Source: an uncultured Verrucomicrobiota bacterium (GTDB taxonomy: Bacteria; Verrucomicrobiota; Verrucomicrobiia; Opitutales; Intestinicryptomonadaceae). From it: a DNA stretch of 64,000 bases. Below the pieces are notes generated by a model that saw only the letters and a program-made list of their open reading frames with translations, had not been told where the DNA came from and did not search any database. Of the stretch, positions 1 to 64,000 are shown piece after piece. Made by a program: the position numbers and the translations under genes. Location: the NCBI GenBank assembly GCA_949293415.1, contig CASFDK010000022.1:2686-66685 (forward strand). Reading direction: 5' to 3'. Each line of letters starts with the position of its first letter. Position 1 is the stretch's first letter.

Positions 1-20
1 AAAAGAGCGGTTCTTTCAAA

Positions 21-515
21 ATGAAGATAGACCAAGAGTTAGACCTGTCGCAGTTTGCGACAACATTCGATGGCGAAAACACGCGACTTTGCATAATATT
101 TCCGTTCGGCGACGGTTCGATAATGGTTTCTTCGGCGAAAACGGTTCTGGCGGACGGAACGGTTCTGTTGACCGAGGCGAGAAACATCCCGAACGGGTTC
201 GACTATCCCGAAAACTACGCATCGGAAAACCATCCGTTTGTTTCGAATCCGCTCGGGCTTCTGAAGATACACGCGCGGAGGTTGTCGGAATCGGCTTTAA
301 AGCCGCGGAAGTTGGACACCGCGCCGTTCGACGACCTCAACTGCGCCGTCAACGCCGAGATTGCCGCCAGCCAAGAGAGCGGTCTGACAAACCCCGTCCG
401 ATACTGGGGGGATGACGGTGTATTCACCGAAGACGGTAAATTCCGCTTCTGGAAAATGTCTTTGATGACGGCGTATTTCCCGTTTTTTACTGCAGGGGCA
501 AAGAGGTCTGTTTGA
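21..515 (+). CDS. hypothetical protein (possibly 5'-truncated by window edge)
   Basis: ATG at 21, but the frame stays open back to position 3, so this may be the 3' part of a longer gene. No motif recognised. Its end overlaps the convergent next gene by 29 nt. Confidence 0.4.
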
Positions 516-1563
516 GCGTCTCGGGCGGGAAATCGTCTTTCGACTTGGGATTGTGGATGTGGTGCGGTACTTTGCCGAGCCGCGATTCGAGGGCTTCGTC
601 GATCTCCGAAATTATGCGGTCGCAGATTTTTTCGACGTGCATTTTAAGCCAGATTGCCGTGGACGATTCGCCCGTGTAGTCGTTGGGTCCGTACGCGTCT
701 ATTCGGTCGGTTTCGAGAAGCATATCGTTTTGGGCGAATTCGGGGCGGCTTCCCTTGCTGTATACGGCAAACGCCTTGCCGCCGCCCTTGCGGACAACCG
801 AGAATACGGGAACGTCGCTCGGACCGTCGGCTATGTAAATCATATTGCGAATCGGCACGCGCCTGTCTTCGGGGGCGATGTGCGAGTTTACGTCTATTGC
901 GGGGTTTTTGTTCGTGCCCTTGTTGATTTCGAAAATGAAGCGCGTTTTGATTGTGTTGTCGACAATCATACCGATTTGATTGATTTGCTTCGAGAGCGAA
1001 TCGAGGTCGAATTCGGGCTGTTTTGTGAAATAGGGCGGGAGCGGCTCTTCGATGAACTCGCAGCCGAAAATTCCGTCGACGTGCGGAGCGATTGCGCTGC
1101 CGCGTATCATTTCGGAAAGCCCCGTACTTACGATGTAGTGTTCGAGCGAAATATCGACATTGCGCGATTTTGCGATGTCCGAAACGGTTCTGCGCAGGTC
1201 ATCGAAGAATGTAGGCAGTCCGCTGCAAAATTCGAGCTGTCCGCCGAGTTCGCGCAATTTGGCGTTGCTCAGCCCCTGCATATAACCGTTCTTTACGAAG
1301 CTGAGCAGGTGGTTGAGGTAGACGGTTTCGGGGGCGACGCGTATTCCGCGCTTGGCGTAGATTTCGGGCAGCATATTGACTTCGCGCCAAAAGAGTTTTT
1401 CGTCGATGTCGTACTCCCTGAAAATCGGCGTTTGCATGTATCCGGAGATTAGCGTCTTGTCGAAATCCCAGACGCAGGCTATCACGTTGCTTTTGCGGAT
1501 TGTTGTGTCGGACTTTGCATTCATTACGGTCGGAATGAAAACAGAATGTTTTTTTCTTTGCAA
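487..1563 (-). CDS. HAD-superfamily hydrolase (phosphatase-like, large cap)
   Basis: N-terminal DxDxT motif (VWDFDKTL) and a late acidic motif ([11 protein letters not shown]) are typical of HAD phosphatases. An alternative ATG lies at 1524. Confidence 0.7.
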
Positions 1564-1586
1564 GTATCTTCGATTTTTTCGATTAT

Positions 1587-3167
1587 GTGCGGATATATAA
1601 AATTTTTATGGTTTCGCGCAAAAACACAGTTGCAGCAGAATCGGAAAACGGCGGACGCGGACTGGTTGTGTCGGTTCTCCACGACATCAGCAAGACCGTC
1701 GTGAGAATGAAAGACGTTTCGCTGCTGCTCGGCGAGGTTCTAGACATCCTCTTCAAAAGGATGAACCTCACTCGCGGAACAGTAACCCTGCGCAAGGGAG
1801 ACCTGCTGACAATCTGCGCCTCGCACGGTCTGAGCGACGACGAGCGCAGGCGCGGCGTATACCGAATGGGCGAAGGCGTTACGGGCGACGTCGCCGCGCG
1901 CGGGATTTCGCGCGTGGTGCCCGACATCTCGCAAAGCCCCGACTTTCTCAACCGCACGCTGAGCCGCACGCTGAGCGGCAAGACCGCCTTCCTGTGCGTT
2001 CCAGTTTTCAACAGGGGCAACGTAATCGGCACGCTGAGCATCGACAGGATAAACCCTACGAAGTACGCGCTCTCCCGCGACCTCAAGCTCCTCGAAACCA
2101 TCGCAAACATCATTTCCGACGCCGTAACCGTGCTCTTTTTGGAGCGCGAGGAAACCGAAAAACTCAACATCGAAAACCGCGAGCTGCGCAACAAAATCGA
2201 CAGCCAACTGCGTCCCGAAAACGCCATCGGCAACACCGCCGCGATGATAAAGACATACGGGCTTATAGCCAAGGCGGGCGAGGGTTCGGCGCACGTCCTG
2301 ATACGCGGCGAGGTCGGCGCGGGAAAGGATTTCGCAATGCGCGCAATCGCAAACTATCCGCGCTGGAAGGAGAAACCGCTCGAGATTCTCGACTGCTCCA
2401 CAATGCGCGACTCCCTCATCGACGCGGCGCTTTTCGGCTCGGAAAATCCGCCCCGCGCGGGGCTTTTGGAGAGGGCGGACGGCGGCATTGTCTATCTGGA
2501 TTCCATCGGGCTTATCGGCAAACCGCTCCAGATAAAACTGCTGAAATATCTGGCTTCGGGCGAATACCAGCGTTTCGGCGGCGCGCAGACAAGGCGTTCG
2601 TCGGCGCGCATAATCGCCTCGACTTCGGGCGATTTGGAGGGGCGTATGCGCGACGGAATCATCCGTCCCGATTTCTACTACCAAATTTCGATATTCACGA
2701 TTTACGTTCCGTCGCTGCGCCAACGCCGCAGGGACATCCCCGCGCTCGCGAAATTCTTCCTGCAAAAACACGCAAGACTGCGCGAAAAAAAGGTGACTTC
2801 AATCAGCGCGGGCGCGATGAATATGCTGTGCGCATACCATTGGCCGAGCAACGTGCGCGAACTTGAAAACTGTATCGAGCGCGCGGTGATTATAGCTGCG
2901 GGGCAGTCGATAACCGAGTCCGACCTGCCGCCGTCGCTCCAGACCCCGCAGTCTACGAACACTTCGAAACTCAAGACCGAGGAGGATATCGACTTCGCCA
3001 AGATGGTCGCCGAGTTCGAGCGCGAAATAATCGTCGAAGTGCTCGCCGCAAACGGCGGCAACGCTTCGGCGGCGGCGCGCCAGCTTTCGGTTTCGCGCCG
3101 CATTCTCAATTACAAAATTGCGCAGCTCGGCATTGCGCCTAAGTCCTTCAAAATGCCCAAAAAGTAG
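1587..3167 (+). CDS. GAF-domain / AAA+ (sigma-54-interaction type) / Fis-HTH transcriptional regulator, atypical
   Basis: N-terminal GAF-like region, Walker A GEVGAGKD, sensor II NVRELEN, R-finger region RPDFYYQI and a C-terminal HTH ([19 protein letters not shown]). The GAFTGA loop is absent and Walker B reads VYLDSIG. Confidence 0.85.
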
Positions 3168-3182
3168 GGCGGTACGGCGGCG

Positions 3183-4421
3183 TTATCCGCCCGATTTTTG
3201 TTTTTGCGCCGTCCAGTACGCCGCCCAGTGGAAGAGAACGCCGCAGCTTGCGCATTTTTCGTAGTCTGTCTTCGCCGCGGACTCTTCGAAGAACATTTCT
3301 ATGCGCGGCGGAATTTTCCCGCTCGGAGAGAGGGCGGCGATTAGCGGAAGTTCGCCCGTTTCGCGTATCGTGCGCCACACGTCGCGCGAATGTCCGAGTT
3401 TGGGGATGTTGTAGCCGTTGCGTACTTCGATTCTTTCGGGATTGCGCCAGTCGCCGTAAAGCGCGGCGGTTTGCGTGCCCGCAAAACGCCTTTCAAGTTT
3501 GGGCGAAAGTTTTACGCACAGGTCTACAACCTTGTCCATCAGGGCGGATATTCTCGCCTTTAGCGCGGGGTCGGTTTCGAGTTCGCGGAGAAGTTCCAGC
3601 GAAATCTGCATCTGCAAAAACGAGTATATGGGAGTATGCGAATTTATCTCGATTTTTTCGGACACGGCGACGGCTTTTTCAATGCGGTCGCGGTAGAGCT
3701 TGAGGTAGTCGGAATTTTTCGAAACATCCCACGCGGCGGCGTACACCATCGGAAGCCTTGCGGCGGAGTGAGGTCTTTCGAGCGTGAAGCGGCTTATGCG
3801 GAGCGCGCAGCGTCTGCCGTCGAGGCGCAGGGAATCGAAATCGTTTTTTTCGTTCACGTTGCGGCGCAGGCGTTCGGCGACACGCAAAATCGCGCCTTTG
3901 ATTTTCGCTCTGTCGGCGGAGTCGGCAAGCGGGCTGCGGTAGTATTTCCAGAGCCCGTGGACACAGTGCGTGTACTGGTCTATCGATGAGTTTATGTAGA
4001 CGCTTTTGCCGTCTTCGGGGCAGATTCCGCGGGCGACGAAACCGTCGGGCTGCACGAGGTCGTCGAGCCCCGCGAGGACTTTTTTCGCCTGCGCGGCTAT
4101 GCGCCTGTCGGATGTCGCTTCATATTTGTCGGCAAGGGCGGCGAGCACCGTTCCGCCCAAGATTGCGCAGTCTTCCATTCCCGTTGCGTAGCCGCAGGGG
4201 TTGGGATACTGGCGTTTCACTTCGTCGGCGGTGGGCAGGTGGTTTTGACAGGTTTTGTCGTCGAATGAAGTCAGGCACTCGTAGAAGAGATTCGTGCTCG
4301 GCAGAAAGAAGCGCGACCACATAATGCGTTCGGCTTGGTCGATTTTTTCGCGCGGAATTTCCGCGCGGACAAACGGCGCAATCGCAATGGCAAGCGCAAA
4401 GGCAAATGTAAAGGTTTTCAT
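3183..4421 (-). CDS. secreted hypothetical protein
   Basis: Start moved to the internal ATG (MKTFTFAFALAIAIAPFVRA), which gives a clean signal peptide. Protein-like composition, no family recognised. Confidence 0.6.
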   Translation of the reverse strand: MKTFTFAFALAIAIAPFVRAEIPREKIDQAERIMWSRFFLPSTNLFYECLTSFDDKTCQNHLPTADEVKRQYPNPCGYATGMEDCAILGGTVLAALADKYEATSDRRIAAQAKKVLAGLDDLVQPDGFVARGICPEDGKSVYINSSIDQYTHCVHGLWKYYRSPLADSADRAKIKGAILRVAERLRRNVNEKNDFDSLRLDGRRCALRISRFTLERPHSAARLPMVYAAAWDVSKNSDYLKLYRDRIEKAVAVSEKIEINSHTPIYSFLQMQISLELLRELETDPALKARISALMDKVVDLCVKLSPKLERRFAGTQTAALYGDWRNPERIEVRNGYNIPKLGHSRDVWRTIRETGELPLIAALSPSGKIPPRIEMFFEESAAKTDYEKCASCGVLFHWAAYWTAQKQKSGG

Positions 4422-4485
4422 TGCGACAGACAAAACGAAAAAAACGGACACTGCAAAACAATTCGGCGGATTGTCGGCGGACGAC

Positions 4486-4527
4486 AAAAAAATCGGGGTC
4501 GCCTTTGCATTGCGGGCAGCCCCGATT
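4486..4527 (-). terminator. intrinsic terminator downstream of the decarboxylase gene
   Basis: Hairpin ATCGGGG...CCCCGAT with an inner GCC/GGC stem. It is flanked by an A7 run, which reads as a U-run on the minus strand, 54 nt after the stop codon. Confidence 0.5.
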
Positions 4528-4580
4528 TTTCCGTTTCGACGCCCTTGCGGGTTTAGAATTTTACGGACAGTACGCCGAAT

Positions 4581-5753
4581 CTATCCCGCAATGTCGTCGG
4601 CGATTTTGTCGCACATTTCGGGCGTGAAGTATTGCATAACCACAACGTGCGAGAGTTTGCCCCAGTGTTCGTCGTCGGAGCACGCCAGCGCGTATTTGTG
4701 TACAACTTCGTCTTTCGGGCGGCGGAAAATCACCGTGTTCGAGTACGGATTGCGCCACGTTTTCACGCCGCGTTTTTCGAGCGCATTGCGGAAATATTCG
4801 GCGTTTGCAAGCACGCGTTCCGCCTGTTCGCGCATTCCGTCTTTGCCCGTCGTCGATATGCGCCAGAAAAGTTTGAGCGCGTCGAAGCCGCTTCTCGAGC
4901 AGCTTATTGTTGGGATTACGCCGTTGAGATACGGCACCGGATTGTTCTGTACATGGCTGAAAGCCTCCCTGCGGCAGACAAAAATTCCCGCGGGCTCGTT
5001 CATACCGTAGAATTTGTGTCCAGAGACGGCGACCGAATCGAAGCCCATTTTCTGCGCGTCGAGAATTTCGCGCGCCTTGGGGTCGTCGAGGAACGGCATA
5101 TAGCCTCCGAAGAGGGCTGCGTCGAGGTGCCTGTAGACGAAGGGCGGATTGACTTTTTTGAGCACTTCGTCGATTGCGCGCTGGTCGTCGATTGCGCCCT
5201 TGAACGTGCCGCCGATTGCTATGGCAACGAGCGCGGGGCGGTCGGGCGAAAGCTTTTTTTCGAGGTCGGAAACGTCCATCGAACCGTTTTTGCGGGCGCG
5301 GATTGTGCGCGTTTCCATATTGAGGATGTCGCCGAGCTTTTTGACCGAGTAGTGCGCTTCGTCGGAAACGTACAAGACGGGCGGCACGGACGATTTTGCC
5401 TCGAGCGTCTTGCGTCCGAAGTACAAGCCGTGCATATTGCCGTCGCTTCCGCCGTTGGAAATCACGCCCCAGCGGTCTTCGTCGAAGTTGAACGAGTCGG
5501 CGACGAAATCGATGCAGGCGCGCTCGAATTCGTCGGTGTGGAGCATATCCCACTGCGTTTTGTAGGGGTCGCCCACGTTGATGAGCGTGAGGTCGCAAAG
5601 CCCCGTGTCGGCGAGCCAGCGGTAGTACTCCTTAAGGCTCGTCTCTTGGTCGAACGGGTAGCCGAGCTGCTCAAAGCGGCGTTCGCGGAGGTTTTTCGCG
5701 AGCGCGTCGAGCCGCCGCATTGTTGCGGAATCGGGTTTTGAATGTCTTTCCAT
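4581..5753 (-). CDS. PLP-dependent group II decarboxylase (histidine-decarboxylase-like)
   Basis: PLP-lysine motif VAVSGHKFYG. Length and overall pattern resemble Gram-negative pyridoxal-type histidine decarboxylases. Substrate not determinable here. Confidence 0.75.
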   Translation of the reverse strand: MERHSKPDSATMRRLDALAKNLRERRFEQLGYPFDQETSLKEYYRWLADTGLCDLTLINVGDPYKTQWDMLHTDEFERACIDFVADSFNFDEDRWGVISNGGSDGNMHGLYFGRKTLEAKSSVPPVLYVSDEAHYSVKKLGDILNMETRTIRARKNGSMDVSDLEKKLSPDRPALVAIAIGGTFKGAIDDQRAIDEVLKKVNPPFVYRHLDAALFGGYMPFLDDPKAREILDAQKMGFDSVAVSGHKFYGMNEPAGIFVCRREAFSHVQNNPVPYLNGVIPTISCSRSGFDALKLFWRISTTGKDGMREQAERVLANAEYFRNALEKRGVKTWRNPYSNTVIFRRPKDEVVHKYALACSDDEHWGKLSHVVVMQYFTPEMCDKIADDIAG

Positions 5754-5812
5754 CTTGAACGAATAACAATACCCGCCGATGATTACCCCGCCGCGCCAAT
5801 AGTCAAGTAAAC

Positions 5813-6529
5813 TCAGAACACGCAGCCCGCGAGCGTTGCGATTACGGCTGAATCCGTCCGAAGAACGCGTCCGCCGAGCGACACAAGCCTGAAACCGCGC
5901 GCGCGGAGGGCTTTTCTGTCGTCGTCGGTAAAGCCGCGTTCGCCGCCGAGCAGGGCGTAAACGGTGCGGTTTTGCCTGTCGGCGAGCGCGTCGGGCAGCC
6001 CGATTTCGGCTTCGTACACGTCGGGGGCGATTTTCGGCGCGTCGGCCGGCACGCCCGAAAGCAGATTTTCAGCCGCCTCTTCGAGGTTGCCCGCCGTCGA
6101 AAATTCGGGAATGTACGTCGAACATGACTGTTCCGCGCCCTTTTCGAGCCACTTCAAATATTCGCCCTTTGCGTAGAGTCCGCTTTTTGCGTAGTCGGCT
6201 TCGCCCTTTGTCGCCGCGTAGAAAACGAGCCTGTCCACCCCGAAACACGCCGCCTCGAATAGTATTCGCTGCGCAATTTGCGGACGCGCAAACGCGACGG
6301 CAAGACAAACGCCGAGCCTGTCGGGGTTGGCTATTTCGCGCAGCGGCACAAGCTCCGCGCCGCCGTCCGAACGGCGTATGAATCGGCATATCCAGAGTTT
6401 GCCGTTGAGCGTTCCCGCGAAGATTTCGCCGCCGTTTGCGGTTTTCAGTACGCCGTCTATATGCGCAAGCTTGGGGTCGTTCGGCGCGAGTTCGAACGGC
6501 GGGGTTGTGTGGAAAAGCAGACAGTTCAT
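5813..6529 (-). CDS. rsmE: 16S rRNA (uracil1498-N3)-methyltransferase RsmE-like (SPOUT)
   Basis: C-terminal motifs LLGGERGFTDDD and LGGRVLRTDSAVIATL match the RsmE pattern (GPEGG..E / LG.RILR.ETA). Start set at the internal ATG (MNCLLF). Confidence 0.7.
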   Translation of the reverse strand: MNCLLFHTTPPFELAPNDPKLAHIDGVLKTANGGEIFAGTLNGKLWICRFIRRSDGGAELVPLREIANPDRLGVCLAVAFARPQIAQRILFEAACFGVDRLVFYAATKGEADYAKSGLYAKGEYLKWLEKGAEQSCSTYIPEFSTAGNLEEAAENLLSGVPADAPKIAPDVYEAEIGLPDALADRQNRTVYALLGGERGFTDDDRKALRARGFRLVSLGGRVLRTDSAVIATLAGCVF

Positions 6530-6613
6530 AAAAAATAGAATGTCTCCACAATAGCGCGCGGTTTTGCCGACTGTCAAACACAACAAAATTTATGGGTTGA
6601 AATCGGCGGGGTA

Positions 6614-6991
6614 ATGTGCTGTTATGGGAGTATGAATTCTCAGTTTACTCAGGAAGACGAGGCGGCACTGCGCGAGTCGCTCAAAAGATGTTCACCCGAA
6701 ACAATCGAAAAAGCGGTGGAATTTAGAAAAACCGGCAATGCCGAACTCGTCGGCGATGTCGTAATCGGCATAATCGAACGCTTTGCCGAGCCCGAAAAGC
6801 GCGAAATGCTAAAGAATCCCTCGGACGACCTCGTTATCGTCGACGACCTCGGGCTCGATTCGCTCACGATGGTCGAAATCGTTCTGGCAGTGGAAGACGC
6901 AATCGGCACGACCATCGCCGAAGAGGATGTCCAGAAGCTCCGCACGCTCGGCGACATCAAAAATTTCATCAAGGAAAAAGTCAGCCAATAG
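6614..6991 (+). CDS. acyl carrier protein-like, with N-terminal extension
   Basis: Phosphopantetheine attachment motif DDLGLDSLTMVEIV in the C-terminal ~75 aa, preceded by a ~45-aa extension. An alternative ATG lies at 6632. Confidence 0.7.
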   Translation: MCCYGSMNSQFTQEDEAALRESLKRCSPETIEKAVEFRKTGNAELVGDVVIGIIERFAEPEKREMLKNPSDDLVIVDDLGLDSLTMVEIVLAVEDAIGTTIAEEDVQKLRTLGDIKNFIKEKVSQ

Positions 6992-7302
6992 GCGGCGGTT
7001 CGCGTCGGGCGCGCAAAGCGGGTCGGACGGGGTGTTCGGCAAAACGCCGAAACTCGGACGGGGAACGGGAAAACCGTTTCATCGTCTCCGACTCGGGGTG
7101 CGGCGGCATACGTTTCCCGTATCCGCCTTTGTCCGCGCGAGGTTCTTTTAATTCGGCTGCCGATTGCCGATTTTAATTTCGTGCAGGAAGGGCTTTGCCG
7201 CTTTTCTTTCGGAAAACATCGGGCGTTCTTTGTTTCACAATTTTAATCTTTTTTGGTCTTTTCGATATCGGGGGCTGTCGGAAGGATTTTACCGTTTATT
7301 AG

Positions 7303-8346
7303 ATGGAAGACATTGCCGACATACCAAATTCAGTAATCGTCAGACGCCTCACCAAATGCTACGGCTCGGCGAAGGCGGTTGAAAGCGTTTCCTTCAGAAT
7401 AGGCAAGGGCGAGGTCGTCGGCTTTCTTGGTCCCAACGGCGCGGGCAAGAGCACCACGATGCGCATAATTGCGGGGCTTATGCCCGCAACTTCGGGCAGC
7501 GTGCACATCTGCGGAATCAGCGTGGCGAACTATCCCGACAGGGCGCGGAAACACATCGCCTTTATGCCCGAAAACAACCCCCTGCCCGAGGATTTGCGAG
7601 TGGGCGAATATCTGCGCTTCCGCGCGCGCATAAAAGACGTCCCCGAATCCGAGGTCGCAAAGCGCGTAGACGAGGCGATGGAAATCTGCCAGCTCAAGCG
7701 TTCGGCGGCGAAAAAGATAATCGGCAACCTTTCGAAGGGTTTCCGCCAGAGGGTGGGAATTGCCGACGCGATTTTGTCGCGCCCCGACGTGATAATTCTC
7801 GACGAACCCACAATCGGGCTCGACCCCCACCAGATTCTTGCCATCCGCGAGCTTATCCTGTCGCTGCGCGGCAAAATGAGCGTAATCATCAGCAGCCACA
7901 TCCTGCCCGAAATAGAGCTTGTCTGCGACCGCGTGATAATCATCAATCAGGGAACGGTCGTAGCCAGCGGCTCGCCCGAAAGCCTGCGCAAAGACTTCAT
8001 CCCGCGCGACAAGTACGAGGTCAGTCTGCGCGCCGCACCCGAGCGTTTCGCCGAAGTCTTGTCGGCTATGCAGCTCGACCTTTCGATAATTTCGCATACG
8101 CAGCCGGACGCGCGGGGATATGTCGACTACGTTTTGTCCGCGCCGCAAAATTCCGATTTGGGGGCTGCGATAATCGGAGAGCTTTCGAAGGACACAATGC
8201 TTATGCCGCGCCTTGTCGCGTACCGCAAGCCGTCGCTCGAGGAGATATTTATGGCGGCGACGCGCCGCAGCTGGGAGCAGTTGCGCGACCTTCCGCAACC
8301 CTCCAAAATGGTCGAGGAAATCGACAAGGAGATGACCGAAAAATGA
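7303..8346 (+). CDS. ABC transporter ATP-binding protein (GldA-like)
   Basis: Walker A GPNGAGKST, ABC signature LSKGFRQR, Walker B IILDEPTIGLD. Confidence 0.9.
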   Translation: MEDIADIPNSVIVRRLTKCYGSAKAVESVSFRIGKGEVVGFLGPNGAGKSTTMRIIAGLMPATSGSVHICGISVANYPDRARKHIAFMPENNPLPEDLRVGEYLRFRARIKDVPESEVAKRVDEAMEICQLKRSAAKKIIGNLSKGFRQRVGIADAILSRPDVIILDEPTIGLDPHQILAIRELILSLRGKMSVIISSHILPEIELVCDRVIIINQGTVVASGSPESLRKDFIPRDKYEVSLRAAPERFAEVLSAMQLDLSIISHTQPDARGYVDYVLSAPQNSDLGAAIIGELSKDTMLMPRLVAYRKPSLEEIFMAATRRSWEQLRDLPQPSKMVEEIDKEMTEK

Positions 8347-9104
8347 GAAGATTCCGCATACTCGTCCGCCAGCAAATCTGGCAGCTTTGCATATCGCCGT
8401 CGACGTACATAGCGGCGTTCCTGTTTTTGGGCTTTATGGGCTTGATGTATCTGTTTGCGCTTGTAGACGTGGGCAGGTCGGCAAGCGACAGTTCGCCCGT
8501 GGCGAATTTCCTTTCGGTATTCTGGGTGCCTGTGTTGTTTATGGTGCCGCTTCTTACGATGCGTTCGCTCGCAGACGAGCGCAGGTCGGGCACGCTCGAG
8601 GCTCTGATGACGACCCCCGTGAACGCTTGGCAGATTGTGCTCGCCAAGTTTTCGGCGTGCTACTTTTTCTACGTCCTGCTGTGGGCATTGACGCTTTTGT
8701 TTCCGCTAATCTCGCGTTTATATCTTCCGCAGGTTGCGGCGGATCCTCGCTTTTTCGACGCGGTGCAAATGGGCGCGGGCTATCTTTTCATAGCGGCAAG
8801 CGGCGCGATGTTCATTGCCGTGGGGATTTTCGCAAGCTCGCTCACGCGCACGACCCTCGTCGCGGGGATGCTTTCGTTTTGCATACTCTTTCTGGTGATA
8901 ATCGGCGCGGGAATGCTCTCGAAGTTTCCGCTTCCCGAGAGTCTTTCGTGGCTCTCCTCTGCGGGCGAATATTTGCAGACTTTCAGGCATTTCGACGACT
9001 TCATTTCGGGGGTGATGGACACGCGCCCGTTCTTCTTCTACGTCAGCACGACATTCGTTCTGCTCGCGATAACCTCATTGATTACGGAGTCTAAAAACAA
9101 ATGA
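8343..9104 (+). CDS. ABC-2 type permease (GldF-like)
   Basis: Six predicted hydrophobic helices. ATGA start/stop overlap with the ATPase gene. Confidence 0.8.
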   Translation: MRRFRILVRQQIWQLCISPSTYIAAFLFLGFMGLMYLFALVDVGRSASDSSPVANFLSVFWVPVLFMVPLLTMRSLADERRSGTLEALMTTPVNAWQIVLAKFSACYFFYVLLWALTLLFPLISRLYLPQVAADPRFFDAVQMGAGYLFIAASGAMFIAVGIFASSLTRTTLVAGMLSFCILFLVIIGAGMLSKFPLPESLSWLSSAGEYLQTFRHFDDFISGVMDTRPFFFYVSTTFVLLAITSLITESKNK

Positions 9105-10579
9105 ACCCGATGTTCGAGGATTTCAAAATTACCACGAGAATCGCCAGGCTCAATCTTTGGCTTCAGGTTCTCTTGGGGATATTGCTGTATCTTGGGTTGA
9201 ACTATGTCGCGACGCGCCATTACACGCGTTGGGATATGTCGGAAAACCGCCGCAATTCGCTTTCGCCCGAGAGTGTGGCGTACGTCAAAAAACTGCGCGA
9301 GCCCGTCGAAATCTACGCGGTGGTCTCAATCGGGCGCAACGATTCCGACAGCGCGGCGGTAGTGCGCGACTTCAACACGCTCTTCGGGCAGTACGAATAC
9401 GCGTCGAACAAAAACGCGCCCGTCAGCGCGAAGTTCGTCAACGCCCATATCGAAAACAAACGCGCCGAAGAACTTGCAGCCCGTTTCGGCAACGACTTGG
9501 ACGAATGCGTTGTGGTGGCTTCGGGGCGGCGGTTCAAGCGCATACCGATTTCCGAATTTTACGGGGTCGAGGACGGAGCGCGAAAGGACTTCAAGGGCGA
9601 GAGCCTGATTACGTCGGCGATTCTGAACGTTTCGTCGGACAAACAGAACAGGATTTACTTCCTCAAGGGGCACGGCGAGATGAGCGTCAAGAGCGCAAAC
9701 GGCGCGCGCGGGCTTTCCGAATACGCCGCCGCGCTCGCATCGCACAACTACAAGGTGGACGAGCTGGATTTGAGCGAGGTCAAGGAGATTCCCGAAGACG
9801 CGGATATGATTGTCGTTGCGGGGGCGAAGTCGGCGTTCCTTCCGCGCGAGATAGACGCAATCAGAAAGTATCTGCTCAAGTCGAACGGCAGGGGGCTTGT
9901 GTTTCTGGATATGGGCTCCCTTCTCGGGCTTGAAGACGTGTTCTACGAATGGGGCATTATGAGCGACGATATGCTCGTTCTCGATTCGGGCGGCGACTAC
10001 GAGAGCGCGTCGGGCGATTTGATTGCCAGAAGTTTTCCGCGCAATCCGCACCCGATTGTGAAATATTTGATAGACTCCGACACTCCCGTACAGTTCGGTT
10101 CGGTGCGTCCCGTGCGCCCCGATATGGGCTCGCCAATCGACGAGACTTTGAAGATTACGCCGATAATCCTGAGCGGCCCTGCAAGCTGGGCGGAAAAGTC
10201 GTATATGCGCGGCGGCGTGCAGAAATACGATGAAGTTTCAGACATAGCGGGCCCGCTTCCGCTCGCTATGGTCGCAACGCGCACGGCGGGAGGCGAGCTC
10301 GGGCTGAACATTCCCGGCGGCAAGCTTGCGGTCTTCGGCGACGAAAACTTCATAGCAAACAAATGGTTCAACAGACTGGGCAATTCGAAGCTCGCTCTGA
10401 ACGTGGTCGACTGGATGTTCGAGGAAAACAATATACTCAACATTCCGCCGCGCCCGCTGAAAAAGTTTTCCCTGACGCTTTCGCAGTCCGACTACCTGTC
10501 GCTCGCATGGCGTTTTATGCTTGTTCCCGCAGTAATTCTGGCTCTGTGCGCGGCGGTTTTCGCCGCCCGCCGCCGATAA
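9101..10579 (+). CDS. GldG-like ABC-transporter auxiliary protein
   Basis: N- and C-terminal TM helices flank a large extracytoplasmic domain. ATGA overlap with the permease gene. The order ATPase / ABC-2 permease / this gene is the GldA/F/G-type arrangement. Confidence 0.7.
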   Translation: MNPMFEDFKITTRIARLNLWLQVLLGILLYLGLNYVATRHYTRWDMSENRRNSLSPESVAYVKKLREPVEIYAVVSIGRNDSDSAAVVRDFNTLFGQYEYASNKNAPVSAKFVNAHIENKRAEELAARFGNDLDECVVVASGRRFKRIPISEFYGVEDGARKDFKGESLITSAILNVSSDKQNRIYFLKGHGEMSVKSANGARGLSEYAAALASHNYKVDELDLSEVKEIPEDADMIVVAGAKSAFLPREIDAIRKYLLKSNGRGLVFLDMGSLLGLEDVFYEWGIMSDDMLVLDSGGDYESASGDLIARSFPRNPHPIVKYLIDSDTPVQFGSVRPVRPDMGSPIDETLKITPIILSGPASWAEKSYMRGGVQKYDEVSDIAGPLPLAMVATRTAGGELGLNIPGGKLAVFGDENFIANKWFNRLGNSKLALNVVDWMFEENNILNIPPRPLKKFSLTLSQSDYLSLAWRFMLVPAVILALCAAVFAARRR

Positions 10580-10596
10580 ATATCGAGGATTGAAAA

Positions 10597-12486
10597 ATGC
10601 GCTTTAGACTCACAATTTTCCTGCTGATTGCAAATGTCGCCCTGTTCTGGGCAATGTGGTCGCTCGAACGCGATCCCGCCGCGGCGGCGGCGGTTCCCGA
10701 AACCGCGCCGTTTACGATTCTCGAAATTTCGGGCAAGGGCATCGACAAGCCGCGCGTGCTCAAGTTCGAAAACAACAAATGGCGCATAACCGCGCCGATA
10801 GACTGGCCCGCTAACCTTTTCGCCGTAAACCGAATCAGAAACCAGATAGAATTTCTCGACCGAGAGGCGAGTTTTTCGCTTTCGGAAGTCACAAAGCACG
10901 GTCACACGCTCGCCGAGTACGGGCTCGACGACCCCGCCTACACTTTCAAATACGGCAACGGCAAAAAAATGTACACGCTCAAAATCGGCAGGAGCGCACC
11001 CGTGGGCAACCGCATCTATATGCTCGACGAGGGCGGCGACAGGATAATCGTGGTCGACCGCGAGTTTGTCGAAAGCCTTGTGGTCGATACCGAACGCCTG
11101 CGCAACCAGAACGTTTTCGACATTCCGCGATTCGAGGTTTCGGCGTTTTCTGTGCGCCTGCCGTCGGCGGAGTCCGCCGATTCGCTCAAGGGCAATTTCC
11201 GCAGAATCGGGTTGGTGCGCGACGGCGGAAAATGGAAGTTCGAAACGCCCATCGTTGCGGCTGCGGATTCCAACGAAGTCGACGCGTTTCTGACCGAAAT
11301 CTGCCAGCTTTCGGCGAAGAGTTTTTCGAACGACCCCGCCGCCGAGGCGGGCTTCGAAGTGTCGGCACTGCCCACTACGATTACTCTCGAGGGCACGAAC
11401 CGCAGACAGGTTTTGCTTATCGGCGGAAAGACAAAGGACGGTTCGCAGGTCTACGCGCGGCTCGAGGACAACCCCACGATTTTTACGATAGACGCGTCCG
11501 CGGTCGCCAACCTTGCAAACGTCCAGACCGACCTGCGCGACAAGTCGGTAATGCGGCTCGACCTGAACACGGTAAAAAGCTTGGAGATTTCGAAGGGCGG
11601 CAAAACGCTCCGCTTCGGCAAACTCAAGGGCGGCGTTTGGGACGTTATCGGCGAGGATAAAAACGGCGCGTCGATAACCTCCAAAGCCGATTCCGCCGCG
11701 CTAACTTCGCTGCTGCTCAGGCTTTCGAAAATCCGCGTGCGCAAATTCGTCAGCGACGCCCCCGGCGAAAACGTCGCCCCCTACGGTTTCACGCCGAAAA
11801 GTCTGAGAATAACCGCGACGGACTCCGACGGCACTGTTTCGTCGCTCAATGTCGGCGGCTTTTTCGGGGCGGACGGAGAGCGGCTCGTCTACGCAAAGAC
11901 CGAAAATTCGGACGCGATATTTGGCATTCCGCGCGACATCGTAAAACTTGCCGATACGGATTTTATGAAGTTCCGCTCGAAAATCGTCGAAATGCTGCCC
12001 GAGAATGCGGTCATAACTTCGCTCAAAATTTCCGACATCGCCGCGAAAAAAACGCTCTTCGAAATCTCGTCGAAGAACGGCGACTTCAAGGCGCAGACCG
12101 CGCCGCTCGACGCGCGCAAAAAGTCGGCCCTTCAAAATGTTTTGAAATACGCAAAGCTATTTTCGGTGAAGGGTTACCCCGACTGCCCGTTCGACGGCGC
12201 GGGAATCTCGCCCGACGGCGCGCGCATTCCGTGGGTTTACTCTATGGAAATACGCTACGATGTCCGCGGTTCGGGCGCGAACGTAGCCGAAAGCGGAAGC
12301 TGGCTGTTCTCGAAACGTCTCGGCGGAACCACGCAGTACGGGGCGTACGGCAAGACGGCGTTTGCGGCGACGGACGACTTCATAGACTCTTTCTTCGAAT
12401 TTACGTCGGGCGCGCTTGCGGAAAACGAACTGAAGAAAAATCCGCCCGCCGCGCCCGACAAAAAAGCGGAAAGTGAAGGAAAATAG
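10597..12486 (+). CDS. membrane-anchored periplasmic protein (DUF4340-like by position and architecture)
   Basis: Single N-terminal TM helix (LTIFLLIANVALFWAMW) followed by a long beta-rich repetitive region. It sits in the position usually occupied by DUF4340 proteins after GldG-like genes. Confidence 0.55.
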   Translation: MRFRLTIFLLIANVALFWAMWSLERDPAAAAAVPETAPFTILEISGKGIDKPRVLKFENNKWRITAPIDWPANLFAVNRIRNQIEFLDREASFSLSEVTKHGHTLAEYGLDDPAYTFKYGNGKKMYTLKIGRSAPVGNRIYMLDEGGDRIIVVDREFVESLVVDTERLRNQNVFDIPRFEVSAFSVRLPSAESADSLKGNFRRIGLVRDGGKWKFETPIVAAADSNEVDAFLTEICQLSAKSFSNDPAAEAGFEVSALPTTITLEGTNRRQVLLIGGKTKDGSQVYARLEDNPTIFTIDASAVANLANVQTDLRDKSVMRLDLNTVKSLEISKGGKTLRFGKLKGGVWDVIGEDKNGASITSKADSAALTSLLLRLSKIRVRKFVSDAPGENVAPYGFTPKSLRITATDSDGTVSSLNVGGFFGADGERLVYAKTENSDAIFGIPRDIVKLADTDFMKFRSKIVEMLPENAVITSLKISDIAAKKTLFEISSKNGDFKAQTAPLDARKKSALQNVLKYAKLFSVKGYPDCPFDGAGISPDGARIPWVYSMEIRYDVRGSGANVAESGSWLFSKRLGGTTQYGAYGKTAFAATDDFIDSFFEFTSGALAENELKKNPPAAPDKKAESEGK

Positions 12487-15292
12487 AACAGGTCTGCCGG
12501 CTGCGACTTTCTTGCTGCGGACGTTCTGGCGTTCGTTGGCGGCGTTGAACGTGTTCCTTTTCGTCCTTGCGGTTTTCCAGTCGGCGGTTTGCGCGGTTCT
12601 TTATTGGAATGCCGCCGTTCCGCTTCCCGAGTGGCTGTGCGCGGCAATCAAAGCCGAGGCGGAGGAGGCGGGCGTGATTGTCGATTTCGCGCAGGCGCGC
12701 GCCGATTGCGGCGGAAACGTGTCGCTCGAAAACGTAAGCCTGCGCTTCGACGGAACGCCCGAAGATTTCTTTTTCGCGCAGAGGGTCTCGGCTTCGTTTA
12801 GGATTGCGCCGCTCGCATTCGGCAGAATTGTGCCGAGGTCGGTGCGCGTTCTCGACGCGCGTATAGCCCCTACTTACGCGGGGGTAGGGAAAAATCCCGT
12901 GATTGGGTCGGTGTATCTTGATTTGTCGAAGCGCGGGCAGTGGTGGCGTGTAAGCGCGCTCAATTTTAAGGCTGGCAGGTTGTGTGCGGCGGTTTCGGGG
13001 GTCGCAAACGCCAATACCGACTTCGACGCGCTGCTTTCGGCGTTTTCTCCGCGCACATCGGAGACCGGTTCGAAAAATCCCCCGAAAAAGCTTTCCGTAT
13101 CGCAGAAGTTCGATTTGCTTTTCGAAAAATATCCCGGGGCAAAAAAGTATTTGGATTGCCTTTCCGCGCCCGATTTGAACCTGAATTTCGCGGTTTTCGA
13201 CGCGCTAAACTACCGCGCCGACATCGCTTTCGTCTCGGGCGGTGGCGCGTTTTCGGAGGGCGGCTTTTCCGCGGAGGTAAAGAATTTTACACTCAACGCT
13301 TCGTGCCGTTCCGATTCCGACGGGGCGAAGGTTTCGGCGCGGCTTTTTGCCGAAAACTTTTCGGGAGAGAATCTTCCGACTCTCGGCGATGTGGAGATGC
13401 GCGCCGACATCCTGCCGAATCCCGATTCGCCCGCGCTCGAAAATCTCGACATCGCAGTTAGCAACATTTCCTACGGCGGCTCGGAAATCGGCAACATCCG
13501 CATCCGCAAAAGAAGTCTCGATTTCTCGAACTGGCGCGGGAATTGGGGGGTTTTTGCGTCGTTCGGGCTGCACAGGTTCGGCGGCAGTCTTTCGCTTTCG
13601 GAAAACTTCGACGCCGACTTCAAATTCGACGGAACGGTGGACCCCAAGCTTTTGCTCGACCGCCCCGAGCTTGCCGACATTCCCGAGCTCAAACAACTCT
13701 CGTTCCCGTCGGGCATAGCCATTGCGGGCGGGGTGAAATATTTGGCGGATTCGAAAAACGTCGCCGTGCGGACGAACGTTCGCGCGGAGAACTGCATTGT
13801 GATGGACATTCCCGTGTCGGACGTTTCGGGCGAGGTTGTTTTCGATTCGGCGGAGGGCGTGCTTTCGGCGCAAAATCTTTCGGTCGAAACGGTAGAGGGA
13901 TGGCGCGTACGCGGCGCGTACATTCAGGATATGAACACGTCGCAATACCGCGTGCGCGTTGCGGGCGACATAAGACCGATGGCTATCGCCCATTTTATGG
14001 AGCCGTGGTGGGCGCGCGTGATGAAGGATTTCAAGTTCGGGGGGAATTCGAACTTTCCGCGCGCCGACGTTTCCGTCGAGGGGACGTGGGGCAAGCCCGA
14101 ATACATCTGGTGCTATGCGAGGGCTTCGGGCGGAAACGCGCAGTATTCGGGCGCGAAGTTTTCGTCGTTCGCGCTCCACGTGCTCGTCAATCCGGAGCGC
14201 ATAACGCTTTTCGACGTCGATATAAACGCCGACGGGCGCAGGGCTTCGGGGCAGATTGAATGGCTCTACTTCGGCGACGGGATAACGACTTTCGACGAAC
14301 AGCGGATTTTCTTCGATTCCGAACTGGATTCGCGCGAGCTTCTCGCGCTCGGCGGCGACGACGTTCGCGAGGTTCTCGATGTGGTAGATTTCAAAGTTCC
14401 GCCAAAGCTTTCGTTCTCGGCGGTGTTGCGCAATCCGTCGAACAACCCGAAGAAATTGCGCGACATTTACAACGTGTCGGCGGAGGTTGCGGGCGACACT
14501 GTCGTTCTCGAAAAGGCGACGCTGGGCAACGCGAAGTTCACCGCCCGTAGCGACAAAATCGACACGCAGATAGAGAACGCTACGTTCGAATTTTGCGGCG
14601 GCGCGGCGGAGGGCAATGTGGAGCTTCGCAAAAGCGGTTCGACGATTTTGTTCGATGGCAATATGACCGCCGACAAAATGAATCAGGCGGAGTTGACCGA
14701 TTTTTTCCGCTCGCTCGCCTCTTCGAAGCCCGACGGCGGGGAGGCCGGCGGCGGCGAAAAATCGAAGCCCATCGTCGACGGCGGCGAGAACGGTTTCGTA
14801 ACGATGTCGGTTTCTTTAAAGGGCGACGCTGACAAAATCGAACTTTCGGAGGGAAGCGGATATGTAAGTTTGGAAAATTCCGATCTCATCAGACTCAACC
14901 TTTTCGGCGTGCTCTCCCGCGCGCTTTCGGCTATGCGCCTGCCGCTCGGTTCGTTCGACATAACCTACGCGTACAGCCCGTTCGAAGTCGGCGGCGGCGC
15001 GGTCAAGTTTCCGAAGCTCGAAATGGGCGGACCCGTTATGCAAATCAAGGGGGCTGCCGCGTACGACTATCTGCGCGACGACATCGACGCGGCTCTGGCA
15101 ATCCGCCCGTTCGGAGGGCTTACTATGCCTATTGTATCGAGCGTTGCGTCGCTGATAAATCCGCTCGCAAACACGGTCGAGGTTTCGCTCGACGGCAAGC
15201 TCGAAGATCCGAAAGTCGGCGTGAAGGTAAATCCCATAAAAATACTCCAAAGCGAGAAATCGCTAATCGAAGACATCAGGGAATCGCTTTAG
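12473..15292 (+). CDS. large membrane-anchored envelope protein (AsmA/TamB-like, tentative)
   Basis: GTG start overlaps the upstream stop by 14 nt. N-terminal TM helix, ~900 aa with a beta-strand-like pattern, and a C-terminal segment (VSLDGKLEDPKVGVKVNP) resembling AsmA-family C-termini. Confidence 0.5.
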   Translation: MKENRTGLPAATFLLRTFWRSLAALNVFLFVLAVFQSAVCAVLYWNAAVPLPEWLCAAIKAEAEEAGVIVDFAQARADCGGNVSLENVSLRFDGTPEDFFFAQRVSASFRIAPLAFGRIVPRSVRVLDARIAPTYAGVGKNPVIGSVYLDLSKRGQWWRVSALNFKAGRLCAAVSGVANANTDFDALLSAFSPRTSETGSKNPPKKLSVSQKFDLLFEKYPGAKKYLDCLSAPDLNLNFAVFDALNYRADIAFVSGGGAFSEGGFSAEVKNFTLNASCRSDSDGAKVSARLFAENFSGENLPTLGDVEMRADILPNPDSPALENLDIAVSNISYGGSEIGNIRIRKRSLDFSNWRGNWGVFASFGLHRFGGSLSLSENFDADFKFDGTVDPKLLLDRPELADIPELKQLSFPSGIAIAGGVKYLADSKNVAVRTNVRAENCIVMDIPVSDVSGEVVFDSAEGVLSAQNLSVETVEGWRVRGAYIQDMNTSQYRVRVAGDIRPMAIAHFMEPWWARVMKDFKFGGNSNFPRADVSVEGTWGKPEYIWCYARASGGNAQYSGAKFSSFALHVLVNPERITLFDVDINADGRRASGQIEWLYFGDGITTFDEQRIFFDSELDSRELLALGGDDVREVLDVVDFKVPPKLSFSAVLRNPSNNPKKLRDIYNVSAEVAGDTVVLEKATLGNAKFTARSDKIDTQIENATFEFCGGAAEGNVELRKSGSTILFDGNMTADKMNQAELTDFFRSLASSKPDGGEAGGGEKSKPIVDGGENGFVTMSVSLKGDADKIELSEGSGYVSLENSDLIRLNLFGVLSRALSAMRLPLGSFDITYAYSPFEVGGGAVKFPKLEMGGPVMQIKGAAAYDYLRDDIDAALAIRPFGGLTMPIVSSVASLINPLANTVEVSLDGKLEDPKVGVKVNPIKILQSEKSLIEDIRESL

Positions 15293-15730
15293 CCAACGGC
15301 GGGGTTGTTTTGTTCTTTTCGAAACCGTAGTTTCGGTTAGAGGAAAATGAATAATGAAAAATGAATAATGAATAATTGTGGTTTGCTCCGCTTCGCGGCA
15401 AACCCTATTGTCTCACTGGTGTTTCACTTTGTTGCGGTGGGTGGCTTGAGGGATAGATGCCGATGTACGAAAAAAATGGCGTGTGTTGTTGCGCTTGCCT
15501 TTAAAACTCGAACTATCCGCAAACTCCAAGCAAATTATTAAAACAAAGAAATTCGCCTGCGGGAGTCGAGGGCGCGAGTGCGCCCCTTAATAATGTTGTT
15601 CTTTCGGCGTCTATCGTAAACGCCGAAATTCATCCATTTTTTCATTAAAGAGCAGTTTCCTCCGCCATCCGCCGATTCCCGCGCAATCAATTTTCTTGTA
15701 ATGGAGTGTGCGTTGCCGTAGTTTCGACGT

Positions 15731-16684
15731 ATGAGCAATGATGGAAAACTGCGTTGCGGCGTTGTCGGTGTCGGCTATCTCGGTCAGCACCACGCCCGCA
15801 TTTACTCCGAACTCGACACAACAGAGCTTGTCGGTATCTACGACAACAATTCCGACCGCGCTGCCGAAATCGCCGCCAAGTGCGGCTGCAGGGTCTTCCC
15901 GTCCATAGCCGAACTCGGCGCGGCTTGCGAAGCCGTAAGCGTGGTTGTCCCCACCGACAGACACACCGAAGTGGCACTGCCGCTCCTCGAACAGGGTTGC
16001 GATCTGCTCATAGAAAAGCCCATTTGCACGTCGGTCGAAGACGCAGAGCTTATCGTTAAAAAGGCGCGCGAGAAAAACCTGATTGTGCAGGTCGGACACA
16101 TCGAGCACTTCAACCCCGTGATGGAGTTTATGGAATCGCGCGTGAACAATCCGCGTTTCATCACCGCCGACAGACTCGCGCCCTTCAATCCGCGTGGCAC
16201 CGAAGTGGGCGTTGTGCTCGACTTGATGATTCACGACATCGGCGTGGTGCTCAAGCTCGCAAATTCGCACGTCGAAAAAATCGAGGCGGTCGGCGTGAAC
16301 GTGCTCAGCAAGCGCGAGGATATCGCCAACGCGCGAATCCAGTTCGAGAACAAATGCGTGGCGAATCTGAACGTAAGCAGGGTAAGCCTGAAAAAACTGC
16401 GCGAAATCAGAATTTTCCAAAAGGGCACGTATATGTCGCTCGACTATATGAACCAGAAGGGGCACGTCATACGCGTAAAGGGCGCGACGGAAATCATTCC
16501 CGAGGAAGTGCCGATTGAAAAGCACGAGCCGCTCAAAACCGAATTAGCGAGCTTTGCCGACTGCGTAGTCAACAAGAAGAATCCGAAGGTGGACGCAAAG
16601 CTCGGGCTTAGCGCGCTCGAAGTCGCGCTCGAAATCACCCGTCAAATCCGCGAACGCATGGCGGAGGAGGGCGGAGCCGTCTAA
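15731..16684 (+). CDS. Gfo/Idh/MocA-family NAD(P)-dependent oxidoreductase
   Basis: N-terminal Rossmann motif CGVVGVGYLGQHHARIY plus the typical EKP motif (LLIEKPI). TAATG overlap with lpxB. Confidence 0.85.
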   Translation: MSNDGKLRCGVVGVGYLGQHHARIYSELDTTELVGIYDNNSDRAAEIAAKCGCRVFPSIAELGAACEAVSVVVPTDRHTEVALPLLEQGCDLLIEKPICTSVEDAELIVKKAREKNLIVQVGHIEHFNPVMEFMESRVNNPRFITADRLAPFNPRGTEVGVVLDLMIHDIGVVLKLANSHVEKIEAVGVNVLSKREDIANARIQFENKCVANLNVSRVSLKKLREIRIFQKGTYMSLDYMNQKGHVIRVKGATEIIPEEVPIEKHEPLKTELASFADCVVNKKNPKVDAKLGLSALEVALEITRQIRERMAEEGGAV

Positions 16685-17850
16685 TGGAAGACGTTTTGTC
16701 GATGCGCTCGTTTGATTTCGCCGCGCCCGAAAAAGGCGCGTGCGATGTTTTGGTTATAGCGGGCGAGCACTCGGGCGACGAACAGGCGGAACGGATGATA
16801 GCTTCCGCGCTTGCCGAAAAGACCGACCTGAAAGTATGCGCTTTCGGCGGACAGGCGTTGCGCCGCGCGGGCGCGCAGCTGCTGTTCGATATGACGAGTT
16901 TTTCGGTCGTGGGGCTTTTCGAGGTTCTCAAAAACTACGGCTTTTTCAGAAAGCTTTCCGAAGCCGTCGCCGACTGGATTGCAACGCACAAGCCCCGCGC
17001 CGTCTGTTTTGTGGACTACCCCGGTTTCAACCTGCACTTGGCGAAAATGCTGAAGGAACGCGGCGTGAGCGTAAAGGGCGGCGGCACGGTGAAACTGCTC
17101 TATTACATCAGCCCGCAAATCTGGGCGTGGAAGGCAGGGAGGCGTTTCGAGATGGCGGAGCTTCTCGACGGGCTCGCCGTGATTTTTCCGTTCGAAACAA
17201 AATGCTACGCCGATACGACGCTGCCCGTCTCGTTCGTCGGACATCCGTTTTTGGACGAATCGTTCGAGCCGCCCGTGCGCTATTGCGCCGAAGGCGAAAT
17301 TCTGATGCTTGCGGGCAGCCGCTCGATTGCGGTCTCGCGCATTTTCCCCGTGATGATAGGCGCGCTGCGGCATATGCCGAACGAACGCGCCGTTGCGATA
17401 TACCCCACGGCGGCAATCGAAAAGACCATACGCAATGTGCTCGCGGAAAATCCCGACGTTGCCCCGCGCGTGCGCGTAATCGCAAACGAATCGGAGGTTG
17501 TCGCCGCAAAAGCCGCGATGATGAGCTCGGGTACGATGTCGCTTGCCTGTTCGTTGCAGGGTATTCCGGGGGCGATTGTCTACAGGGCAAATCCGTTTAC
17601 ATACGTTGTGGGTCGTTCGCTTGTTAATATAAAATATTTGAGCATAGCAAATATTATTTTGGACAGACCCGCGTGGCGCGAGTTCATCCAGTTCGAGGCC
17701 TCGCCCAAGAAGCTTGCCGCATATATGCAAGGCTGCATCGGTGAACGCGGATTGTTCGAAGGCTATGCCGAAAGGCTAAAAGAGGTGCTGCGCTCCCCGT
17801 CGAAGATGTCGGCGGCGGAATGGCTCTTGGCGAAAATCGGCGATGTTTAG
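16684..17850 (+). CDS. lpxB: lipid-A-disaccharide synthase
   Basis: Characteristic LpxB blocks: VIAGEHSGD, VDYPGFNLHLAK, YYISPQIWAWKAGR, FVGHP. Confidence 0.9.
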   Translation: MEDVLSMRSFDFAAPEKGACDVLVIAGEHSGDEQAERMIASALAEKTDLKVCAFGGQALRRAGAQLLFDMTSFSVVGLFEVLKNYGFFRKLSEAVADWIATHKPRAVCFVDYPGFNLHLAKMLKERGVSVKGGGTVKLLYYISPQIWAWKAGRRFEMAELLDGLAVIFPFETKCYADTTLPVSFVGHPFLDESFEPPVRYCAEGEILMLAGSRSIAVSRIFPVMIGALRHMPNERAVAIYPTAAIEKTIRNVLAENPDVAPRVRVIANESEVVAAKAAMMSSGTMSLACSLQGIPGAIVYRANPFTYVVGRSLVNIKYLSIANIILDRPAWREFIQFEASPKKLAAYMQGCIGERGLFEGYAERLKEVLRSPSKMSAAEWLLAKIGDV

Positions 17851-17870
17851 AAGTTTTCCGATTTTTTTCG

Positions 17871-17922
17871 AAAACCAAAAAACGCGCACGGAACTTTTCA
17901 TTCGTGCGCGTTTTGTTTTGTT
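17871..17922. terminator. bidirectional intrinsic terminator between convergent lpxB and midA-like genes
   Basis: 8-bp GC-rich stem CGCGCACG / CGTGCGCG (17883-17890 / 17903-17910), flanked by an A-rich run upstream and TTTTGTTTTGTT downstream. Confidence 0.55.
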
Positions 17923-18067
17923 CGGAGGGTTGTAGACTTCGGCTATGTGCGCCTTTTGCTCGAAAACCTTCGCCATCGCCTGTCCGACCTCGCGCGTCTG
18001 GATAGACGAAATGAAGCGGAAGATAGACAGGGTTGTCGAGATGGGCGCGGACGGCGGTTTGTCCGCA

Positions 18068-19051
18068 TTATTTGCGCACCGCCGAAATTACGCGGAACGC
18101 CGCGCCCATATGCACGGGGCTTAGCAGCTGCACAAGCTCGCGCTTGCGCGGGTCGAACGGGTCGGGCGACTGCGCTATTTTCCGCATGGTTTCCCCCGCG
18201 TTTTTTACGAAAAATTTCTCCTGCCTCTCGTCCGAAAAATTTTGCAGACCGCACTTCGCGGCTATGTCGCGCAGCATATCGGAACACGGCGAAAACGTGA
18301 TGTCGGCTTCTCCCGCATCGCGTAGTATGTCGGCGCGGTCGGTGTGTTTGAAATATCCGCGCGCCGTGCCGTTCGGCAATTCGGAAAGTTCGGCGGCGGT
18401 TCTGAAATAGTCGGCGAAAATCAAAATGCCGCGCCACGGCGCGGAGCATATTTTTTCGAAAAGTCCGAGCGCGTCGAAGGATATGTCGATTCTAAAGCCC
18501 TCGACTTTTGCGCGCGGAAAATATTTTGCGAGCGCGCCGAGTTCGAATTTTTCGGGTTCGCCGAAAACCTCCGCCGCCGAAAAACCGTCCGCGCCTTTTG
18601 AGATTTCCACAAAGCCCTTGCGCCATTTGCCGCCGCAAAACTTGAAGCGCGAAAACGGACGCGCGTCCAAAAGCTCGTTGGAAACCACGATTGCCTTCGG
18701 CGGGATTTCGATTTTGTCGCCGAGCTTTGCCGCGCGCGAATTTTCGATAATGCGCCTGTCGCCCTCCGCGCCGATTTCGTAAAATTCGAGCGAATCGAAA
18801 TCGAAGCCGCTACGCGTTGCCAGAGTCCGCGCGGCATTTTCTACAAGCTCCGAGAATACGCGGTTTTTGAGGCTCGCCGAAGTGTAGAAATCCGCGCCAT
18901 CGCCCCCCACTCGCAGTTTGTCGGCGCGTCGGTAGTAGCCAAGATTTTCGTCGTAAAGGGCCGTGTTTATGAAATCCCCCCACGGCACGACGGCTCGACT
19001 GCTACGGGCGTTTTCGCGAAAAATTTTTTCGAGCACGGCGTTCACAGGCAT
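18068..19051 (-). CDS. class I SAM-dependent methyltransferase, MidA/NDUFAF7-like (DUF185)
   Basis: Blocks FINTALYDENLGYYRR and GGDGADFYTSASL resemble the MidA family. Start set at the internal ATG (MPVNAV), which overlaps the recF stop by 10 nt. Confidence 0.65.
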   Translation of the reverse strand: MPVNAVLEKIFRENARSSRAVVPWGDFINTALYDENLGYYRRADKLRVGGDGADFYTSASLKNRVFSELVENAARTLATRSGFDFDSLEFYEIGAEGDRRIIENSRAAKLGDKIEIPPKAIVVSNELLDARPFSRFKFCGGKWRKGFVEISKGADGFSAAEVFGEPEKFELGALAKYFPRAKVEGFRIDISFDALGLFEKICSAPWRGILIFADYFRTAAELSELPNGTARGYFKHTDRADILRDAGEADITFSPCSDMLRDIAAKCGLQNFSDERQEKFFVKNAGETMRKIAQSPDPFDPRKRELVQLLSPVHMGAAFRVISAVRK

Positions 19052-20121
19052 TCGAATTTTCCCCTCTCTACCGCCAGCGTCCGCCATTTGCCGCGCAGTG
19101 CGTCGTCGGGTGCGGGTTCGGTGGAGGTTGCGGCGACCTGCGCTTCGGGGTCTACGCATTCCCAGAACGCGGCGCGGCGGGACGCGTCAAGCTCTCCCAA
19201 TATGTCGTCGCAAAGCAGCACGGGACGGACGCCGAGTGCGTCGCGCAGAATGTCGAACTGCGCGAGCTTCAGCGCGATGACCGCCGACCTCTGCTGCCCC
19301 TCCGACGCATACGTTTTCGCGTCGCGTCCGCCGACGAGAATTTTGAAGTCGTCGCGGTGCGGGCCGTGCGAAGTCGTGCGCCGTTCGATGTCGCGCGGTC
19401 GGTTTTTTTCGAGGATATCGAGCAGCGACTGCGCCGTTTCGACTTCGCAGTTCGGCTTGATTTTTATGTCCGCGCTTTCGCCGTTTTCGCGTGCCAGAAT
19501 TTCGTACTTTTGCGTGGCAAGCCCGCCGAGTCTTCCGAGCACTTCACGCCGCGAATCGAAAAGCGTTTTTGCCGCCTCCGCCATTTGCGTTTCAAACGGC
19601 GTGTAAACGCGCGGGTCTTGGCATCCGTCGCGCAACAGCGCATTGCGGTGGGCGAGCGCGTTGTGGTATGTGCGCAGTGCGGCGAAATAGCCGCCGTCAA
19701 TCGACGAAATGAACATATCGGCATCGCGCCGCCGCACTTCGGGCGAACCGCGCAGAAGCTTTGCGTCTTCGTTGCCCATCGCGAGCACGGGGAAGCGTCC
19801 GATGAAGTCGGAAAATTTTATTTCCTCATCGCCTATGAACGCGCGGCGTTTTGCCGAAACCGACAGCAGCACTTGGCATTCGCCGAATTTTTCGTGCGAA
19901 ATTCCCGCCAGCACACGCGCTTCCGAAGAGCCGCATGCAACCGCAGCCGACATTTCCGACGTTCTGAACGAACGCAGCGCACAGAGCATTCCCAACGCCT
20001 CGAGCAGGTTGGTTTTGCCCTGCGCGTTTCTTCCGCAAATCCAGACGCTCGGGCAGTCGAGCGGAACATCGGCAAAGCCGATGTTTCTGAAATTTTCGAG
20101 CCTGACAAATTTTATCTTCAC
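19042..20121 (-). CDS. recF: DNA replication and repair protein RecF
   Basis: GTG start (VKIKFVRLENFRN), Walker A GRNAQGKTNLLEA, signature SEGQQRS, Walker B VLLCDDILGELD. 359 aa. The longer track ORF is an antisense extension over ruvB. Confidence 0.9.
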   Translation of the reverse strand: MKIKFVRLENFRNIGFADVPLDCPSVWICGRNAQGKTNLLEALGMLCALRSFRTSEMSAAVACGSSEARVLAGISHEKFGECQVLLSVSAKRRAFIGDEEIKFSDFIGRFPVLAMGNEDAKLLRGSPEVRRRDADMFISSIDGGYFAALRTYHNALAHRNALLRDGCQDPRVYTPFETQMAEAAKTLFDSRREVLGRLGGLATQKYEILARENGESADIKIKPNCEVETAQSLLDILEKNRPRDIERRTTSHGPHRDDFKILVGGRDAKTYASEGQQRSAVIALKLAQFDILRDALGVRPVLLCDDILGELDASRRAAFWECVDPEAQVAATSTEPAPDDALRGKWRTLAVERGKFECL

Positions 20122-20178
20122 AAAAACCCGAATAAGTGTAGAGTGGCGCGCAATTTCATCAACGTAAATTTTCGCAAA

Positions 20179-21201
20179 ATGGAAAAGGGAACCGACTACC
20201 TGCAAAGCGCGCTCGAACGCAGAGAGGACGAACTTGAATCGTCCCTGCGCCCGTCGGGTTTCGACTCGTTCGCGGGGCAGCCGAAGACGGTCGAGCGGCT
20301 CAAGGTGATGGTCGGTGCGGCGCGTAGGCGCGGCGACACCCTCAGCCACATCCTGCTCCACGGCCCCCCGGGATTGGGCAAGACAACGCTTGCATTCATA
20401 CTCGGCAACGAGATGGGCGCGCAGGTTCGCGTAACGTCGGGGCCCGTAATCGAAAAGGCGTCCGACCTGGCGGGGCTGCTTACCAATTTGCAGGAGGGCG
20501 ACATTCTCTTTATCGACGAAATCCACAGAATTTCGCGCACCGTCGAGGAGTTCCTCTACAGCGCGATGGAGGATTTCCGAATCGACATTATGATAGACCA
20601 GGGGCCGAACGCCCGAAGCGTGCGCCTGAACGTGCCCAAATTTACGCTTATCGGGGCGACTACCCGCACGGGTCTTCTGACATCGCCGCTGCGCAGCCGC
20701 TTCACGCTCCAGACGCGGCTCGACTACTATTCGCGCGCCGACCTCATATCGATTGTCCTGCGCTCCTGCGACCTGCTCGGCGTGCGCATCGACAGCGGCG
20801 GGGCGGACGAAATCGCCCGACGCTCGCGCGGAACGCCGCGTATCGCCAACAATCTCATACGCTTTGTGCGCGACTACGCAGAGGAGCGCGCGGGCGGAAA
20901 AATCACGCGCGAAGCCGCCGTCGCCGCGCTCGAACTTCTCGAAATCGACGAAAACGGGCTCGACGAAATGGACAAGCGCATGCTCCGCGTGATGGCGCGA
21001 AACTACGGCGGCGGACCCGTCGGCTTGGGCACTGTCGCAGTCGCCGTCAACGAAGAGGCGGACACGCTCGAAGAGGTTCACGAACCGTATCTGATTCAGG
21101 AGGGCTTCGTCAAACGCACTCCGCAGGGGCGCATGCTCACCGACAAAGCTTGGAAGGTTCTCGGAATAAACCCGATTGCAAATCAGGGAAATCTCTTTTG
21201 A
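20179..21201 (+). CDS. ruvB: Holliday junction branch migration ATPase RuvB
   Basis: Start at the internal ATG (MEKGTDYLQ). Walker A GPPGLGKTT, Walker B LFIDEIHR, and C-terminal conservation typical of RuvB. Confidence 0.95.
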   Translation: MEKGTDYLQSALERREDELESSLRPSGFDSFAGQPKTVERLKVMVGAARRRGDTLSHILLHGPPGLGKTTLAFILGNEMGAQVRVTSGPVIEKASDLAGLLTNLQEGDILFIDEIHRISRTVEEFLYSAMEDFRIDIMIDQGPNARSVRLNVPKFTLIGATTRTGLLTSPLRSRFTLQTRLDYYSRADLISIVLRSCDLLGVRIDSGGADEIARRSRGTPRIANNLIRFVRDYAEERAGGKITREAAVAALELLEIDENGLDEMDKRMLRVMARNYGGGPVGLGTVAVAVNEEADTLEEVHEPYLIQEGFVKRTPQGRMLTDKAWKVLGINPIANQGNLF

Positions 21202-22268
21202 TGGACATGCTCGACTACATCGTTGTGGGGCAGGGAATCGCTGGTTCGTGCCTCGGCTTCGAACTGCTCGAGCGCGGCTACAAAATCCGCATATTCGACG
21301 ATTCTTGGCGCGACGCCGCCTGCCTTGTCGCCGCTGGAGTAGTCAATCCCATTACGGGCAAACGGCTCGTCAAAAGCTGGCGCAGCGCAGTGGCACATCC
21401 GTACGCAAAAAAATTCTACCGCAACTTGGAGCGGGAACTTGGGGCGGAGTTTTTCCACGACCGCAAAATACTGCAACTCTGCCGCTCTCCCGAAGAGCAA
21501 AACCTGTGGCTCGAACGCTCTTCGCTGCCAGAATACGCCGAGTTTATCGGTGCGGCGCACTCGCCCGACTTTTTCGGACAACTCGACGACTCGTTCGGCT
21601 CTTATTTTATCGAACATTCGGCTTGGGTGGAAACGCGGAAGGCAATGGACGCATTCAAAAAGTACTTTGCTTCGCGCAACATTTTGATTTCCGAAAAGTT
21701 CGATTATGAAAAACTCGATTTAAGCGGCGATGCCGTCCGCTACGGCGGACTTTCCGCCAAGAAAATAGTGTTCTGCGAAGGCTGGCAGGTTGCAGAAAAC
21801 CCGTTCTTCTCTTGGCTGCCATATCGACCCGCTAAGGGCGAAATACTTACCCTTAAGTCCGACGCCGACATCCCGCCGCATATCGTGCACCGCGGCAACT
21901 GGATAATGAAATGCGGCGACCGACAATTCAGAATCGGCTCGACTTGGGACAGGGAAAACCTCAATTCCGTTCCCACCCTCGGCGCGCGCGCCGAACTGCT
22001 CGCCGCCGCTCCGAAAATATTCCGCGGCGAACATACGTTCGAAGTCGTTTGCCACGAAGCGGGTGTGCGCCCGTGCACGGCGACAACCCGCCCCCACTTG
22101 GGCAAACACCCCAAAGACGGGCGACTTCTTTCGTTCAACGGCTTCGGCTCAAAAGGCTACGCTCTAAGTCCTTATTTCGCAAAACACTTCTGCGATTGGC
22201 TTGAAGATAAAACGGAATTGGACAAAGAAGCCGACCTCTCGCGCCACATAAAGAAATTTTTTACATAA
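21201..22268 (+). CDS. FAD-dependent oxidoreductase (DAO-like)
   Basis: Dinucleotide-binding motif IVVGQGIAGS at the N-terminus once the start is set at ATG 21201, which overlaps the ruvB TGA by 1 nt. Confidence 0.75.
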   Translation: MDMLDYIVVGQGIAGSCLGFELLERGYKIRIFDDSWRDAACLVAAGVVNPITGKRLVKSWRSAVAHPYAKKFYRNLERELGAEFFHDRKILQLCRSPEEQNLWLERSSLPEYAEFIGAAHSPDFFGQLDDSFGSYFIEHSAWVETRKAMDAFKKYFASRNILISEKFDYEKLDLSGDAVRYGGLSAKKIVFCEGWQVAENPFFSWLPYRPAKGEILTLKSDADIPPHIVHRGNWIMKCGDRQFRIGSTWDRENLNSVPTLGARAELLAAAPKIFRGEHTFEVVCHEAGVRPCTATTRPHLGKHPKDGRLLSFNGFGSKGYALSPYFAKHFCDWLEDKTELDKEADLSRHIKKFFT

Positions 22269-22470
22269 CTTGCGTATATTTGATTAGTTACGCATATTTT
22301 GTAGCCCGCGCAAAAGGGTAATCGTATTCGAAATTCGGATTAACAAAACGATTGGATGGCGGGAATCCGTCTGTCAATGCGAACTTAAAGAGGAATATAC
22401 GGCTATAATAATTGCATCGATGTATCGCCAACCCCGAACGGCGGGCATCAAGGTCTTTGCTTTATGAGTA

Positions 22471-22917
22471 TTATTCGAAGCCGTTAATCGACAAAAATTT
22501 TTCTCCGAAAAGGTATCCGTTCAGAATCTTCCTGTCGGGTGTTCCCATCATTTGCAGGGCGGCGTAGAGTGCCTCCACGGTCGCAAGTCCGTGTGGGTCT
22601 TGGTGCATTTTCGAAACCCTCGGATATGCCGTCAGAATGTTCGACGGCAGTGAGCGCGGCACAAAATCGCCGTATACTTTCCGCCTGATTTTCGGAAGCA
22701 GGTGCCATGTTGAATCGAGAAGCAGGATGGGGCGGTCGGCGTCGGCGGGCGAGATTGTCGGCGCGTCGATTTCGAGCAGCGTGTAGCCCGTCGCGTCGAA
22801 CGAAAAGCCGTCTACCGCCGCGAGAAACTCGAAATTAGGGTGGTCGTGCAGGTGGCGCAGCGAACACTTCTTGAGGTTTTCGCGCGGGTGTCTTATGACC
22901 GTTATTTTCCGATTCAT
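22471..22917 (-). CDS. DTW-domain protein, Tsr3-like aminocarboxypropyl (acp) transferase family
   Basis: 148 aa. Blocks NLKKCSLRHL, ILLLDSTWHLL, AYPRV...HGLATVEALYAAL and FGEKFLSING are collinear with the Tsr3-type pattern (KCS..KL / D[CS][ST]W / VEA). Confidence 0.6.
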   Translation of the reverse strand: MNRKITVIRHPRENLKKCSLRHLHDHPNFEFLAAVDGFSFDATGYTLLEIDAPTISPADADRPILLLDSTWHLLPKIRRKVYGDFVPRSLPSNILTAYPRVSKMHQDPHGLATVEALYAALQMMGTPDRKILNGYLFGEKFLSINGFE

Positions 22918-23041
22918 TGCGGCGGAGTTTTTCGCATCTTTCTCGCGGCTTGTCGAGTGTTTTCGGACGGCGGCGGAAACTCAAAATTTTTCTTGAGGGC
23001 GTGCGGCTTTGTGCTAACTTCGGGCGATATACTTTTTATTT

Positions 23042-24265
<1,224 letters not shown>

Positions 24266-24266
24266 T

Positions 24267-25175
24267 ATGGCGGAAAAACTTCTCGTAGTCGGTTCGGTCG
24301 CATACGACTGCATCGAAACGCCCGACGACAGCGCGGACTTCATCCTCGGCGGTTCGGCGAGCTACGCGGCTCTTGCGGCTTCGTACTTCGCTCCGACCGC
24401 CATTTCGGCGATTGTCGGTAACGACTTCAAGGACTCCGATGTAAAGCGTCTGACGGCGCGTTCGATAGACCTTTCGAATTTGCAGTCCGACAGCTCGAAG
24501 CCAACGTTTTTTTGGCGCGGAAAGTATCTCGAAAACTTCAACTCGCGAGAGACTCTCGACGTGCGCCTAAACGCCTACGAGAATTTCAAGCCGCAGCTCG
24601 ACGAAACCGCGCGGAATTCGAAATTCGTTCTGCTCGGCAACATTTCGCCCGCAATCCAGTCGGCGGTTCTCGACCTCGTGCGCGAGCCGCAGTTCGTGAT
24701 TCTCGACACAATGGATTTGTGGATTAGCACCGAGCGCGACGACCTTTTGAAACTCGTGCGTCGTTGCGATTTGCTGATTTTGAACGATTCCGAAGCCAAA
24801 ATGCTTGCGGGCACGAACAACATAATAGTTGCGGGGCGCGAGCTGATGAAGCTCGGCGTGAAAAGCGTTATAATCAAGACGGGCGAATACGGGGCGATGC
24901 TCTTTTCGGGCGACGATTTCTTCGTGATTCCCGCCTATCCCGTGGCTGCGCTTCACGATCCGACCGGCGCGGGCGATTCGTTTGCGGGCGCGCTTGCGGG
25001 ATACCTCGCGGGCTGTGGAAAGACCGACTTTGAGTCGATAAAGCTCGGGATGCTCGCAGGTGCGGCTACGGCGTCGATGACGGTGGAATCGTTCTCGTGC
25101 TACAAACTCGAAGAAAACGGCAGGGATGAAATCGACCGCCGCTGCCAATACATCAAAAAAATTTCACAAATATAA
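24267..25175 (+). CDS. PfkB-family carbohydrate kinase
   Basis: C-terminal PfkB signature DPTGAGDSFAGA. Ribokinase-like length. Confidence 0.85.
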   Translation: MAEKLLVVGSVAYDCIETPDDSADFILGGSASYAALAASYFAPTAISAIVGNDFKDSDVKRLTARSIDLSNLQSDSSKPTFFWRGKYLENFNSRETLDVRLNAYENFKPQLDETARNSKFVLLGNISPAIQSAVLDLVREPQFVILDTMDLWISTERDDLLKLVRRCDLLILNDSEAKMLAGTNNIIVAGRELMKLGVKSVIIKTGEYGAMLFSGDDFFVIPAYPVAALHDPTGAGDSFAGALAGYLAGCGKTDFESIKLGMLAGAATASMTVESFSCYKLEENGRDEIDRRCQYIKKISQI

Positions 25176-26431
25176 TGGGCGAAATTCTCTATATGGCAAA
25201 ACGCGCGCGCGCGGCTTCGTTGAAGCTTGCCTCTTACACCGCGGAACAAAAAAACGCCGCGCTCGAGATTCTCGCGCGGTCGATTGTCAATCGCGCCGAC
25301 GAAATCAAGGCGGCGAACGCGCTCGATGTCGAGGCGGCGCGCGGCAAAATATCCGCGCCGATGCTCGAGCGTCTTTCGCTCAGCGATTCGAAAATCGCGT
25401 CGATGGCGGAGGGCGTGCGGCAGCTCTGCCTTCTGCCCGACCCCGTCGGCGAAATTATCGAATCGACCGTGCGCCCCAACGGAATGCGCATCGACAAGGT
25501 TCGCGTGCCGATAGGCGTAATCGGCATAATCTACGAAAGCCGCCCGAACGTTACGGTAGACTGCGCCGCGCTATGCTTGAAGAGCGGCAACGCGTCGATA
25601 TTGCGCGGAGGCAGCGAGTGTTTCCGTACTAATACGGTGCTTGCGAAAATCGTTTCCGATTCGCTCGCGGCGGCGGGGCTAGACCCCGACTGCGCACAGA
25701 TGATTCCCACAACCGACCGCGCCGCATTCGGCGAGCTGCTCAAGCTCGACCAGTATGTGCATTGCATCATTCCCAGAGGCGGCGAAAAGCTCATCCGCTT
25801 TGTCGTGGAAAACTCTTCGATACCCGTAATCAAGCACTACAAGGGCGTTTGCACCGTGTATGTAGACAAGTACGCCGACCCCGAAATGGCGGAAAAGCTG
25901 CTTGTAAACGCAAAGTGCCAGCGGCCGAGCGTGTGCAACGCGGCGGAAAACCTGATTGTCCACAGGGACGTTGCAGAGTCGCTTCTGCCGAGGCTTGCGA
26001 AGGCGTTGGCGGAAAAGGGCGTTGAAATCCGCGCGTCGGAAAAGTGCGCAGGCATTCTCGGGCACGCCGGCGTGAAATTCGCGCCGGCAACGGAGGAGGA
26101 TTTCTCTACGGAATATATCGACCTGATAATTTCCGTCGATATTGTCGATTCTGTTGAAGCCGCCGCCGATTTTATCAACAAGTACGGTTCGGGACATTCC
26201 GACCTAATCGTCAGTTCCGACGTAAAATCCGCCGAAGAATTTTTGAACTCGGTTGATTCGTCAACTGTCTATTGGAATGTTTCCACGCGCTTTACCGACG
26301 GATTCGAATTCGGTTTCGGCGCGGAAATAGGCATTTCGACCGACAAGCTCCACGCGAGGGGCCCGATGGGGTTGAAAGAGCTTTGTTCCTATAAATACAA
26401 GGTCTACGGGAACGGTCAAACGAGAGGATAG
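25175..26431 (+). CDS. proA: glutamate-5-semialdehyde dehydrogenase
   Basis: Blocks VIGIIYESRPNVT and the catalytic-Cys region CNAAENLIVH. TAATG overlap with the kinase gene. Confidence 0.95.
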   Translation: MGEILYMAKRARAASLKLASYTAEQKNAALEILARSIVNRADEIKAANALDVEAARGKISAPMLERLSLSDSKIASMAEGVRQLCLLPDPVGEIIESTVRPNGMRIDKVRVPIGVIGIIYESRPNVTVDCAALCLKSGNASILRGGSECFRTNTVLAKIVSDSLAAAGLDPDCAQMIPTTDRAAFGELLKLDQYVHCIIPRGGEKLIRFVVENSSIPVIKHYKGVCTVYVDKYADPEMAEKLLVNAKCQRPSVCNAAENLIVHRDVAESLLPRLAKALAEKGVEIRASEKCAGILGHAGVKFAPATEEDFSTEYIDLIISVDIVDSVEAAADFINKYGSGHSDLIVSSDVKSAEEFLNSVDSSTVYWNVSTRFTDGFEFGFGAEIGISTDKLHARGPMGLKELCSYKYKVYGNGQTRG

Positions 26432-26437
26432 TTTGAA

Positions 26438-27739
26438 ATGGCGGCTGATTCCGATGCAAAAAACGGGAACGGAAGCGGAGACGGGAAAGCATCTCCGAAG
26501 CCGCGTTTTGAGTCGGAACAAGTCGACGACCCGCAGGAAATCGAATACGTTCAGTTCGGCGGGGAAATAGAAATAGACGACGATGTCGAAGTGGAATTTG
26601 TCGCCGCGCCGCCGCCGTTTCCGCCTCCTCCCCCGCCTCCGTTCGGTTTTCCTCCCCCGCCGCGCGGGATGTTTCCGCCGCCCCCGCCGCCGATTTCTAT
26701 TGTCGAAACCTACGACGAAGACGGTGACAGCGATGCGGATTCGGAGACCGACATAGAGTCCGTCGTTCCCGAATTTCGGCTGCGGGAAATTCCGTCCGAA
26801 TCGAAAAAGCGCATCGGTTCGGCGAGCAAACTGAGCGAGATGATTTCGGAACAGGCTGAGGCCATGAAGATCCGCGGCGAGGAACAGGCAGAGCGCGTAA
26901 AACGCGGAGAGTCTTCGGTCAGAATCGTGTCGTTTTTGAAGATACTGCTGAACGTGGCGGCTTTTTGTCTGCTCGCGGCAGGCTGCTTTTTCCTCATCGA
27001 CTACTACCGCCGCGAAGTGTCGAAAGGCACGCAGGGCATGGCGATGTCGGAGGCCAATTCGATATACGGTTGGAGGCTCGAAAACTCTCGGGCAAACAAT
27101 GTCGTCCGCGAATACTTCGAGTCGCTCGGCAACATTTCGCTTTCGGCGGACTTCAAGGACGCACTCATAAAGGGCACTCTCGAAATGAACGGTGTCGGCG
27201 AAGACTTCTATTGCATAAAACGCGCCAACGGGAGAATCTACCTGCGGCTCGGCAGCGAGGACAAGCCGCGCGCGTATTTCATCGGGCTTATGTCGGAGGG
27301 AGCGTTCAGACTTCCCGATTTGCGTTCGGGCGGACGGCGCATACCGATTCCCGAGCGCGAGGCTCTCGTGCTGCGCGCGCTCGTTTCGACCGACGAAATG
27401 CTTTTCAAGCGCGCATTCGGCGACATCGAGCAGTCGGGCAATGTAGGGGAAATCGCCTACGACGGTTTTGCAAACGTAGACGGCGCGGACGTGGAGTCGG
27501 TTTCGCTGAAAGACGGCACAATGACGATGTCGTACTCTTTCGGCACGAAAGACCGTCTAATGCGGGCGATTGCAATCAGGGATTCGGGCGCGGAGGTCGT
27601 CGCGAAGCTTGCGGACTATGAAACAGCGGACGACGGATTGAAGCATCCGATGTCGCGCACGATTCTGCTCAACGGCAAAGAAGTTGCGAAGGTCTCGATA
27701 TCGATTATGATACGCAATAAAGGGTTTCTGTTCCCGTAG
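26438..27739 (+). CDS. membrane protein with acidic, polyproline-rich cytoplasmic N-terminus
   Basis: APPPFPPPPPPPFGFPPPPRGMFPPPPPP tract, one TM helix (VAAFCLLAAGCFFLI), then a ~230-aa extracytoplasmic domain. No family recognised. Confidence 0.55.
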   Translation: MAADSDAKNGNGSGDGKASPKPRFESEQVDDPQEIEYVQFGGEIEIDDDVEVEFVAAPPPFPPPPPPPFGFPPPPRGMFPPPPPPISIVETYDEDGDSDADSETDIESVVPEFRLREIPSESKKRIGSASKLSEMISEQAEAMKIRGEEQAERVKRGESSVRIVSFLKILLNVAAFCLLAAGCFFLIDYYRREVSKGTQGMAMSEANSIYGWRLENSRANNVVREYFESLGNISLSADFKDALIKGTLEMNGVGEDFYCIKRANGRIYLRLGSEDKPRAYFIGLMSEGAFRLPDLRSGGRRIPIPEREALVLRALVSTDEMLFKRAFGDIEQSGNVGEIAYDGFANVDGADVESVSLKDGTMTMSYSFGTKDRLMRAIAIRDSGAEVVAKLADYETADDGLKHPMSRTILLNGKEVAKVSISIMIRNKGFLFP

Positions 27740-27909
27740 AACGGCGGTTTTGTTTTTTTGTCTTGCCCGTTTTTGCTTTTTCCCCCGTTTTTTGAAATAT
27801 TGTTTTTTGCTTTAAATTGCGGGTTTCTTCGTGGATGTTAAGCAGTGTTCTGCGTCCGATTTGCTGTGTGCCCCGAAAAACAGGACAGACTTGCAATGGG
27901 TAAATTGAT

Positions 27910-28158
27910 TTGCAAAATAGAAAGGCAAATCAAACGGGCAAGATACGTAAAAAATACACGGAAGAGCAAATCACGCAAATACTCAAGGAGGCGGAGGTGC
28001 CGAACAACGTATCGGATACGCTGCGCAAGTACGGAATCAACGATTCGTCGTATTACCGCTGGAAAGCGCGTTTTCGTTTGAGGACGGGCATCCCGCGCTT
28101 AAAAACGTATCGGGCGGACCGTACAGAATTTTGCTTCGTCCGCAGATTGTTAAAATAG
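27910..28158 (+). pseudogene. IS3-family transposase OrfA (HTH) N-terminal remnant
   Basis: Residues KKYTEEQITQILKEAEVPNNVSDTLRKYGINDSSYYRWKARF (27949-28074) match the IS3/IS407-group OrfA HTH pattern. Similarity ends there. No OrfB, no terminal repeats seen. Confidence 0.55.
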
Positions 28159-28165
28159 GCGCAAA

Positions 28166-29422
28166 CTACAGCGTGTAGTTTACGAGCGTGTTCTTCAGCC
28201 CGTCGCGGTCGGCGCGGTAGAACACTTGGATGTAGTTGTCGGTATAGGCTGGGTAGTCTCCGTTCGGGAGCCTACCTTCGAGCAGAATCGGGCGCACTGT
28301 TCCGCGGTTTTTTTCGAAAAACCTCCGCCGCAATTCCTCCGCCGACTTTCGCAGGTCGGAGGCGCGCGCCTTGCGCACTTCGACGGGAACTTGCCCGTCC
28401 ATAACCGCCGCAAGTGTTCTCGGGCGCGGCGAAAACGTGAAGACGTGCGCGTACGCCATCGACGATTCAAGCAGTCGTTTTTTTGTCAGCAGGTAGTCGG
28501 CTTCGGTTTCGTGCGGATGTCCGCAGATGATGTCGGTGCCCACCGCGATGCGTTCCGAGACGGCGAAAATTTTTTCGAGAGTATCCAGAAATTCCGCCGC
28601 GGTATATTTGCGGCGCATTGCCGAAAGCACGTTGTCGGAAAGGCTCTGAGCCGAAATGTGCAGGTGCGGCGCGAGCTTGTGGGACGAATCCGCCATTCTT
28701 TCGAGAAGCGCGTCGAGTTCGAAATGGGGCGGTTCGAGGCTGCCGAGGCGTATCCGCAGAAGGTCGGGGATTTTGTTGAGCCTGTCGGCGAGCGCGGCAA
28801 GCCCGCCTTCGGACGCGGAGAATTTTGCGATGTTTATTCCCGTGAGCACTATTTCGCGCACGCCGCGTTCGACGAGATTTTCGGCGTCGCGCACGATGTC
28901 GCCGAACTTGCGGCTTTGCGGCAGCCCCCGCGCCCTCGGAATTATGCAGTAGGCGCAGGCGTTGTCGCAGCCGTCCTGAATCTTCAAATTCATTCTGTCA
29001 GACAGCGGCTGCGAACCGCAGACGATTTCGGGCGAAGCGGGCATTGCGGAGTCGGCGAACTCGAGCGGTTCGCCGCCCGCAGGATATTTCGAAATTATTT
29101 CGACCGTCCGCGCCTTCAGCCGATTGCATACAACCCAGCCGATGTTGGGCAGTTGGGCGAATTTGTGCGGATCTGTCTGCGCGTAGCAGCCCGTTACGGC
29201 TATTTTTGACTGCGGATTATTCCGCGCGAAAATGCGTATTGCCTGCCGCGTCTTCGCCTCCGCAAGAACCGTAAGCGCGCACGAATTTATAACGCCGATG
29301 TCGGCGGGTTCGCTCCAGCCGACTACCTCGAAGCCGAGCGCGCGCGCCGAGTCGGCAAGTGCCGCCGATTCGTAGTGGTTTACTCGGCAACCGAGCGTGA
29401 ATATTGCGAGTCTTCGCGGCAT
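28166..29422 (-). CDS. mtaB: radical-SAM tRNA methylthiotransferase, MtaB-like
   Basis: N-terminal FTLGCRVNHYESAAL (MtaB-type UPF0004 domain), radical SAM cluster motif GCDNACAYC, C-terminal TRAM-like region. Confidence 0.8.
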   Translation of the reverse strand: MPRRLAIFTLGCRVNHYESAALADSARALGFEVVGWSEPADIGVINSCALTVLAEAKTRQAIRIFARNNPQSKIAVTGCYAQTDPHKFAQLPNIGWVVCNRLKARTVEIISKYPAGGEPLEFADSAMPASPEIVCGSQPLSDRMNLKIQDGCDNACAYCIIPRARGLPQSRKFGDIVRDAENLVERGVREIVLTGINIAKFSASEGGLAALADRLNKIPDLLRIRLGSLEPPHFELDALLERMADSSHKLAPHLHISAQSLSDNVLSAMRRKYTAAEFLDTLEKIFAVSERIAVGTDIICGHPHETEADYLLTKKRLLESSMAYAHVFTFSPRPRTLAAVMDGQVPVEVRKARASDLRKSAEELRRRFFEKNRGTVRPILLEGRLPNGDYPAYTDNYIQVFYRADRDGLKNTLVNYTL

Positions 29423-29425
29423 TGT

Positions 29426-30076
29426 CTATTCGTATACAGTGGGGTCGGGCACGCCCGCGAGCGCGAATGCTTCGCGGCGTTCCGTGCACGTTCCGCATTT
29501 GCCGCAGTGTTTTTCCCCGCCCTTGTAGCACGACCAAGTGTGCGAAAAATCGACGCCGAGCCCTGCGCCGAGCCTTACGATATCGGCTTTCGTCATATTC
29601 ACAAAGGGCCGCTCGAGCCTTATCGGTTCGTAATGGCAGAGGCGCAAAACGTTGTCGAGCGCGTCGGCAAATTCGGTTCTGCAGTCGGGATAGATTGCGT
29701 GGTCTCCGCTGTGGGCGGCGTAGGCGACGCTGTTTGTCCCGATTGCGATTGCCCGCGCGGCTGCGATTGCCACCAAAATCATGTTGCGGTTGGGCACGAC
29801 CGTCGTCTTCATATTTTCGTCGGCGTAGTTGCCCTCGGGCACTTCGGCCGATTTGCAGGTCAGCGCGTTGTCGCCGAAGAGCGGCTTGAGGCTCGAGATG
29901 TCGGCGACATCCAGTTTGACGCCGAGTTTTCGGCTGTTGTAGTCGGCGCATTCGTATTCGCGCGCGTGCCGCTGGCCGTAGTCTACCCACAATGCGCCGT
30001 CGGCGCGTCCCTCGGCGGCGAGCTTGTGCAGAAGGACGGTCGAATCGAGCCCGCCCGAATATACTATCAGTGCCAT
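29426..30076 (-). CDS. queC: 7-cyano-7-deazaguanine synthase
   Basis: PP-loop SGGLDS at the N-terminus and a C-terminal zinc-cysteine cluster CYKGGEKHCGKCGTC. 3 nt upstream of mtaB. Confidence 0.95.
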   Translation of the reverse strand: MALIVYSGGLDSTVLLHKLAAEGRADGALWVDYGQRHAREYECADYNSRKLGVKLDVADISSLKPLFGDNALTCKSAEVPEGNYADENMKTTVVPNRNMILVAIAAARAIAIGTNSVAYAAHSGDHAIYPDCRTEFADALDNVLRLCHYEPIRLERPFVNMTKADIVRLGAGLGVDFSHTWSCYKGGEKHCGKCGTCTERREAFALAGVPDPTVYE

Positions 30077-30144
30077 TTTTTAGAAAAATATTTAAATTGC
30101 ATTAGACTATTATTTTTGCCAAATTCAACGCCAAATTTTATTTT

Positions 30145-31896
30145 ATGGGTACCGTTTTCCAAATTATCGGGAGCTTGGGTTTGTTCCTTTTCGGAATGAA
30201 ATTAATGAGCGAAGGTTTGCAGAAACTTTCGGGCGAACGCCTTCGGGCGATAATGCGGAGGATGACGGGCAACCGTTTCTACGGTCTTTTCTCGGGCACG
30301 CTTGTAACGATGTCGGTGCAGAGTTCGACGGTCACCACCGTGATGGTCGTAAGTTTTGTCAATGCGGGGTTGCTGACGCTGCGCGAGGCAATCGGCGTGA
30401 TTATGGGCGCGAACCTCGGCACGACCACAACCGCGTGGCTGATTGCCATATTGGGTTTCAAATTTTCGCTCGCCGATATTGCCCTGCCGATTATCGGCGT
30501 GGGTGTCCTGATTTCGTTTTGCAAACGCCCCGGATGGCGGAGTTCGGGCGAATTTCTGGTCGGATTCGGGCTTCTGTTTATGGGGCTTGAGTATCTGAAA
30601 AACTCCGTTCCCGACATACAGTCGCACTCCGAAATTCTGGCGTGGATTCGAGAGTATTCGAATATGGGCTTCCTTTCGGTTTTGCTGTTTCTGGCGTTCG
30701 GCGTGATTCTTACGCTTGTGGTGCAGTCGTCGGCGGTCGCAATCGCGATAACAATTACGATGGCGGCAAAGGGCTGGATTACCCTCGACCTCGCGGCGGC
30801 AATCGTTTTGGGCGAAAACATCGGCACTACGATGACCGCGCTTGTGGCGGCGATTCCCGCAAGCCTGAGCGGCAAGCGTGCGGCAATCGCCCACCTTGTC
30901 TTCAATGTGCTCGGTGTTGTATGGATGCTTACGGTGTTCTATTGGTTTGTCGATTTCATCTGCTGGCTCGTTCCCGCCACGGGCGTTCCCGCGCACGAAA
31001 CGCTCAGGGCGATGAATATAACCGACTTCGATTCGCTCACGGGTGCCGCCCGCGATGCCGCGCTCGAAAAAGTGGCGATTCCCGCGCGTCTTGCAATGTT
31101 CCACACGATGTTCAATTTGACCAATATTTGTGTGCTCATCGGCTTTGTTCCGCAAATAGAAAAATTCATCTGTTGGATTCTGAAAGACAAAAACTATCGG
31201 CACCGCACGGCGGTTCAGCGCATCGAATACCTCACTTCAAACGTTTCGGAAACGGGCGAACTTGCGCTTTTCGAAGGACAGAAGGAACTCGTCAAGCTTG
31301 CGGAACTCTCTGGCGAAATGTTCAACGGCTTCGTATTCGTAATACAGAATCCCGACAAGGATCTGAGCGCGGAAGTCGCCCGACTGCGCGACCTCGAAGA
31401 GGAGTCCGACAAGCTTTCCGTCGCGCTTACGAACTTTTTCGTCAAGTGCTCGTCGCACGACCTAAGTCAGAACAGCATAAAAATCGTCACCCGCAATATG
31501 ATAATCGTGCCCGAGCTTGAAGCCCTCTGCGACTCCTGCTACAGGCTCATAACGCTTGCCCGCAAACGCTACAGAAAGCAGCTCTTCGACGAAATGCTCA
31601 AGTCGCCCGTATTCATCGAATTTTGCTCCGAAATGAACGAGTTTGTCCAGTTTGCCGACAAGAGCCTCAACAACTGCGCAATCAGCATTGCCGATCTGGA
31701 AAGCTCCGTAAAGATGCGCGAAAAGCTCGACGCCGGCAGAAAAGCCCTGCGCCGCGAGGCAATCCGTCAAATGGAGGCGACAGGCGTAACGCGCGGCGGC
31801 ATTTTGTTCATCGAAATTCTTTCGGCGTGCGAGCGCGTAAACTCCCACGCTATGAATATACTCGAGGCGATGAATCCCAAATCCGCCGGCTTGTAA
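30145..31896 (+). CDS. Na+/phosphate cotransporter family protein with PhoU-like C-terminal domain
   Basis: Duplicated GANLGTTTTAW / GENIGTTMTAL motifs in a polytopic membrane domain, followed by a helical cytoplasmic tail. Confidence 0.9.
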   Translation: MGTVFQIIGSLGLFLFGMKLMSEGLQKLSGERLRAIMRRMTGNRFYGLFSGTLVTMSVQSSTVTTVMVVSFVNAGLLTLREAIGVIMGANLGTTTTAWLIAILGFKFSLADIALPIIGVGVLISFCKRPGWRSSGEFLVGFGLLFMGLEYLKNSVPDIQSHSEILAWIREYSNMGFLSVLLFLAFGVILTLVVQSSAVAIAITITMAAKGWITLDLAAAIVLGENIGTTMTALVAAIPASLSGKRAAIAHLVFNVLGVVWMLTVFYWFVDFICWLVPATGVPAHETLRAMNITDFDSLTGAARDAALEKVAIPARLAMFHTMFNLTNICVLIGFVPQIEKFICWILKDKNYRHRTAVQRIEYLTSNVSETGELALFEGQKELVKLAELSGEMFNGFVFVIQNPDKDLSAEVARLRDLEEESDKLSVALTNFFVKCSSHDLSQNSIKIVTRNMIIVPELEALCDSCYRLITLARKRYRKQLFDEMLKSPVFIEFCSEMNEFVQFADKSLNNCAISIADLESSVKMREKLDAGRKALRREAIRQMEATGVTRGGILFIEILSACERVNSHAMNILEAMNPKSAGL

Positions 31897-31899
31897 AAT

Positions 31900-32186
31900 C
31901 GGGCTTGATAGTGCGTTTCAGCTCTTTGTGTCAATGACACGTATGTTAAATACGCTTACATAGCCACAAAAAGCTAAAGCCGCCCTCTGAATCCCGATTT
32001 TACAAGCCGCGAGGGCTGAAGGGGAAAGTAGCTCGGGCTTGATAGTGCGTTTCAGCTCTTTGTGGCAATGACACGTATGTTAAATACGCTTACATAGCCA
32101 CAAAAAGCTAGAGCCGCCCTCTGAATCCCGATTTTACAAGCCGCGAGGGCTGAAGGGGAAAGTAGCTCGGGCTTGATAGTGCGTTT
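31900..32186. repeat. 134-bp direct tandem repeat, 2.14 copies
   Basis: Copies at 31900-32033 and 32034-32167 differ at 2 of 134 positions. A third partial copy spans 32168-32186. The unit is internally self-complementary. Confidence 0.95.
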
Positions 32187-32246
32187 TTTTTGCGGCGTTT
32201 TGCTTTTTTTCGAAACGTTTTAACCGTGTCGGCGTTTCATTTCTAT

Positions 32247-33326
32247 ATGGCGGGTAAAATCATATTGGCTGACGACGGCGCGTTTTTTGTGAAGACACTC
32301 GGCGTGCCCGAAGGCCTGTCGGATGCCGACGTTTGCGGATTTGTGCAAACGTGGGTTGCCAATTCTTCGCCTATGCCGCTCGAGCGTATGCGTATCGGTT
32401 ATTTGCGGCGCGGCGGAAATGTCGCCGTTTTTTCGGCTCTCGACGACCGCGCTTTTGCGGGAATCGGCGACGGCGAATTGGTTGCGGCGCGCGCCGTTGT
32501 TGCGCCCGCTGCGGTTCTGCTTTTTGCGGGGCTTGCGGGCGGCGTTGCGATGTTGCGTTCCCCGCGTTCGGTTTCGTGTATCCGTTTCGAAGATGGGAAA
32601 ATCGCTGGTTTTTTTGCCCAATCCATTTCCGCCGACTGCGATATTTCGCGTGTTGTAGCCGAGCTGAAGCGCGCGGCAGGCTCCGAAGGCGGTGAACGCT
32701 TTTTTGTGCTTTCGAAGATTTCGGACGACGGCTCTGCGGAAATTTCCGAGGTCGATGCAGCGTCCTTTCTTTCGGGCGAACTGTCGGGAGGAAAGTCCGT
32801 TCGGATACCCGTTCCAAAAACGGCTCTGCGCACGCTCGACATCCGCCGCTCCGACATTGTGCGCAATGCCAACCGAAAGCGGCGCGTTGCCGAGGTCAAG
32901 TCTGCCGCGGCGAAAATGTTGCCGCTGTTGTTCCTTGCGCTTTTTGCATTCCAGATTTTTGTTTGGACGAAGTCTGCGAAGGTCTCCGCGCTTGCGCTCG
33001 AAGTTGCGGAGCTTGCGCCCGTCGCAAAGTCGGCCGAAACGCTCGGCGCGAGAATCGCCGAACTTCAGACCCTTTCGGGCGGCAGGATTTCGGCGGTTGA
33101 ATCGCTGGCTCTGGCGAATTTCGTGCGCCCCGACAGCGTGCGTTTTTCGAAATTTTCGCAGGATTCGTCGCGGGCGTTTACGGTTGTCGGGCAGGCTCCG
33201 TCAATCGGCGATGCGCACGGCTACTTGAAATTGCTGAAAGAACGTCCCGAGATTGCCGCTGCCGAGATGGAAACCGAATCGTCGCGTGGCGTGGCGAAAT
33301 TCACGATAAAGGCGGTGCTCAAATGA
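32247..33326 (+). CDS. bitopic membrane protein, GspL / PilM-PilN-like architecture (tentative)
   Basis: ~225-aa cytoplasmic domain, a TM helix (MLPLLFLALFAFQIFVW) and a ~105-aa periplasmic domain. Start set at ATG 32247; the track start at 32190 is TTG inside the repeat's T-rich tail. Confidence 0.4.
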   Translation: MAGKIILADDGAFFVKTLGVPEGLSDADVCGFVQTWVANSSPMPLERMRIGYLRRGGNVAVFSALDDRAFAGIGDGELVAARAVVAPAAVLLFAGLAGGVAMLRSPRSVSCIRFEDGKIAGFFAQSISADCDISRVVAELKRAAGSEGGERFFVLSKISDDGSAEISEVDAASFLSGELSGGKSVRIPVPKTALRTLDIRRSDIVRNANRKRRVAEVKSAAAKMLPLLFLALFAFQIFVWTKSAKVSALALEVAELAPVAKSAETLGARIAELQTLSGGRISAVESLALANFVRPDSVRFSKFSQDSSRAFTVVGQAPSIGDAHGYLKLLKERPEIAAAEMETESSRGVAKFTIKAVLK

Positions 33327-33853
33327 AAATTGCGGACGGATTCTCGAATTGGTGCGCCAAGAAAAACAGGCGCGAACGCGCCATGCTTTTGTGCACGCTT
33401 TGCGCGGCTGCCGTTTTGTGGCTGTCGTCGGAAATTTCCGACTGCTCGGCTTTGAATGCGGAATTTGCGCGGCTTTCGGTTTCGAAAAAAGTCTCGAAGA
33501 CAGCCGCCGACTGCGAGCCCGCGCTGCGCGGAGAGCTTGAAAAACTTCTGAAAAAATTCGATTCGTCGAAGAAAATATCGCCCGTATCGCTTCAGATTGC
33601 GGTTGAAAACTGCGCGCGTTCGGCGGGGCTTTCGTATTCGCTTTCGAATGTATCGCAGTCGGACGCGGGCTCGTTTTCGGTTTATGTGATTACGCTTTCG
33701 TGCAAGCGCGCAGAGCTTAAAAATCTCGCCGATTTCGAACGCGCGATGCGTGCGCTCGAGCCGCACATAGGCATAGCTTCGGCAGTCTTCGACGGAACTG
33801 CGACGGGCGAAGTCGGCGCAAAATATACGATAAAAGCCGTCGGCGCAAAGTAG
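33323..33853 (+). CDS. bitopic membrane protein, GspM / PilO-like architecture (tentative)
   Basis: ATGA overlap with the previous gene. Short N-terminus, a TM helix (AMLLCTLCAAAVLWLSS), then a ~135-aa periplasmic domain. Its C-terminus AKYTIKAVGAK echoes AKFTIKAVLK of the upstream protein. Confidence 0.4.
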   Translation: MKIADGFSNWCAKKNRRERAMLLCTLCAAAVLWLSSEISDCSALNAEFARLSVSKKVSKTAADCEPALRGELEKLLKKFDSSKKISPVSLQIAVENCARSAGLSYSLSNVSQSDAGSFSVYVITLSCKRAELKNLADFERAMRALEPHIGIASAVFDGTATGEVGAKYTIKAVGAK

Positions 33854-33944
33854 GGCTGCGGTACTGCGCGGCGTGGCGGCAAGGGCGCAAAAAACGCGCG
33901 AAGAAACGCGCGCCGTCGTCGGTCGGAGTTCGGAAATTTGGGTG

Positions 33945-35579
33945 TTATTCGCCCGCCTTCGCCAATTCCGAGATTTTCTTCAAGTCGAGCTTGCCGCTCG
34001 GCAGCAACGGTATTTTGTCGATTTTCACGATGTGTTTCGGCTGCCAAAGGTTGCTTATTCCGGCGCGGCGCAGCGCGTCTTTCGCCTGCGAAAGCGTGAT
34101 GTCGGTCGCCGCCAGCAGCACGAGCGATTCGCCCTTACCCTCGTCGAGCCGCGAGGAAATCGCGATGAGCGGAATGTCGCTGTCGGCGAGTTTCAGCTCG
34201 GTATTGAGTGCCGCTTCGACCGTTGCGTGCGGAACCATTTCGCCGCCGATTTTCGAGAAGCGCGAAACGCGTCCGTCGATGTACAAAAATCCGTCGGGAT
34301 CGAGCCGCGCGAGGTCGCCAGTAACGAGCCATCCGTCCTGCAGTGCGGAGTCGGTCGCCGCCCTGTTGTCGAGATAGCCCGCGAAAATATTCGCCCCCTG
34401 CATTGCAAGAAGCCCCTGTTGCCCGAAGGGCATTTCGGCGAGCGTTGCGGGATGGAGGATCTTTGCCCGCATCCCCGGAAAGAGCTTTCCAATCGAACCT
34501 TTGCGCGTACCGGTCGAGAACCACCCGAAGTCTTTCGTCTTCGTATTCACGCCGACGACGGGCGAGGCCTCGGTAAGCCCGTAGCCTTCGCGGTAGGTGT
34601 CGCCGAACGCCGCGTTCCAGATTTCGTGGAAGCCTATGGGCGTTTTTTCCGCCCCCGCGATTGCCATCCGCAGGGTTTTCATATCTTCGGGCTTTGCGTG
34701 TTTGATGTATGCGCGGAAGAATGTGGGGCTGCCGATGATTGCCGTAAGACCCATTTCGCGCACGGCTCTGATGTTGTTTTTGATGTCGAGCGGGCTGTGG
34801 AGCGTTACGGTTTTCTGCCCGTGCGCCGCCATATACCACGCTTCGAAGAGAAGCCCGAAACTGTGGAAAATCGGCAGGTTCGCCAGCAGGATGTCGTCTT
34901 CGGCGAAGAGTTCGATTAGTTTTGTCTGGAGACAGTTTGCAATGATGTTGCGCTCGGTGAGAATGGCGGCTTTCGGCGAACCTTCGCTGCCGCTTGTGAA
35001 TACGAGCGTCGCCTCCGCGCTGTTGTCGCCGCATTTTTTTATCCCGAATTTTTCGGCGAATTTGTCCGCGCCGAGTTTTACCGAATTTTTGATTTCGTCG
35101 ATTTCGGCGGCGGGGATTTCCGAAAGAATTTTGCCGACATCGACGACCGATTTGCTCCACGGGAATTGCGGGTTTACCTTGTCGATTTTAGACTTGAAGT
35201 ATTCCGCCGTGAAAGTCGTTTCGATTTTCGCCGTTTGGAAGCAGCTTTTTGCCGCCACGGGTCCGAGGGTAAAGTTGATGTTTATCGGGTTTACGCCCGC
35301 GAAAACGCATGCGTAGTTTGTTACGAACGCCAAGTACGACGGCGCGATTGCAACCGCCGCGCGCTTCCCTATTTCCGCCCTGTTTATCCGCCGAGAGAGC
35401 GCGACGGCAGCTGCGAGAATTTCCGCCGCCGAATACTTTTTTGCGCCGTCCGAGAAATCGCACAGCAGCCAGTCGGCGGTCGATTCGCACAGACCGCGCG
35501 CGAGCGTGTATGCCAGTGTCTGCGAGAGTTCGGGGCGTTTTTCGAAAACGTCGAACCCCATATCGAGCGTGTATAACAT
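33945..35579 (-). CDS. AMP-binding enzyme (acyl-CoA / acyl-ACP synthetase-like)
   Basis: AMP-binding motif LVFTSGSEGSPKAAIL, plus GYGLTEASP and TGDLARLDPDGFLYIDGRVSRFSKIGGEMV. Confidence 0.85.
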   Translation of the reverse strand: MLYTLDMGFDVFEKRPELSQTLAYTLARGLCESTADWLLCDFSDGAKKYSAAEILAAAVALSRRINRAEIGKRAAVAIAPSYLAFVTNYACVFAGVNPININFTLGPVAAKSCFQTAKIETTFTAEYFKSKIDKVNPQFPWSKSVVDVGKILSEIPAAEIDEIKNSVKLGADKFAEKFGIKKCGDNSAEATLVFTSGSEGSPKAAILTERNIIANCLQTKLIELFAEDDILLANLPIFHSFGLLFEAWYMAAHGQKTVTLHSPLDIKNNIRAVREMGLTAIIGSPTFFRAYIKHAKPEDMKTLRMAIAGAEKTPIGFHEIWNAAFGDTYREGYGLTEASPVVGVNTKTKDFGWFSTGTRKGSIGKLFPGMRAKILHPATLAEMPFGQQGLLAMQGANIFAGYLDNRAATDSALQDGWLVTGDLARLDPDGFLYIDGRVSRFSKIGGEMVPHATVEAALNTELKLADSDIPLIAISSRLDEGKGESLVLLAATDITLSQAKDALRRAGISNLWQPKHIVKIDKIPLLPSGKLDLKKISELAKAGE

Positions 35580-35693
35580 GGTCGGAAATTTTTAGAACCG
35601 CATCCGCCCGTGTCAACAATATTAGGGGCGCAAGAAAACGGATGCGGCGCGGCTGCAACCGTATCCGTTTTTTTCCCCCGAAAGCCCTTTCGT

Positions 35694-36023
35694 CTATGCC
35701 TGCGCCTCTTCGGCGGGCTTTGCCTTTTTTGCGGCGCGGCGGCGGCGTTTTGCCTTGGGCTTTGCCCCTTCGGCTGCCGTTTCGGCTTCCGCCGTCGACG
35801 CTGCGAGTTCGCGTTCGGCAATCATATCTTCGATCTTTTCCCTGAGCATTGCAAGCTCTTCAATCGACATTGCTTCGAGCGGCTTGTTCTCGTTGACGGG
35901 AATGTCCATTCCGTGCGAGCGCAGGATGTCGTCGATTTTATCCTGATTTTTCTTGTAGAGGTAGAAGCCCGTCGCGGCTACGCCGATGCCGAGGGCTGCT
36001 CCGAGTATGTAGTCTCTTGTCAT
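35694..36023 (-). CDS. small membrane-anchored protein with Lys/Ala-rich tail
   Basis: N-terminal TM helix (ILGAALGIGVAATGFYLY), a helical middle and a basic tail (KPKAKRRRRAAKKAK). 30 nt downstream of the ATPase gene. Confidence 0.5.
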   Translation of the reverse strand: MTRDYILGAALGIGVAATGFYLYKKNQDKIDDILRSHGMDIPVNENKPLEAMSIEELAMLREKIEDMIAERELAASTAEAETAAEGAKPKAKRRRRAAKKAKPAEEAQA

Positions 36024-36053
36024 AGTTTTTCCTTTTTTGGTTGGTTGAAAGTT

Positions 36054-38279
36054 CTATTTTAGCGCGGGCGGTTTGTTCATATCGTAGAACAGGATTCGCA
36101 GGCTGTTCGCCACTACAAGTATCGTGGACGAATTGTGCATTACCGCGCCGAATATCACGGGAATGGTGCCGAGCGCGCCGAGGATAAGCCCGAGCGTGTT
36201 TATCCCCACCGCCGCGAAGAGGTTTTGCCGCACGACATCCATCGTATATTTCGACAGTCCGTAGATTCCGGGAAGCATAAGCGCGTTGTCGCCCGAAATG
36301 GTGATGTCGGAAGCCTCCATTGCCGCGTCGGTGCGCGTTTTGCCGAGAGCGATTCCCACATCGGCGTAGGCGAGGGCGGGCGCGTCGTTGATTCCGTCGC
36401 CGACCATCACAACCTTGTTGCCGCGCGCCTGCATCCGCAGGACGACCTTCGCCTTGTCTTCGGGCAGAAGCTCGTATTCGTAGCTGTCGATTCCGAGTCT
36501 TCGGGCGACTACGTCCGCCTGCTGCTCCAAGTCTCCCGTCAGAAGAACGATGTCGTCGACTCCCACGTTGCGCAGGCGGTTGAGGGCTTTTTTCATATTC
36601 TCGCGCAGGGGGTCTCTGATGCCGATAAGCCCCGCCATTTGGTTGTCGCGCGAGACGAACACGACGTTTTCGCCGCGGGCGAAAAGCGCGGATGCCTGTT
36701 CGCGCATCGGGTGCGTGTGGATTCCGCTTTCGTTGAGGAAGCGTTTGTTGCCCACGCGTATCGGGGTGCCGTCGATTGAGGTGAGCACGCCGCGCCCGAC
36801 CGTCGTAATGATGTCGCCGTGGCGCGGAATCGCCACGCCCTCGCGCGAGGCGCGTTCGAGAATCGCCGAAGCCATCGGATGTTTCGACGTTTCCTCCGCC
36901 GCCGCCGCGAATGCGATTACGTCTTTTGCCGAATATTTCCCCGATTCGGGAACGACGCTTTCGACGCACGGCTTGCCTTCGGTAAGCGTACCCGTCTTGT
37001 CGAGAATGAGGGTGTCGGCGTTGCTCATAGACTCTATCACGCTGCTTCCCTTGATGAGCACGCCCTGACGCGCAGCCGTGTTTATCGCGGCGGAAAGCGC
37101 GGCGGCGGTCGAGAGTTTTATGCCGCACGAGTAGTCTATGATGAGCATATTCAACGCCCTGTTCATATCGCGCGTAAGCGCGTAGACCAAGCCCGCCAGA
37201 AATATGTTCAACGGCACGAGAGCCGAGGAAAATTTGTCGGCGTAGTTTTGCACCGCCGCCTTTTTGCTGCCCGCGTCTTCGACCATCTTGATGATTTTCG
37301 AAACGGTCGTGTTTTCGCCCGCCGACTCCACCCTGCAGGTTATCGTGCCGTCCACAACGAGCGTTCCCGCGAAGACCCTGCCGCCCTTTTCGCGCGAGAC
37401 GGGTTCGAATTCGCCCGTTATCGACGATTGGTTGATGACCGCCCGCCCCGCGATTATTTCGCCGTCGGCGCAGATTTTTTCGCCCGAGTGGACGACGATA
37501 AGGTCTCCCGCCGCGAGCAGCTTCGCCGAAATCCTTTCGAGGGGGTTGCCGATTTTATTGCCGAGCGGTCTCCAGACCGTCTCGTTTTCGACCGAAAGCA
37601 TGTCGCGGATGGCGTTGCGCGTGCGGTTCATCGTGTAGACCGTCATCGATTCGGCGAGGTCGTGCAAAAACAGAACCGTCAACGCCGAGGACGCCTTGCC
37701 CGAGAGCACGCTCGAGAGCACCGCCATCGCGCTTAGCGTGTCGGCGTTCGGCAGCAGCGAGCGTTTGAACGCGCCAAGACCGCTCTTGAAAAGCGGCAGG
37801 GCAAGCGCGAGCGCGCCGAACCCCGGAAAGCCGAAAAGTCTGCCCGCAATCGTCGCGGGAACGCCCTTTTTTGCAATCCACGCGCCGAGCAGCAACGCCG
37901 CCGAGACCGCGCTTCTGGTAACGAGCGTCGAGAGCGGCTCTTCGTGCAGGTCGCGCTCCTCCACAAGCAGTTTGTTGCGGGCTTCGCGTTCGCGCTGCAA
38001 AATTCCGAGCGAATGCGCCGCGATTATCTCCTCGACCGCCGCAATGATTCTGTCGGGCGTGGTTTTGTCGGCATCGAAGTTTATCGCCACCGACGCGGCG
38101 CGGACGTTTATGCGCACCGCCTTTACGCCGTCGAGCGTTCTGAAGTGTTCGAGCAGGTGTCTGTTTTCGTCGCCCGAGCCGATATATCGCAGCCCCTCGC
38201 AAACGAGCCTTATTCTTCCGCGTATCTCGTGCGCCCTGCTGCATTTCAGTAAAGGTTTTTTGTTTTTCAATAGCGGCAT
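36054..38279 (-). CDS. P1B-like heavy-metal-type P-type ATPase, atypical
   Basis: DKTGTLT, TGE (SITGEFEP), SKHP and GDGINDAPAL motifs. The N-terminal HMA-like domain has no CxxC. The position of the TM CPC motif reads DYSCGIK. Confidence 0.9.
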   Translation of the reverse strand: MPLLKNKKPLLKCSRAHEIRGRIRLVCEGLRYIGSGDENRHLLEHFRTLDGVKAVRINVRAASVAINFDADKTTPDRIIAAVEEIIAAHSLGILQREREARNKLLVEERDLHEEPLSTLVTRSAVSAALLLGAWIAKKGVPATIAGRLFGFPGFGALALALPLFKSGLGAFKRSLLPNADTLSAMAVLSSVLSGKASSALTVLFLHDLAESMTVYTMNRTRNAIRDMLSVENETVWRPLGNKIGNPLERISAKLLAAGDLIVVHSGEKICADGEIIAGRAVINQSSITGEFEPVSREKGGRVFAGTLVVDGTITCRVESAGENTTVSKIIKMVEDAGSKKAAVQNYADKFSSALVPLNIFLAGLVYALTRDMNRALNMLIIDYSCGIKLSTAAALSAAINTAARQGVLIKGSSVIESMSNADTLILDKTGTLTEGKPCVESVVPESGKYSAKDVIAFAAAAEETSKHPMASAILERASREGVAIPRHGDIITTVGRGVLTSIDGTPIRVGNKRFLNESGIHTHPMREQASALFARGENVVFVSRDNQMAGLIGIRDPLRENMKKALNRLRNVGVDDIVLLTGDLEQQADVVARRLGIDSYEYELLPEDKAKVVLRMQARGNKVVMVGDGINDAPALAYADVGIALGKTRTDAAMEASDITISGDNALMLPGIYGLSKYTMDVVRQNLFAAVGINTLGLILGALGTIPVIFGAVMHNSSTILVVANSLRILFYDMNKPPALK

Positions 38280-38291
38280 AGTCGGAAAGTC

Positions 38292-38660
38292 CTATTTCAG
38301 CTTTTCGAGTTTTTTGCGGATTGCGTCCACCGTCGCGGCTTCTTCCTCTTCCGCGGCCGAGGGCGAGGCGATTGCGGCGGCGAAGATTTTCCACGCGGCG
38401 GCAATCCAGTTCATTATGCTTTTTTCGTCGGTCTTTTTTGCGTCGTAGACCACGAGCAGATTTCCGGTAATCAGGCAGAGCGAGACCGACGTTATTCCCG
38501 CGCGCCTTTCAAGTATCGCGGTGAATGTGTCGGCGTATTTCTTCGCGTAGTCGGGGAACTGCCTTACTCCCGAGATGTTTACCCGCAAACGACCCGCTAT
38601 CGAATGCACGATTTTCGGCTTGCCCGCAAGCAGTACTGCGATGTTCATCAACGGATTCAT
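38292..38660 (-). CDS. small protein with cysteine-less HMA-like domain
   Basis: VHSIAGRLRVNISGV...GITSVSLCLITGNLLVVYD parallels the ATPase N-terminal domain. 12 nt upstream of the ATPase start. Confidence 0.6.
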   Translation of the reverse strand: MNPLMNIAVLLAGKPKIVHSIAGRLRVNISGVRQFPDYAKKYADTFTAILERRAGITSVSLCLITGNLLVVYDAKKTDEKSIMNWIAAAWKIFAAAIASPSAAEEEEAATVDAIRKKLEKLK

Positions 38661-38670
38661 TGCGCGCTTC

Positions 38671-39240
38671 CTACCTGTTGTTGTTTATGCTCTGGAAAAG
38701 CCACCACAAAAGGTTTATCGGGAAGGACGGCAAATTCGGCAGCCCCGCCTTTTTATTGAAGAACGGAATTGTCTTTAGAATTTGCAGAATCAGCAAAAGC
38801 ATCATTATCGCCCTAAGGTCGAAGACTCCGCGCGTGCGTTGGAGCACGGCTTCGTTGAACGCCGAGCCGATTGTCGACACCTCCCGCGCGAATACCGACT
38901 TGCGCGAATGTATTTCGGCGTCGAATCCGAAACAGTACGAGAGCGCGGAAACCACGATTACGGGCGTGAGCACCGCTGGATCGTATTCGACAAGCAGCGT
39001 TCCGAGAAGCGTGTTTGCCGAAATTTTGCGGATGCCGCGCACGGGCGATATCGCCTTTGTGATGCTTTCGGCAAGCGTGCGGTTGCCCTTCATCGACGGG
39101 ATTTTCACCCTCATTCTGCCCGTTATGGAGTGGACTACTTCGAGCACTCCGGGGAACGACGGCGCGTTCTCGACTACATTTGCGCCGAGCCTACCGAATG
39201 CGGATTTCCGCCCGTTTTTTTTCGTGTTTTTCATTGGCAT
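38671..39240 (-). CDS. membrane protein with cysteine-less HMA-like domain
   Basis: VHSITGRMRVKIPSM...GIRKISANTLLGTLLVEYD, followed by hydrophobic C-terminal segments. 10 nt upstream of the next gene. Confidence 0.6.
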   Translation of the reverse strand: MPMKNTKKNGRKSAFGRLGANVVENAPSFPGVLEVVHSITGRMRVKIPSMKGNRTLAESITKAISPVRGIRKISANTLLGTLLVEYDPAVLTPVIVVSALSYCFGFDAEIHSRKSVFAREVSTIGSAFNEAVLQRTRGVFDLRAIMMLLLILQILKTIPFFNKKAGLPNLPSFPINLLWWLFQSINNNR

Positions 39241-39313
39241 AGCGTTTGCTCCCGATATTGTATTTCCATACTGGCGTTTTTGCTTCAGTTGCGAAGCTTT
39301 TTTTAGTTAGTGA

Positions 39314-39343
39314 AATCTAACTTTTGTGCTTCGTCCCTGTCAA
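39314..39343 (-). promoter_or_regulatory. candidate sigma-70 promoter of the ATPase operon
   Basis: On the minus strand, TTGACA (39343-39338), an 18-nt spacer and TAGATT (39319-39314). It lies between the eno terminator and the first operon gene. Confidence 0.35.
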
Positions 39344-39350
39344 GCGCAAT

Positions 39351-39385
39351 AAAAAAAAAGCGGAGCGCGCCGCAGCGCGTTCCGC
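39351..39385 (-). terminator. intrinsic terminator of eno
   Basis: 11-bp GC-rich stem (GCGGAACGCGC / GCGCGCTCCGC on the minus strand) with a 4-nt loop, followed by U9, 19 nt after the eno stop. Confidence 0.75.
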
Positions 39386-39403
39386 CGGAAGTTTTTCGGG
39401 ATT

Positions 39404-41786
<2,383 letters not shown>

Positions 41787-41819
41787 TAATTTATCCCAAA
41801 AACAGGAGAGGATGATAAA

Positions 41820-42902
41820 ATGAACGAAAATATCGAAAACGGAACAAACGCATTCTGCGGACGTATGAACAAGAGGGGCTTCCTCAAAAAACTCGGCGTG
41901 GGCGCGGCGGCGGCGTTCGGCGCGCCGTACGTAATGGGCGCGTCGAAAAAGCCCATTCGGTGGCGTTTACAGACGTATGCGAGCACCGCGCTCGGGGCGC
42001 ACGTAATCAAGCCCGCCGTGGATGCGTTCAACAAAATCGCTAGTAGCGAGATGAAAATCGAGTTGTACTACGCCGACCAGCTCGTTCCCACGAGCGAGCT
42101 TTTCAGCGCGCTCCAACAAGGCACTCTAGACTGCGTGCAAAGCGACGACGACTCGATGGGTTCGCCCGCCGACGTAGCCCCATTCAGCGCGTACTTCCCG
42201 TTCGCAACCCGCTATTCGCTCGACGTTCCCGCGCTCTTCAACGAATTCGGCTTGGGCAAAATCTGGACCGAGTCGTACAACGAAGTAAAGAACGTAACGT
42301 GGCTCAGCTCGGGTTCATGGGATCCCTGCAACTTCATCACAAAAGACCCGATACGCTCGCTTGCCGACATCAAGGGCAAAAAGCTGTACACGTTCCCGAC
42401 GGCGGGCAGGTTTTTGTCGCGCTTCGGAATAGTTCCCGTGACGATTCCCGTCGAGGACATCGAAATGGCGTTGCGCACGGGCGAACTCGACGGCGTTGTG
42501 TGGTGCGGTATTACCGAGGCGTACACGGTCGGCTGGGCGAACGCCACGAAGTATTTTCTTACGAACAATATTTCGGGAGCGTGGATAGGCTCGTTTTTGG
42601 CGAACACAAAGTCTTGGGAAAAAGTTCCGCCGCACCTGCAGGAGTTGTTCAGGCTCTGTATGGATTCGTCGCACTACTACCGCCAATACTGGTACTGGGC
42701 GGGCGAGGCGAATCTGCGCGTCAACGGCGGCAAGCTCAAGCTCACTACGATTCCCGCTGAGGAGTGGAAGTTCATCGAAGACGGCGCCCTGAAGTTCTGG
42801 GACGAAGTAGTGGCAAAGGGCACGCCGCGCCAAAAGCAAGTGGTCAAGATTTTCCGCGACTACAATGCGATGATGGAAAAGGCGGGTTCTCCCTACAGAT
42901 AA
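41820..42902 (+). CDS. TRAP transporter substrate-binding protein (DctP-type)
   Basis: Tat-like signal NKRGFLKKLGVGAAAAFGAPYVMGA. ~330-aa periplasmic domain, followed by DctQ- and DctM-type genes. Confidence 0.8.
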   Translation: MNENIENGTNAFCGRMNKRGFLKKLGVGAAAAFGAPYVMGASKKPIRWRLQTYASTALGAHVIKPAVDAFNKIASSEMKIELYYADQLVPTSELFSALQQGTLDCVQSDDDSMGSPADVAPFSAYFPFATRYSLDVPALFNEFGLGKIWTESYNEVKNVTWLSSGSWDPCNFITKDPIRSLADIKGKKLYTFPTAGRFLSRFGIVPVTIPVEDIEMALRTGELDGVVWCGITEAYTVGWANATKYFLTNNISGAWIGSFLANTKSWEKVPPHLQELFRLCMDSSHYYRQYWYWAGEANLRVNGGKLKLTTIPAEEWKFIEDGALKFWDEVVAKGTPRQKQVVKIFRDYNAMMEKAGSPYR

Positions 42903-42989
42903 ACCGCTTATTGTCAGAGTCCGAACGCGTTCCCGCAGGTTGTTGCGGGAACGCTTCGGCACGCCGTCAACTTCAATTTTTTACACGCT

Positions 42990-43586
42990 ATGATTATAAG
43001 GAGAACAAGATTCGACGATCTCGATGATTGGCTCGATACGGTCGATTGGCAAAGGGTGAAGGAGAACACGGGTGCGCCTATGATGAAGCTCATCCGCCTT
43101 TACATACGCTATGTCGGCAAACTCAGCGAATTCGTCGGCGGGGGCGCGATGTATCTGCTTTTGGCGATAATGGCGATGTTGCTGTATTCGATGTTTACAA
43201 ATGCGATACACCGTCCGGTGATATGGGTTATGGAAATGTCGCAGTTTACGATGGCTGCGTACTACATTTTGGGTGGCGCGAGCAGTCTCAAACACGGAAT
43301 ACACGTGCGCATGGACTTTATTTACGAACGTTGGAAGACGCGCACAAAGGCAATGGTTGATTTGTTCACCGTGTTTTTCCTGCTCTTCTACCTCTACATA
43401 ATGATAAGGGGCGGATGGGACAGCTCGATGTTCGCGCTCGAGTTCGACCAACGAAACCACAGCGTATGGAAGCCGCCGATGGCTCCCGTCAAGATAACGA
43501 TGACAGTAGGTATGGCGTTGATGTTCCTGCAAGCCGTCGCCGAATTGCTCAAGGATTTTTGCAGGGCTATAGGAAGGAAGTATTGA
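42990..43586 (+). CDS. TRAP transporter small permease (DctQ-type)
   Basis: Four hydrophobic helices, and its position between the SBP and large permease genes. An alternative ATG at 43080 would remove an acidic 30-aa extension. Confidence 0.75.
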   Translation: MIIRRTRFDDLDDWLDTVDWQRVKENTGAPMMKLIRLYIRYVGKLSEFVGGGAMYLLLAIMAMLLYSMFTNAIHRPVIWVMEMSQFTMAAYYILGGASSLKHGIHVRMDFIYERWKTRTKAMVDLFTVFFLLFYLYIMIRGGWDSSMFALEFDQRNHSVWKPPMAPVKITMTVGMALMFLQAVAELLKDFCRAIGRKY

Positions 43587-43587
43587 T

Positions 43588-44919
43588 ATGAGTCTCTCTC
43601 CCGAAATTGTGATTTTACTTATGTTTTCAACCCTGATGCTCCTGATGCTCACTGGGCAGAGGGTTTTCGCGGCGATGGGCTTTGTCGGAGTTGCGGCGGC
43701 TCTGCTCCTGTGGGGAGACGGAAGCACGGCGATAGGTTTCAACGCGGCGATCAAGCTGTTCAACTGGTATCCAATGCTGACGCTTCCGATGTTCGTGTTT
43801 ATGGGCTTTATGCTTTCGGAATCGGGAATCGCAAACGATATGTACTATATGTTCCACGTCTGGATGGGTTCGCTCAGGGGCGGGCTTGCGGTCGGAACGC
43901 TTTTCGTTATGATTCTGATTTCGTGCATGAACGGCTTGAGCGTTGCGGGTATGGCAATCGGCTGCAGTGTCGCTCTGCCGGAGCTTCTGAAGCGCAACTA
44001 CGACAAGCGGATGATTAGCGGTTTGATTCAGGCGGGCAGTTCGCTCGGCATTCTCATCCCGCCGAGCATTGTGCTCGTGTTGTACGGAATGATTGCCCGC
44101 CAACCCGTAAGCCAACTGTGGCTCGCGGGCATCGGACCGGGGTTGTTGATGACGGTTCTGTTTCTTGCGTACATTCTGATACGCTGCCGTCTCAATCCGA
44201 AAATGGGTCCGATTCTTCCGAAAGAGGAGCGCAATTTTTCGATGCGTGAAAAACTGAGGGTTTTGAGCGCGGGCATCATTCCTCTGCTTTTGATATTCTC
44301 GGTCATAGGTTCGTTCTTCTTCGGATTTACAAGCCTTGTCGAAAGTTCGGCGTTCGGCGCGTTCGCCGCGTTCATCGTGGCGTTGTGCAGGCGCAGACTC
44401 ACTTGGGATATTTTTAAGAAGATTCTGCGCGAGACCCTCGACAATTCCGCAATGTTTATGTGGGTGATGATGGCGGCTCTTGCGTTTGCTGCGGTCTTCG
44501 ACGGGCTCGGCGCGGTTCGCGCGCTCGAGGGGCTTTTCCTCAACGACTGGGGGCTGTCGCCGTGGCAGGTGCTTCTGCTTATGCAACTGTCGTTTGTCGT
44601 TCTCGGGATTTTCCTCGACGACACCGCAATGCTTGTGATTGTCGCTCCGCTCTATATTCCGCTTGTTATAAAGCTCGGCTTCAATCCCATTTGGTTCGGC
44701 ATTCTCTACACAATCACCTGCCAAATAGCGTACATTACGCCGCCTTTCGGATACAATCTGTTCCTTATGCGCGCGATGTCGCCCAAGAGTATAACGATTC
44801 GCGATATCTACGTCTCGATTATCCCGTTCGTCGGGCTGATGCTGCTGGCGTTGGTTCTGATCATGATATTCCCCGGGATCGCGCTGTGGATACCGTCGCT
44901 TTTCGGTGGAAACTTGTAG
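43588..44919 (+). CDS. TRAP transporter large permease (DctM-type)
   Basis: ~443-aa polytopic protein with typical DctM blocks (LPMFVFMG, GIPPSIVLVLYG). Starts 2 nt after the dctQ-like gene. Confidence 0.9.
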   Translation: MSLSPEIVILLMFSTLMLLMLTGQRVFAAMGFVGVAAALLLWGDGSTAIGFNAAIKLFNWYPMLTLPMFVFMGFMLSESGIANDMYYMFHVWMGSLRGGLAVGTLFVMILISCMNGLSVAGMAIGCSVALPELLKRNYDKRMISGLIQAGSSLGILIPPSIVLVLYGMIARQPVSQLWLAGIGPGLLMTVLFLAYILIRCRLNPKMGPILPKEERNFSMREKLRVLSAGIIPLLLIFSVIGSFFFGFTSLVESSAFGAFAAFIVALCRRRLTWDIFKKILRETLDNSAMFMWVMMAALAFAAVFDGLGAVRALEGLFLNDWGLSPWQVLLLMQLSFVVLGIFLDDTAMLVIVAPLYIPLVIKLGFNPIWFGILYTITCQIAYITPPFGYNLFLMRAMSPKSITIRDIYVSIIPFVGLMLLALVLIMIFPGIALWIPSLFGGNL

Positions 44920-44929
44920 TCGGTTTGAG

Positions 44930-46321
44930 ATGAAAAAGTCATACAGAGTGTGCGCGGGCGGAAAGACGTACAATTTCCGCTCGCTCAGGGAAGTGATGGC
45001 GAAGGCGTCCCCCGAGCGTTCGGGGGACGTTCTTGCGGGGATTGCCGCCGCCGACTATCAGGAGCGCGTCGCCGCCCAAATATGCCTTGCCGACGTACCG
45101 CTTTCGGCATTTCTTGAAGAGCCGCTCATTCCGTACGAAGAGGACGAAATTACGCGGCTGATTCTGGACTCGCACGATGTCGAAGCCTTTGCGCCCGTAT
45201 CGTCGCTGACTGTGGGCGAGTTCCGCGACTGGCTTTTACGCTACGAAACCGACGGGGAAGTTCTCGAAAAACTGACTTGGGGGCTTACCCCCGAGATGGT
45301 CGCCGCAGTGTCGAAAATTATGGGCAATCAGGATTTAATATTGGTAGCCTCGAAGCGCAGGGTAATAACGCGCTTCAGAAACACGCTCGGCTTGAAGGGC
45401 AGATTTTCGTCGCGCCTGCAACCCAACGATCCGTCCGACGACCTTCGCTCGGTGGCGGCTTCCATTCTCGACGGTCTGATGTACGGATGCGGCGACGCGG
45501 TGATAGGCATAAATCCCGCAACCGACAGCGTTCCCGCGATGACCGAAATCCTGAAACTAATAGACGAACTCGTGCACCGCTACGAAATTCCGACGCAGTC
45601 GTGCGTGCTCTCGCACGTCACGAACGCCGTCGCCGCAATGGAGCTGGGCGCGCCAGTCGATTTGGTCTTCCAGTCGATTGCCGGCACGGAGATTGCCAAC
45701 AAAAACTTCGGCATAAATCTTGCGCTTTTGGGCGAGGCGCGCGACGCGGCACTGTCGCTCCACAGGGGTACCGTGGGCGACAACGTGATGTATTTCGAAA
45801 CGGGGCAGGGCACCGCGCTTTCGGCGGAGGGCAACTGGGACGTAGATATGCAGACGTGCGAGGCGCGCGCCTATGCGGTTGCGCGGAAGTTCGAGCCGCT
45901 GCTTGTAAACACCGTCGTCGGATTTATCGGACCCGAGTATTTGTACGACGGCAAGCAGATTATCCGTACGGGGCTCGAGGACCATTTTTGCGCAAAGCTT
46001 TTGGGGCTTCCGATGGGGTGCGACATCTGCTACACAAACCACGCCGAAGCGGACCAGAACGATATGGACAACCTGCTGACGCTCCTTGCCGCGGCGGGCT
46101 TGAACTACATAATGGGCATCCCCGGCTGCGACGACATTATGCTCGGCTACCAGACGACATCGTTCCACGACGTCCTCTATGCGCGCCAACTCTTCGGGCT
46201 TCGTCCCGCGCCCGAGTTCGAGGCGTGGCTCGAAAAAATGGAAATCTTCGGGAGCAACAAACTGTTGCCGGCGGGGCGCAACAACAAATTTTTGACAAGC
46301 TATGAATCGTCAATCGACTGA
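44930..46321 (+). CDS. eutB: ethanolamine ammonia-lyase large subunit
   Basis: Start at the internal ATG (MKKSYRV). Collinear EutB blocks include FRSLREVMAKASPERSGDVLAG and YFETGQGTALSAE. Confidence 0.95.
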   Translation: MKKSYRVCAGGKTYNFRSLREVMAKASPERSGDVLAGIAAADYQERVAAQICLADVPLSAFLEEPLIPYEEDEITRLILDSHDVEAFAPVSSLTVGEFRDWLLRYETDGEVLEKLTWGLTPEMVAAVSKIMGNQDLILVASKRRVITRFRNTLGLKGRFSSRLQPNDPSDDLRSVAASILDGLMYGCGDAVIGINPATDSVPAMTEILKLIDELVHRYEIPTQSCVLSHVTNAVAAMELGAPVDLVFQSIAGTEIANKNFGINLALLGEARDAALSLHRGTVGDNVMYFETGQGTALSAEGNWDVDMQTCEARAYAVARKFEPLLVNTVVGFIGPEYLYDGKQIIRTGLEDHFCAKLLGLPMGCDICYTNHAEADQNDMDNLLTLLAAAGLNYIMGIPGCDDIMLGYQTTSFHDVLYARQLFGLRPAPEFEAWLEKMEIFGSNKLLPAGRNNKFLTSYESSID

Positions 46322-47153
46322 AATTTCGGAAATCCCGACACGCGCAAATTCCCTGCCGAACGCGGTCGCTTCCGCCGACCCGTGGGCGGCGTTGCAGAAG
46401 TTCACGGCGGCGCGGATAGGTATCGGGCGTACGGGGGGCAGCCAGCGCACGCCGTCGATACTCGACTTCCGACTCGCCCACGCGCGGGCTCGCGATGCCG
46501 TGCACGCGCCGTTTTCGCCCGAAGAAATCGCCGAAAAGCTCGGCGCGTGCGGACTCGAAAGCTCGGTTTTGCACACGCTCGCATCCGACAAGCGCACCTA
46601 TCTGATGAACCCCGACGCGGGGCGCAGGCTTTGCGAAGACTCGCGCAGGAAACTTTCGGGGCTTGCCGCAAAATGGGGGTACCGCGATTTCGCAATCGTG
46701 ATTTCCGACGGGCTTTCGGCAACCGCCGCAAACGCGCACGCCGTGCCGCTTGCCGTTGCGCTTTTTGAAAATCTGCCGCGCGAAAACTGGAGCGCCTACC
46801 CGATATTCGTGGTGCCGTATGCTCGCGTCAAAATTCAGGACGACATCAACGAAATTCTGCACGCGCGGCACACGATAATCCTCGTGGGCGAACGCCCGGG
46901 GCTGGCTTCGCCGGACAGCCTTAGCGCGTATTTTACATACCGCGCAAAGTGGGCGAGCGTTGAATCCGACAGGAATTGCGTTTCGAACATTCGCCCGAAC
47001 GGTTTCCCCGTTGCTGCGGCGGCGAAAAAGCTTGCGATGCTTTTGGAGGAGTCGCGCAAACGTTCGATAAGCGGAACGCGGCTTAAGGATAATATTCCGG
47101 TGTCCGAAATCGGGTCTGCCGCGGTTCTTCCCGATTCGGCGGCTTCCGACTGA
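46302..47153 (+). CDS. eutC: ethanolamine ammonia-lyase small subunit
   Basis: Blocks TAARIGIGRTGGS and LDFRLAHARARDAVH are typical of EutC. 20-nt overlap with eutB. Confidence 0.9.
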   Translation: MNRQSTEISEIPTRANSLPNAVASADPWAALQKFTAARIGIGRTGGSQRTPSILDFRLAHARARDAVHAPFSPEEIAEKLGACGLESSVLHTLASDKRTYLMNPDAGRRLCEDSRRKLSGLAAKWGYRDFAIVISDGLSATAANAHAVPLAVALFENLPRENWSAYPIFVVPYARVKIQDDINEILHARHTIILVGERPGLASPDSLSAYFTYRAKWASVESDRNCVSNIRPNGFPVAAAAKKLAMLLEESRKRSISGTRLKDNIPVSEIGSAAVLPDSAASD

Positions 47154-47324
47154 TTTCGGCGGCGGTTTCGCAAATGTTTCAAAAAAATGGTTGAAAGAAT
47201 GCGGCGCGTTTGTAATCTCTCCCCATTGTAAAACGCCGATAGCGCAGTTTCGGGGAGTTCGTTTTCCGCGTTCCCGCCGAGTCCGCGCGGCGCGATTTTT
47301 ATCAATCAAAAAAAGGATTATACT

Positions 47325-48512
47325 ATGTCGAAAAGACCTCTCAATGTGGGACTCATCGGCGGCGGTTGCGGCGCGTTCATCGCCCAGCCCCACCAAAAGG
47401 CAATTTTCTCGGACGGCACGCGCAGGGTTGTCGCTGCGGCTCTCCATCCGAATCCCGAAGTGGCGATGAAGGAGGCCGAAAACTGGCCGTACCCCATCAA
47501 GGGCTATCCGTCGTACGTCGAAATGATTGAAGACCAGAAGAATCTTCCCGAAGACCAGCGTCTCGACTACGTTCTCATTGTTACCCCCAATTTCGTGCAC
47601 TTCGACCCCGCAATGAAGGCAATCGAAGCGGGCATTCCGGTGATGTGCGAAAAGCCCCTTACAATCAATCTCGAACAGGCGGACGCGCTCGTTGCCGCAG
47701 CCACGGCAAAGGGTCTGCCGTTTGCGGTCGCCCACACGTACCTCGGGCACTGGTCGTCGTGGTTCTCGCGCTTCGTTGTAACGAGCGGTCTGCTCGGCGA
47801 CGTGCGTTGGGTCGATTCGTCGTACATTCAGGGCTGGCTTGCCAAGAAGATTGAACAACAGGGCGGCGAAGGCGGCGCGGACTGGCGTACCGACCCCAAG
47901 CGTTCGGGCGGCTCGCTCTGTTGCGGCGACATCGGCACGCACGCGCTTATGCAGTTGCGCTTCGTAACGGGTCTCGACGTAACCCGCGTTTCGGCGCACT
48001 TCGAAACTTTCGTAAAGAGCCGTCTGCTCGACGACCACGCAACCGTCTATTGCGAACTTTCCAACGGCGGCAAGGGTATGGTCAGAGCCTCGCAGGTTTG
48101 CATCGGTCATAAGAACGATATGGCAATCGAAGTTGCGGGAACAAAGGGTACGCTCGTGTGGCGTCAGGAAGAACCCGAAAAGGTCGTCATTATGCTTGCG
48201 GGGCAGCCCGACCGCGTATATTGGCGCGGCGACGTACAGCCCAACGACGGCTTCCTCGGCGACGTTCCCGAATGGCTTCTCAAAGAACCGCGCATTCCGT
48301 CGGGTCACCCCGAAGGCTTCCACGACGCGTACGCGCGCCTGCACCGCGAGTTCGAAAAGGACATCCGCGCGTGGAAGGAAGGCAAGCCCTTCTCGTACGA
48401 ACACACACGCTACGCAACCGTTCTCGACGGCAGAATGGGCTTGGCTTTTGTCGATGCCTCCATCAAGAGCAACGCAAAAGAGGGCGCGTGGGAACCCGTC
48501 AAACTCGGCTGA
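47325..48512 (+). CDS. Gfo/Idh/MocA-family oxidoreductase
   Basis: N-terminal VGLIGGGCGAFIAQPH Rossmann motif, MCEKPL motif, ~395 aa. Confidence 0.85.
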   Translation: MSKRPLNVGLIGGGCGAFIAQPHQKAIFSDGTRRVVAAALHPNPEVAMKEAENWPYPIKGYPSYVEMIEDQKNLPEDQRLDYVLIVTPNFVHFDPAMKAIEAGIPVMCEKPLTINLEQADALVAAATAKGLPFAVAHTYLGHWSSWFSRFVVTSGLLGDVRWVDSSYIQGWLAKKIEQQGGEGGADWRTDPKRSGGSLCCGDIGTHALMQLRFVTGLDVTRVSAHFETFVKSRLLDDHATVYCELSNGGKGMVRASQVCIGHKNDMAIEVAGTKGTLVWRQEEPEKVVIMLAGQPDRVYWRGDVQPNDGFLGDVPEWLLKEPRIPSGHPEGFHDAYARLHREFEKDIRAWKEGKPFSYEHTRYATVLDGRMGLAFVDASIKSNAKEGAWEPVKLG

Positions 48513-48575
48513 TAGTCTGCGGATTTTTGTCGCGGTTTCGCCGCCGTCCTGTCGCGGCGAAACGCACGGCGGAAA

Positions 48576-48609
48576 CGTCCCGAATCGCAAAGGTTCGGGG
48601 CGTTTTTTT
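48576..48609 (+). terminator. intrinsic terminator
   Basis: Stem CGTCCCGAA / TTCGGGGCG with a 9-nt loop, followed by T7. A second hairpin (GTTTCGCCG / CGGCGAAAC) precedes it. Confidence 0.7.
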
Positions 48610-48768
48610 ATGTAGCTTTTTCGTGTGCTACGAAGTTGGGAAATTCCGCTTTTCGGGAACGGAAGGGGAACGTTCGGATTTGAACGGAAGTCGATTTCGA
48701 CATCCCGAATCGGGCGGCGGCTCGGCAATGTTGCCGGATCTTATCGGCAACTGCTTCCGTCTTTGATG

Positions 48769-48969
48769 TTATGTTTTTTTGCCGATTAACGCGGGAATCC
48801 GCCGCGATGCGTTTTCAATGTCGTCTAAAAGAACCGTTTTGAACCTCGGCTGTTTTGCCGCTTCGATGTTTGCCGAATTGCCGTCGATAAACAACGAATT
48901 TTCTGGGGTCGATTTGTAGCGTTTCGGCAGAATTTTGCATATTTCGTGGTCGGTAACGAACCCCCGCAT
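48769..48969 (-). pseudogene. decayed HAD-family hydrolase fragment (C-terminal part only)
   Basis: ENSLFIDGNSANIEAAKQPRFKTVLL resembles HAD motif IV (lFIDD..N..aA...G). No DxDxT-bearing N-terminus in frame. The upstream frame is broken by a stop. Confidence 0.35.
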
Positions 48970-49193
48970 ATATCGTCATTGCGGTGGAATTTACTTCAAG
49001 ATAAAAAATCGTCCGAGTTTTGATTTTTTGTAAACTCCATTTTTTCTTGTAAAATACCGTAGTCATCGTAGCTTGGGCGGAAACACCCGATTGGAGCTTG
49101 ATTGAGGGGGGCAATTTCGGTTTCGCAAAGTTGCCATTTTGAAAAGCGCGATTTCGCGAACAAAAAGCCGCACGATATATATTGTGTCCAATG

Positions 49194-49209
49194 TGGCTCA
49201 TGTCTTGCT
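49194..49209 (+). promoter_or_regulatory. weak sigma-54-like -24/-12 element
   Basis: TGGCTCAtgtcTTGCT has correct GG-to-GC spacing and matches 10 of 12 defined positions. It lies 217 nt upstream of the HU/IHF gene, in a gene-free AT-rich region. Confidence 0.25.
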
Positions 49210-49425
49210 CAAAAATGCCTCAAACGGGCATACTTTTTGAACGCGCCTTTTTAAAACCGTCTCTTTTTTTCGAAAAAATAGGGGGATTAGCCGTATTTTT
49301 TGTTGACATTTACAAAGGCTAAATAACCTATATTACCTTGATTGAAATCGGCGGTTTAACGGCAAACGGTATTTATCGTTTCGGCTGCCGAGCCTTCGAA
49401 AAAATTTCAACTAAACATAACAATT

Positions 49426-49779
49426 ATGCAAAACCTAACAAAGCGAGAAATCGTACAGAGAATTTATCAGGAAAAAGAAGAATGCCGCCGCGGCGACATC
49501 CTCCAGAACGATGTAAAAGACATCGTGCAGCGCACGCTCGACATCTTGTCGGAGTCGCTCGCGCAGGGCAAGAATGTGGAACTTAGAAACTTCGGCGTTC
49601 TCGAAGTTCAGGTTCGCAAGCCGCGTGTCGGCAGAAACCCCACAAAGCCCGACCACGATGTAGTTATTCCGAAACGCGCAATCGTCAAGTTCAAGGCTGG
49701 TAAGGAACTGAAAATCGCACTCAAGAAGCTCGACCTTTCGCTCGTAGAGGAAAGCAAGGCGGCTCGCGCAAGAAAATAA
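49426..49779 (+). CDS. HU/IHF-family DNA-binding protein
   Basis: RNFGVLEVQVRKPRVGRNPTKPD...VKFKAGKELK matches the HU/IHF arm and signature. Confidence 0.85.
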   Translation: MQNLTKREIVQRIYQEKEECRRGDILQNDVKDIVQRTLDILSESLAQGKNVELRNFGVLEVQVRKPRVGRNPTKPDHDVVIPKRAIVKFKAGKELKIALKKLDLSLVEESKAARARK

Positions 49780-49794
49780 CAACCGTTTCGGGCT

Positions 49795-51090
49795 ATGTTC
49801 AGAACGCTGCCGGGATTTAGGGAGTTTTATCCCGAAGATTGCGCCAAAAAGAACTATATTTTCGGCGTATGGCGTACTGCGGCGCGGTCGTTCGGCTTTT
49901 CCGAATTCGAGCCGCCCGTTCTCGAACAGCTCGATTTGTTTACCGAAAAAAGCGGCGAGGAAATAAAATCGCAGCTTTTCGAATTTGTCGACAAGGGCGG
50001 ACGCGCCGTTTCGCTCCGCCCCGAAATGACGCCGTCGCTCGCCCGAATGGTCGGCGCGAAGGCGGCGGGCATCAGACGCCCCGTCAAGTGGTTTGCCATA
50101 GGCGAAAACTACCGCTACGAGCGTCAGCAAAAGGGCAGGCTTCGCGCGTTCTTCCAGTACAACGCCGACATTCTCGGCGAGGAGTCGCTCAACGCCGACG
50201 CGGAGGTTGTCGCGCTTCTGATTGAATCGCTGCGCGGCTTCGGTCTGACCGAAAACGAATTCAAACTCCGTTTGGGCGACAGAACTTTGTGGGTTCTGTT
50301 TCTCGAAAACGCGGGCGTTCCCGAAGAAAAAATCATTCCCGTTTTGTCGGTCGTCGACAAGCTCGAGAAGGTTTCGCCCGAGGTACTCCGCGAAATGACC
50401 GCGGAAGCCCTCAAGGGGACGGATTTAGACGCGGACATTCTCGTCGGAAAAATCAGGGCGTTCATCGCCGTGCGCGACATCGACGCAATGCGCTCGTATT
50501 TTGACGCGCAGGGCGAACTCGCCGTACGCGTGGACGCGCGCATAGCCCAGTGGCGCGAACTTCTGAAAATTCTCGAAAGCCTCGGCGTGGGCGCGTTCAT
50601 TTCGCCCGATTTGAGCATTGTGCGCGGATTGGCGTACTACACGGGTTTCGTGTTCGAGGCGTTCCAGATTGTCGGCACGGGCAGGGCTCTCGCGGGCGGC
50701 GGACGATACGACAATCTCGTCAAGAAGCTCGGCTATCAGGATATGCCCGCTGTCGGTTTCGGTATGGGAGACGTAACCGTTTCGGATTTGCTCGAACTGG
50801 TGGGCAAGTCGAAATCGCTTTCCGACCGCCCCGATGTCTATTTTGTGATAGGTTCGGAAAATGTGCGCTCAAAGGCAATGAGGATTGCAACGGCGTTGCG
50901 CCGTTCGGGAGTAAAGGTGGACTATCCGTTGAAGGCTTTGTCGTTCGGCAAGCAGTTCAAGCAGGCGGATGCCGTGGGCGCGTCGAAGGCGTATATCTTG
51001 GGCGACGACGAACTTGCCGCGGGTGTCGTGAAAATCAAAGACCTCAAAACGGGCGAAGAGAGTTCGTCGAAAATCGACGAATTGATTTGA
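49795..51090 (+). CDS. hisS: histidine--tRNA ligase
   Basis: LRPEMTPSLARMV, RYERQQKGRLRAFFQ and GGGRYDNL blocks. C-terminal anticodon-binding domain. Confidence 0.95.
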   Translation: MFRTLPGFREFYPEDCAKKNYIFGVWRTAARSFGFSEFEPPVLEQLDLFTEKSGEEIKSQLFEFVDKGGRAVSLRPEMTPSLARMVGAKAAGIRRPVKWFAIGENYRYERQQKGRLRAFFQYNADILGEESLNADAEVVALLIESLRGFGLTENEFKLRLGDRTLWVLFLENAGVPEEKIIPVLSVVDKLEKVSPEVLREMTAEALKGTDLDADILVGKIRAFIAVRDIDAMRSYFDAQGELAVRVDARIAQWRELLKILESLGVGAFISPDLSIVRGLAYYTGFVFEAFQIVGTGRALAGGGRYDNLVKKLGYQDMPAVGFGMGDVTVSDLLELVGKSKSLSDRPDVYFVIGSENVRSKAMRIATALRRSGVKVDYPLKALSFGKQFKQADAVGASKAYILGDDELAAGVVKIKDLKTGEESSSKIDELI

Positions 51091-51110
51091 TATAATATGA
51101 TTCTTTCATA

Positions 51111-51139
51111 ACCGCCGCAATCTGCGGCGGTTTTTTTTT
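51111..51139 (+). terminator. intrinsic terminator of hisS
   Basis: Stem CCGCCGC / GCGGCGG with a 5-nt loop, followed by T9. Confidence 0.8.
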
Positions 51140-51152
51140 GGTGCTATTTTGC

Positions 51153-51179
51153 TTGACTTTTTTGTGTGGATGTTATAAA
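51153..51179 (+). promoter_or_regulatory. candidate sigma-70 promoter (extended -10)
   Basis: TTGACT (51153-51158), a 15-nt spacer containing TGt, then TATAAA (51174-51179). It sits directly upstream of paralog A. Confidence 0.4.
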
Positions 51180-51211
51180 TAGTGCGCCGAAAAAAGAAAG
51201 ATGGCACTGAA

Positions 51212-53209
51212 ATGATTGGTTATACAAGATTTTGCCGTATTATCGCGCTTTGTTCGGCGTGTGCCACCGCGGCGTTTTTGCCCGCCTGCGATTTTGTCAA
51301 AGAGAAAAAAACTCAGATAGAAAAGAAATACGTTTATTCTCCCGAGGAACTGAAAATTCGGGAGGCGGCGAAGAAATATTTTCCGTCCGACGAATCGCTT
51401 CAGGATGCTTGGATTTCGAAACAGCTCGAGGCATATTCGGTGCTCTCGAATTTCGTTCCCGACGTGCCCGTAGAGACGTTTGCGAGAATCCGCGAACGCG
51501 CCGACGCAAAGTTTCCGACGGACTATTCCGAGCGTCTGCGCTATCTGTCGGACCAATGCGAGGGGTTTTTGCGTTCCGATATGCTTTGCAAAACGTTCGC
51601 GCCCGCCGACTGTCGATATGTGCAGTCCCAAGCGGCGGAACGCTATCCCGACGATTTCGCGGCGCGGGTTGATTATGTAGAAAAATGGCGTACGGTTTTC
51701 TTGGAAATCGCCCGCAAACTGTCCTATTTCCCCAAGGACGAAAGCCCCGAAATAAGGAGGGCGGCGATTGACGCTTGCGGCGGCGATCCGCAGGCGGCGA
51801 TGGATTTCATCGATACCCAATATGCGGCGTTTCGCGATTTTGAAACGTTCGCGTGGCGCGCGGCGCGTACGGTGCGCGACCGTTCCGAGCGAATAAAGGA
51901 CGAAGTCCGGAAGGGCACGCCCGTAGACTACATCGTGCGGCGCGACGCCGTCGCCGCTTACCTTTCGGGGAATTCGTCTAAGTCGGGCGAATCGCAGTCG
52001 GAAAGGTTTGCCGCCGATTCCAAAACGAAAGCGGAGGAGATTTTCTCGAAATCGGTATTTACAAAACGCGGAGCGGAAAACGAAATATACGCGGCGGTGC
52101 TCGTAAAAATGCGCGGCAAGAGCGTGATATTGTGCACGAAAGAGTTCGTTCCCGAAAGATTTCCCGTGGTGTTCGCAAACAGCCGCGGGAAAATCGTCTG
52201 TTCGCGGGCGTACGTTTCGGACGAGCTTCCGATAGTACTGCTGGTACCCGACGATGAGCCGAAAGATTTCACCCCGATTGAAGTTGCAGACGCCTCCGAT
52301 TGCGCAAACCTTGTCAACCGTAAACTGTTCATGATAGCACCGCGCGGCGGCGGCTACGGCACGTTCGGCGTGTCCGTTCTTTCCGAGGACGAAAAATACC
52401 TCAATATGACGATGGCGACCGCGCCGACGGTTTCGTATTCGTCCAAAGTGCGTCCATTGGGGCGCAGCGGCGACAAGTTTCTTGTCAGCGTTTCGGAAGT
52501 GTCGGGTGTCGGCGAAAATTCCGTGGTGATTGACCCGAAATCGGGCAAATTGGTTTCGCTTGCGGTGAGGGTCTACAATCCGGGGGTGCTTTCGCACCAC
52601 GGAAAAACGGGTTCGATTATCGGGCACGAAAAAATGGCGATTCCCGATTTTACCACGTTCGTGCGCCAGTTCGACGGCACGGTAAACAAGACCTTCATCC
52701 CGTTCAGTTCGATAAGATTCGTCCGTCTTACCGCGTTCGATTCGTGGAAGCCGCTCGACCCCCAGCGTTACCAACGCCAGAAAAACGAAATCCGAAAAAT
52801 TACGGATATGAACAACGATTTTCTGATGTTTTTCAAAAACAACCGTTTCGACGAAGCCCTGCGCTCGCGCCGATTGGGGCGAATAGCCGAACGCTACCAG
52901 AAACCGTTTCTGCACGACAGGCTCTCGCGCGATTCCTACGAGCGCAAGTACAGGGAGTATATGCTCGATATCGTATACGCGCTCAAGGCGGAGCTTCAGC
53001 AGCCCGTTTATCCCGAGCAGTTTTATTCGATATACAGGCAGGAACTGATTTTCCAGCTCAAGCTCAGGCGGGCTATGTACGACTACATCGCCGAAAGCTC
53101 GAGCGACCCAAACATAATCAACGTTCTCCACACCGACCTCCAGACGCGCTACAACAACTGCGGCGTGAATACCGAGCGCATCGGAGGTTCGATTGGCGGG
53201 GGATATTGA
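51212..53209 (+). CDS. uncharacterised lipoprotein, paralog A of a tandem triplet
   Basis: Start moved to ATG 51212 because the track's GTG start lies directly after the -10 box. Lipobox FLPAC. Helical repeats (KYFPSDESLQDAWISKQ, AKFPTDYSERLRYLSDQ, ERYPDDFAARVDYVEKW). Gly-rich C-terminus GGSIGGGY. Confidence 0.7.
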   Translation: MIGYTRFCRIIALCSACATAAFLPACDFVKEKKTQIEKKYVYSPEELKIREAAKKYFPSDESLQDAWISKQLEAYSVLSNFVPDVPVETFARIRERADAKFPTDYSERLRYLSDQCEGFLRSDMLCKTFAPADCRYVQSQAAERYPDDFAARVDYVEKWRTVFLEIARKLSYFPKDESPEIRRAAIDACGGDPQAAMDFIDTQYAAFRDFETFAWRAARTVRDRSERIKDEVRKGTPVDYIVRRDAVAAYLSGNSSKSGESQSERFAADSKTKAEEIFSKSVFTKRGAENEIYAAVLVKMRGKSVILCTKEFVPERFPVVFANSRGKIVCSRAYVSDELPIVLLVPDDEPKDFTPIEVADASDCANLVNRKLFMIAPRGGGYGTFGVSVLSEDEKYLNMTMATAPTVSYSSKVRPLGRSGDKFLVSVSEVSGVGENSVVIDPKSGKLVSLAVRVYNPGVLSHHGKTGSIIGHEKMAIPDFTTFVRQFDGTVNKTFIPFSSIRFVRLTAFDSWKPLDPQRYQRQKNEIRKITDMNNDFLMFFKNNRFDEALRSRRLGRIAERYQKPFLHDRLSRDSYERKYREYMLDIVYALKAELQQPVYPEQFYSIYRQELIFQLKLRRAMYDYIAESSSDPNIINVLHTDLQTRYNNCGVNTERIGGSIGGGY

Positions 53210-53222
53210 CGGACATTTCGAT

Positions 53223-55178
53223 ATGAAAAGCATAACCATATTACTCATACTTCTCGCCGCAGTCGGCGGGTGGTACTACTATGACAAATACGGAATGCCC
53301 GTATCAAATACCCCGACCGAAGATGTGGCGGACGCGCGCGTGCTCGCGCTTTCCGTCCGCGCCGAAAAACTTTTCCCGACGAAAGAGGACGAGCGCAAGG
53401 CGTGGCTCGCCCGCCAGATTTCCGCAATGCAGGCGATAGACCGAAAGGCGGAGGGGCTCGACGCGGCGGTATTTTCGTCGATAGTCAAAACCGCGCGCGA
53501 CAGATACGGAACAGACTATGTAAAACAGCTCGATTTCGTCTCCGGACAGCGCGTTGCGGCACTCGACGTTGCGAATATGCTTGCAAATTCGGGCTTTTCT
53601 GCGGACGAAAAGGCGGCTCTCGAAAAACGCACGAAAGAGGCGTTCGGAAACGACTATGTTTTGCGCCGCGCAGTCTATTCGAACATCTTCGAGGCGTACG
53701 CGAATATGAAGAAAAAATCGGTGCTGCTTTCGCCCGAAGACTACAAAAAACTTTCCGAAAAACTTATGCCTACACTGCTCCGCAACCCGCAGCAGGCTCT
53801 CGAAATTTTCGAACGACAGGCGTTGGCGAGGCACAATTTCAAGACCAAGAGCATTCCGGAATCGTACGGCGATTTGCGCAAAGACATAGAGGAAAAATTT
53901 CCCGACGACTACGTTGCGCAGCTCGCCGAGCTCGACAGCCGCCTCGATTCCGCAATGCGCAGGGGGCGCGCACTCGGCTGGGGCACGGCTGGGCGCAATG
54001 TGATTACGCCGATTGCAAGGGAATACTTTGCGAAATACCTGTACGTCCACGACGCGAACGGCGTTCTGACGCTTTCGTTCGTCGCGAAAATCCGCGGCAA
54101 AAAGGTCGTGGCGTTTCCGACCTGCGCGCTCGATTCCGCCCCGAAGTCCTATTCGGTCGATTTGGGCGGCGGGAAGAAAATCTCGTCGAACAAAATCTAT
54201 CTGTCGAAAAACGCCGACTTCGGGATAATCCTGCCCGACGGAATCGACGACGTTTCGGAAGTCGAAACTGAGCAGGCGCCGAAGGGAAAAATAGCCGTCG
54301 AAATAGTCGGGGTTGACTTGTCGGGTTCGCAAATTTCGTTCTCGGCCTTCCTCGAAAACGGAAAGTTTCTCGAGTTCGAGCCGCACGTGAAAAAGGCTCT
54401 CGGCGAAAAACTGCGTAGCGGCGCGATAATCGTCGATTCCGAATCGAAAAAGGCGGTCGGACTGCTCGAATTCGAGCCCGACGGCGGGGCGTCCTATTAC
54501 GCCGACTTCGAAAACCCGACCGTGGAAATAGCGTTCGCCCAAAAGAAGAGGGTTTCGCGCTGGCACGGTCTGGGTGAGGCTCTTTCCTTCGGCGGAAAAA
54601 TCTGCATTCCGTCGGGGACGAAAAACTGCAGGGTTGTGCCGTTTTCGGAGCTCGAAACCGTCGTCCGTTACGACGCGGCGAAATTTTCGAAGCAGAAAGA
54701 CAACATCCGAAAACTGTGCCGCTCCAATTTCAGCGCGCTTGCGTTTATGCTCGGCGGATGTTTCGGCGAGGATATGAAAACCGAAATCGTTTCCGCCGTC
54801 GCCGAAAAATACAACCCGACATTCGTCAACGGCTCGCGCATGAACGTGGCGATGCTTCATATGCGCTTCAATTCGTATATGCGCGATGTCAGGCAGGCTC
54901 TCGTGCAGAATGTCCATTTTGCCCGAAGCGACTTTTATTCGGAGTATTATTTCCCGTTCCGCGAAACGGCGAAAAAACAGTCGCAACTGTTCGCCAAACT
55001 TTGCGGCGCGATAAACGGCGGCATTTCGTCGCAGGACAAAATGGCTGTTTTGCACGCCGACTTGGCGGAGTCGCTCAACGGCAATACATACGTGCCCCCA
55101 GGCCGCAATTTCAAGCGCGGCGGTTTCGGCTCGGAAGGCGGCGGCGGTTCTGTTCTGAAAATGGAAAACAGGGATTGA
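53223..55178 (+). CDS. uncharacterised membrane-anchored protein, paralog B
   Basis: Start at ATG 53223, 13 nt after A. TM anchor ILLILLAAVGGWYYY. Repeats KLFPTKEDERKAWLARQ, DRYGTDYVKQLDFVSGQ and EKFPDDYVAQLAEL. Gly-rich tail GGFGSEGGGGS. Confidence 0.7.
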   Translation: MKSITILLILLAAVGGWYYYDKYGMPVSNTPTEDVADARVLALSVRAEKLFPTKEDERKAWLARQISAMQAIDRKAEGLDAAVFSSIVKTARDRYGTDYVKQLDFVSGQRVAALDVANMLANSGFSADEKAALEKRTKEAFGNDYVLRRAVYSNIFEAYANMKKKSVLLSPEDYKKLSEKLMPTLLRNPQQALEIFERQALARHNFKTKSIPESYGDLRKDIEEKFPDDYVAQLAELDSRLDSAMRRGRALGWGTAGRNVITPIAREYFAKYLYVHDANGVLTLSFVAKIRGKKVVAFPTCALDSAPKSYSVDLGGGKKISSNKIYLSKNADFGIILPDGIDDVSEVETEQAPKGKIAVEIVGVDLSGSQISFSAFLENGKFLEFEPHVKKALGEKLRSGAIIVDSESKKAVGLLEFEPDGGASYYADFENPTVEIAFAQKKRVSRWHGLGEALSFGGKICIPSGTKNCRVVPFSELETVVRYDAAKFSKQKDNIRKLCRSNFSALAFMLGGCFGEDMKTEIVSAVAEKYNPTFVNGSRMNVAMLHMRFNSYMRDVRQALVQNVHFARSDFYSEYYFPFRETAKKQSQLFAKLCGAINGGISSQDKMAVLHADLAESLNGNTYVPPGRNFKRGGFGSEGGGGSVLKMENRD

Positions 55179-55182
55179 TATT

Positions 55183-57060
55183 ATGCGCAAGTTCACACTC
55201 GGTTTGTTGGCGGCTGCTCTCGCGGCGGTCGGGGGATATTATTATTACCGCGAAAACGTCGCCGCGCCCGTTGCCGACAACCCGCAGGACGCGCCGTATT
55301 TCGCGAAGGCTGCGGAGCTGTTTCCGAACGACGTAAAAGCCCAGCGCAAATGGATTGCTCAGGCGCGTTCGTACGCCGAAAAAATCGCCGCCCTTCCCGC
55401 CCCGAAATCGAAGTCCGATTCCGCGAAAATCCTCGCGCAGTCGGAGGAACTGTACCGTTTCGACTTCGACAGGAAACTCGAGTACGTCAAGGGACAGTTC
55501 GACGCGCTCAGGCGCATCGAGGCGTACGGAAACGACGAAAACATTCTGCCGTCCGAATACACGCTGATTCTCGAGGTTTCGGCGAAGGCTTCACCCGAAA
55601 ACTACAAGGCGCGCTACACCGCCGCGCTTTTGTACCATTCGATGTTCTCCGCAATCCGCCGCGCCGAGGAGGATTGCGACAGGACGGTCTTCAAAGTCAT
55701 TTACAACCGCTTCGTCGAAACATTCCGAACCGACCCAAAGGCCGCTTTCGACAGATTCGAGCGCGAGTACGCCGCGCTGAAATCGTTCAACGAGCAGAGT
55801 CTGCCTCCCGAAATCGACGGCGCGCGCGAGTATATCGCTTCGCAGACTTCCGACATCCTCGGGCGTTTCGACGCGCTTTCGCGCCTCTATGCCGACCCCG
55901 CGCGGAACGTCGACAAAGTCCTTTTGTCAACGCGCCGCCCCGACTGGAAAAATTTCGGAAAAATCAAGGACGTCCACAGGCGGATTGCGGAAAATTCCGT
56001 CTATACCGCCGAATCGCGCGGCACGCGATATAGTGCGCTTTACATAACTTCGGGCGGTAAAAACTATTTCGCGGTTCCATCGGAGTGCTTCCCCGAAAAT
56101 TCCGATACGCTGTTTTTCGAGCGCAACGGTAAACGCGTTCCCGCAACGGTTGCGCGGATAGGCGAACGCTTTCTGTTCTATCGCCCGAGCGGGGCGGTGG
56201 AGGGTTCGCCAGTGCGCATAACGCGCCTGAACCATACGCCGTCGTCCGTTTCGGCTTTCGGCTCGAACGCCTACGGGAAAATCGTTTCGCTCTACTGTTC
56301 GCTAAGCGGCGTTTCGAACGGCGTGCTCGAGTTCTACGACAGCGGCAGGGAATCGTTTTTGGCTACGGAATCTTTCGCGACTTCCGAGGACGGCGGCGAA
56401 GTCTACGCGATGGGGTTGCGGAGTTCGGCTGCGGTCAAAAACGCGTCGGCGGACGAAGACAGATTCGCCGAAATCAAAAAGGCGAAGCGGCCCTTCCCGA
56501 CGCTCGCAAAACAGTTTCGCCCGAATTTTTCCGCAAGGCAGACTGTTCAGGGCGGAATAATTTTCCGCCAACTCGGCTACGAATTTTCAAGATCGACGGT
56601 GTTCGACAGGGATAGTGACGACAAACTAAAACAACAGCTCTCCGACCTCGAAAGGAAAAATGCGGCGGTGTTTGCCGCGCTGCTCGAAAACTCGGTTTCG
56701 TCGCTTCTTTCCGAGCGCGTCCGCACGGATTTTCCGTCGCTCTACGCCGTGGGAAAGAACAGCGAACGCTTCTTCTTCGGAGGACGGAAAACGGACGCAA
56801 AGCGGTTCGTAGCGGGACTTCGATATTACTATTCGCTAATCCAAAAGGAACTCGAGCGCGAGCTTTACGAGGTTCGTAAAAAAACGCCGTCGCCGTTCCA
56901 TGCGGAAAAATTTGCGGCGGAAGTGGGCTTTTCCGAAAAACTGGTCGAGGCGTTAAAGGGAATTTCGGCGGAACGCGGCGATTTGACCGGGTTCATCCCG
57001 TCGGACGTGCTTTCGGGATGGAACGGCGTGTACTTCGTTGCGCCCGTCCGGGAAAAGTAG
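55183..57060 (+). CDS. uncharacterised membrane-anchored protein, paralog C
   Basis: Starts 4 nt after B. TM anchor LLAAALAAVGGYYYY. Repeats ELFPNDVKAQRKWIAQA and ELYRFDFDRKLEYVKGQ. Collinear with A and B. Confidence 0.7.
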   Translation: MRKFTLGLLAAALAAVGGYYYYRENVAAPVADNPQDAPYFAKAAELFPNDVKAQRKWIAQARSYAEKIAALPAPKSKSDSAKILAQSEELYRFDFDRKLEYVKGQFDALRRIEAYGNDENILPSEYTLILEVSAKASPENYKARYTAALLYHSMFSAIRRAEEDCDRTVFKVIYNRFVETFRTDPKAAFDRFEREYAALKSFNEQSLPPEIDGAREYIASQTSDILGRFDALSRLYADPARNVDKVLLSTRRPDWKNFGKIKDVHRRIAENSVYTAESRGTRYSALYITSGGKNYFAVPSECFPENSDTLFFERNGKRVPATVARIGERFLFYRPSGAVEGSPVRITRLNHTPSSVSAFGSNAYGKIVSLYCSLSGVSNGVLEFYDSGRESFLATESFATSEDGGEVYAMGLRSSAAVKNASADEDRFAEIKKAKRPFPTLAKQFRPNFSARQTVQGGIIFRQLGYEFSRSTVFDRDSDDKLKQQLSDLERKNAAVFAALLENSVSSLLSERVRTDFPSLYAVGKNSERFFFGGRKTDAKRFVAGLRYYYSLIQKELERELYEVRKKTPSPFHAEKFAAEVGFSEKLVEALKGISAERGDLTGFIPSDVLSGWNGVYFVAPVREK

Positions 57061-57108
57061 CCCTTCGGCGGTGCGTTGTCGGCGGGGACGTTGCGAAGCC
57101 GTGTTGTC

Positions 57109-57137
57109 TTGACAAGGCGGCGGTGTTCCAATATCAA
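57109..57137 (+). promoter_or_regulatory. candidate sigma-70 promoter
   Basis: TTGACA (57109-57114), a 17-nt spacer, then TATCAA (57132-57137). 38 nt upstream of the ATG at 57176. Confidence 0.45.
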
Positions 57138-57175
57138 GTCCGTTCTTAACTCTTTAATTCGGGGATATTGGCTTT

Positions 57176-58159
57176 ATGAAATTCTTTACGACTCTTTTTG
57201 CGTTGTCGGCATCGTGCTGCGCGCTCGCGCAATCCTATATGGTTACCGTTGAAACTATTGTCGGCAACCGTTCCGAAGACAAGTTCTGTTTTTCGCTCGA
57301 AAAGGACGTGAAACAGACAAAGGGATTCGACGGAAAACTGCTCGCCAAACGCTACAGGGCAAAGGGTTTTCCGCATAGAGGGTTGGCGGCGAAGGCGGCG
57401 CAGAAAGCCGAGGAGAAAAAGCTCGAAGAGTTTGCCGAATTGAGACCCGCGGAGATTGTGAAAAAATATCTCGAACAGGCGCGGAAAGAACTCGAATCGG
57501 CGCAGAAAGGCGAATCGGCGGCGGTCGGCAGGCGCGAATCGCTCGAGGATAAGGTGAAGACGCTCGAAAATCTCGACGAGCTTGCCTCGCGCGGCGCGGC
57601 GACGTTCGATGCCGAATACAACGAGTTCCGCAAACGCTACGGGCTTACCGACGAGGACTTGAACTACAAAAAGCTTCTCCAGAAACGTCCGCGCTACACG
57701 GGCGACATCGAGGAAATCGACTACGGCTCGTATTGCTCGATGGAAATCGTCAAAGCCACCGAGAAAAAAGTCTACATCGATATGAACTACGCCTACTCGA
57801 GAATCAACGGCAGTTTCTATTCCGACGGCAACAACAACTCGAACTCCATAACGAAACATCCGATAGTGGAACGTTTCGAAAAATTAGGCGTTAAGGATTT
57901 GAAAATTTCAATAGGCAAACCCTATTGCTTCCAGTTCGGCAGGCTTTCGCCCGAAAAGGCGCGGTCGCTGTCCGAGGCTCTTTCGAAGTCGGGCATATTC
58001 GGCGGGGGCGAAGGCGGGGAAACGGTGCAGGAATCGGCGCAACCGCAGGAAAGTTCGGAGCTCGACGCGCAGGGCTCGTACGCGGAAATCAAACGCAACT
58101 TCGCTTCCGACGGCGGACGCGTGGTGCGCGTTGTCATCACCGTAAAGCCCGAGAAATAG
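57176..58159 (+). CDS. secreted coiled-coil protein, uncharacterised
   Basis: Signal peptide MKFFTTLFALSASCCALA. Charged heptad-like central region (AQKAEEKKLEEFAELRPAEIVKKYLEQARKELESAQK). Gly/acidic segment GIFGGGEGGETVQESAQPQESSE. Confidence 0.65.
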   Translation: MKFFTTLFALSASCCALAQSYMVTVETIVGNRSEDKFCFSLEKDVKQTKGFDGKLLAKRYRAKGFPHRGLAAKAAQKAEEKKLEEFAELRPAEIVKKYLEQARKELESAQKGESAAVGRRESLEDKVKTLENLDELASRGAATFDAEYNEFRKRYGLTDEDLNYKKLLQKRPRYTGDIEEIDYGSYCSMEIVKATEKKVYIDMNYAYSRINGSFYSDGNNNSNSITKHPIVERFEKLGVKDLKISIGKPYCFQFGRLSPEKARSLSEALSKSGIFGGGEGGETVQESAQPQESSELDAQGSYAEIKRNFASDGGRVVRVVITVKPEK

Positions 58160-58197
58160 CAGCCGCTTGCGGATTCCGTTCGGAGTCCGCCCAATGC

Positions 58198-58236
58198 AAA
58201 AAAAATCGGAGCGCACGGAGCGTCCCGATTTTTTTT
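58198..58236. terminator. bidirectional intrinsic terminator between convergent genes
   Basis: A8, then hairpin ATCGGAGCGC / GCGTCCCGAT, then T8. Confidence 0.75.
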
Positions 58237-58274
58237 GCGCAGCGCGGCAAGGCAAAATTCCGCCGTGTGCCGTC

Positions 58275-59687
58275 CTAGAAATTCAAGCCGTATTGCAGCC
58301 CGAGAACGAAAGCGTCGCCGTACTGACCGCCGTTTGTGTTGAAAATGTACTGCGCGTTCGGCTGGATGAACGAGAACTTGTTTATCTGCACTTTGTAGTT
58401 CAGTTCGAACGCTATTTCATACGAATCACGCCTGTGGTCGGTGTACTTGTCCGAGAATTTTCCGTAGGCAACGCCGAAGCAGAGCACGTCGTCGGCGCGG
58501 GATTTGAACGGCGCGTTGAACAACAGCCCGCCGTTTGCGAAAATCGGCATATCGGCGAGGTTCTCGAAGGGGTCGTACTGGAACGCGCCCCAGAGCACGA
58601 TTCCGCGCAGGTCGCGCCATTTGTCTTCGTCGCGCACAATGTAGTAGGGTTCGTCCCTCTTGACCTGTCCGAGGTTGAAAATCATATAGTCCGCCTGCAC
58701 GTATATCGAGCAGTTGAAGTGCGAATATTCGGCTGGGTTGTCGATGTGCGGCGCGTTGTACCACGAGGCGATTATCCCCGCCGAGACGTTCGCGGGCGAT
58801 TTGCCGCTTGCGTCGTGGTTGAAATTTCTGCCGAGCTCGAAGTTTGCGTTCACTCCGTCGCCGTTGAACGCCCAGTCGAGCCCGTGCATATTGTCCTGCT
58901 TTTCGGTATTGATTTTGTAGACACCCGCCTTGGCGTAGCCCGCATCCTTGTGTTCGAGTTGCACATACGCAGCCCAAGTGCTTCCCGGGTACGCCGAAAG
59001 TCGGGTCTGCTTGAACGCTCCCACGGGATTGCCGTCGAATGCGTTGTTTTGGTAGAGCCAGTAAATCGGCTTCGACATAAAGTTGTCGCCCGCGGCGAAG
59101 CGTCCGATTTTAAAAGTCAGCACAATGTCGGAGTGTAGGTTTTTGTCGAACGCCAAATAAAGCGACTGCAGTTGAAGTGTCTGCGAACCGTAGTTTTGTT
59201 GCACGTTGAAGGCGTTGCCTATCCGCGTTTTCGTTATGCTGTTGCCGAAACGCCAGCCCCACGCGTTGCCGATACTCCAGCCTTCGAGCGCGTCTATGTC
59301 CGTAAGCTCCTTTAGGTTCACGCCGAGCCCGAGATTTACCGAACTTGAGTTGTCGGCCCCGCGCGACATTCCGCCGCAGGTGTTCGCCGCAAAGTTGCCC
59401 ACATACGCAACCGACGGAACGATTCCGCCGCGTTCCGCATAACGTCTCAACCCGTAGACGTTGGCAGTCGCGTGCGGCGCATTGAACCATTCGTCTAAAG
59501 TTAAATGATGGTATTTTTTGTCTTTTATTATGCTGTCGTAATATTTGGGCACCATCTCTATCGGCGCGCCCGTGTCCTTGTCGAAAAGCGGAAGAGCGAA
59601 ATATTCCTTCGGCGCAGCTTGCAGGTTGTTCAATGCAAACACTGCGGCAGCCGCTGCAGCGGCTTTCGATAATATTCCGATTTTCAT
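58275..59687 (-). CDS. carbohydrate-selective porin, OprB-family-like
   Basis: Signal peptide ending LQA. The block GGMSRGADNSSSVNLGLGVNLKELTDIDALEGWSIGN resembles the OprB family. Beta-barrel terminus LQYGLNF. Confidence 0.65.
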   Translation of the reverse strand: MKIGILSKAAAAAAAVFALNNLQAAPKEYFALPLFDKDTGAPIEMVPKYYDSIIKDKKYHHLTLDEWFNAPHATANVYGLRRYAERGGIVPSVAYVGNFAANTCGGMSRGADNSSSVNLGLGVNLKELTDIDALEGWSIGNAWGWRFGNSITKTRIGNAFNVQQNYGSQTLQLQSLYLAFDKNLHSDIVLTFKIGRFAAGDNFMSKPIYWLYQNNAFDGNPVGAFKQTRLSAYPGSTWAAYVQLEHKDAGYAKAGVYKINTEKQDNMHGLDWAFNGDGVNANFELGRNFNHDASGKSPANVSAGIIASWYNAPHIDNPAEYSHFNCSIYVQADYMIFNLGQVKRDEPYYIVRDEDKWRDLRGIVLWGAFQYDPFENLADMPIFANGGLLFNAPFKSRADDVLCFGVAYGKFSDKYTDHRRDSYEIAFELNYKVQINKFSFIQPNAQYIFNTNGGQYGDAFVLGLQYGLNF

Positions 59688-59752
59688 TGCTGTGCAGACG
59701 TGGTTATTCGTGGGGTCATCCTAATTTTTATTCGGACGAAATCAACGAAATT

Positions 59753-60613
59753 TTAGTCGTCGGCGCGTGCGTCCGCGCGGCTTTGCGCGCTCTTTATTTC
59801 CGCTATCGTGATTGCGGGCGTGCACATAAAGCGCACGGGAATACGGCTTGTTCCGAGTCCGCGCGTAGTGTATACGATATTGTCGCCGCTTCGGAAAAAT
59901 CCCTCGATGGGAATTTTTTTCGCAAGGACTTTCTCCGCCACGTTTCCGAAAAACGGCAGGCGGATTTGTCCGCCGTGCGTATGCCCCGAAAACATTGCCG
60001 CGCACCCTTTCGGCATTTCCGCAAACACGTCGGGGATGTGCGATAAAAATATGACATCGGCGTTTTCGGGAATGTTTTCGAATGTCGGAATCATAAAATA
60101 GTTGCGCGTCTGCGCGTCGGCAATTCCGGCAAGGTAGAACGCGCCGCGACCGGTTTCGACTTTTGCGCTCGAATTTTCGAGCAGGGGAATCTTCGCGTCG
60201 GCGAGCATCTTTCTTATCGGCGTCGTTCCGTAGTAGGTGTCGTGGTTGCCGAGCACGGCGTAGACTCCGAGCGGTGCGGAGAACTTGGCGAAGCTCTTTG
60301 CGAGCCTGTCCATTCCCATTTTCGATTCGCATACGGAGCCGTTCGTGTAGTCGCCGAGCAGGAGAATCAAGTCGGGCTTGGCGGCGTTCGTTTTTTTCAC
60401 GATTCTTTCGACGCGCCAAATTTCGGCGGGATTCGCCCCCGCGTGGATGTCGGAGACGAGCACAACCTTCAGACCGTCCAAGTTTTTGCTCCAATTCGGC
60501 GATTCGATTTCGGCGGAGTCGTAGTCGAGAAAAATGTACGGTTCTACGACAAGCCCCCAAATCCAGAGGGATATTATGGGCAGTATTGCCGACAACTTGA
60601 AAAACGGTTTCAT
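59753..60613 (-). CDS. metallophosphoesterase
   Basis: Calcineurin-like motifs VSDIHAG, LLGDY, LGNHD and SGHTHGGQ. N-terminal TM/signal segment. Confidence 0.85.
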   Translation of the reverse strand: MKPFFKLSAILPIISLWIWGLVVEPYIFLDYDSAEIESPNWSKNLDGLKVVLVSDIHAGANPAEIWRVERIVKKTNAAKPDLILLLGDYTNGSVCESKMGMDRLAKSFAKFSAPLGVYAVLGNHDTYYGTTPIRKMLADAKIPLLENSSAKVETGRGAFYLAGIADAQTRNYFMIPTFENIPENADVIFLSHIPDVFAEMPKGCAAMFSGHTHGGQIRLPFFGNVAEKVLAKKIPIEGFFRSGDNIVYTTRGLGTSRIPVRFMCTPAITIAEIKSAQSRADARADD

Positions 60614-60778
60614 TAAACGGGTTGAGCGCGGGTAATAGTGCGGTTATCGCGATGCTTTCGCAAGCAGAATGTTGTTTTTTTACGCAGTAGGCGGATAAAA
60701 TGGGGAAATAAAGGCTTTTGCCGAATTTTTTTCTTGCCCAAACGGAGGAAAATATATGTCATCACGTCTTTCAAATCA

Positions 60779-60869
60779 GGAGAGGTGGCGGAGTGGCCGA
60801 TCGCGCTGGTTTGCTAAACCGGTGTAGGGATTTAAACCCCTACCGTGAGTTCGAATCTCATCCTCTCCG
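60779..60869 (+). tRNA. tRNA-Ser (anticodon GCU)
   Basis: Hand-folded. 7-bp acceptor GGAGAGG/CCTCTCC, 3-bp D stem, anticodon stem CTGGT/ACCGG with loop TTGCTAA, long variable arm (GTAGGG...CCCTAC), T arm GTGAG-TTCGAAT-CTCAT, discriminator G. CCA not encoded. Confidence 0.95.
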
Positions 60870-60888
60870 TGATTTGAATGAATTTTTG

Positions 60889-60915
60889 CGGACGCTAAAG
60901 CGTCCGTTTTTTTTT
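60889..60915 (+). terminator. intrinsic terminator after tRNA-Ser
   Basis: Stem CGGACGC / GCGTCCG with loop TAAA, followed by T9. Confidence 0.8.
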
Positions 60916-61293
60916 GAGCCTATCCGCCGCGCAAAGGTTCGCTGTTTTTTCGAAAAAGTTAAAGCCGCACGGGTATTCTATCGATAGGCATACGGGGATA
61001 TTGTTTTCAGACGAAGCGAAAGCCGACCCCGCCTACGGTAGGGGCGTGGCAAAGGCGATGGGGTTGGAATAAAATCCGATACCGAATTATTTCGCGCCGA
61101 ACATTCGGACAACCTGTCTTCTTGCCGTTTCTTTGGAAAGGCGGAAACGCGTGGGGGGGTAAATATCTGTACGGCGAAAAATTTGCCGATTGCAATGTCG
61201 CATCGTGAGTGCGCCTGTTTTTTCCGAGGCGTGCTTCCGTTCTTTCGGGTAAATTTACTTGAAAATGGTTTTTTGCTAACTTACTCATTGGCT

Positions 61294-63606
61294 ATGGCAA
61301 GAAAGATATATGTATTTGTGATGTACCTTGTCTGTGGCGTGTTGCTTTCGGCGCGGGAAGGAGGAAAAAAAGACTTTGTAAAATACGTTATGCCCGAGGC
61401 GGGCAGCGATTCGACGGCAGAATTGTCGACGGGCAATTTGTATCCCTGCGTGGCTGTTCCTTTCGGTATGAATTTCTGGTCACCGCAATCAAGGGAACAT
61501 TCGAAGCTCTGGTGGTACGCATATTCCGATACGAAGTTCAACGCAATCAGGCTGACGCACCAGGCAACCCCGTGGATAGGCGACTACGGCGTACTGTGCT
61601 TTATGCCGACCGTAGGCGAAAAAAAGGGGTTGGAAAAAGACAGGCAAAGTTGGATTTCGCACAAGGCGGAAACTATAAGTCCCGACTACTACAGCGTGTA
61701 TTTGGCGGACTATGACACTACATTGGAGCTTGCCCCAACCTCAAGGGGTGCGCATATGCGCGTTTCCTATCCCGATTCGGACAAAGCCAACTTTGTCATA
61801 GACGTTCTTTCCGGGAAATCATTCGCGAAAATAATTCCCGAAAGGAATATGGTGGTGGGCAAAAGCGTCTGGATAAATTCGCGCCGCGGTTATGTCGCGG
61901 GCGATCTTGCAAAATATTTCGTGCTTAAATTCGACAGACCTTTAAGCTCCTATGCAGTATTCGACGGCGAAAACATATGCGAAGGCGAAACGCAAACAAA
62001 AGATTCCTCTGCGCAAAAGGGCGTAATTTTGACCTTCAAGACAAAAAAGGGCGAAAGTGTCGGCATTCGGATTGCAACTTCGTTCATAAGCCTGCAACAG
62101 GCGGAGCTTAATTTCGAGAGGGAAGTCGCAAAAAATTCCTTCGACGAATGCAGGGCTAAGGGTAGGGCGCAATGGAACGGGCACCTTTCAAAAATACGGA
62201 TATGCGACGACAACATAGACGACTATCCGAACGTAAAAATGTTCTACACGGCCTTCTTCAGAACATTGTTGTTCCCCCGCGATTTCCACGAGATGGACGG
62301 GGACGGCAACAAAATACACTACAGCCCGTTTAACGGAAAAATAGAGCGCGGGGCGATGACGACCGACAACGGTTATTGGGACACTTTCAGAGCAGTCCAT
62401 CCCCTGTTCAATTTGCTTTTCCCCGAGCGGAGCGAAACGGTTTTGGAGGGTATGCAAAACACGTTCAAAGAGGGCGGATGGTTCCCCGAATGGGCGTCTC
62501 CGGGGTATGTGAATTGTATGATAGGCTCAAACTCGTCGTCGGTTGCGGCGGGCGCGTATTTGTTCGTGTCGAAAAGCGCGGCGGACGGCGAAATTTTGTG
62601 GCGGGCGATGAACAAGGGTGCCGAATCTTTCTGCGAAAAAAACAATTCGCTGGGAAGGGCTGGCGCAAGGCAATACAATACTTTGGGCTATGTGCCGAAC
62701 GACATCAACCTAAAGGAGAGCGCGGCGCGTACGCTCGAATACGCATACGCCGACTATTGCATTATGAAGTTCGCCAAGGCTTTGGGCAAGGACGATGCCG
62801 TTGTGGAAAAGTTTGCAAAGCGCGCCCAAAACTACCGCAATTTGTTCGACGAAAAACATTCGCTTATGGTGGGGCGCGATTCGAAGGGCGAATTTAAAAG
62901 GAATTTCAATCCCGTGGAGTGGGGCGGCGACTTTACCGAAGGCAATTCGATTCAATACACGTGGAGCGTTTTTCACGACATAAACGGTCTGGCGAAGCTT
63001 ATGGGCGGCAGGGAAAAGGCCGCAAAGCGGCTCGACGATATGTTCGCGATGGCTCCCGTTTTCGATGTGGGAGTCTACAAGACCGTGATACACGAAATCA
63101 GGGAAATGCAGATTGTCAATTTCGGTCAATATGCGCACGGCAACCAGCCCATACAGCACGGTGCGTATATATACGACTGGCTCGGGCAGCCATGGAAGAC
63201 TCAGTATTGGACAAGACGGATAATGCAAAAGCTGTACAAGCCCGAAATTGCCGCCTATTGTGGCGACGAAGACAACGGGCAGACTTCGGCTTGGTACGTG
63301 TTTTCGGCGTTGGGCTTTTACCCCGTATGCCCCGTGGACGGCGAATTCGCGATAGGTTCGCCCCTGTTCAAAAAGGTCGAGATTACGATGCCCGACGGCA
63401 AAAAGCTTTCGATTAAAGCGGAGAACAACTCCCCCGAAAACGTATACATCAAATCGCTGAAGATTGACGGCAAAGATTACGACAGGAATTACTTTACATT
63501 CGCGCAGCTCAGGAACGGCGGAGAAATCGTAATGGAAATGTCGGACAAGCCGAATACGACAAGGGGCGTTTCCGAGGAAAGCGCACCTAGCTCGATGACA
63601 AAATAG
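61294..63606 (+). CDS. glycoside hydrolase family 92 (alpha-mannosidase-like)
   Basis: Start at the internal ATG, giving a signal peptide (MARKIYVFVMYLVCGVLLSA). GH92-type blocks GNLYPCVAVPFGMNFWSPQ, YWDTFRAVHPL and CGDEDNGQTSAWYVFSALGFYPVCP. Confidence 0.85.
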   Translation: MARKIYVFVMYLVCGVLLSAREGGKKDFVKYVMPEAGSDSTAELSTGNLYPCVAVPFGMNFWSPQSREHSKLWWYAYSDTKFNAIRLTHQATPWIGDYGVLCFMPTVGEKKGLEKDRQSWISHKAETISPDYYSVYLADYDTTLELAPTSRGAHMRVSYPDSDKANFVIDVLSGKSFAKIIPERNMVVGKSVWINSRRGYVAGDLAKYFVLKFDRPLSSYAVFDGENICEGETQTKDSSAQKGVILTFKTKKGESVGIRIATSFISLQQAELNFEREVAKNSFDECRAKGRAQWNGHLSKIRICDDNIDDYPNVKMFYTAFFRTLLFPRDFHEMDGDGNKIHYSPFNGKIERGAMTTDNGYWDTFRAVHPLFNLLFPERSETVLEGMQNTFKEGGWFPEWASPGYVNCMIGSNSSSVAAGAYLFVSKSAADGEILWRAMNKGAESFCEKNNSLGRAGARQYNTLGYVPNDINLKESAARTLEYAYADYCIMKFAKALGKDDAVVEKFAKRAQNYRNLFDEKHSLMVGRDSKGEFKRNFNPVEWGGDFTEGNSIQYTWSVFHDINGLAKLMGGREKAAKRLDDMFAMAPVFDVGVYKTVIHEIREMQIVNFGQYAHGNQPIQHGAYIYDWLGQPWKTQYWTRRIMQKLYKPEIAAYCGDEDNGQTSAWYVFSALGFYPVCPVDGEFAIGSPLFKKVEITMPDGKKLSIKAENNSPENVYIKSLKIDGKDYDRNYFTFAQLRNGGEIVMEMSDKPNTTRGVSEESAPSSMTK

Positions 63607-64000
63607 ACTGGCGTTTATTCTCCGACTTCCCGCCGGCGCGTCATACTTTCGACGGATCGATTCCGAAAGAGCCGCCGCATACGGTTATCGGCTTGCGCCC
63701 GATTTTCCCGAAGAGACTTTTGCGCTCATCGCCAAAGATAGTGTTATGAGTATAAAAGGAGCAAAAAAAGCGGGGCTTGATGCGGATACTGGATTATCTC
63801 GAACCTGATTGGAGGAATATCTGCGTGTTATATATCGAAACTTCCAAAATTACAGATTGAGGGTCTTGGTTCTATGCGGAGTCTTTCAATAAAATCCACT
63901 CTCTTTGGTGTTGACCCTTTTACTGCGGTTGCAGGGCAATAATGTCGGGAAAAGATCGCTCTACGTCAAAGGTTGTGGAATGGTGGGAAAAAAAGAGGGC

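Follow-up and report, generated by a model that had tools for sequence, protein, structure and literature searches.

What do four consecutive genes behind hisS encode in an uncultured gut bacterium of the Opitutales (Verrucomicrobiota), and do their products form one system? The genes, here called A, B, C and D, were studied within a window of 64,000 nucleotides (the whole stretch of DNA that was analysed), in which they are laid out as follows.

51110-51141, + strand: intrinsic terminator of hisS, the upstream edge of the module
51153-51179, + strand: promoter-like site before A, with TTGACT at 51153-51158 and TG-n-TATAAA (extended -10) at 51171-51179
51212-53209, + strand: gene A, lipoprotein-type paralog, 665 aa
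53223-55178, + strand: gene B, signal-anchor paralog with a GGWYYYDKY motif, 651 aa
55183-57060, + strand: gene C, signal-anchor paralog with a GGYYYY motif and the most diverged copy, 625 aa
57109-57137, + strand: promoter-like site before D, TTGACA-N17-TATCAA, read from the sequence
57176-58159, + strand: gene D, predicted secreted partner, 327 aa

All four open reading frames were present on the + strand, separated by 13 nt (A-B), 4 nt (B-C) and 115 nt (C-D). The coordinates, sizes and two shorter gaps given in an earlier sequence-only reading of this DNA were borne out, and the terminator and both promoter-like sequences that it had pointed out were found. The terminator hairpin (51110-51132) has a 10-bp stem with 7 GC pairs and a loop of 3, followed by a T9 run. 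The spacer of the site before A, as read from the sequence, is only 15 nt, and this site was absent from the list of a consensus promoter scan; terminator prediction gave none in the C-D gap. The flanking genes (hisS, HU, rubredoxin and a flavodiiron protein) offer no clue to function, and the GC content of A-D (0.54-0.56) is the same as that of the flanks.

A-D were compared with Pfam, NCBIfam, PADLOC, PHROGs and PDB sequence models, and no match was found save for a faint one of D in the PADLOC/PHROGs search (SWIM_XIII, E = 0.0082, 12.8 bits, no single stretch over threshold), so that the earlier statement that the proteins belong to no described family was borne out against these libraries. 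An anti-phage defence or phage-derived module was considered and rejected, given the lack of PADLOC/PHROGs support, the GC content shared with the flanks and a hisS/HU synteny that is conserved across species. An exhaustive HMMER profile search returned 262 matches to the A-C family at E ≤ 1e-3 and 47 at E ≤ 1e-30, with N-terminal targeting of three kinds (lipobox, transmembrane anchor and cleavable signal peptide). The block is unassigned, as had been said, but the family is not confined to this block or lineage and has at least 262 relatives; so far it has been traced only to Opitutales genomes and unlabelled metagenomic relatives. The points on which the earlier reading had said that it might fail came out in its favour: no characterised family was matched with confidence, the genes lie together in many genomes and the repeats described below score above chance.

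Sequence comparison shows A-C to be genuine paralogs. By BLASTP, A and B align over their full length (E = 5e-21, 20% identity), and the B-C (E = 1e-9) and A-C (E = 2e-6) matches cover the N-terminal part only; a profile without any C-type sequence matches C at 140 bits. With this profile, C residues 1-317 (4.9e-38) and 470-609 (1.4e-4) were aligned, residues 318-469 having diverged beyond alignment with it. BLASTP and the C-free profile agree with the earlier description of collinear, strongly diverged paralogs. The alignments also contain the anchors that had been claimed, a lipobox in A and a transmembrane anchor in B and C with AAVGG[WY]YYY in common.

51278-51289, + strand: lipobox of A, FLPA-C (Cys26), in the sequence ...AAFLPAC
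53226-53288, + strand: N-terminal transmembrane helix of B, residues 2-22, a helix in the AF2 model with a conserved hydrophobic segment and GGWYYY

The lipobox of A was accepted under the pattern [LVI][ASTVI][GAS]C, the Pro at position -2 being atypical, and acylation is predicted; A-type orthologs and relatives carry LSGC, LCGC, LASC, FTGC etc. at this position. With the anchors and the signal peptide of D borne out from the sequence, the proposal of an envelope module gains support, the location itself being what we infer: A-C would face the periplasm and be tethered N-terminally, through lipoprotein attachment in A and a signal-anchor helix in B and C.

Helical repeats of ~45 aa had also been described in these proteins, and were placed as follows in A and B.

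51347-51667 (approximate), + strand: helical repeats of A
53334-53954, + strand: helical-repeat array of B, residues 38-244, ~45-aa units with a [FY]P.D[YF]..Q motif, from the AF2 model and the repeat HMM

A repeat HMM trained on unrelated proteins only, with 300 shuffles as the null, gave 45 bits for A (three units), 19.7 bits for B and 6.9 bits for C, and the best of the 300 shuffles reached 5.4 bits, so that all three proteins scored above the best shuffle. W61, Q65, A47 and D229 of the B array are conserved across the family. Curated repeat profiles in Pfam (TPR, Sel1 etc.) gave no significant match to the N-terminal arrays of A-C, and Pfam likewise gave none for the standalone repeat proteins P0108, P0125, P0137 and P0099. 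The same repeat was found elsewhere, both fused to caspase, CHAT and KAP-NTPase domains and in standalone secreted proteins. It appears not yet to be described in Pfam-A (2025 copy). As a separate by-product of the analysis, the repeat may deserve a family definition of its own, because it is absent from Pfam, occurs alone and is fused to these several domains.

The fold assignment is carried by a single AF2 model of B, built from a shallow alignment of seven sequences (pLDDT 80.2). The model contains, in order, the transmembrane helix, the helical-repeat array, a double beta-barrel and a helical bundle.

54039-54473, + strand: double beta-barrel of B, residues 273-417, pLDDT 77-93, predicted to be chymotrypsin/HtrA-like without the triad
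54675-55070, + strand: C-terminal helical bundle of B, residues 485-616, with conserved W/D/K/Q/N/Y positions and containing the QK..I.K block named in the earlier reading
55107-55175, + strand: disordered Gly-rich tail of B, residues 629-651, pLDDT <50, conserved among B orthologs

The model also shows the beta-rich centre, helical C-terminal region and Gly-rich tail that had been read from the sequence. When it was searched against the PDB using Foldseek, the top 50 matches were almost all PA-clan proteases, many with a probability of 1.00, at E-values of about 8e-3 to 7e-2 (best 8.2e-3, none ≤ 1e-3). Examples include DegP (3mh6, 8.6e-3), MamO (5hm9, 1.2e-2), DegS delta-PDZ, Rv3671c and 3CLpro. 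TM-scores normalised to the DegS and MamO protease domains were mostly 0.45-0.55, and the rmsd of the HtrA-type matches was mostly 5.5-13 A. At the profile level, Trypsin and Trypsin_2 of Pfam had no match in A, B or C, nor in 67 family members at E ≤ 0.1, a PDB profile search with the family returned no protease, and hhalign of the family against DegS, DegP and HTRA1 gave a non-significant probability of 0.2%. No PDZ profile matched A-C or the 67 members, and the C-terminal region is all-helical in the B model.

The lack of any sequence or profile tie to a protease, together with the shallow alignment behind the model and Foldseek values that never reach 1e-3, speaks for the protease likeness being an artefact of modelling and searching, with A-C a novel kind of envelope protein, for instance one with a structural or spacing role in the verrucomicrobial periplasm. 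This is considered unlikely, as the top matches, drawn from many unrelated protease families and often at full probability, point to a single fold class; moreover, the strands fit two six-stranded barrels in number and order, and the local motifs of the central domain come in the expected sequence (G-K-x-V...P, S...P, then a GxS-like strand-turn-strand, xxVxGhh).

Whether such a barrel would cleave anything was judged from the residues at the expected catalytic positions. His in the central domain is found in at most 13 of 67 family members at any column. Pro dominates columns 299 and 332, near the expected His and Asp (mapped by hand), and a non-significant hhalign alignment puts the His at column 301. 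The candidate nucleophile column holds Ser in A and C and in 28 of the 67, Ala in B, and Ser, Thr or Ala among close Merdousia-type orthologs. The earlier remark that catalytic Ser and His were both missing thus holds for His, which has no conserved column, and only in part for Ser.

In some members the Ser stands in a GxS-like context, and residual or non-canonical activity may be possible. A-C might accordingly be read as active, non-canonical hydrolases (Ser with Lys293 or Asp405) forming a membrane-tethered set of processing proteases, whose substrate or regulator would be D. Besides the Ser-bearing members, the EGS(P/T)L motif of a 550-aa group of the family, which resembles GDSGGPL, and the family-wide conserved polar positions K293 (K/R in 56/67), S328 (47/67) and D405 (43/67) favour activity. 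This was nonetheless judged quite improbable, with no conserved His anywhere in the domain, no protease profile match whatever, and a nucleophile that orthologs can do without, which argues against catalysis. A catalytically dead protease fold is the best reading of the A-C core, because no His column is conserved and the Ser position is variable. The chymotrypsin-fold pseudo-protease that the sequence-only reading had offered as speculation is supported by the predicted structure of B and by the lack of a conserved His in the family.

HtrA proteases (DegP, DegQ, DegS; MEROPS S1C, PA clan) gave the top structural matches of the barrel and, with A-C taken as predicted, resemble them in facing the periplasm, in being often tethered to the membrane (the N-terminal anchor of DegS) and in combining a protease-type domain with a separate binding module. 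A-C differ from them in having no His-Asp-Ser triad, no Trypsin_2 match and no PDZ, and in their N-terminal ~45-aa repeats and C-terminal helical bundle, and similarity to HtrA in sequence was not detectable even profile-to-profile. MamO is encoded by a single gene of the magnetosome island and has a TauE-like transporter domain. As is predicted for A-C, it has a membrane-associated trypsin-fold domain, apparently without catalysis and with a non-proteolytic role, and its protease domain takes Foldseek ranks 3 and 6 for B (TM normalised to target 0.45-0.51). According to PMC4794232, MamO (PDB 5hm9/5hma) of magnetotactic bacteria is an HtrA-like protease that is inactive and has been put to a new use; it binds transition metals at a di-histidine site. 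A-C, unlike MamO, have no conserved His, and they differ in domain context and taxon and have no detectable homology to it. Coronavirus 3CLpro has the module order predicted for B, in which a helical domain comes after a double barrel, and Foldseek aligns about 370-390 columns at an rmsd of about 19 A, so the analogy is one of layout only. 3CLpro is a viral, active Cys-His enzyme without a membrane anchor or repeats.

Gene D was treated separately, and its sequence and model contain the signal peptide, long helical segment and Gly/acidic segment that had been attributed to it.

57176-57229, + strand: predicted signal peptide (ALA-QS)
57233-57346, + strand: N-terminal beta-hairpins
57377-57685, + strand: long helices
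57710-57940, + strand: long beta-strands with an invariant FYSDGNNN.N.ITK loop
57965-58051, + strand: disordered Gly/acidic linker
58067-58150, + strand: C-terminal beta/alpha segment

The model of D weakly resembles secretins. Foldseek against the PDB gave BfpB as the best match (8.6e-3, probability 0.98), followed by GspD (T2SS), PulD, ExeD, RcpA, PilQ and InvG, at TM-scores of 0.08-0.21 and rmsd of 13-19 A, with a probability ≥ 0.75 in the top three only and ≤ 0.5 in most others. Secretins (GspD, PilQ, BfpB; PF00263) and the D model have long antiparallel beta-hairpins in common, the predicted strands of D being 16-21 residues long. These strands with their conserved loop, the secretin matches and the difference in anchor between A and B/C would suit a new trans-envelope conduit, with D as a secretin-like barrel in or under the outer membrane and A plus B/C as a periplasmic and inner-membrane platform. 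Such a conduit has little probability, however, in view of the low TM-scores, high rmsd and mostly low match probabilities. For PF00263 and the secretin N-domains in D and 20 homologs, Pfam gave coiled-coil noise only; a PDB profile search with D gave only coiled-coil proteins, and the D model had no phage pIV-type match in BFVD (viral library). D also differs from secretins in its length of only 327 aa and its helical insertion of ~100 residues, and none of the loci has an ATPase, a pilin or another secretion gene linked to it.

Whether the four genes belong together was assessed from gene order. A-B-C-D order was found in six lineages (the window, L007, L006, L001/L002/L008, L010 and L018), with D identity down to 46%. 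A single family copy followed by a small gene and then D was found in L004/L005/L015, L011, L013, L014 and L016, and a single A-like copy directly before D in L024; B-C only was found in L009, and more distant family members are singletons. D is not just an adjacent fourth gene but a conserved partner, which also occurs with single copies and sometimes alone. By dN/dS (A 0.11-0.12, B 0.09-0.16, C 0.14-0.15, D 0.08-0.09; hisS 0.05-0.12), A-D are real genes under purifying selection of a strength like that on hisS.

It may still be argued that A-C are redundant, lineage-specific duplicates and D an unrelated neighbour, so that no four-gene module exists: in L019 and L020 D stands without a family member in its vicinity, A-B-C occur without D in L021, and D has a promoter-like site of its own. 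This was judged improbable. At identities as low as 22-40% (L018, L021), A, B and C still occur in this order and in a 1:1:1 ratio, each paralog retains its own anchor type, three independent arrangements place D beside a family member, with different genes beyond D in different lineages, and purifying selection is similar on all four genes.

The explanation tentatively preferred, at somewhat less than an even chance, is that A-C are three anciently duplicated members of an unannotated envelope family and form a non-catalytic binder or scaffold complex with D. The helical-hairpin repeats would serve as a protein- or ligand-binding module and the barrels would retain a protease-like binding cleft without cleavage, in which case A-C would be non-catalytic binders or scaffolds. 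They may bind or scaffold an envelope polypeptide or polymer jointly with D, a predicted secreted protein of a long antiparallel beta-sheet and long helices. HtrA-type domains normally act as trimers. Since order and single copies are kept across species, the triplet may be a hetero-oligomer, possibly A:B:C, in place of an ancestral homo-oligomer. For A-C and D, loss of catalysis, complex formation and a scaffold role are what we infer. A far bolder version, in which an obligate A:B:C hetero-trimeric dead HtrA-like assembly with D, here a small secretin-like beta-sheet and coiled-coil protein, is an undescribed trans-envelope machine of the Opitutales, using the likewise undescribed and widely recruited ~45-aa repeat as its binding module with B/C in the inner and A possibly in the outer membrane, is a long shot.

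Gut Opitutales are common in human and animal microbiomes and almost unstudied, and here a 7 kb module in a conserved housekeeping neighbourhood (HU, hisS) is left unannotated by every curated library. Provided that the fold assignment holds, A-C would join MamO as a second, independent example of an HtrA-type domain turned to non-proteolytic use in the envelope. In this example the domain would have expanded into a set of three paralogs, each specialised and differing in membrane anchor, which would make it a clean system for the evolution of hetero-oligomers from homo-oligomers.

Four co-directional genes, A-D, lie downstream of an HU-like gene and hisS; A-C are diverged tandem paralogs and D is their secreted neighbour.

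49426-49779, HU-like gene, upstream of hisS and A
49795-51090, hisS, upstream of A
51212-53209, + strand, gene A, 665 aa from ATG (an alternative GTG at 51182 adds 10 residues)
53223-55178, + strand, gene B, 651 aa
55183-57060, + strand, gene C, 625 aa
57176-58159, + strand, gene D, 327 aa

The intergenic gaps measure 13 nt (A-B), 4 nt (B-C) and 115 nt (C-D). A strong intrinsic terminator (51110-51132, plus a T-run) follows hisS, and no terminator was predicted in the C-D interval. Promoter-like elements can be read before A (TTGACT at 51153 and TG-n-TATAAA at 51171-79, spacer 15 nt) and before D (TTGACA-N17-TATCAA at 57109-57137), as a sequence-only reading of this DNA had proposed; neither was listed by a consensus promoter scan. 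No RNA element was found in or near the module in an Rfam scan at gathering thresholds. Using the orthologs at two homologous loci in other genomes, L007 (93% identity) and L006 (77%), dN/dS was 0.11-0.12 for A, 0.09-0.16 for B, 0.14-0.15 for C and 0.08-0.09 for D, with 0.05-0.12 for hisS as a comparison. A-D are real genes under purifying selection.

Two other accounts of the locus were rejected. Antisense ORFs of 691 and 630 aa were not accepted as the true genes, since the + strand proteins have homologs and confident models and are under purifying selection. A mobile-element or defence-island origin was set aside because the composition (GC 0.54-0.56) is the same as that of the flanks, housekeeping synteny is kept, and no integrase or defence matches were obtained.

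Very long antisense ORFs face A (51173-53248, - strand, 691 aa), B (53304-55196, - strand, 630 aa) and an upstream GFO/IDH/MocA oxidoreductase gene (46137-48728, - strand, 863 aa). Their translations are Arg-rich and appear non-coding; stop codons seem to be depleted in one antisense frame of this genome, which could mislead gene callers. A tRNA-Ser(GCT) at 60779-60869 was called by both ARAGORN and Rfam. ARAGORN also called a tRNA-Arg(CCT) at 39427-39522 (+ strand; 96 nt, anticodon position 40) on which the Rfam tRNA model was silent at its gathering threshold, and it is possibly spurious, possibly an atypical tRNA. The genes after D encode an OprB-family carbohydrate porin (58275-59687, - strand), a membrane-anchored metallophosphoesterase (59753-60613, - strand), both families being taken from Pfam matches on the L006 orthologs, and a large secreted protein (61183-63606, + strand). 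In close relatives a catalase gene, absent from the window, lies between the latter two.

The claim that the block belongs to no recognisable family held up in curated libraries. A-D gave nothing above noise in Pfam-A, NCBIfam, PADLOC and PHROGs, only scattered noise came back when 67 members of the family and 21 homologs of D were scanned with Pfam, and no relevant relative was found in PDB sequence and profile searches (B, family profile, D profile), where D drew just coiled-coil noise and a hemolysin matched by chance at 0.068. No description of the family or its repeat was found in the literature. A word-indexed search of 5.8 billion proteins returned only 5 relatives of B and 27 of D, with no informative names, and a second such search with an 11-sequence alignment returned the same 5 proteins. 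An exhaustive HMMER search using a profile of A/B/C and their orthologs recovered 262 proteins at E ≤ 1e-3 (47 at E ≤ 1e-30). The best genomic match (93% for B) was an uncultured human-gut Opitutales MAG, UMGS1069; other relatives came from Candidatus Merdousia (Opitutales, Intestinicryptomonadaceae), from MAGs labelled Opitutales or Opitutia, and from Puniceicoccaceae bacterium Marseille-Q1082, a cultured organism whose locus (L013) has the simpler cassette of a single family gene, a small gene and D. One D homolog was named as Coraliomargarita sp. CAG:312. Full-length members comprise A-type lipoproteins, B-type and C-type signal-anchor proteins, another TM-anchored group, and a group of ~550 aa with cleavable signal peptides (...AQEMP...). 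Since every full-length group carries a lipobox, anchor or signal peptide, all appear to be exported.

A and B aligned over their full length by BLASTP (E = 5e-21, 20% identity), and the B-C (E = 1e-9) and A-C (E = 2e-6) alignments span the N-terminal ~170-300 residues. A profile of 57 family members, with all C-type sequences left out, gave C 140 bits and matched its residues 1-317 (4.9e-38) and 470-609 (1.4e-4); collinearity thus extends to C apart from ~318-469, a stretch too diverged to align. The three proteins are thus collinear, diverged paralogs as first described, and their proposed N-terminal anchors were likewise recovered: A has a lipobox-like FLPA|C, with canonical LSGC or LCGC in that position in orthologs, and in B and C an N-terminal hydrophobic helix leads into GGWYYYDKY or GGYYYY. 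An 18-residue match to the GGWY[YC]YD pattern on a Thermoplasmatales archaeal contig (L017, 7906-7959; 72% identity, with E = 5e-4 counted against the candidates alone) looks like a chance likeness to this hydrophobic-aromatic motif, and not a homolog.

The N-terminal helical repeats were evaluated with an HMM of a ~43-aa repeat built from six locus-unrelated proteins matched in the family search (P0098, P0100, P0108, P0125, P0136 and P0137), for which the best score among 300 shuffled sequences was 5.4 bits. Scores were 45 bits for A (units 46-81, 86-117 and 137-152), 19.7 bits for B and 6.9 bits for C, so that the repeats claimed for all three proteins stand for A and B and are marginal for C. 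The ~45-aa repeat has a consensus of roughly IP..v...Ik..A...YP.DY.MQ.Y....Q..AY..L and no Pfam model. Its carriers include those six proteins, P0113 and residues 46-152 of A (51347-51667); it makes up standalone secreted proteins of 150-250 aa and is found C-terminally fused to a signal-peptide-bearing caspase (Peptidase_C14), EAD11-CHAT and KAP-family NTPases. It appears to be a binding repeat that has been widely recruited and not yet described.

B was modelled with AF2 from a 7-sequence alignment (pLDDT 80.2, pTM 0.55). From the N-terminus, the model runs through a TM helix (residues 2-22), a purely helical stretch (38-244), a beta region of 13 strands (273-417, pLDDT 77-93, with further strands up to 482), a helical bundle (485-616) and a disordered Gly-rich tail. 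Foldseek against the PDB gave no match at E ≤ 1e-3, and almost all of the top 50 were chymotrypsin-fold proteases from many families, including FAM111A, E. coli, M. tuberculosis and H. pylori proteases of the DegP, DegS, DegQ-like and HtrA types, MamO, Rv3671c, SplB and coronavirus 3CLpro (E 8e-3 to 7e-2, probabilities mostly 1.00). The sole other recurring match was a designed helical repeat protein, on the N-terminal array. TM-scores against isolated DegS or MamO protease domains, normalised to these, were mostly 0.45-0.55. An hhalign comparison of the central domain with provisional sequences of the DegS, DegP and HTRA1 protease domains did not reach significance (probability 0.2%), although its alignment made topological sense. 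The predicted structure thus favours the chymotrypsin-like fold that had been offered speculatively, and constitutes moderately good evidence, but no proof, that the central domain of B is a PA-clan double barrel. That the fold assignment is an artefact and A-C are wholly novel structural proteins, a reading consistent with the Foldseek E-values and the hhalign result, is rather unlikely in view of the near-uniform top 50.

Catalytic positions were inspected across the 67 family members. No central-domain column has His in more than 13 of them, the column in question being an insertion. Pro predominates near the expected His and Asp sites (B 299 and 332, mapped manually), and the non-significant hhalign alignment puts the His at column 301 instead. 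The putative nucleophile column, picked by its spacing to the following xxVxGhh strand, has Ser in 28/67 members (A and C have it, B carries Ala) and switches among Ser, Thr and Ala even in close Merdousia-type orthologs. Given no His column, Pro-dominated sites and a variable Ser, there is no canonical triad family-wide. The original statement that catalytic Ser and His are both missing is accordingly upheld for a conserved His and only in part for Ser. The retained Ser would fit active hydrolases with non-canonical catalysis, which we regard as quite improbable for a column so variable. The best-conserved positions lie elsewhere: W61, Q65 and A47 of the first repeat, and N502, Y552 and D613 of the C-terminal bundle.

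The D product was confirmed as a predicted secreted protein with a Gly/acidic segment: it carries a cleavable signal peptide (ALA|QS), and in its AF2 model (pLDDT 73) hairpins at the N-terminus precede long helices spanning ~100 residues and four long antiparallel strands (179-255), after which come a disordered Gly/acidic linker and a small C-terminal element. Mean column identity among 21 homologs is 55%, with invariant KRY, GD.EE, FY.DGNNN.N.I.K and C.Q..R. The best PDB fold matches of the model were secretins (BfpB, 8.6e-3), at TM-scores of 0.08-0.21 and rmsd of 13-19 Å; the Pfam Secretin profile had no match in D or its homologs (21 proteins scanned), and a viral structure library held nothing matching D. 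The secretin likeness may serve as a lead only, and a secretin-like trans-envelope conduit formed by A-D is very improbable.

Gene arrangements at the homologous loci (L numbers) in other genomes.
HU-hisS-A-B-C-D: window, L007, L006, L001/L002/L008, L010, L018 (identity D 46%, B 30%, C 22%)
HU-hisS-A-B-C without D: L021
hisS-B-C only: L009
One B-like gene, 160-190-aa secreted protein, D-like gene, rubredoxin, flavodiiron protein: L004/L005/L015, L011, L013, L014, L016
One A-like gene, D-like gene, rubredoxin: L024
D alone, adjoining rubredoxin and flavodiiron protein: L019, L020
Distant family members as singletons: L022, L023, L025, L026

The co-location of A-B-C(-D) was thereby found again in relatives, with the order kept in the first group. 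The triplication is old, and each type is strictly kept at one copy. Pairing of the family with D recurs in three arrangements and is not universal; no extra paralogs or D-like genes accompany the distant singletons (L022, L023, L025, L026). Genes beyond D vary by lineage at the HU-hisS-A-B-C-D loci, and the neighbouring genes provide no functional clue. That the genes form no functional module at all would suit the loci with D alone or with A-B-C but no D, and is improbable beside the recurrent pairing.

In the single-copy Merdousia/Puniceicoccaceae-type lineage, the small secreted protein (158-193 aa) between the B-like and D-like genes (L004 11400-11981, L011 11974-12522, L013 11991-12476, L016 11969-12445) has a conserved start, VK(I/V)GGKYY.ED..GNLI, and a low-complexity middle, with no Pfam or PHROGs match and no counterpart in the window. 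In several lineages rubredoxin lies directly 3' of D-like genes, usually followed by a flavodiiron protein (Lactamase_B/ODP), even without a nearby A/B/C-type gene (L004 13129-14466, L011 13832-14989, L019 9895-11224, L020 3913-5270, L024 10986-11156). This linkage is lost in the window lineage, where D is followed by the convergent OprB-type porin gene.

Our tentative reading, the best supported of those considered, is that A-C would be periplasmic proteins tethered by the N-terminus, each combining a helical-repeat binding array, a double barrel derived from a protease but non-catalytic, and a helical bundle that is conserved, and working together with secreted D. Their role may be that of a scaffold or binder, and A, B and C may form a hetero-oligomer, by analogy with trimeric HtrA proteases and because paralogs that differ in their anchors are strictly kept in a 1:1:1 ratio. 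The nearest precedent in concept is MamO, whose HtrA-like domain is reported to serve a function other than proteolysis (PMC4794232); the A-C family differs from it in architecture and has no detectable homology to it. The family and its repeat, both missing from current curated libraries, make up a well-supported case of conserved dark matter with an interpretable fold.
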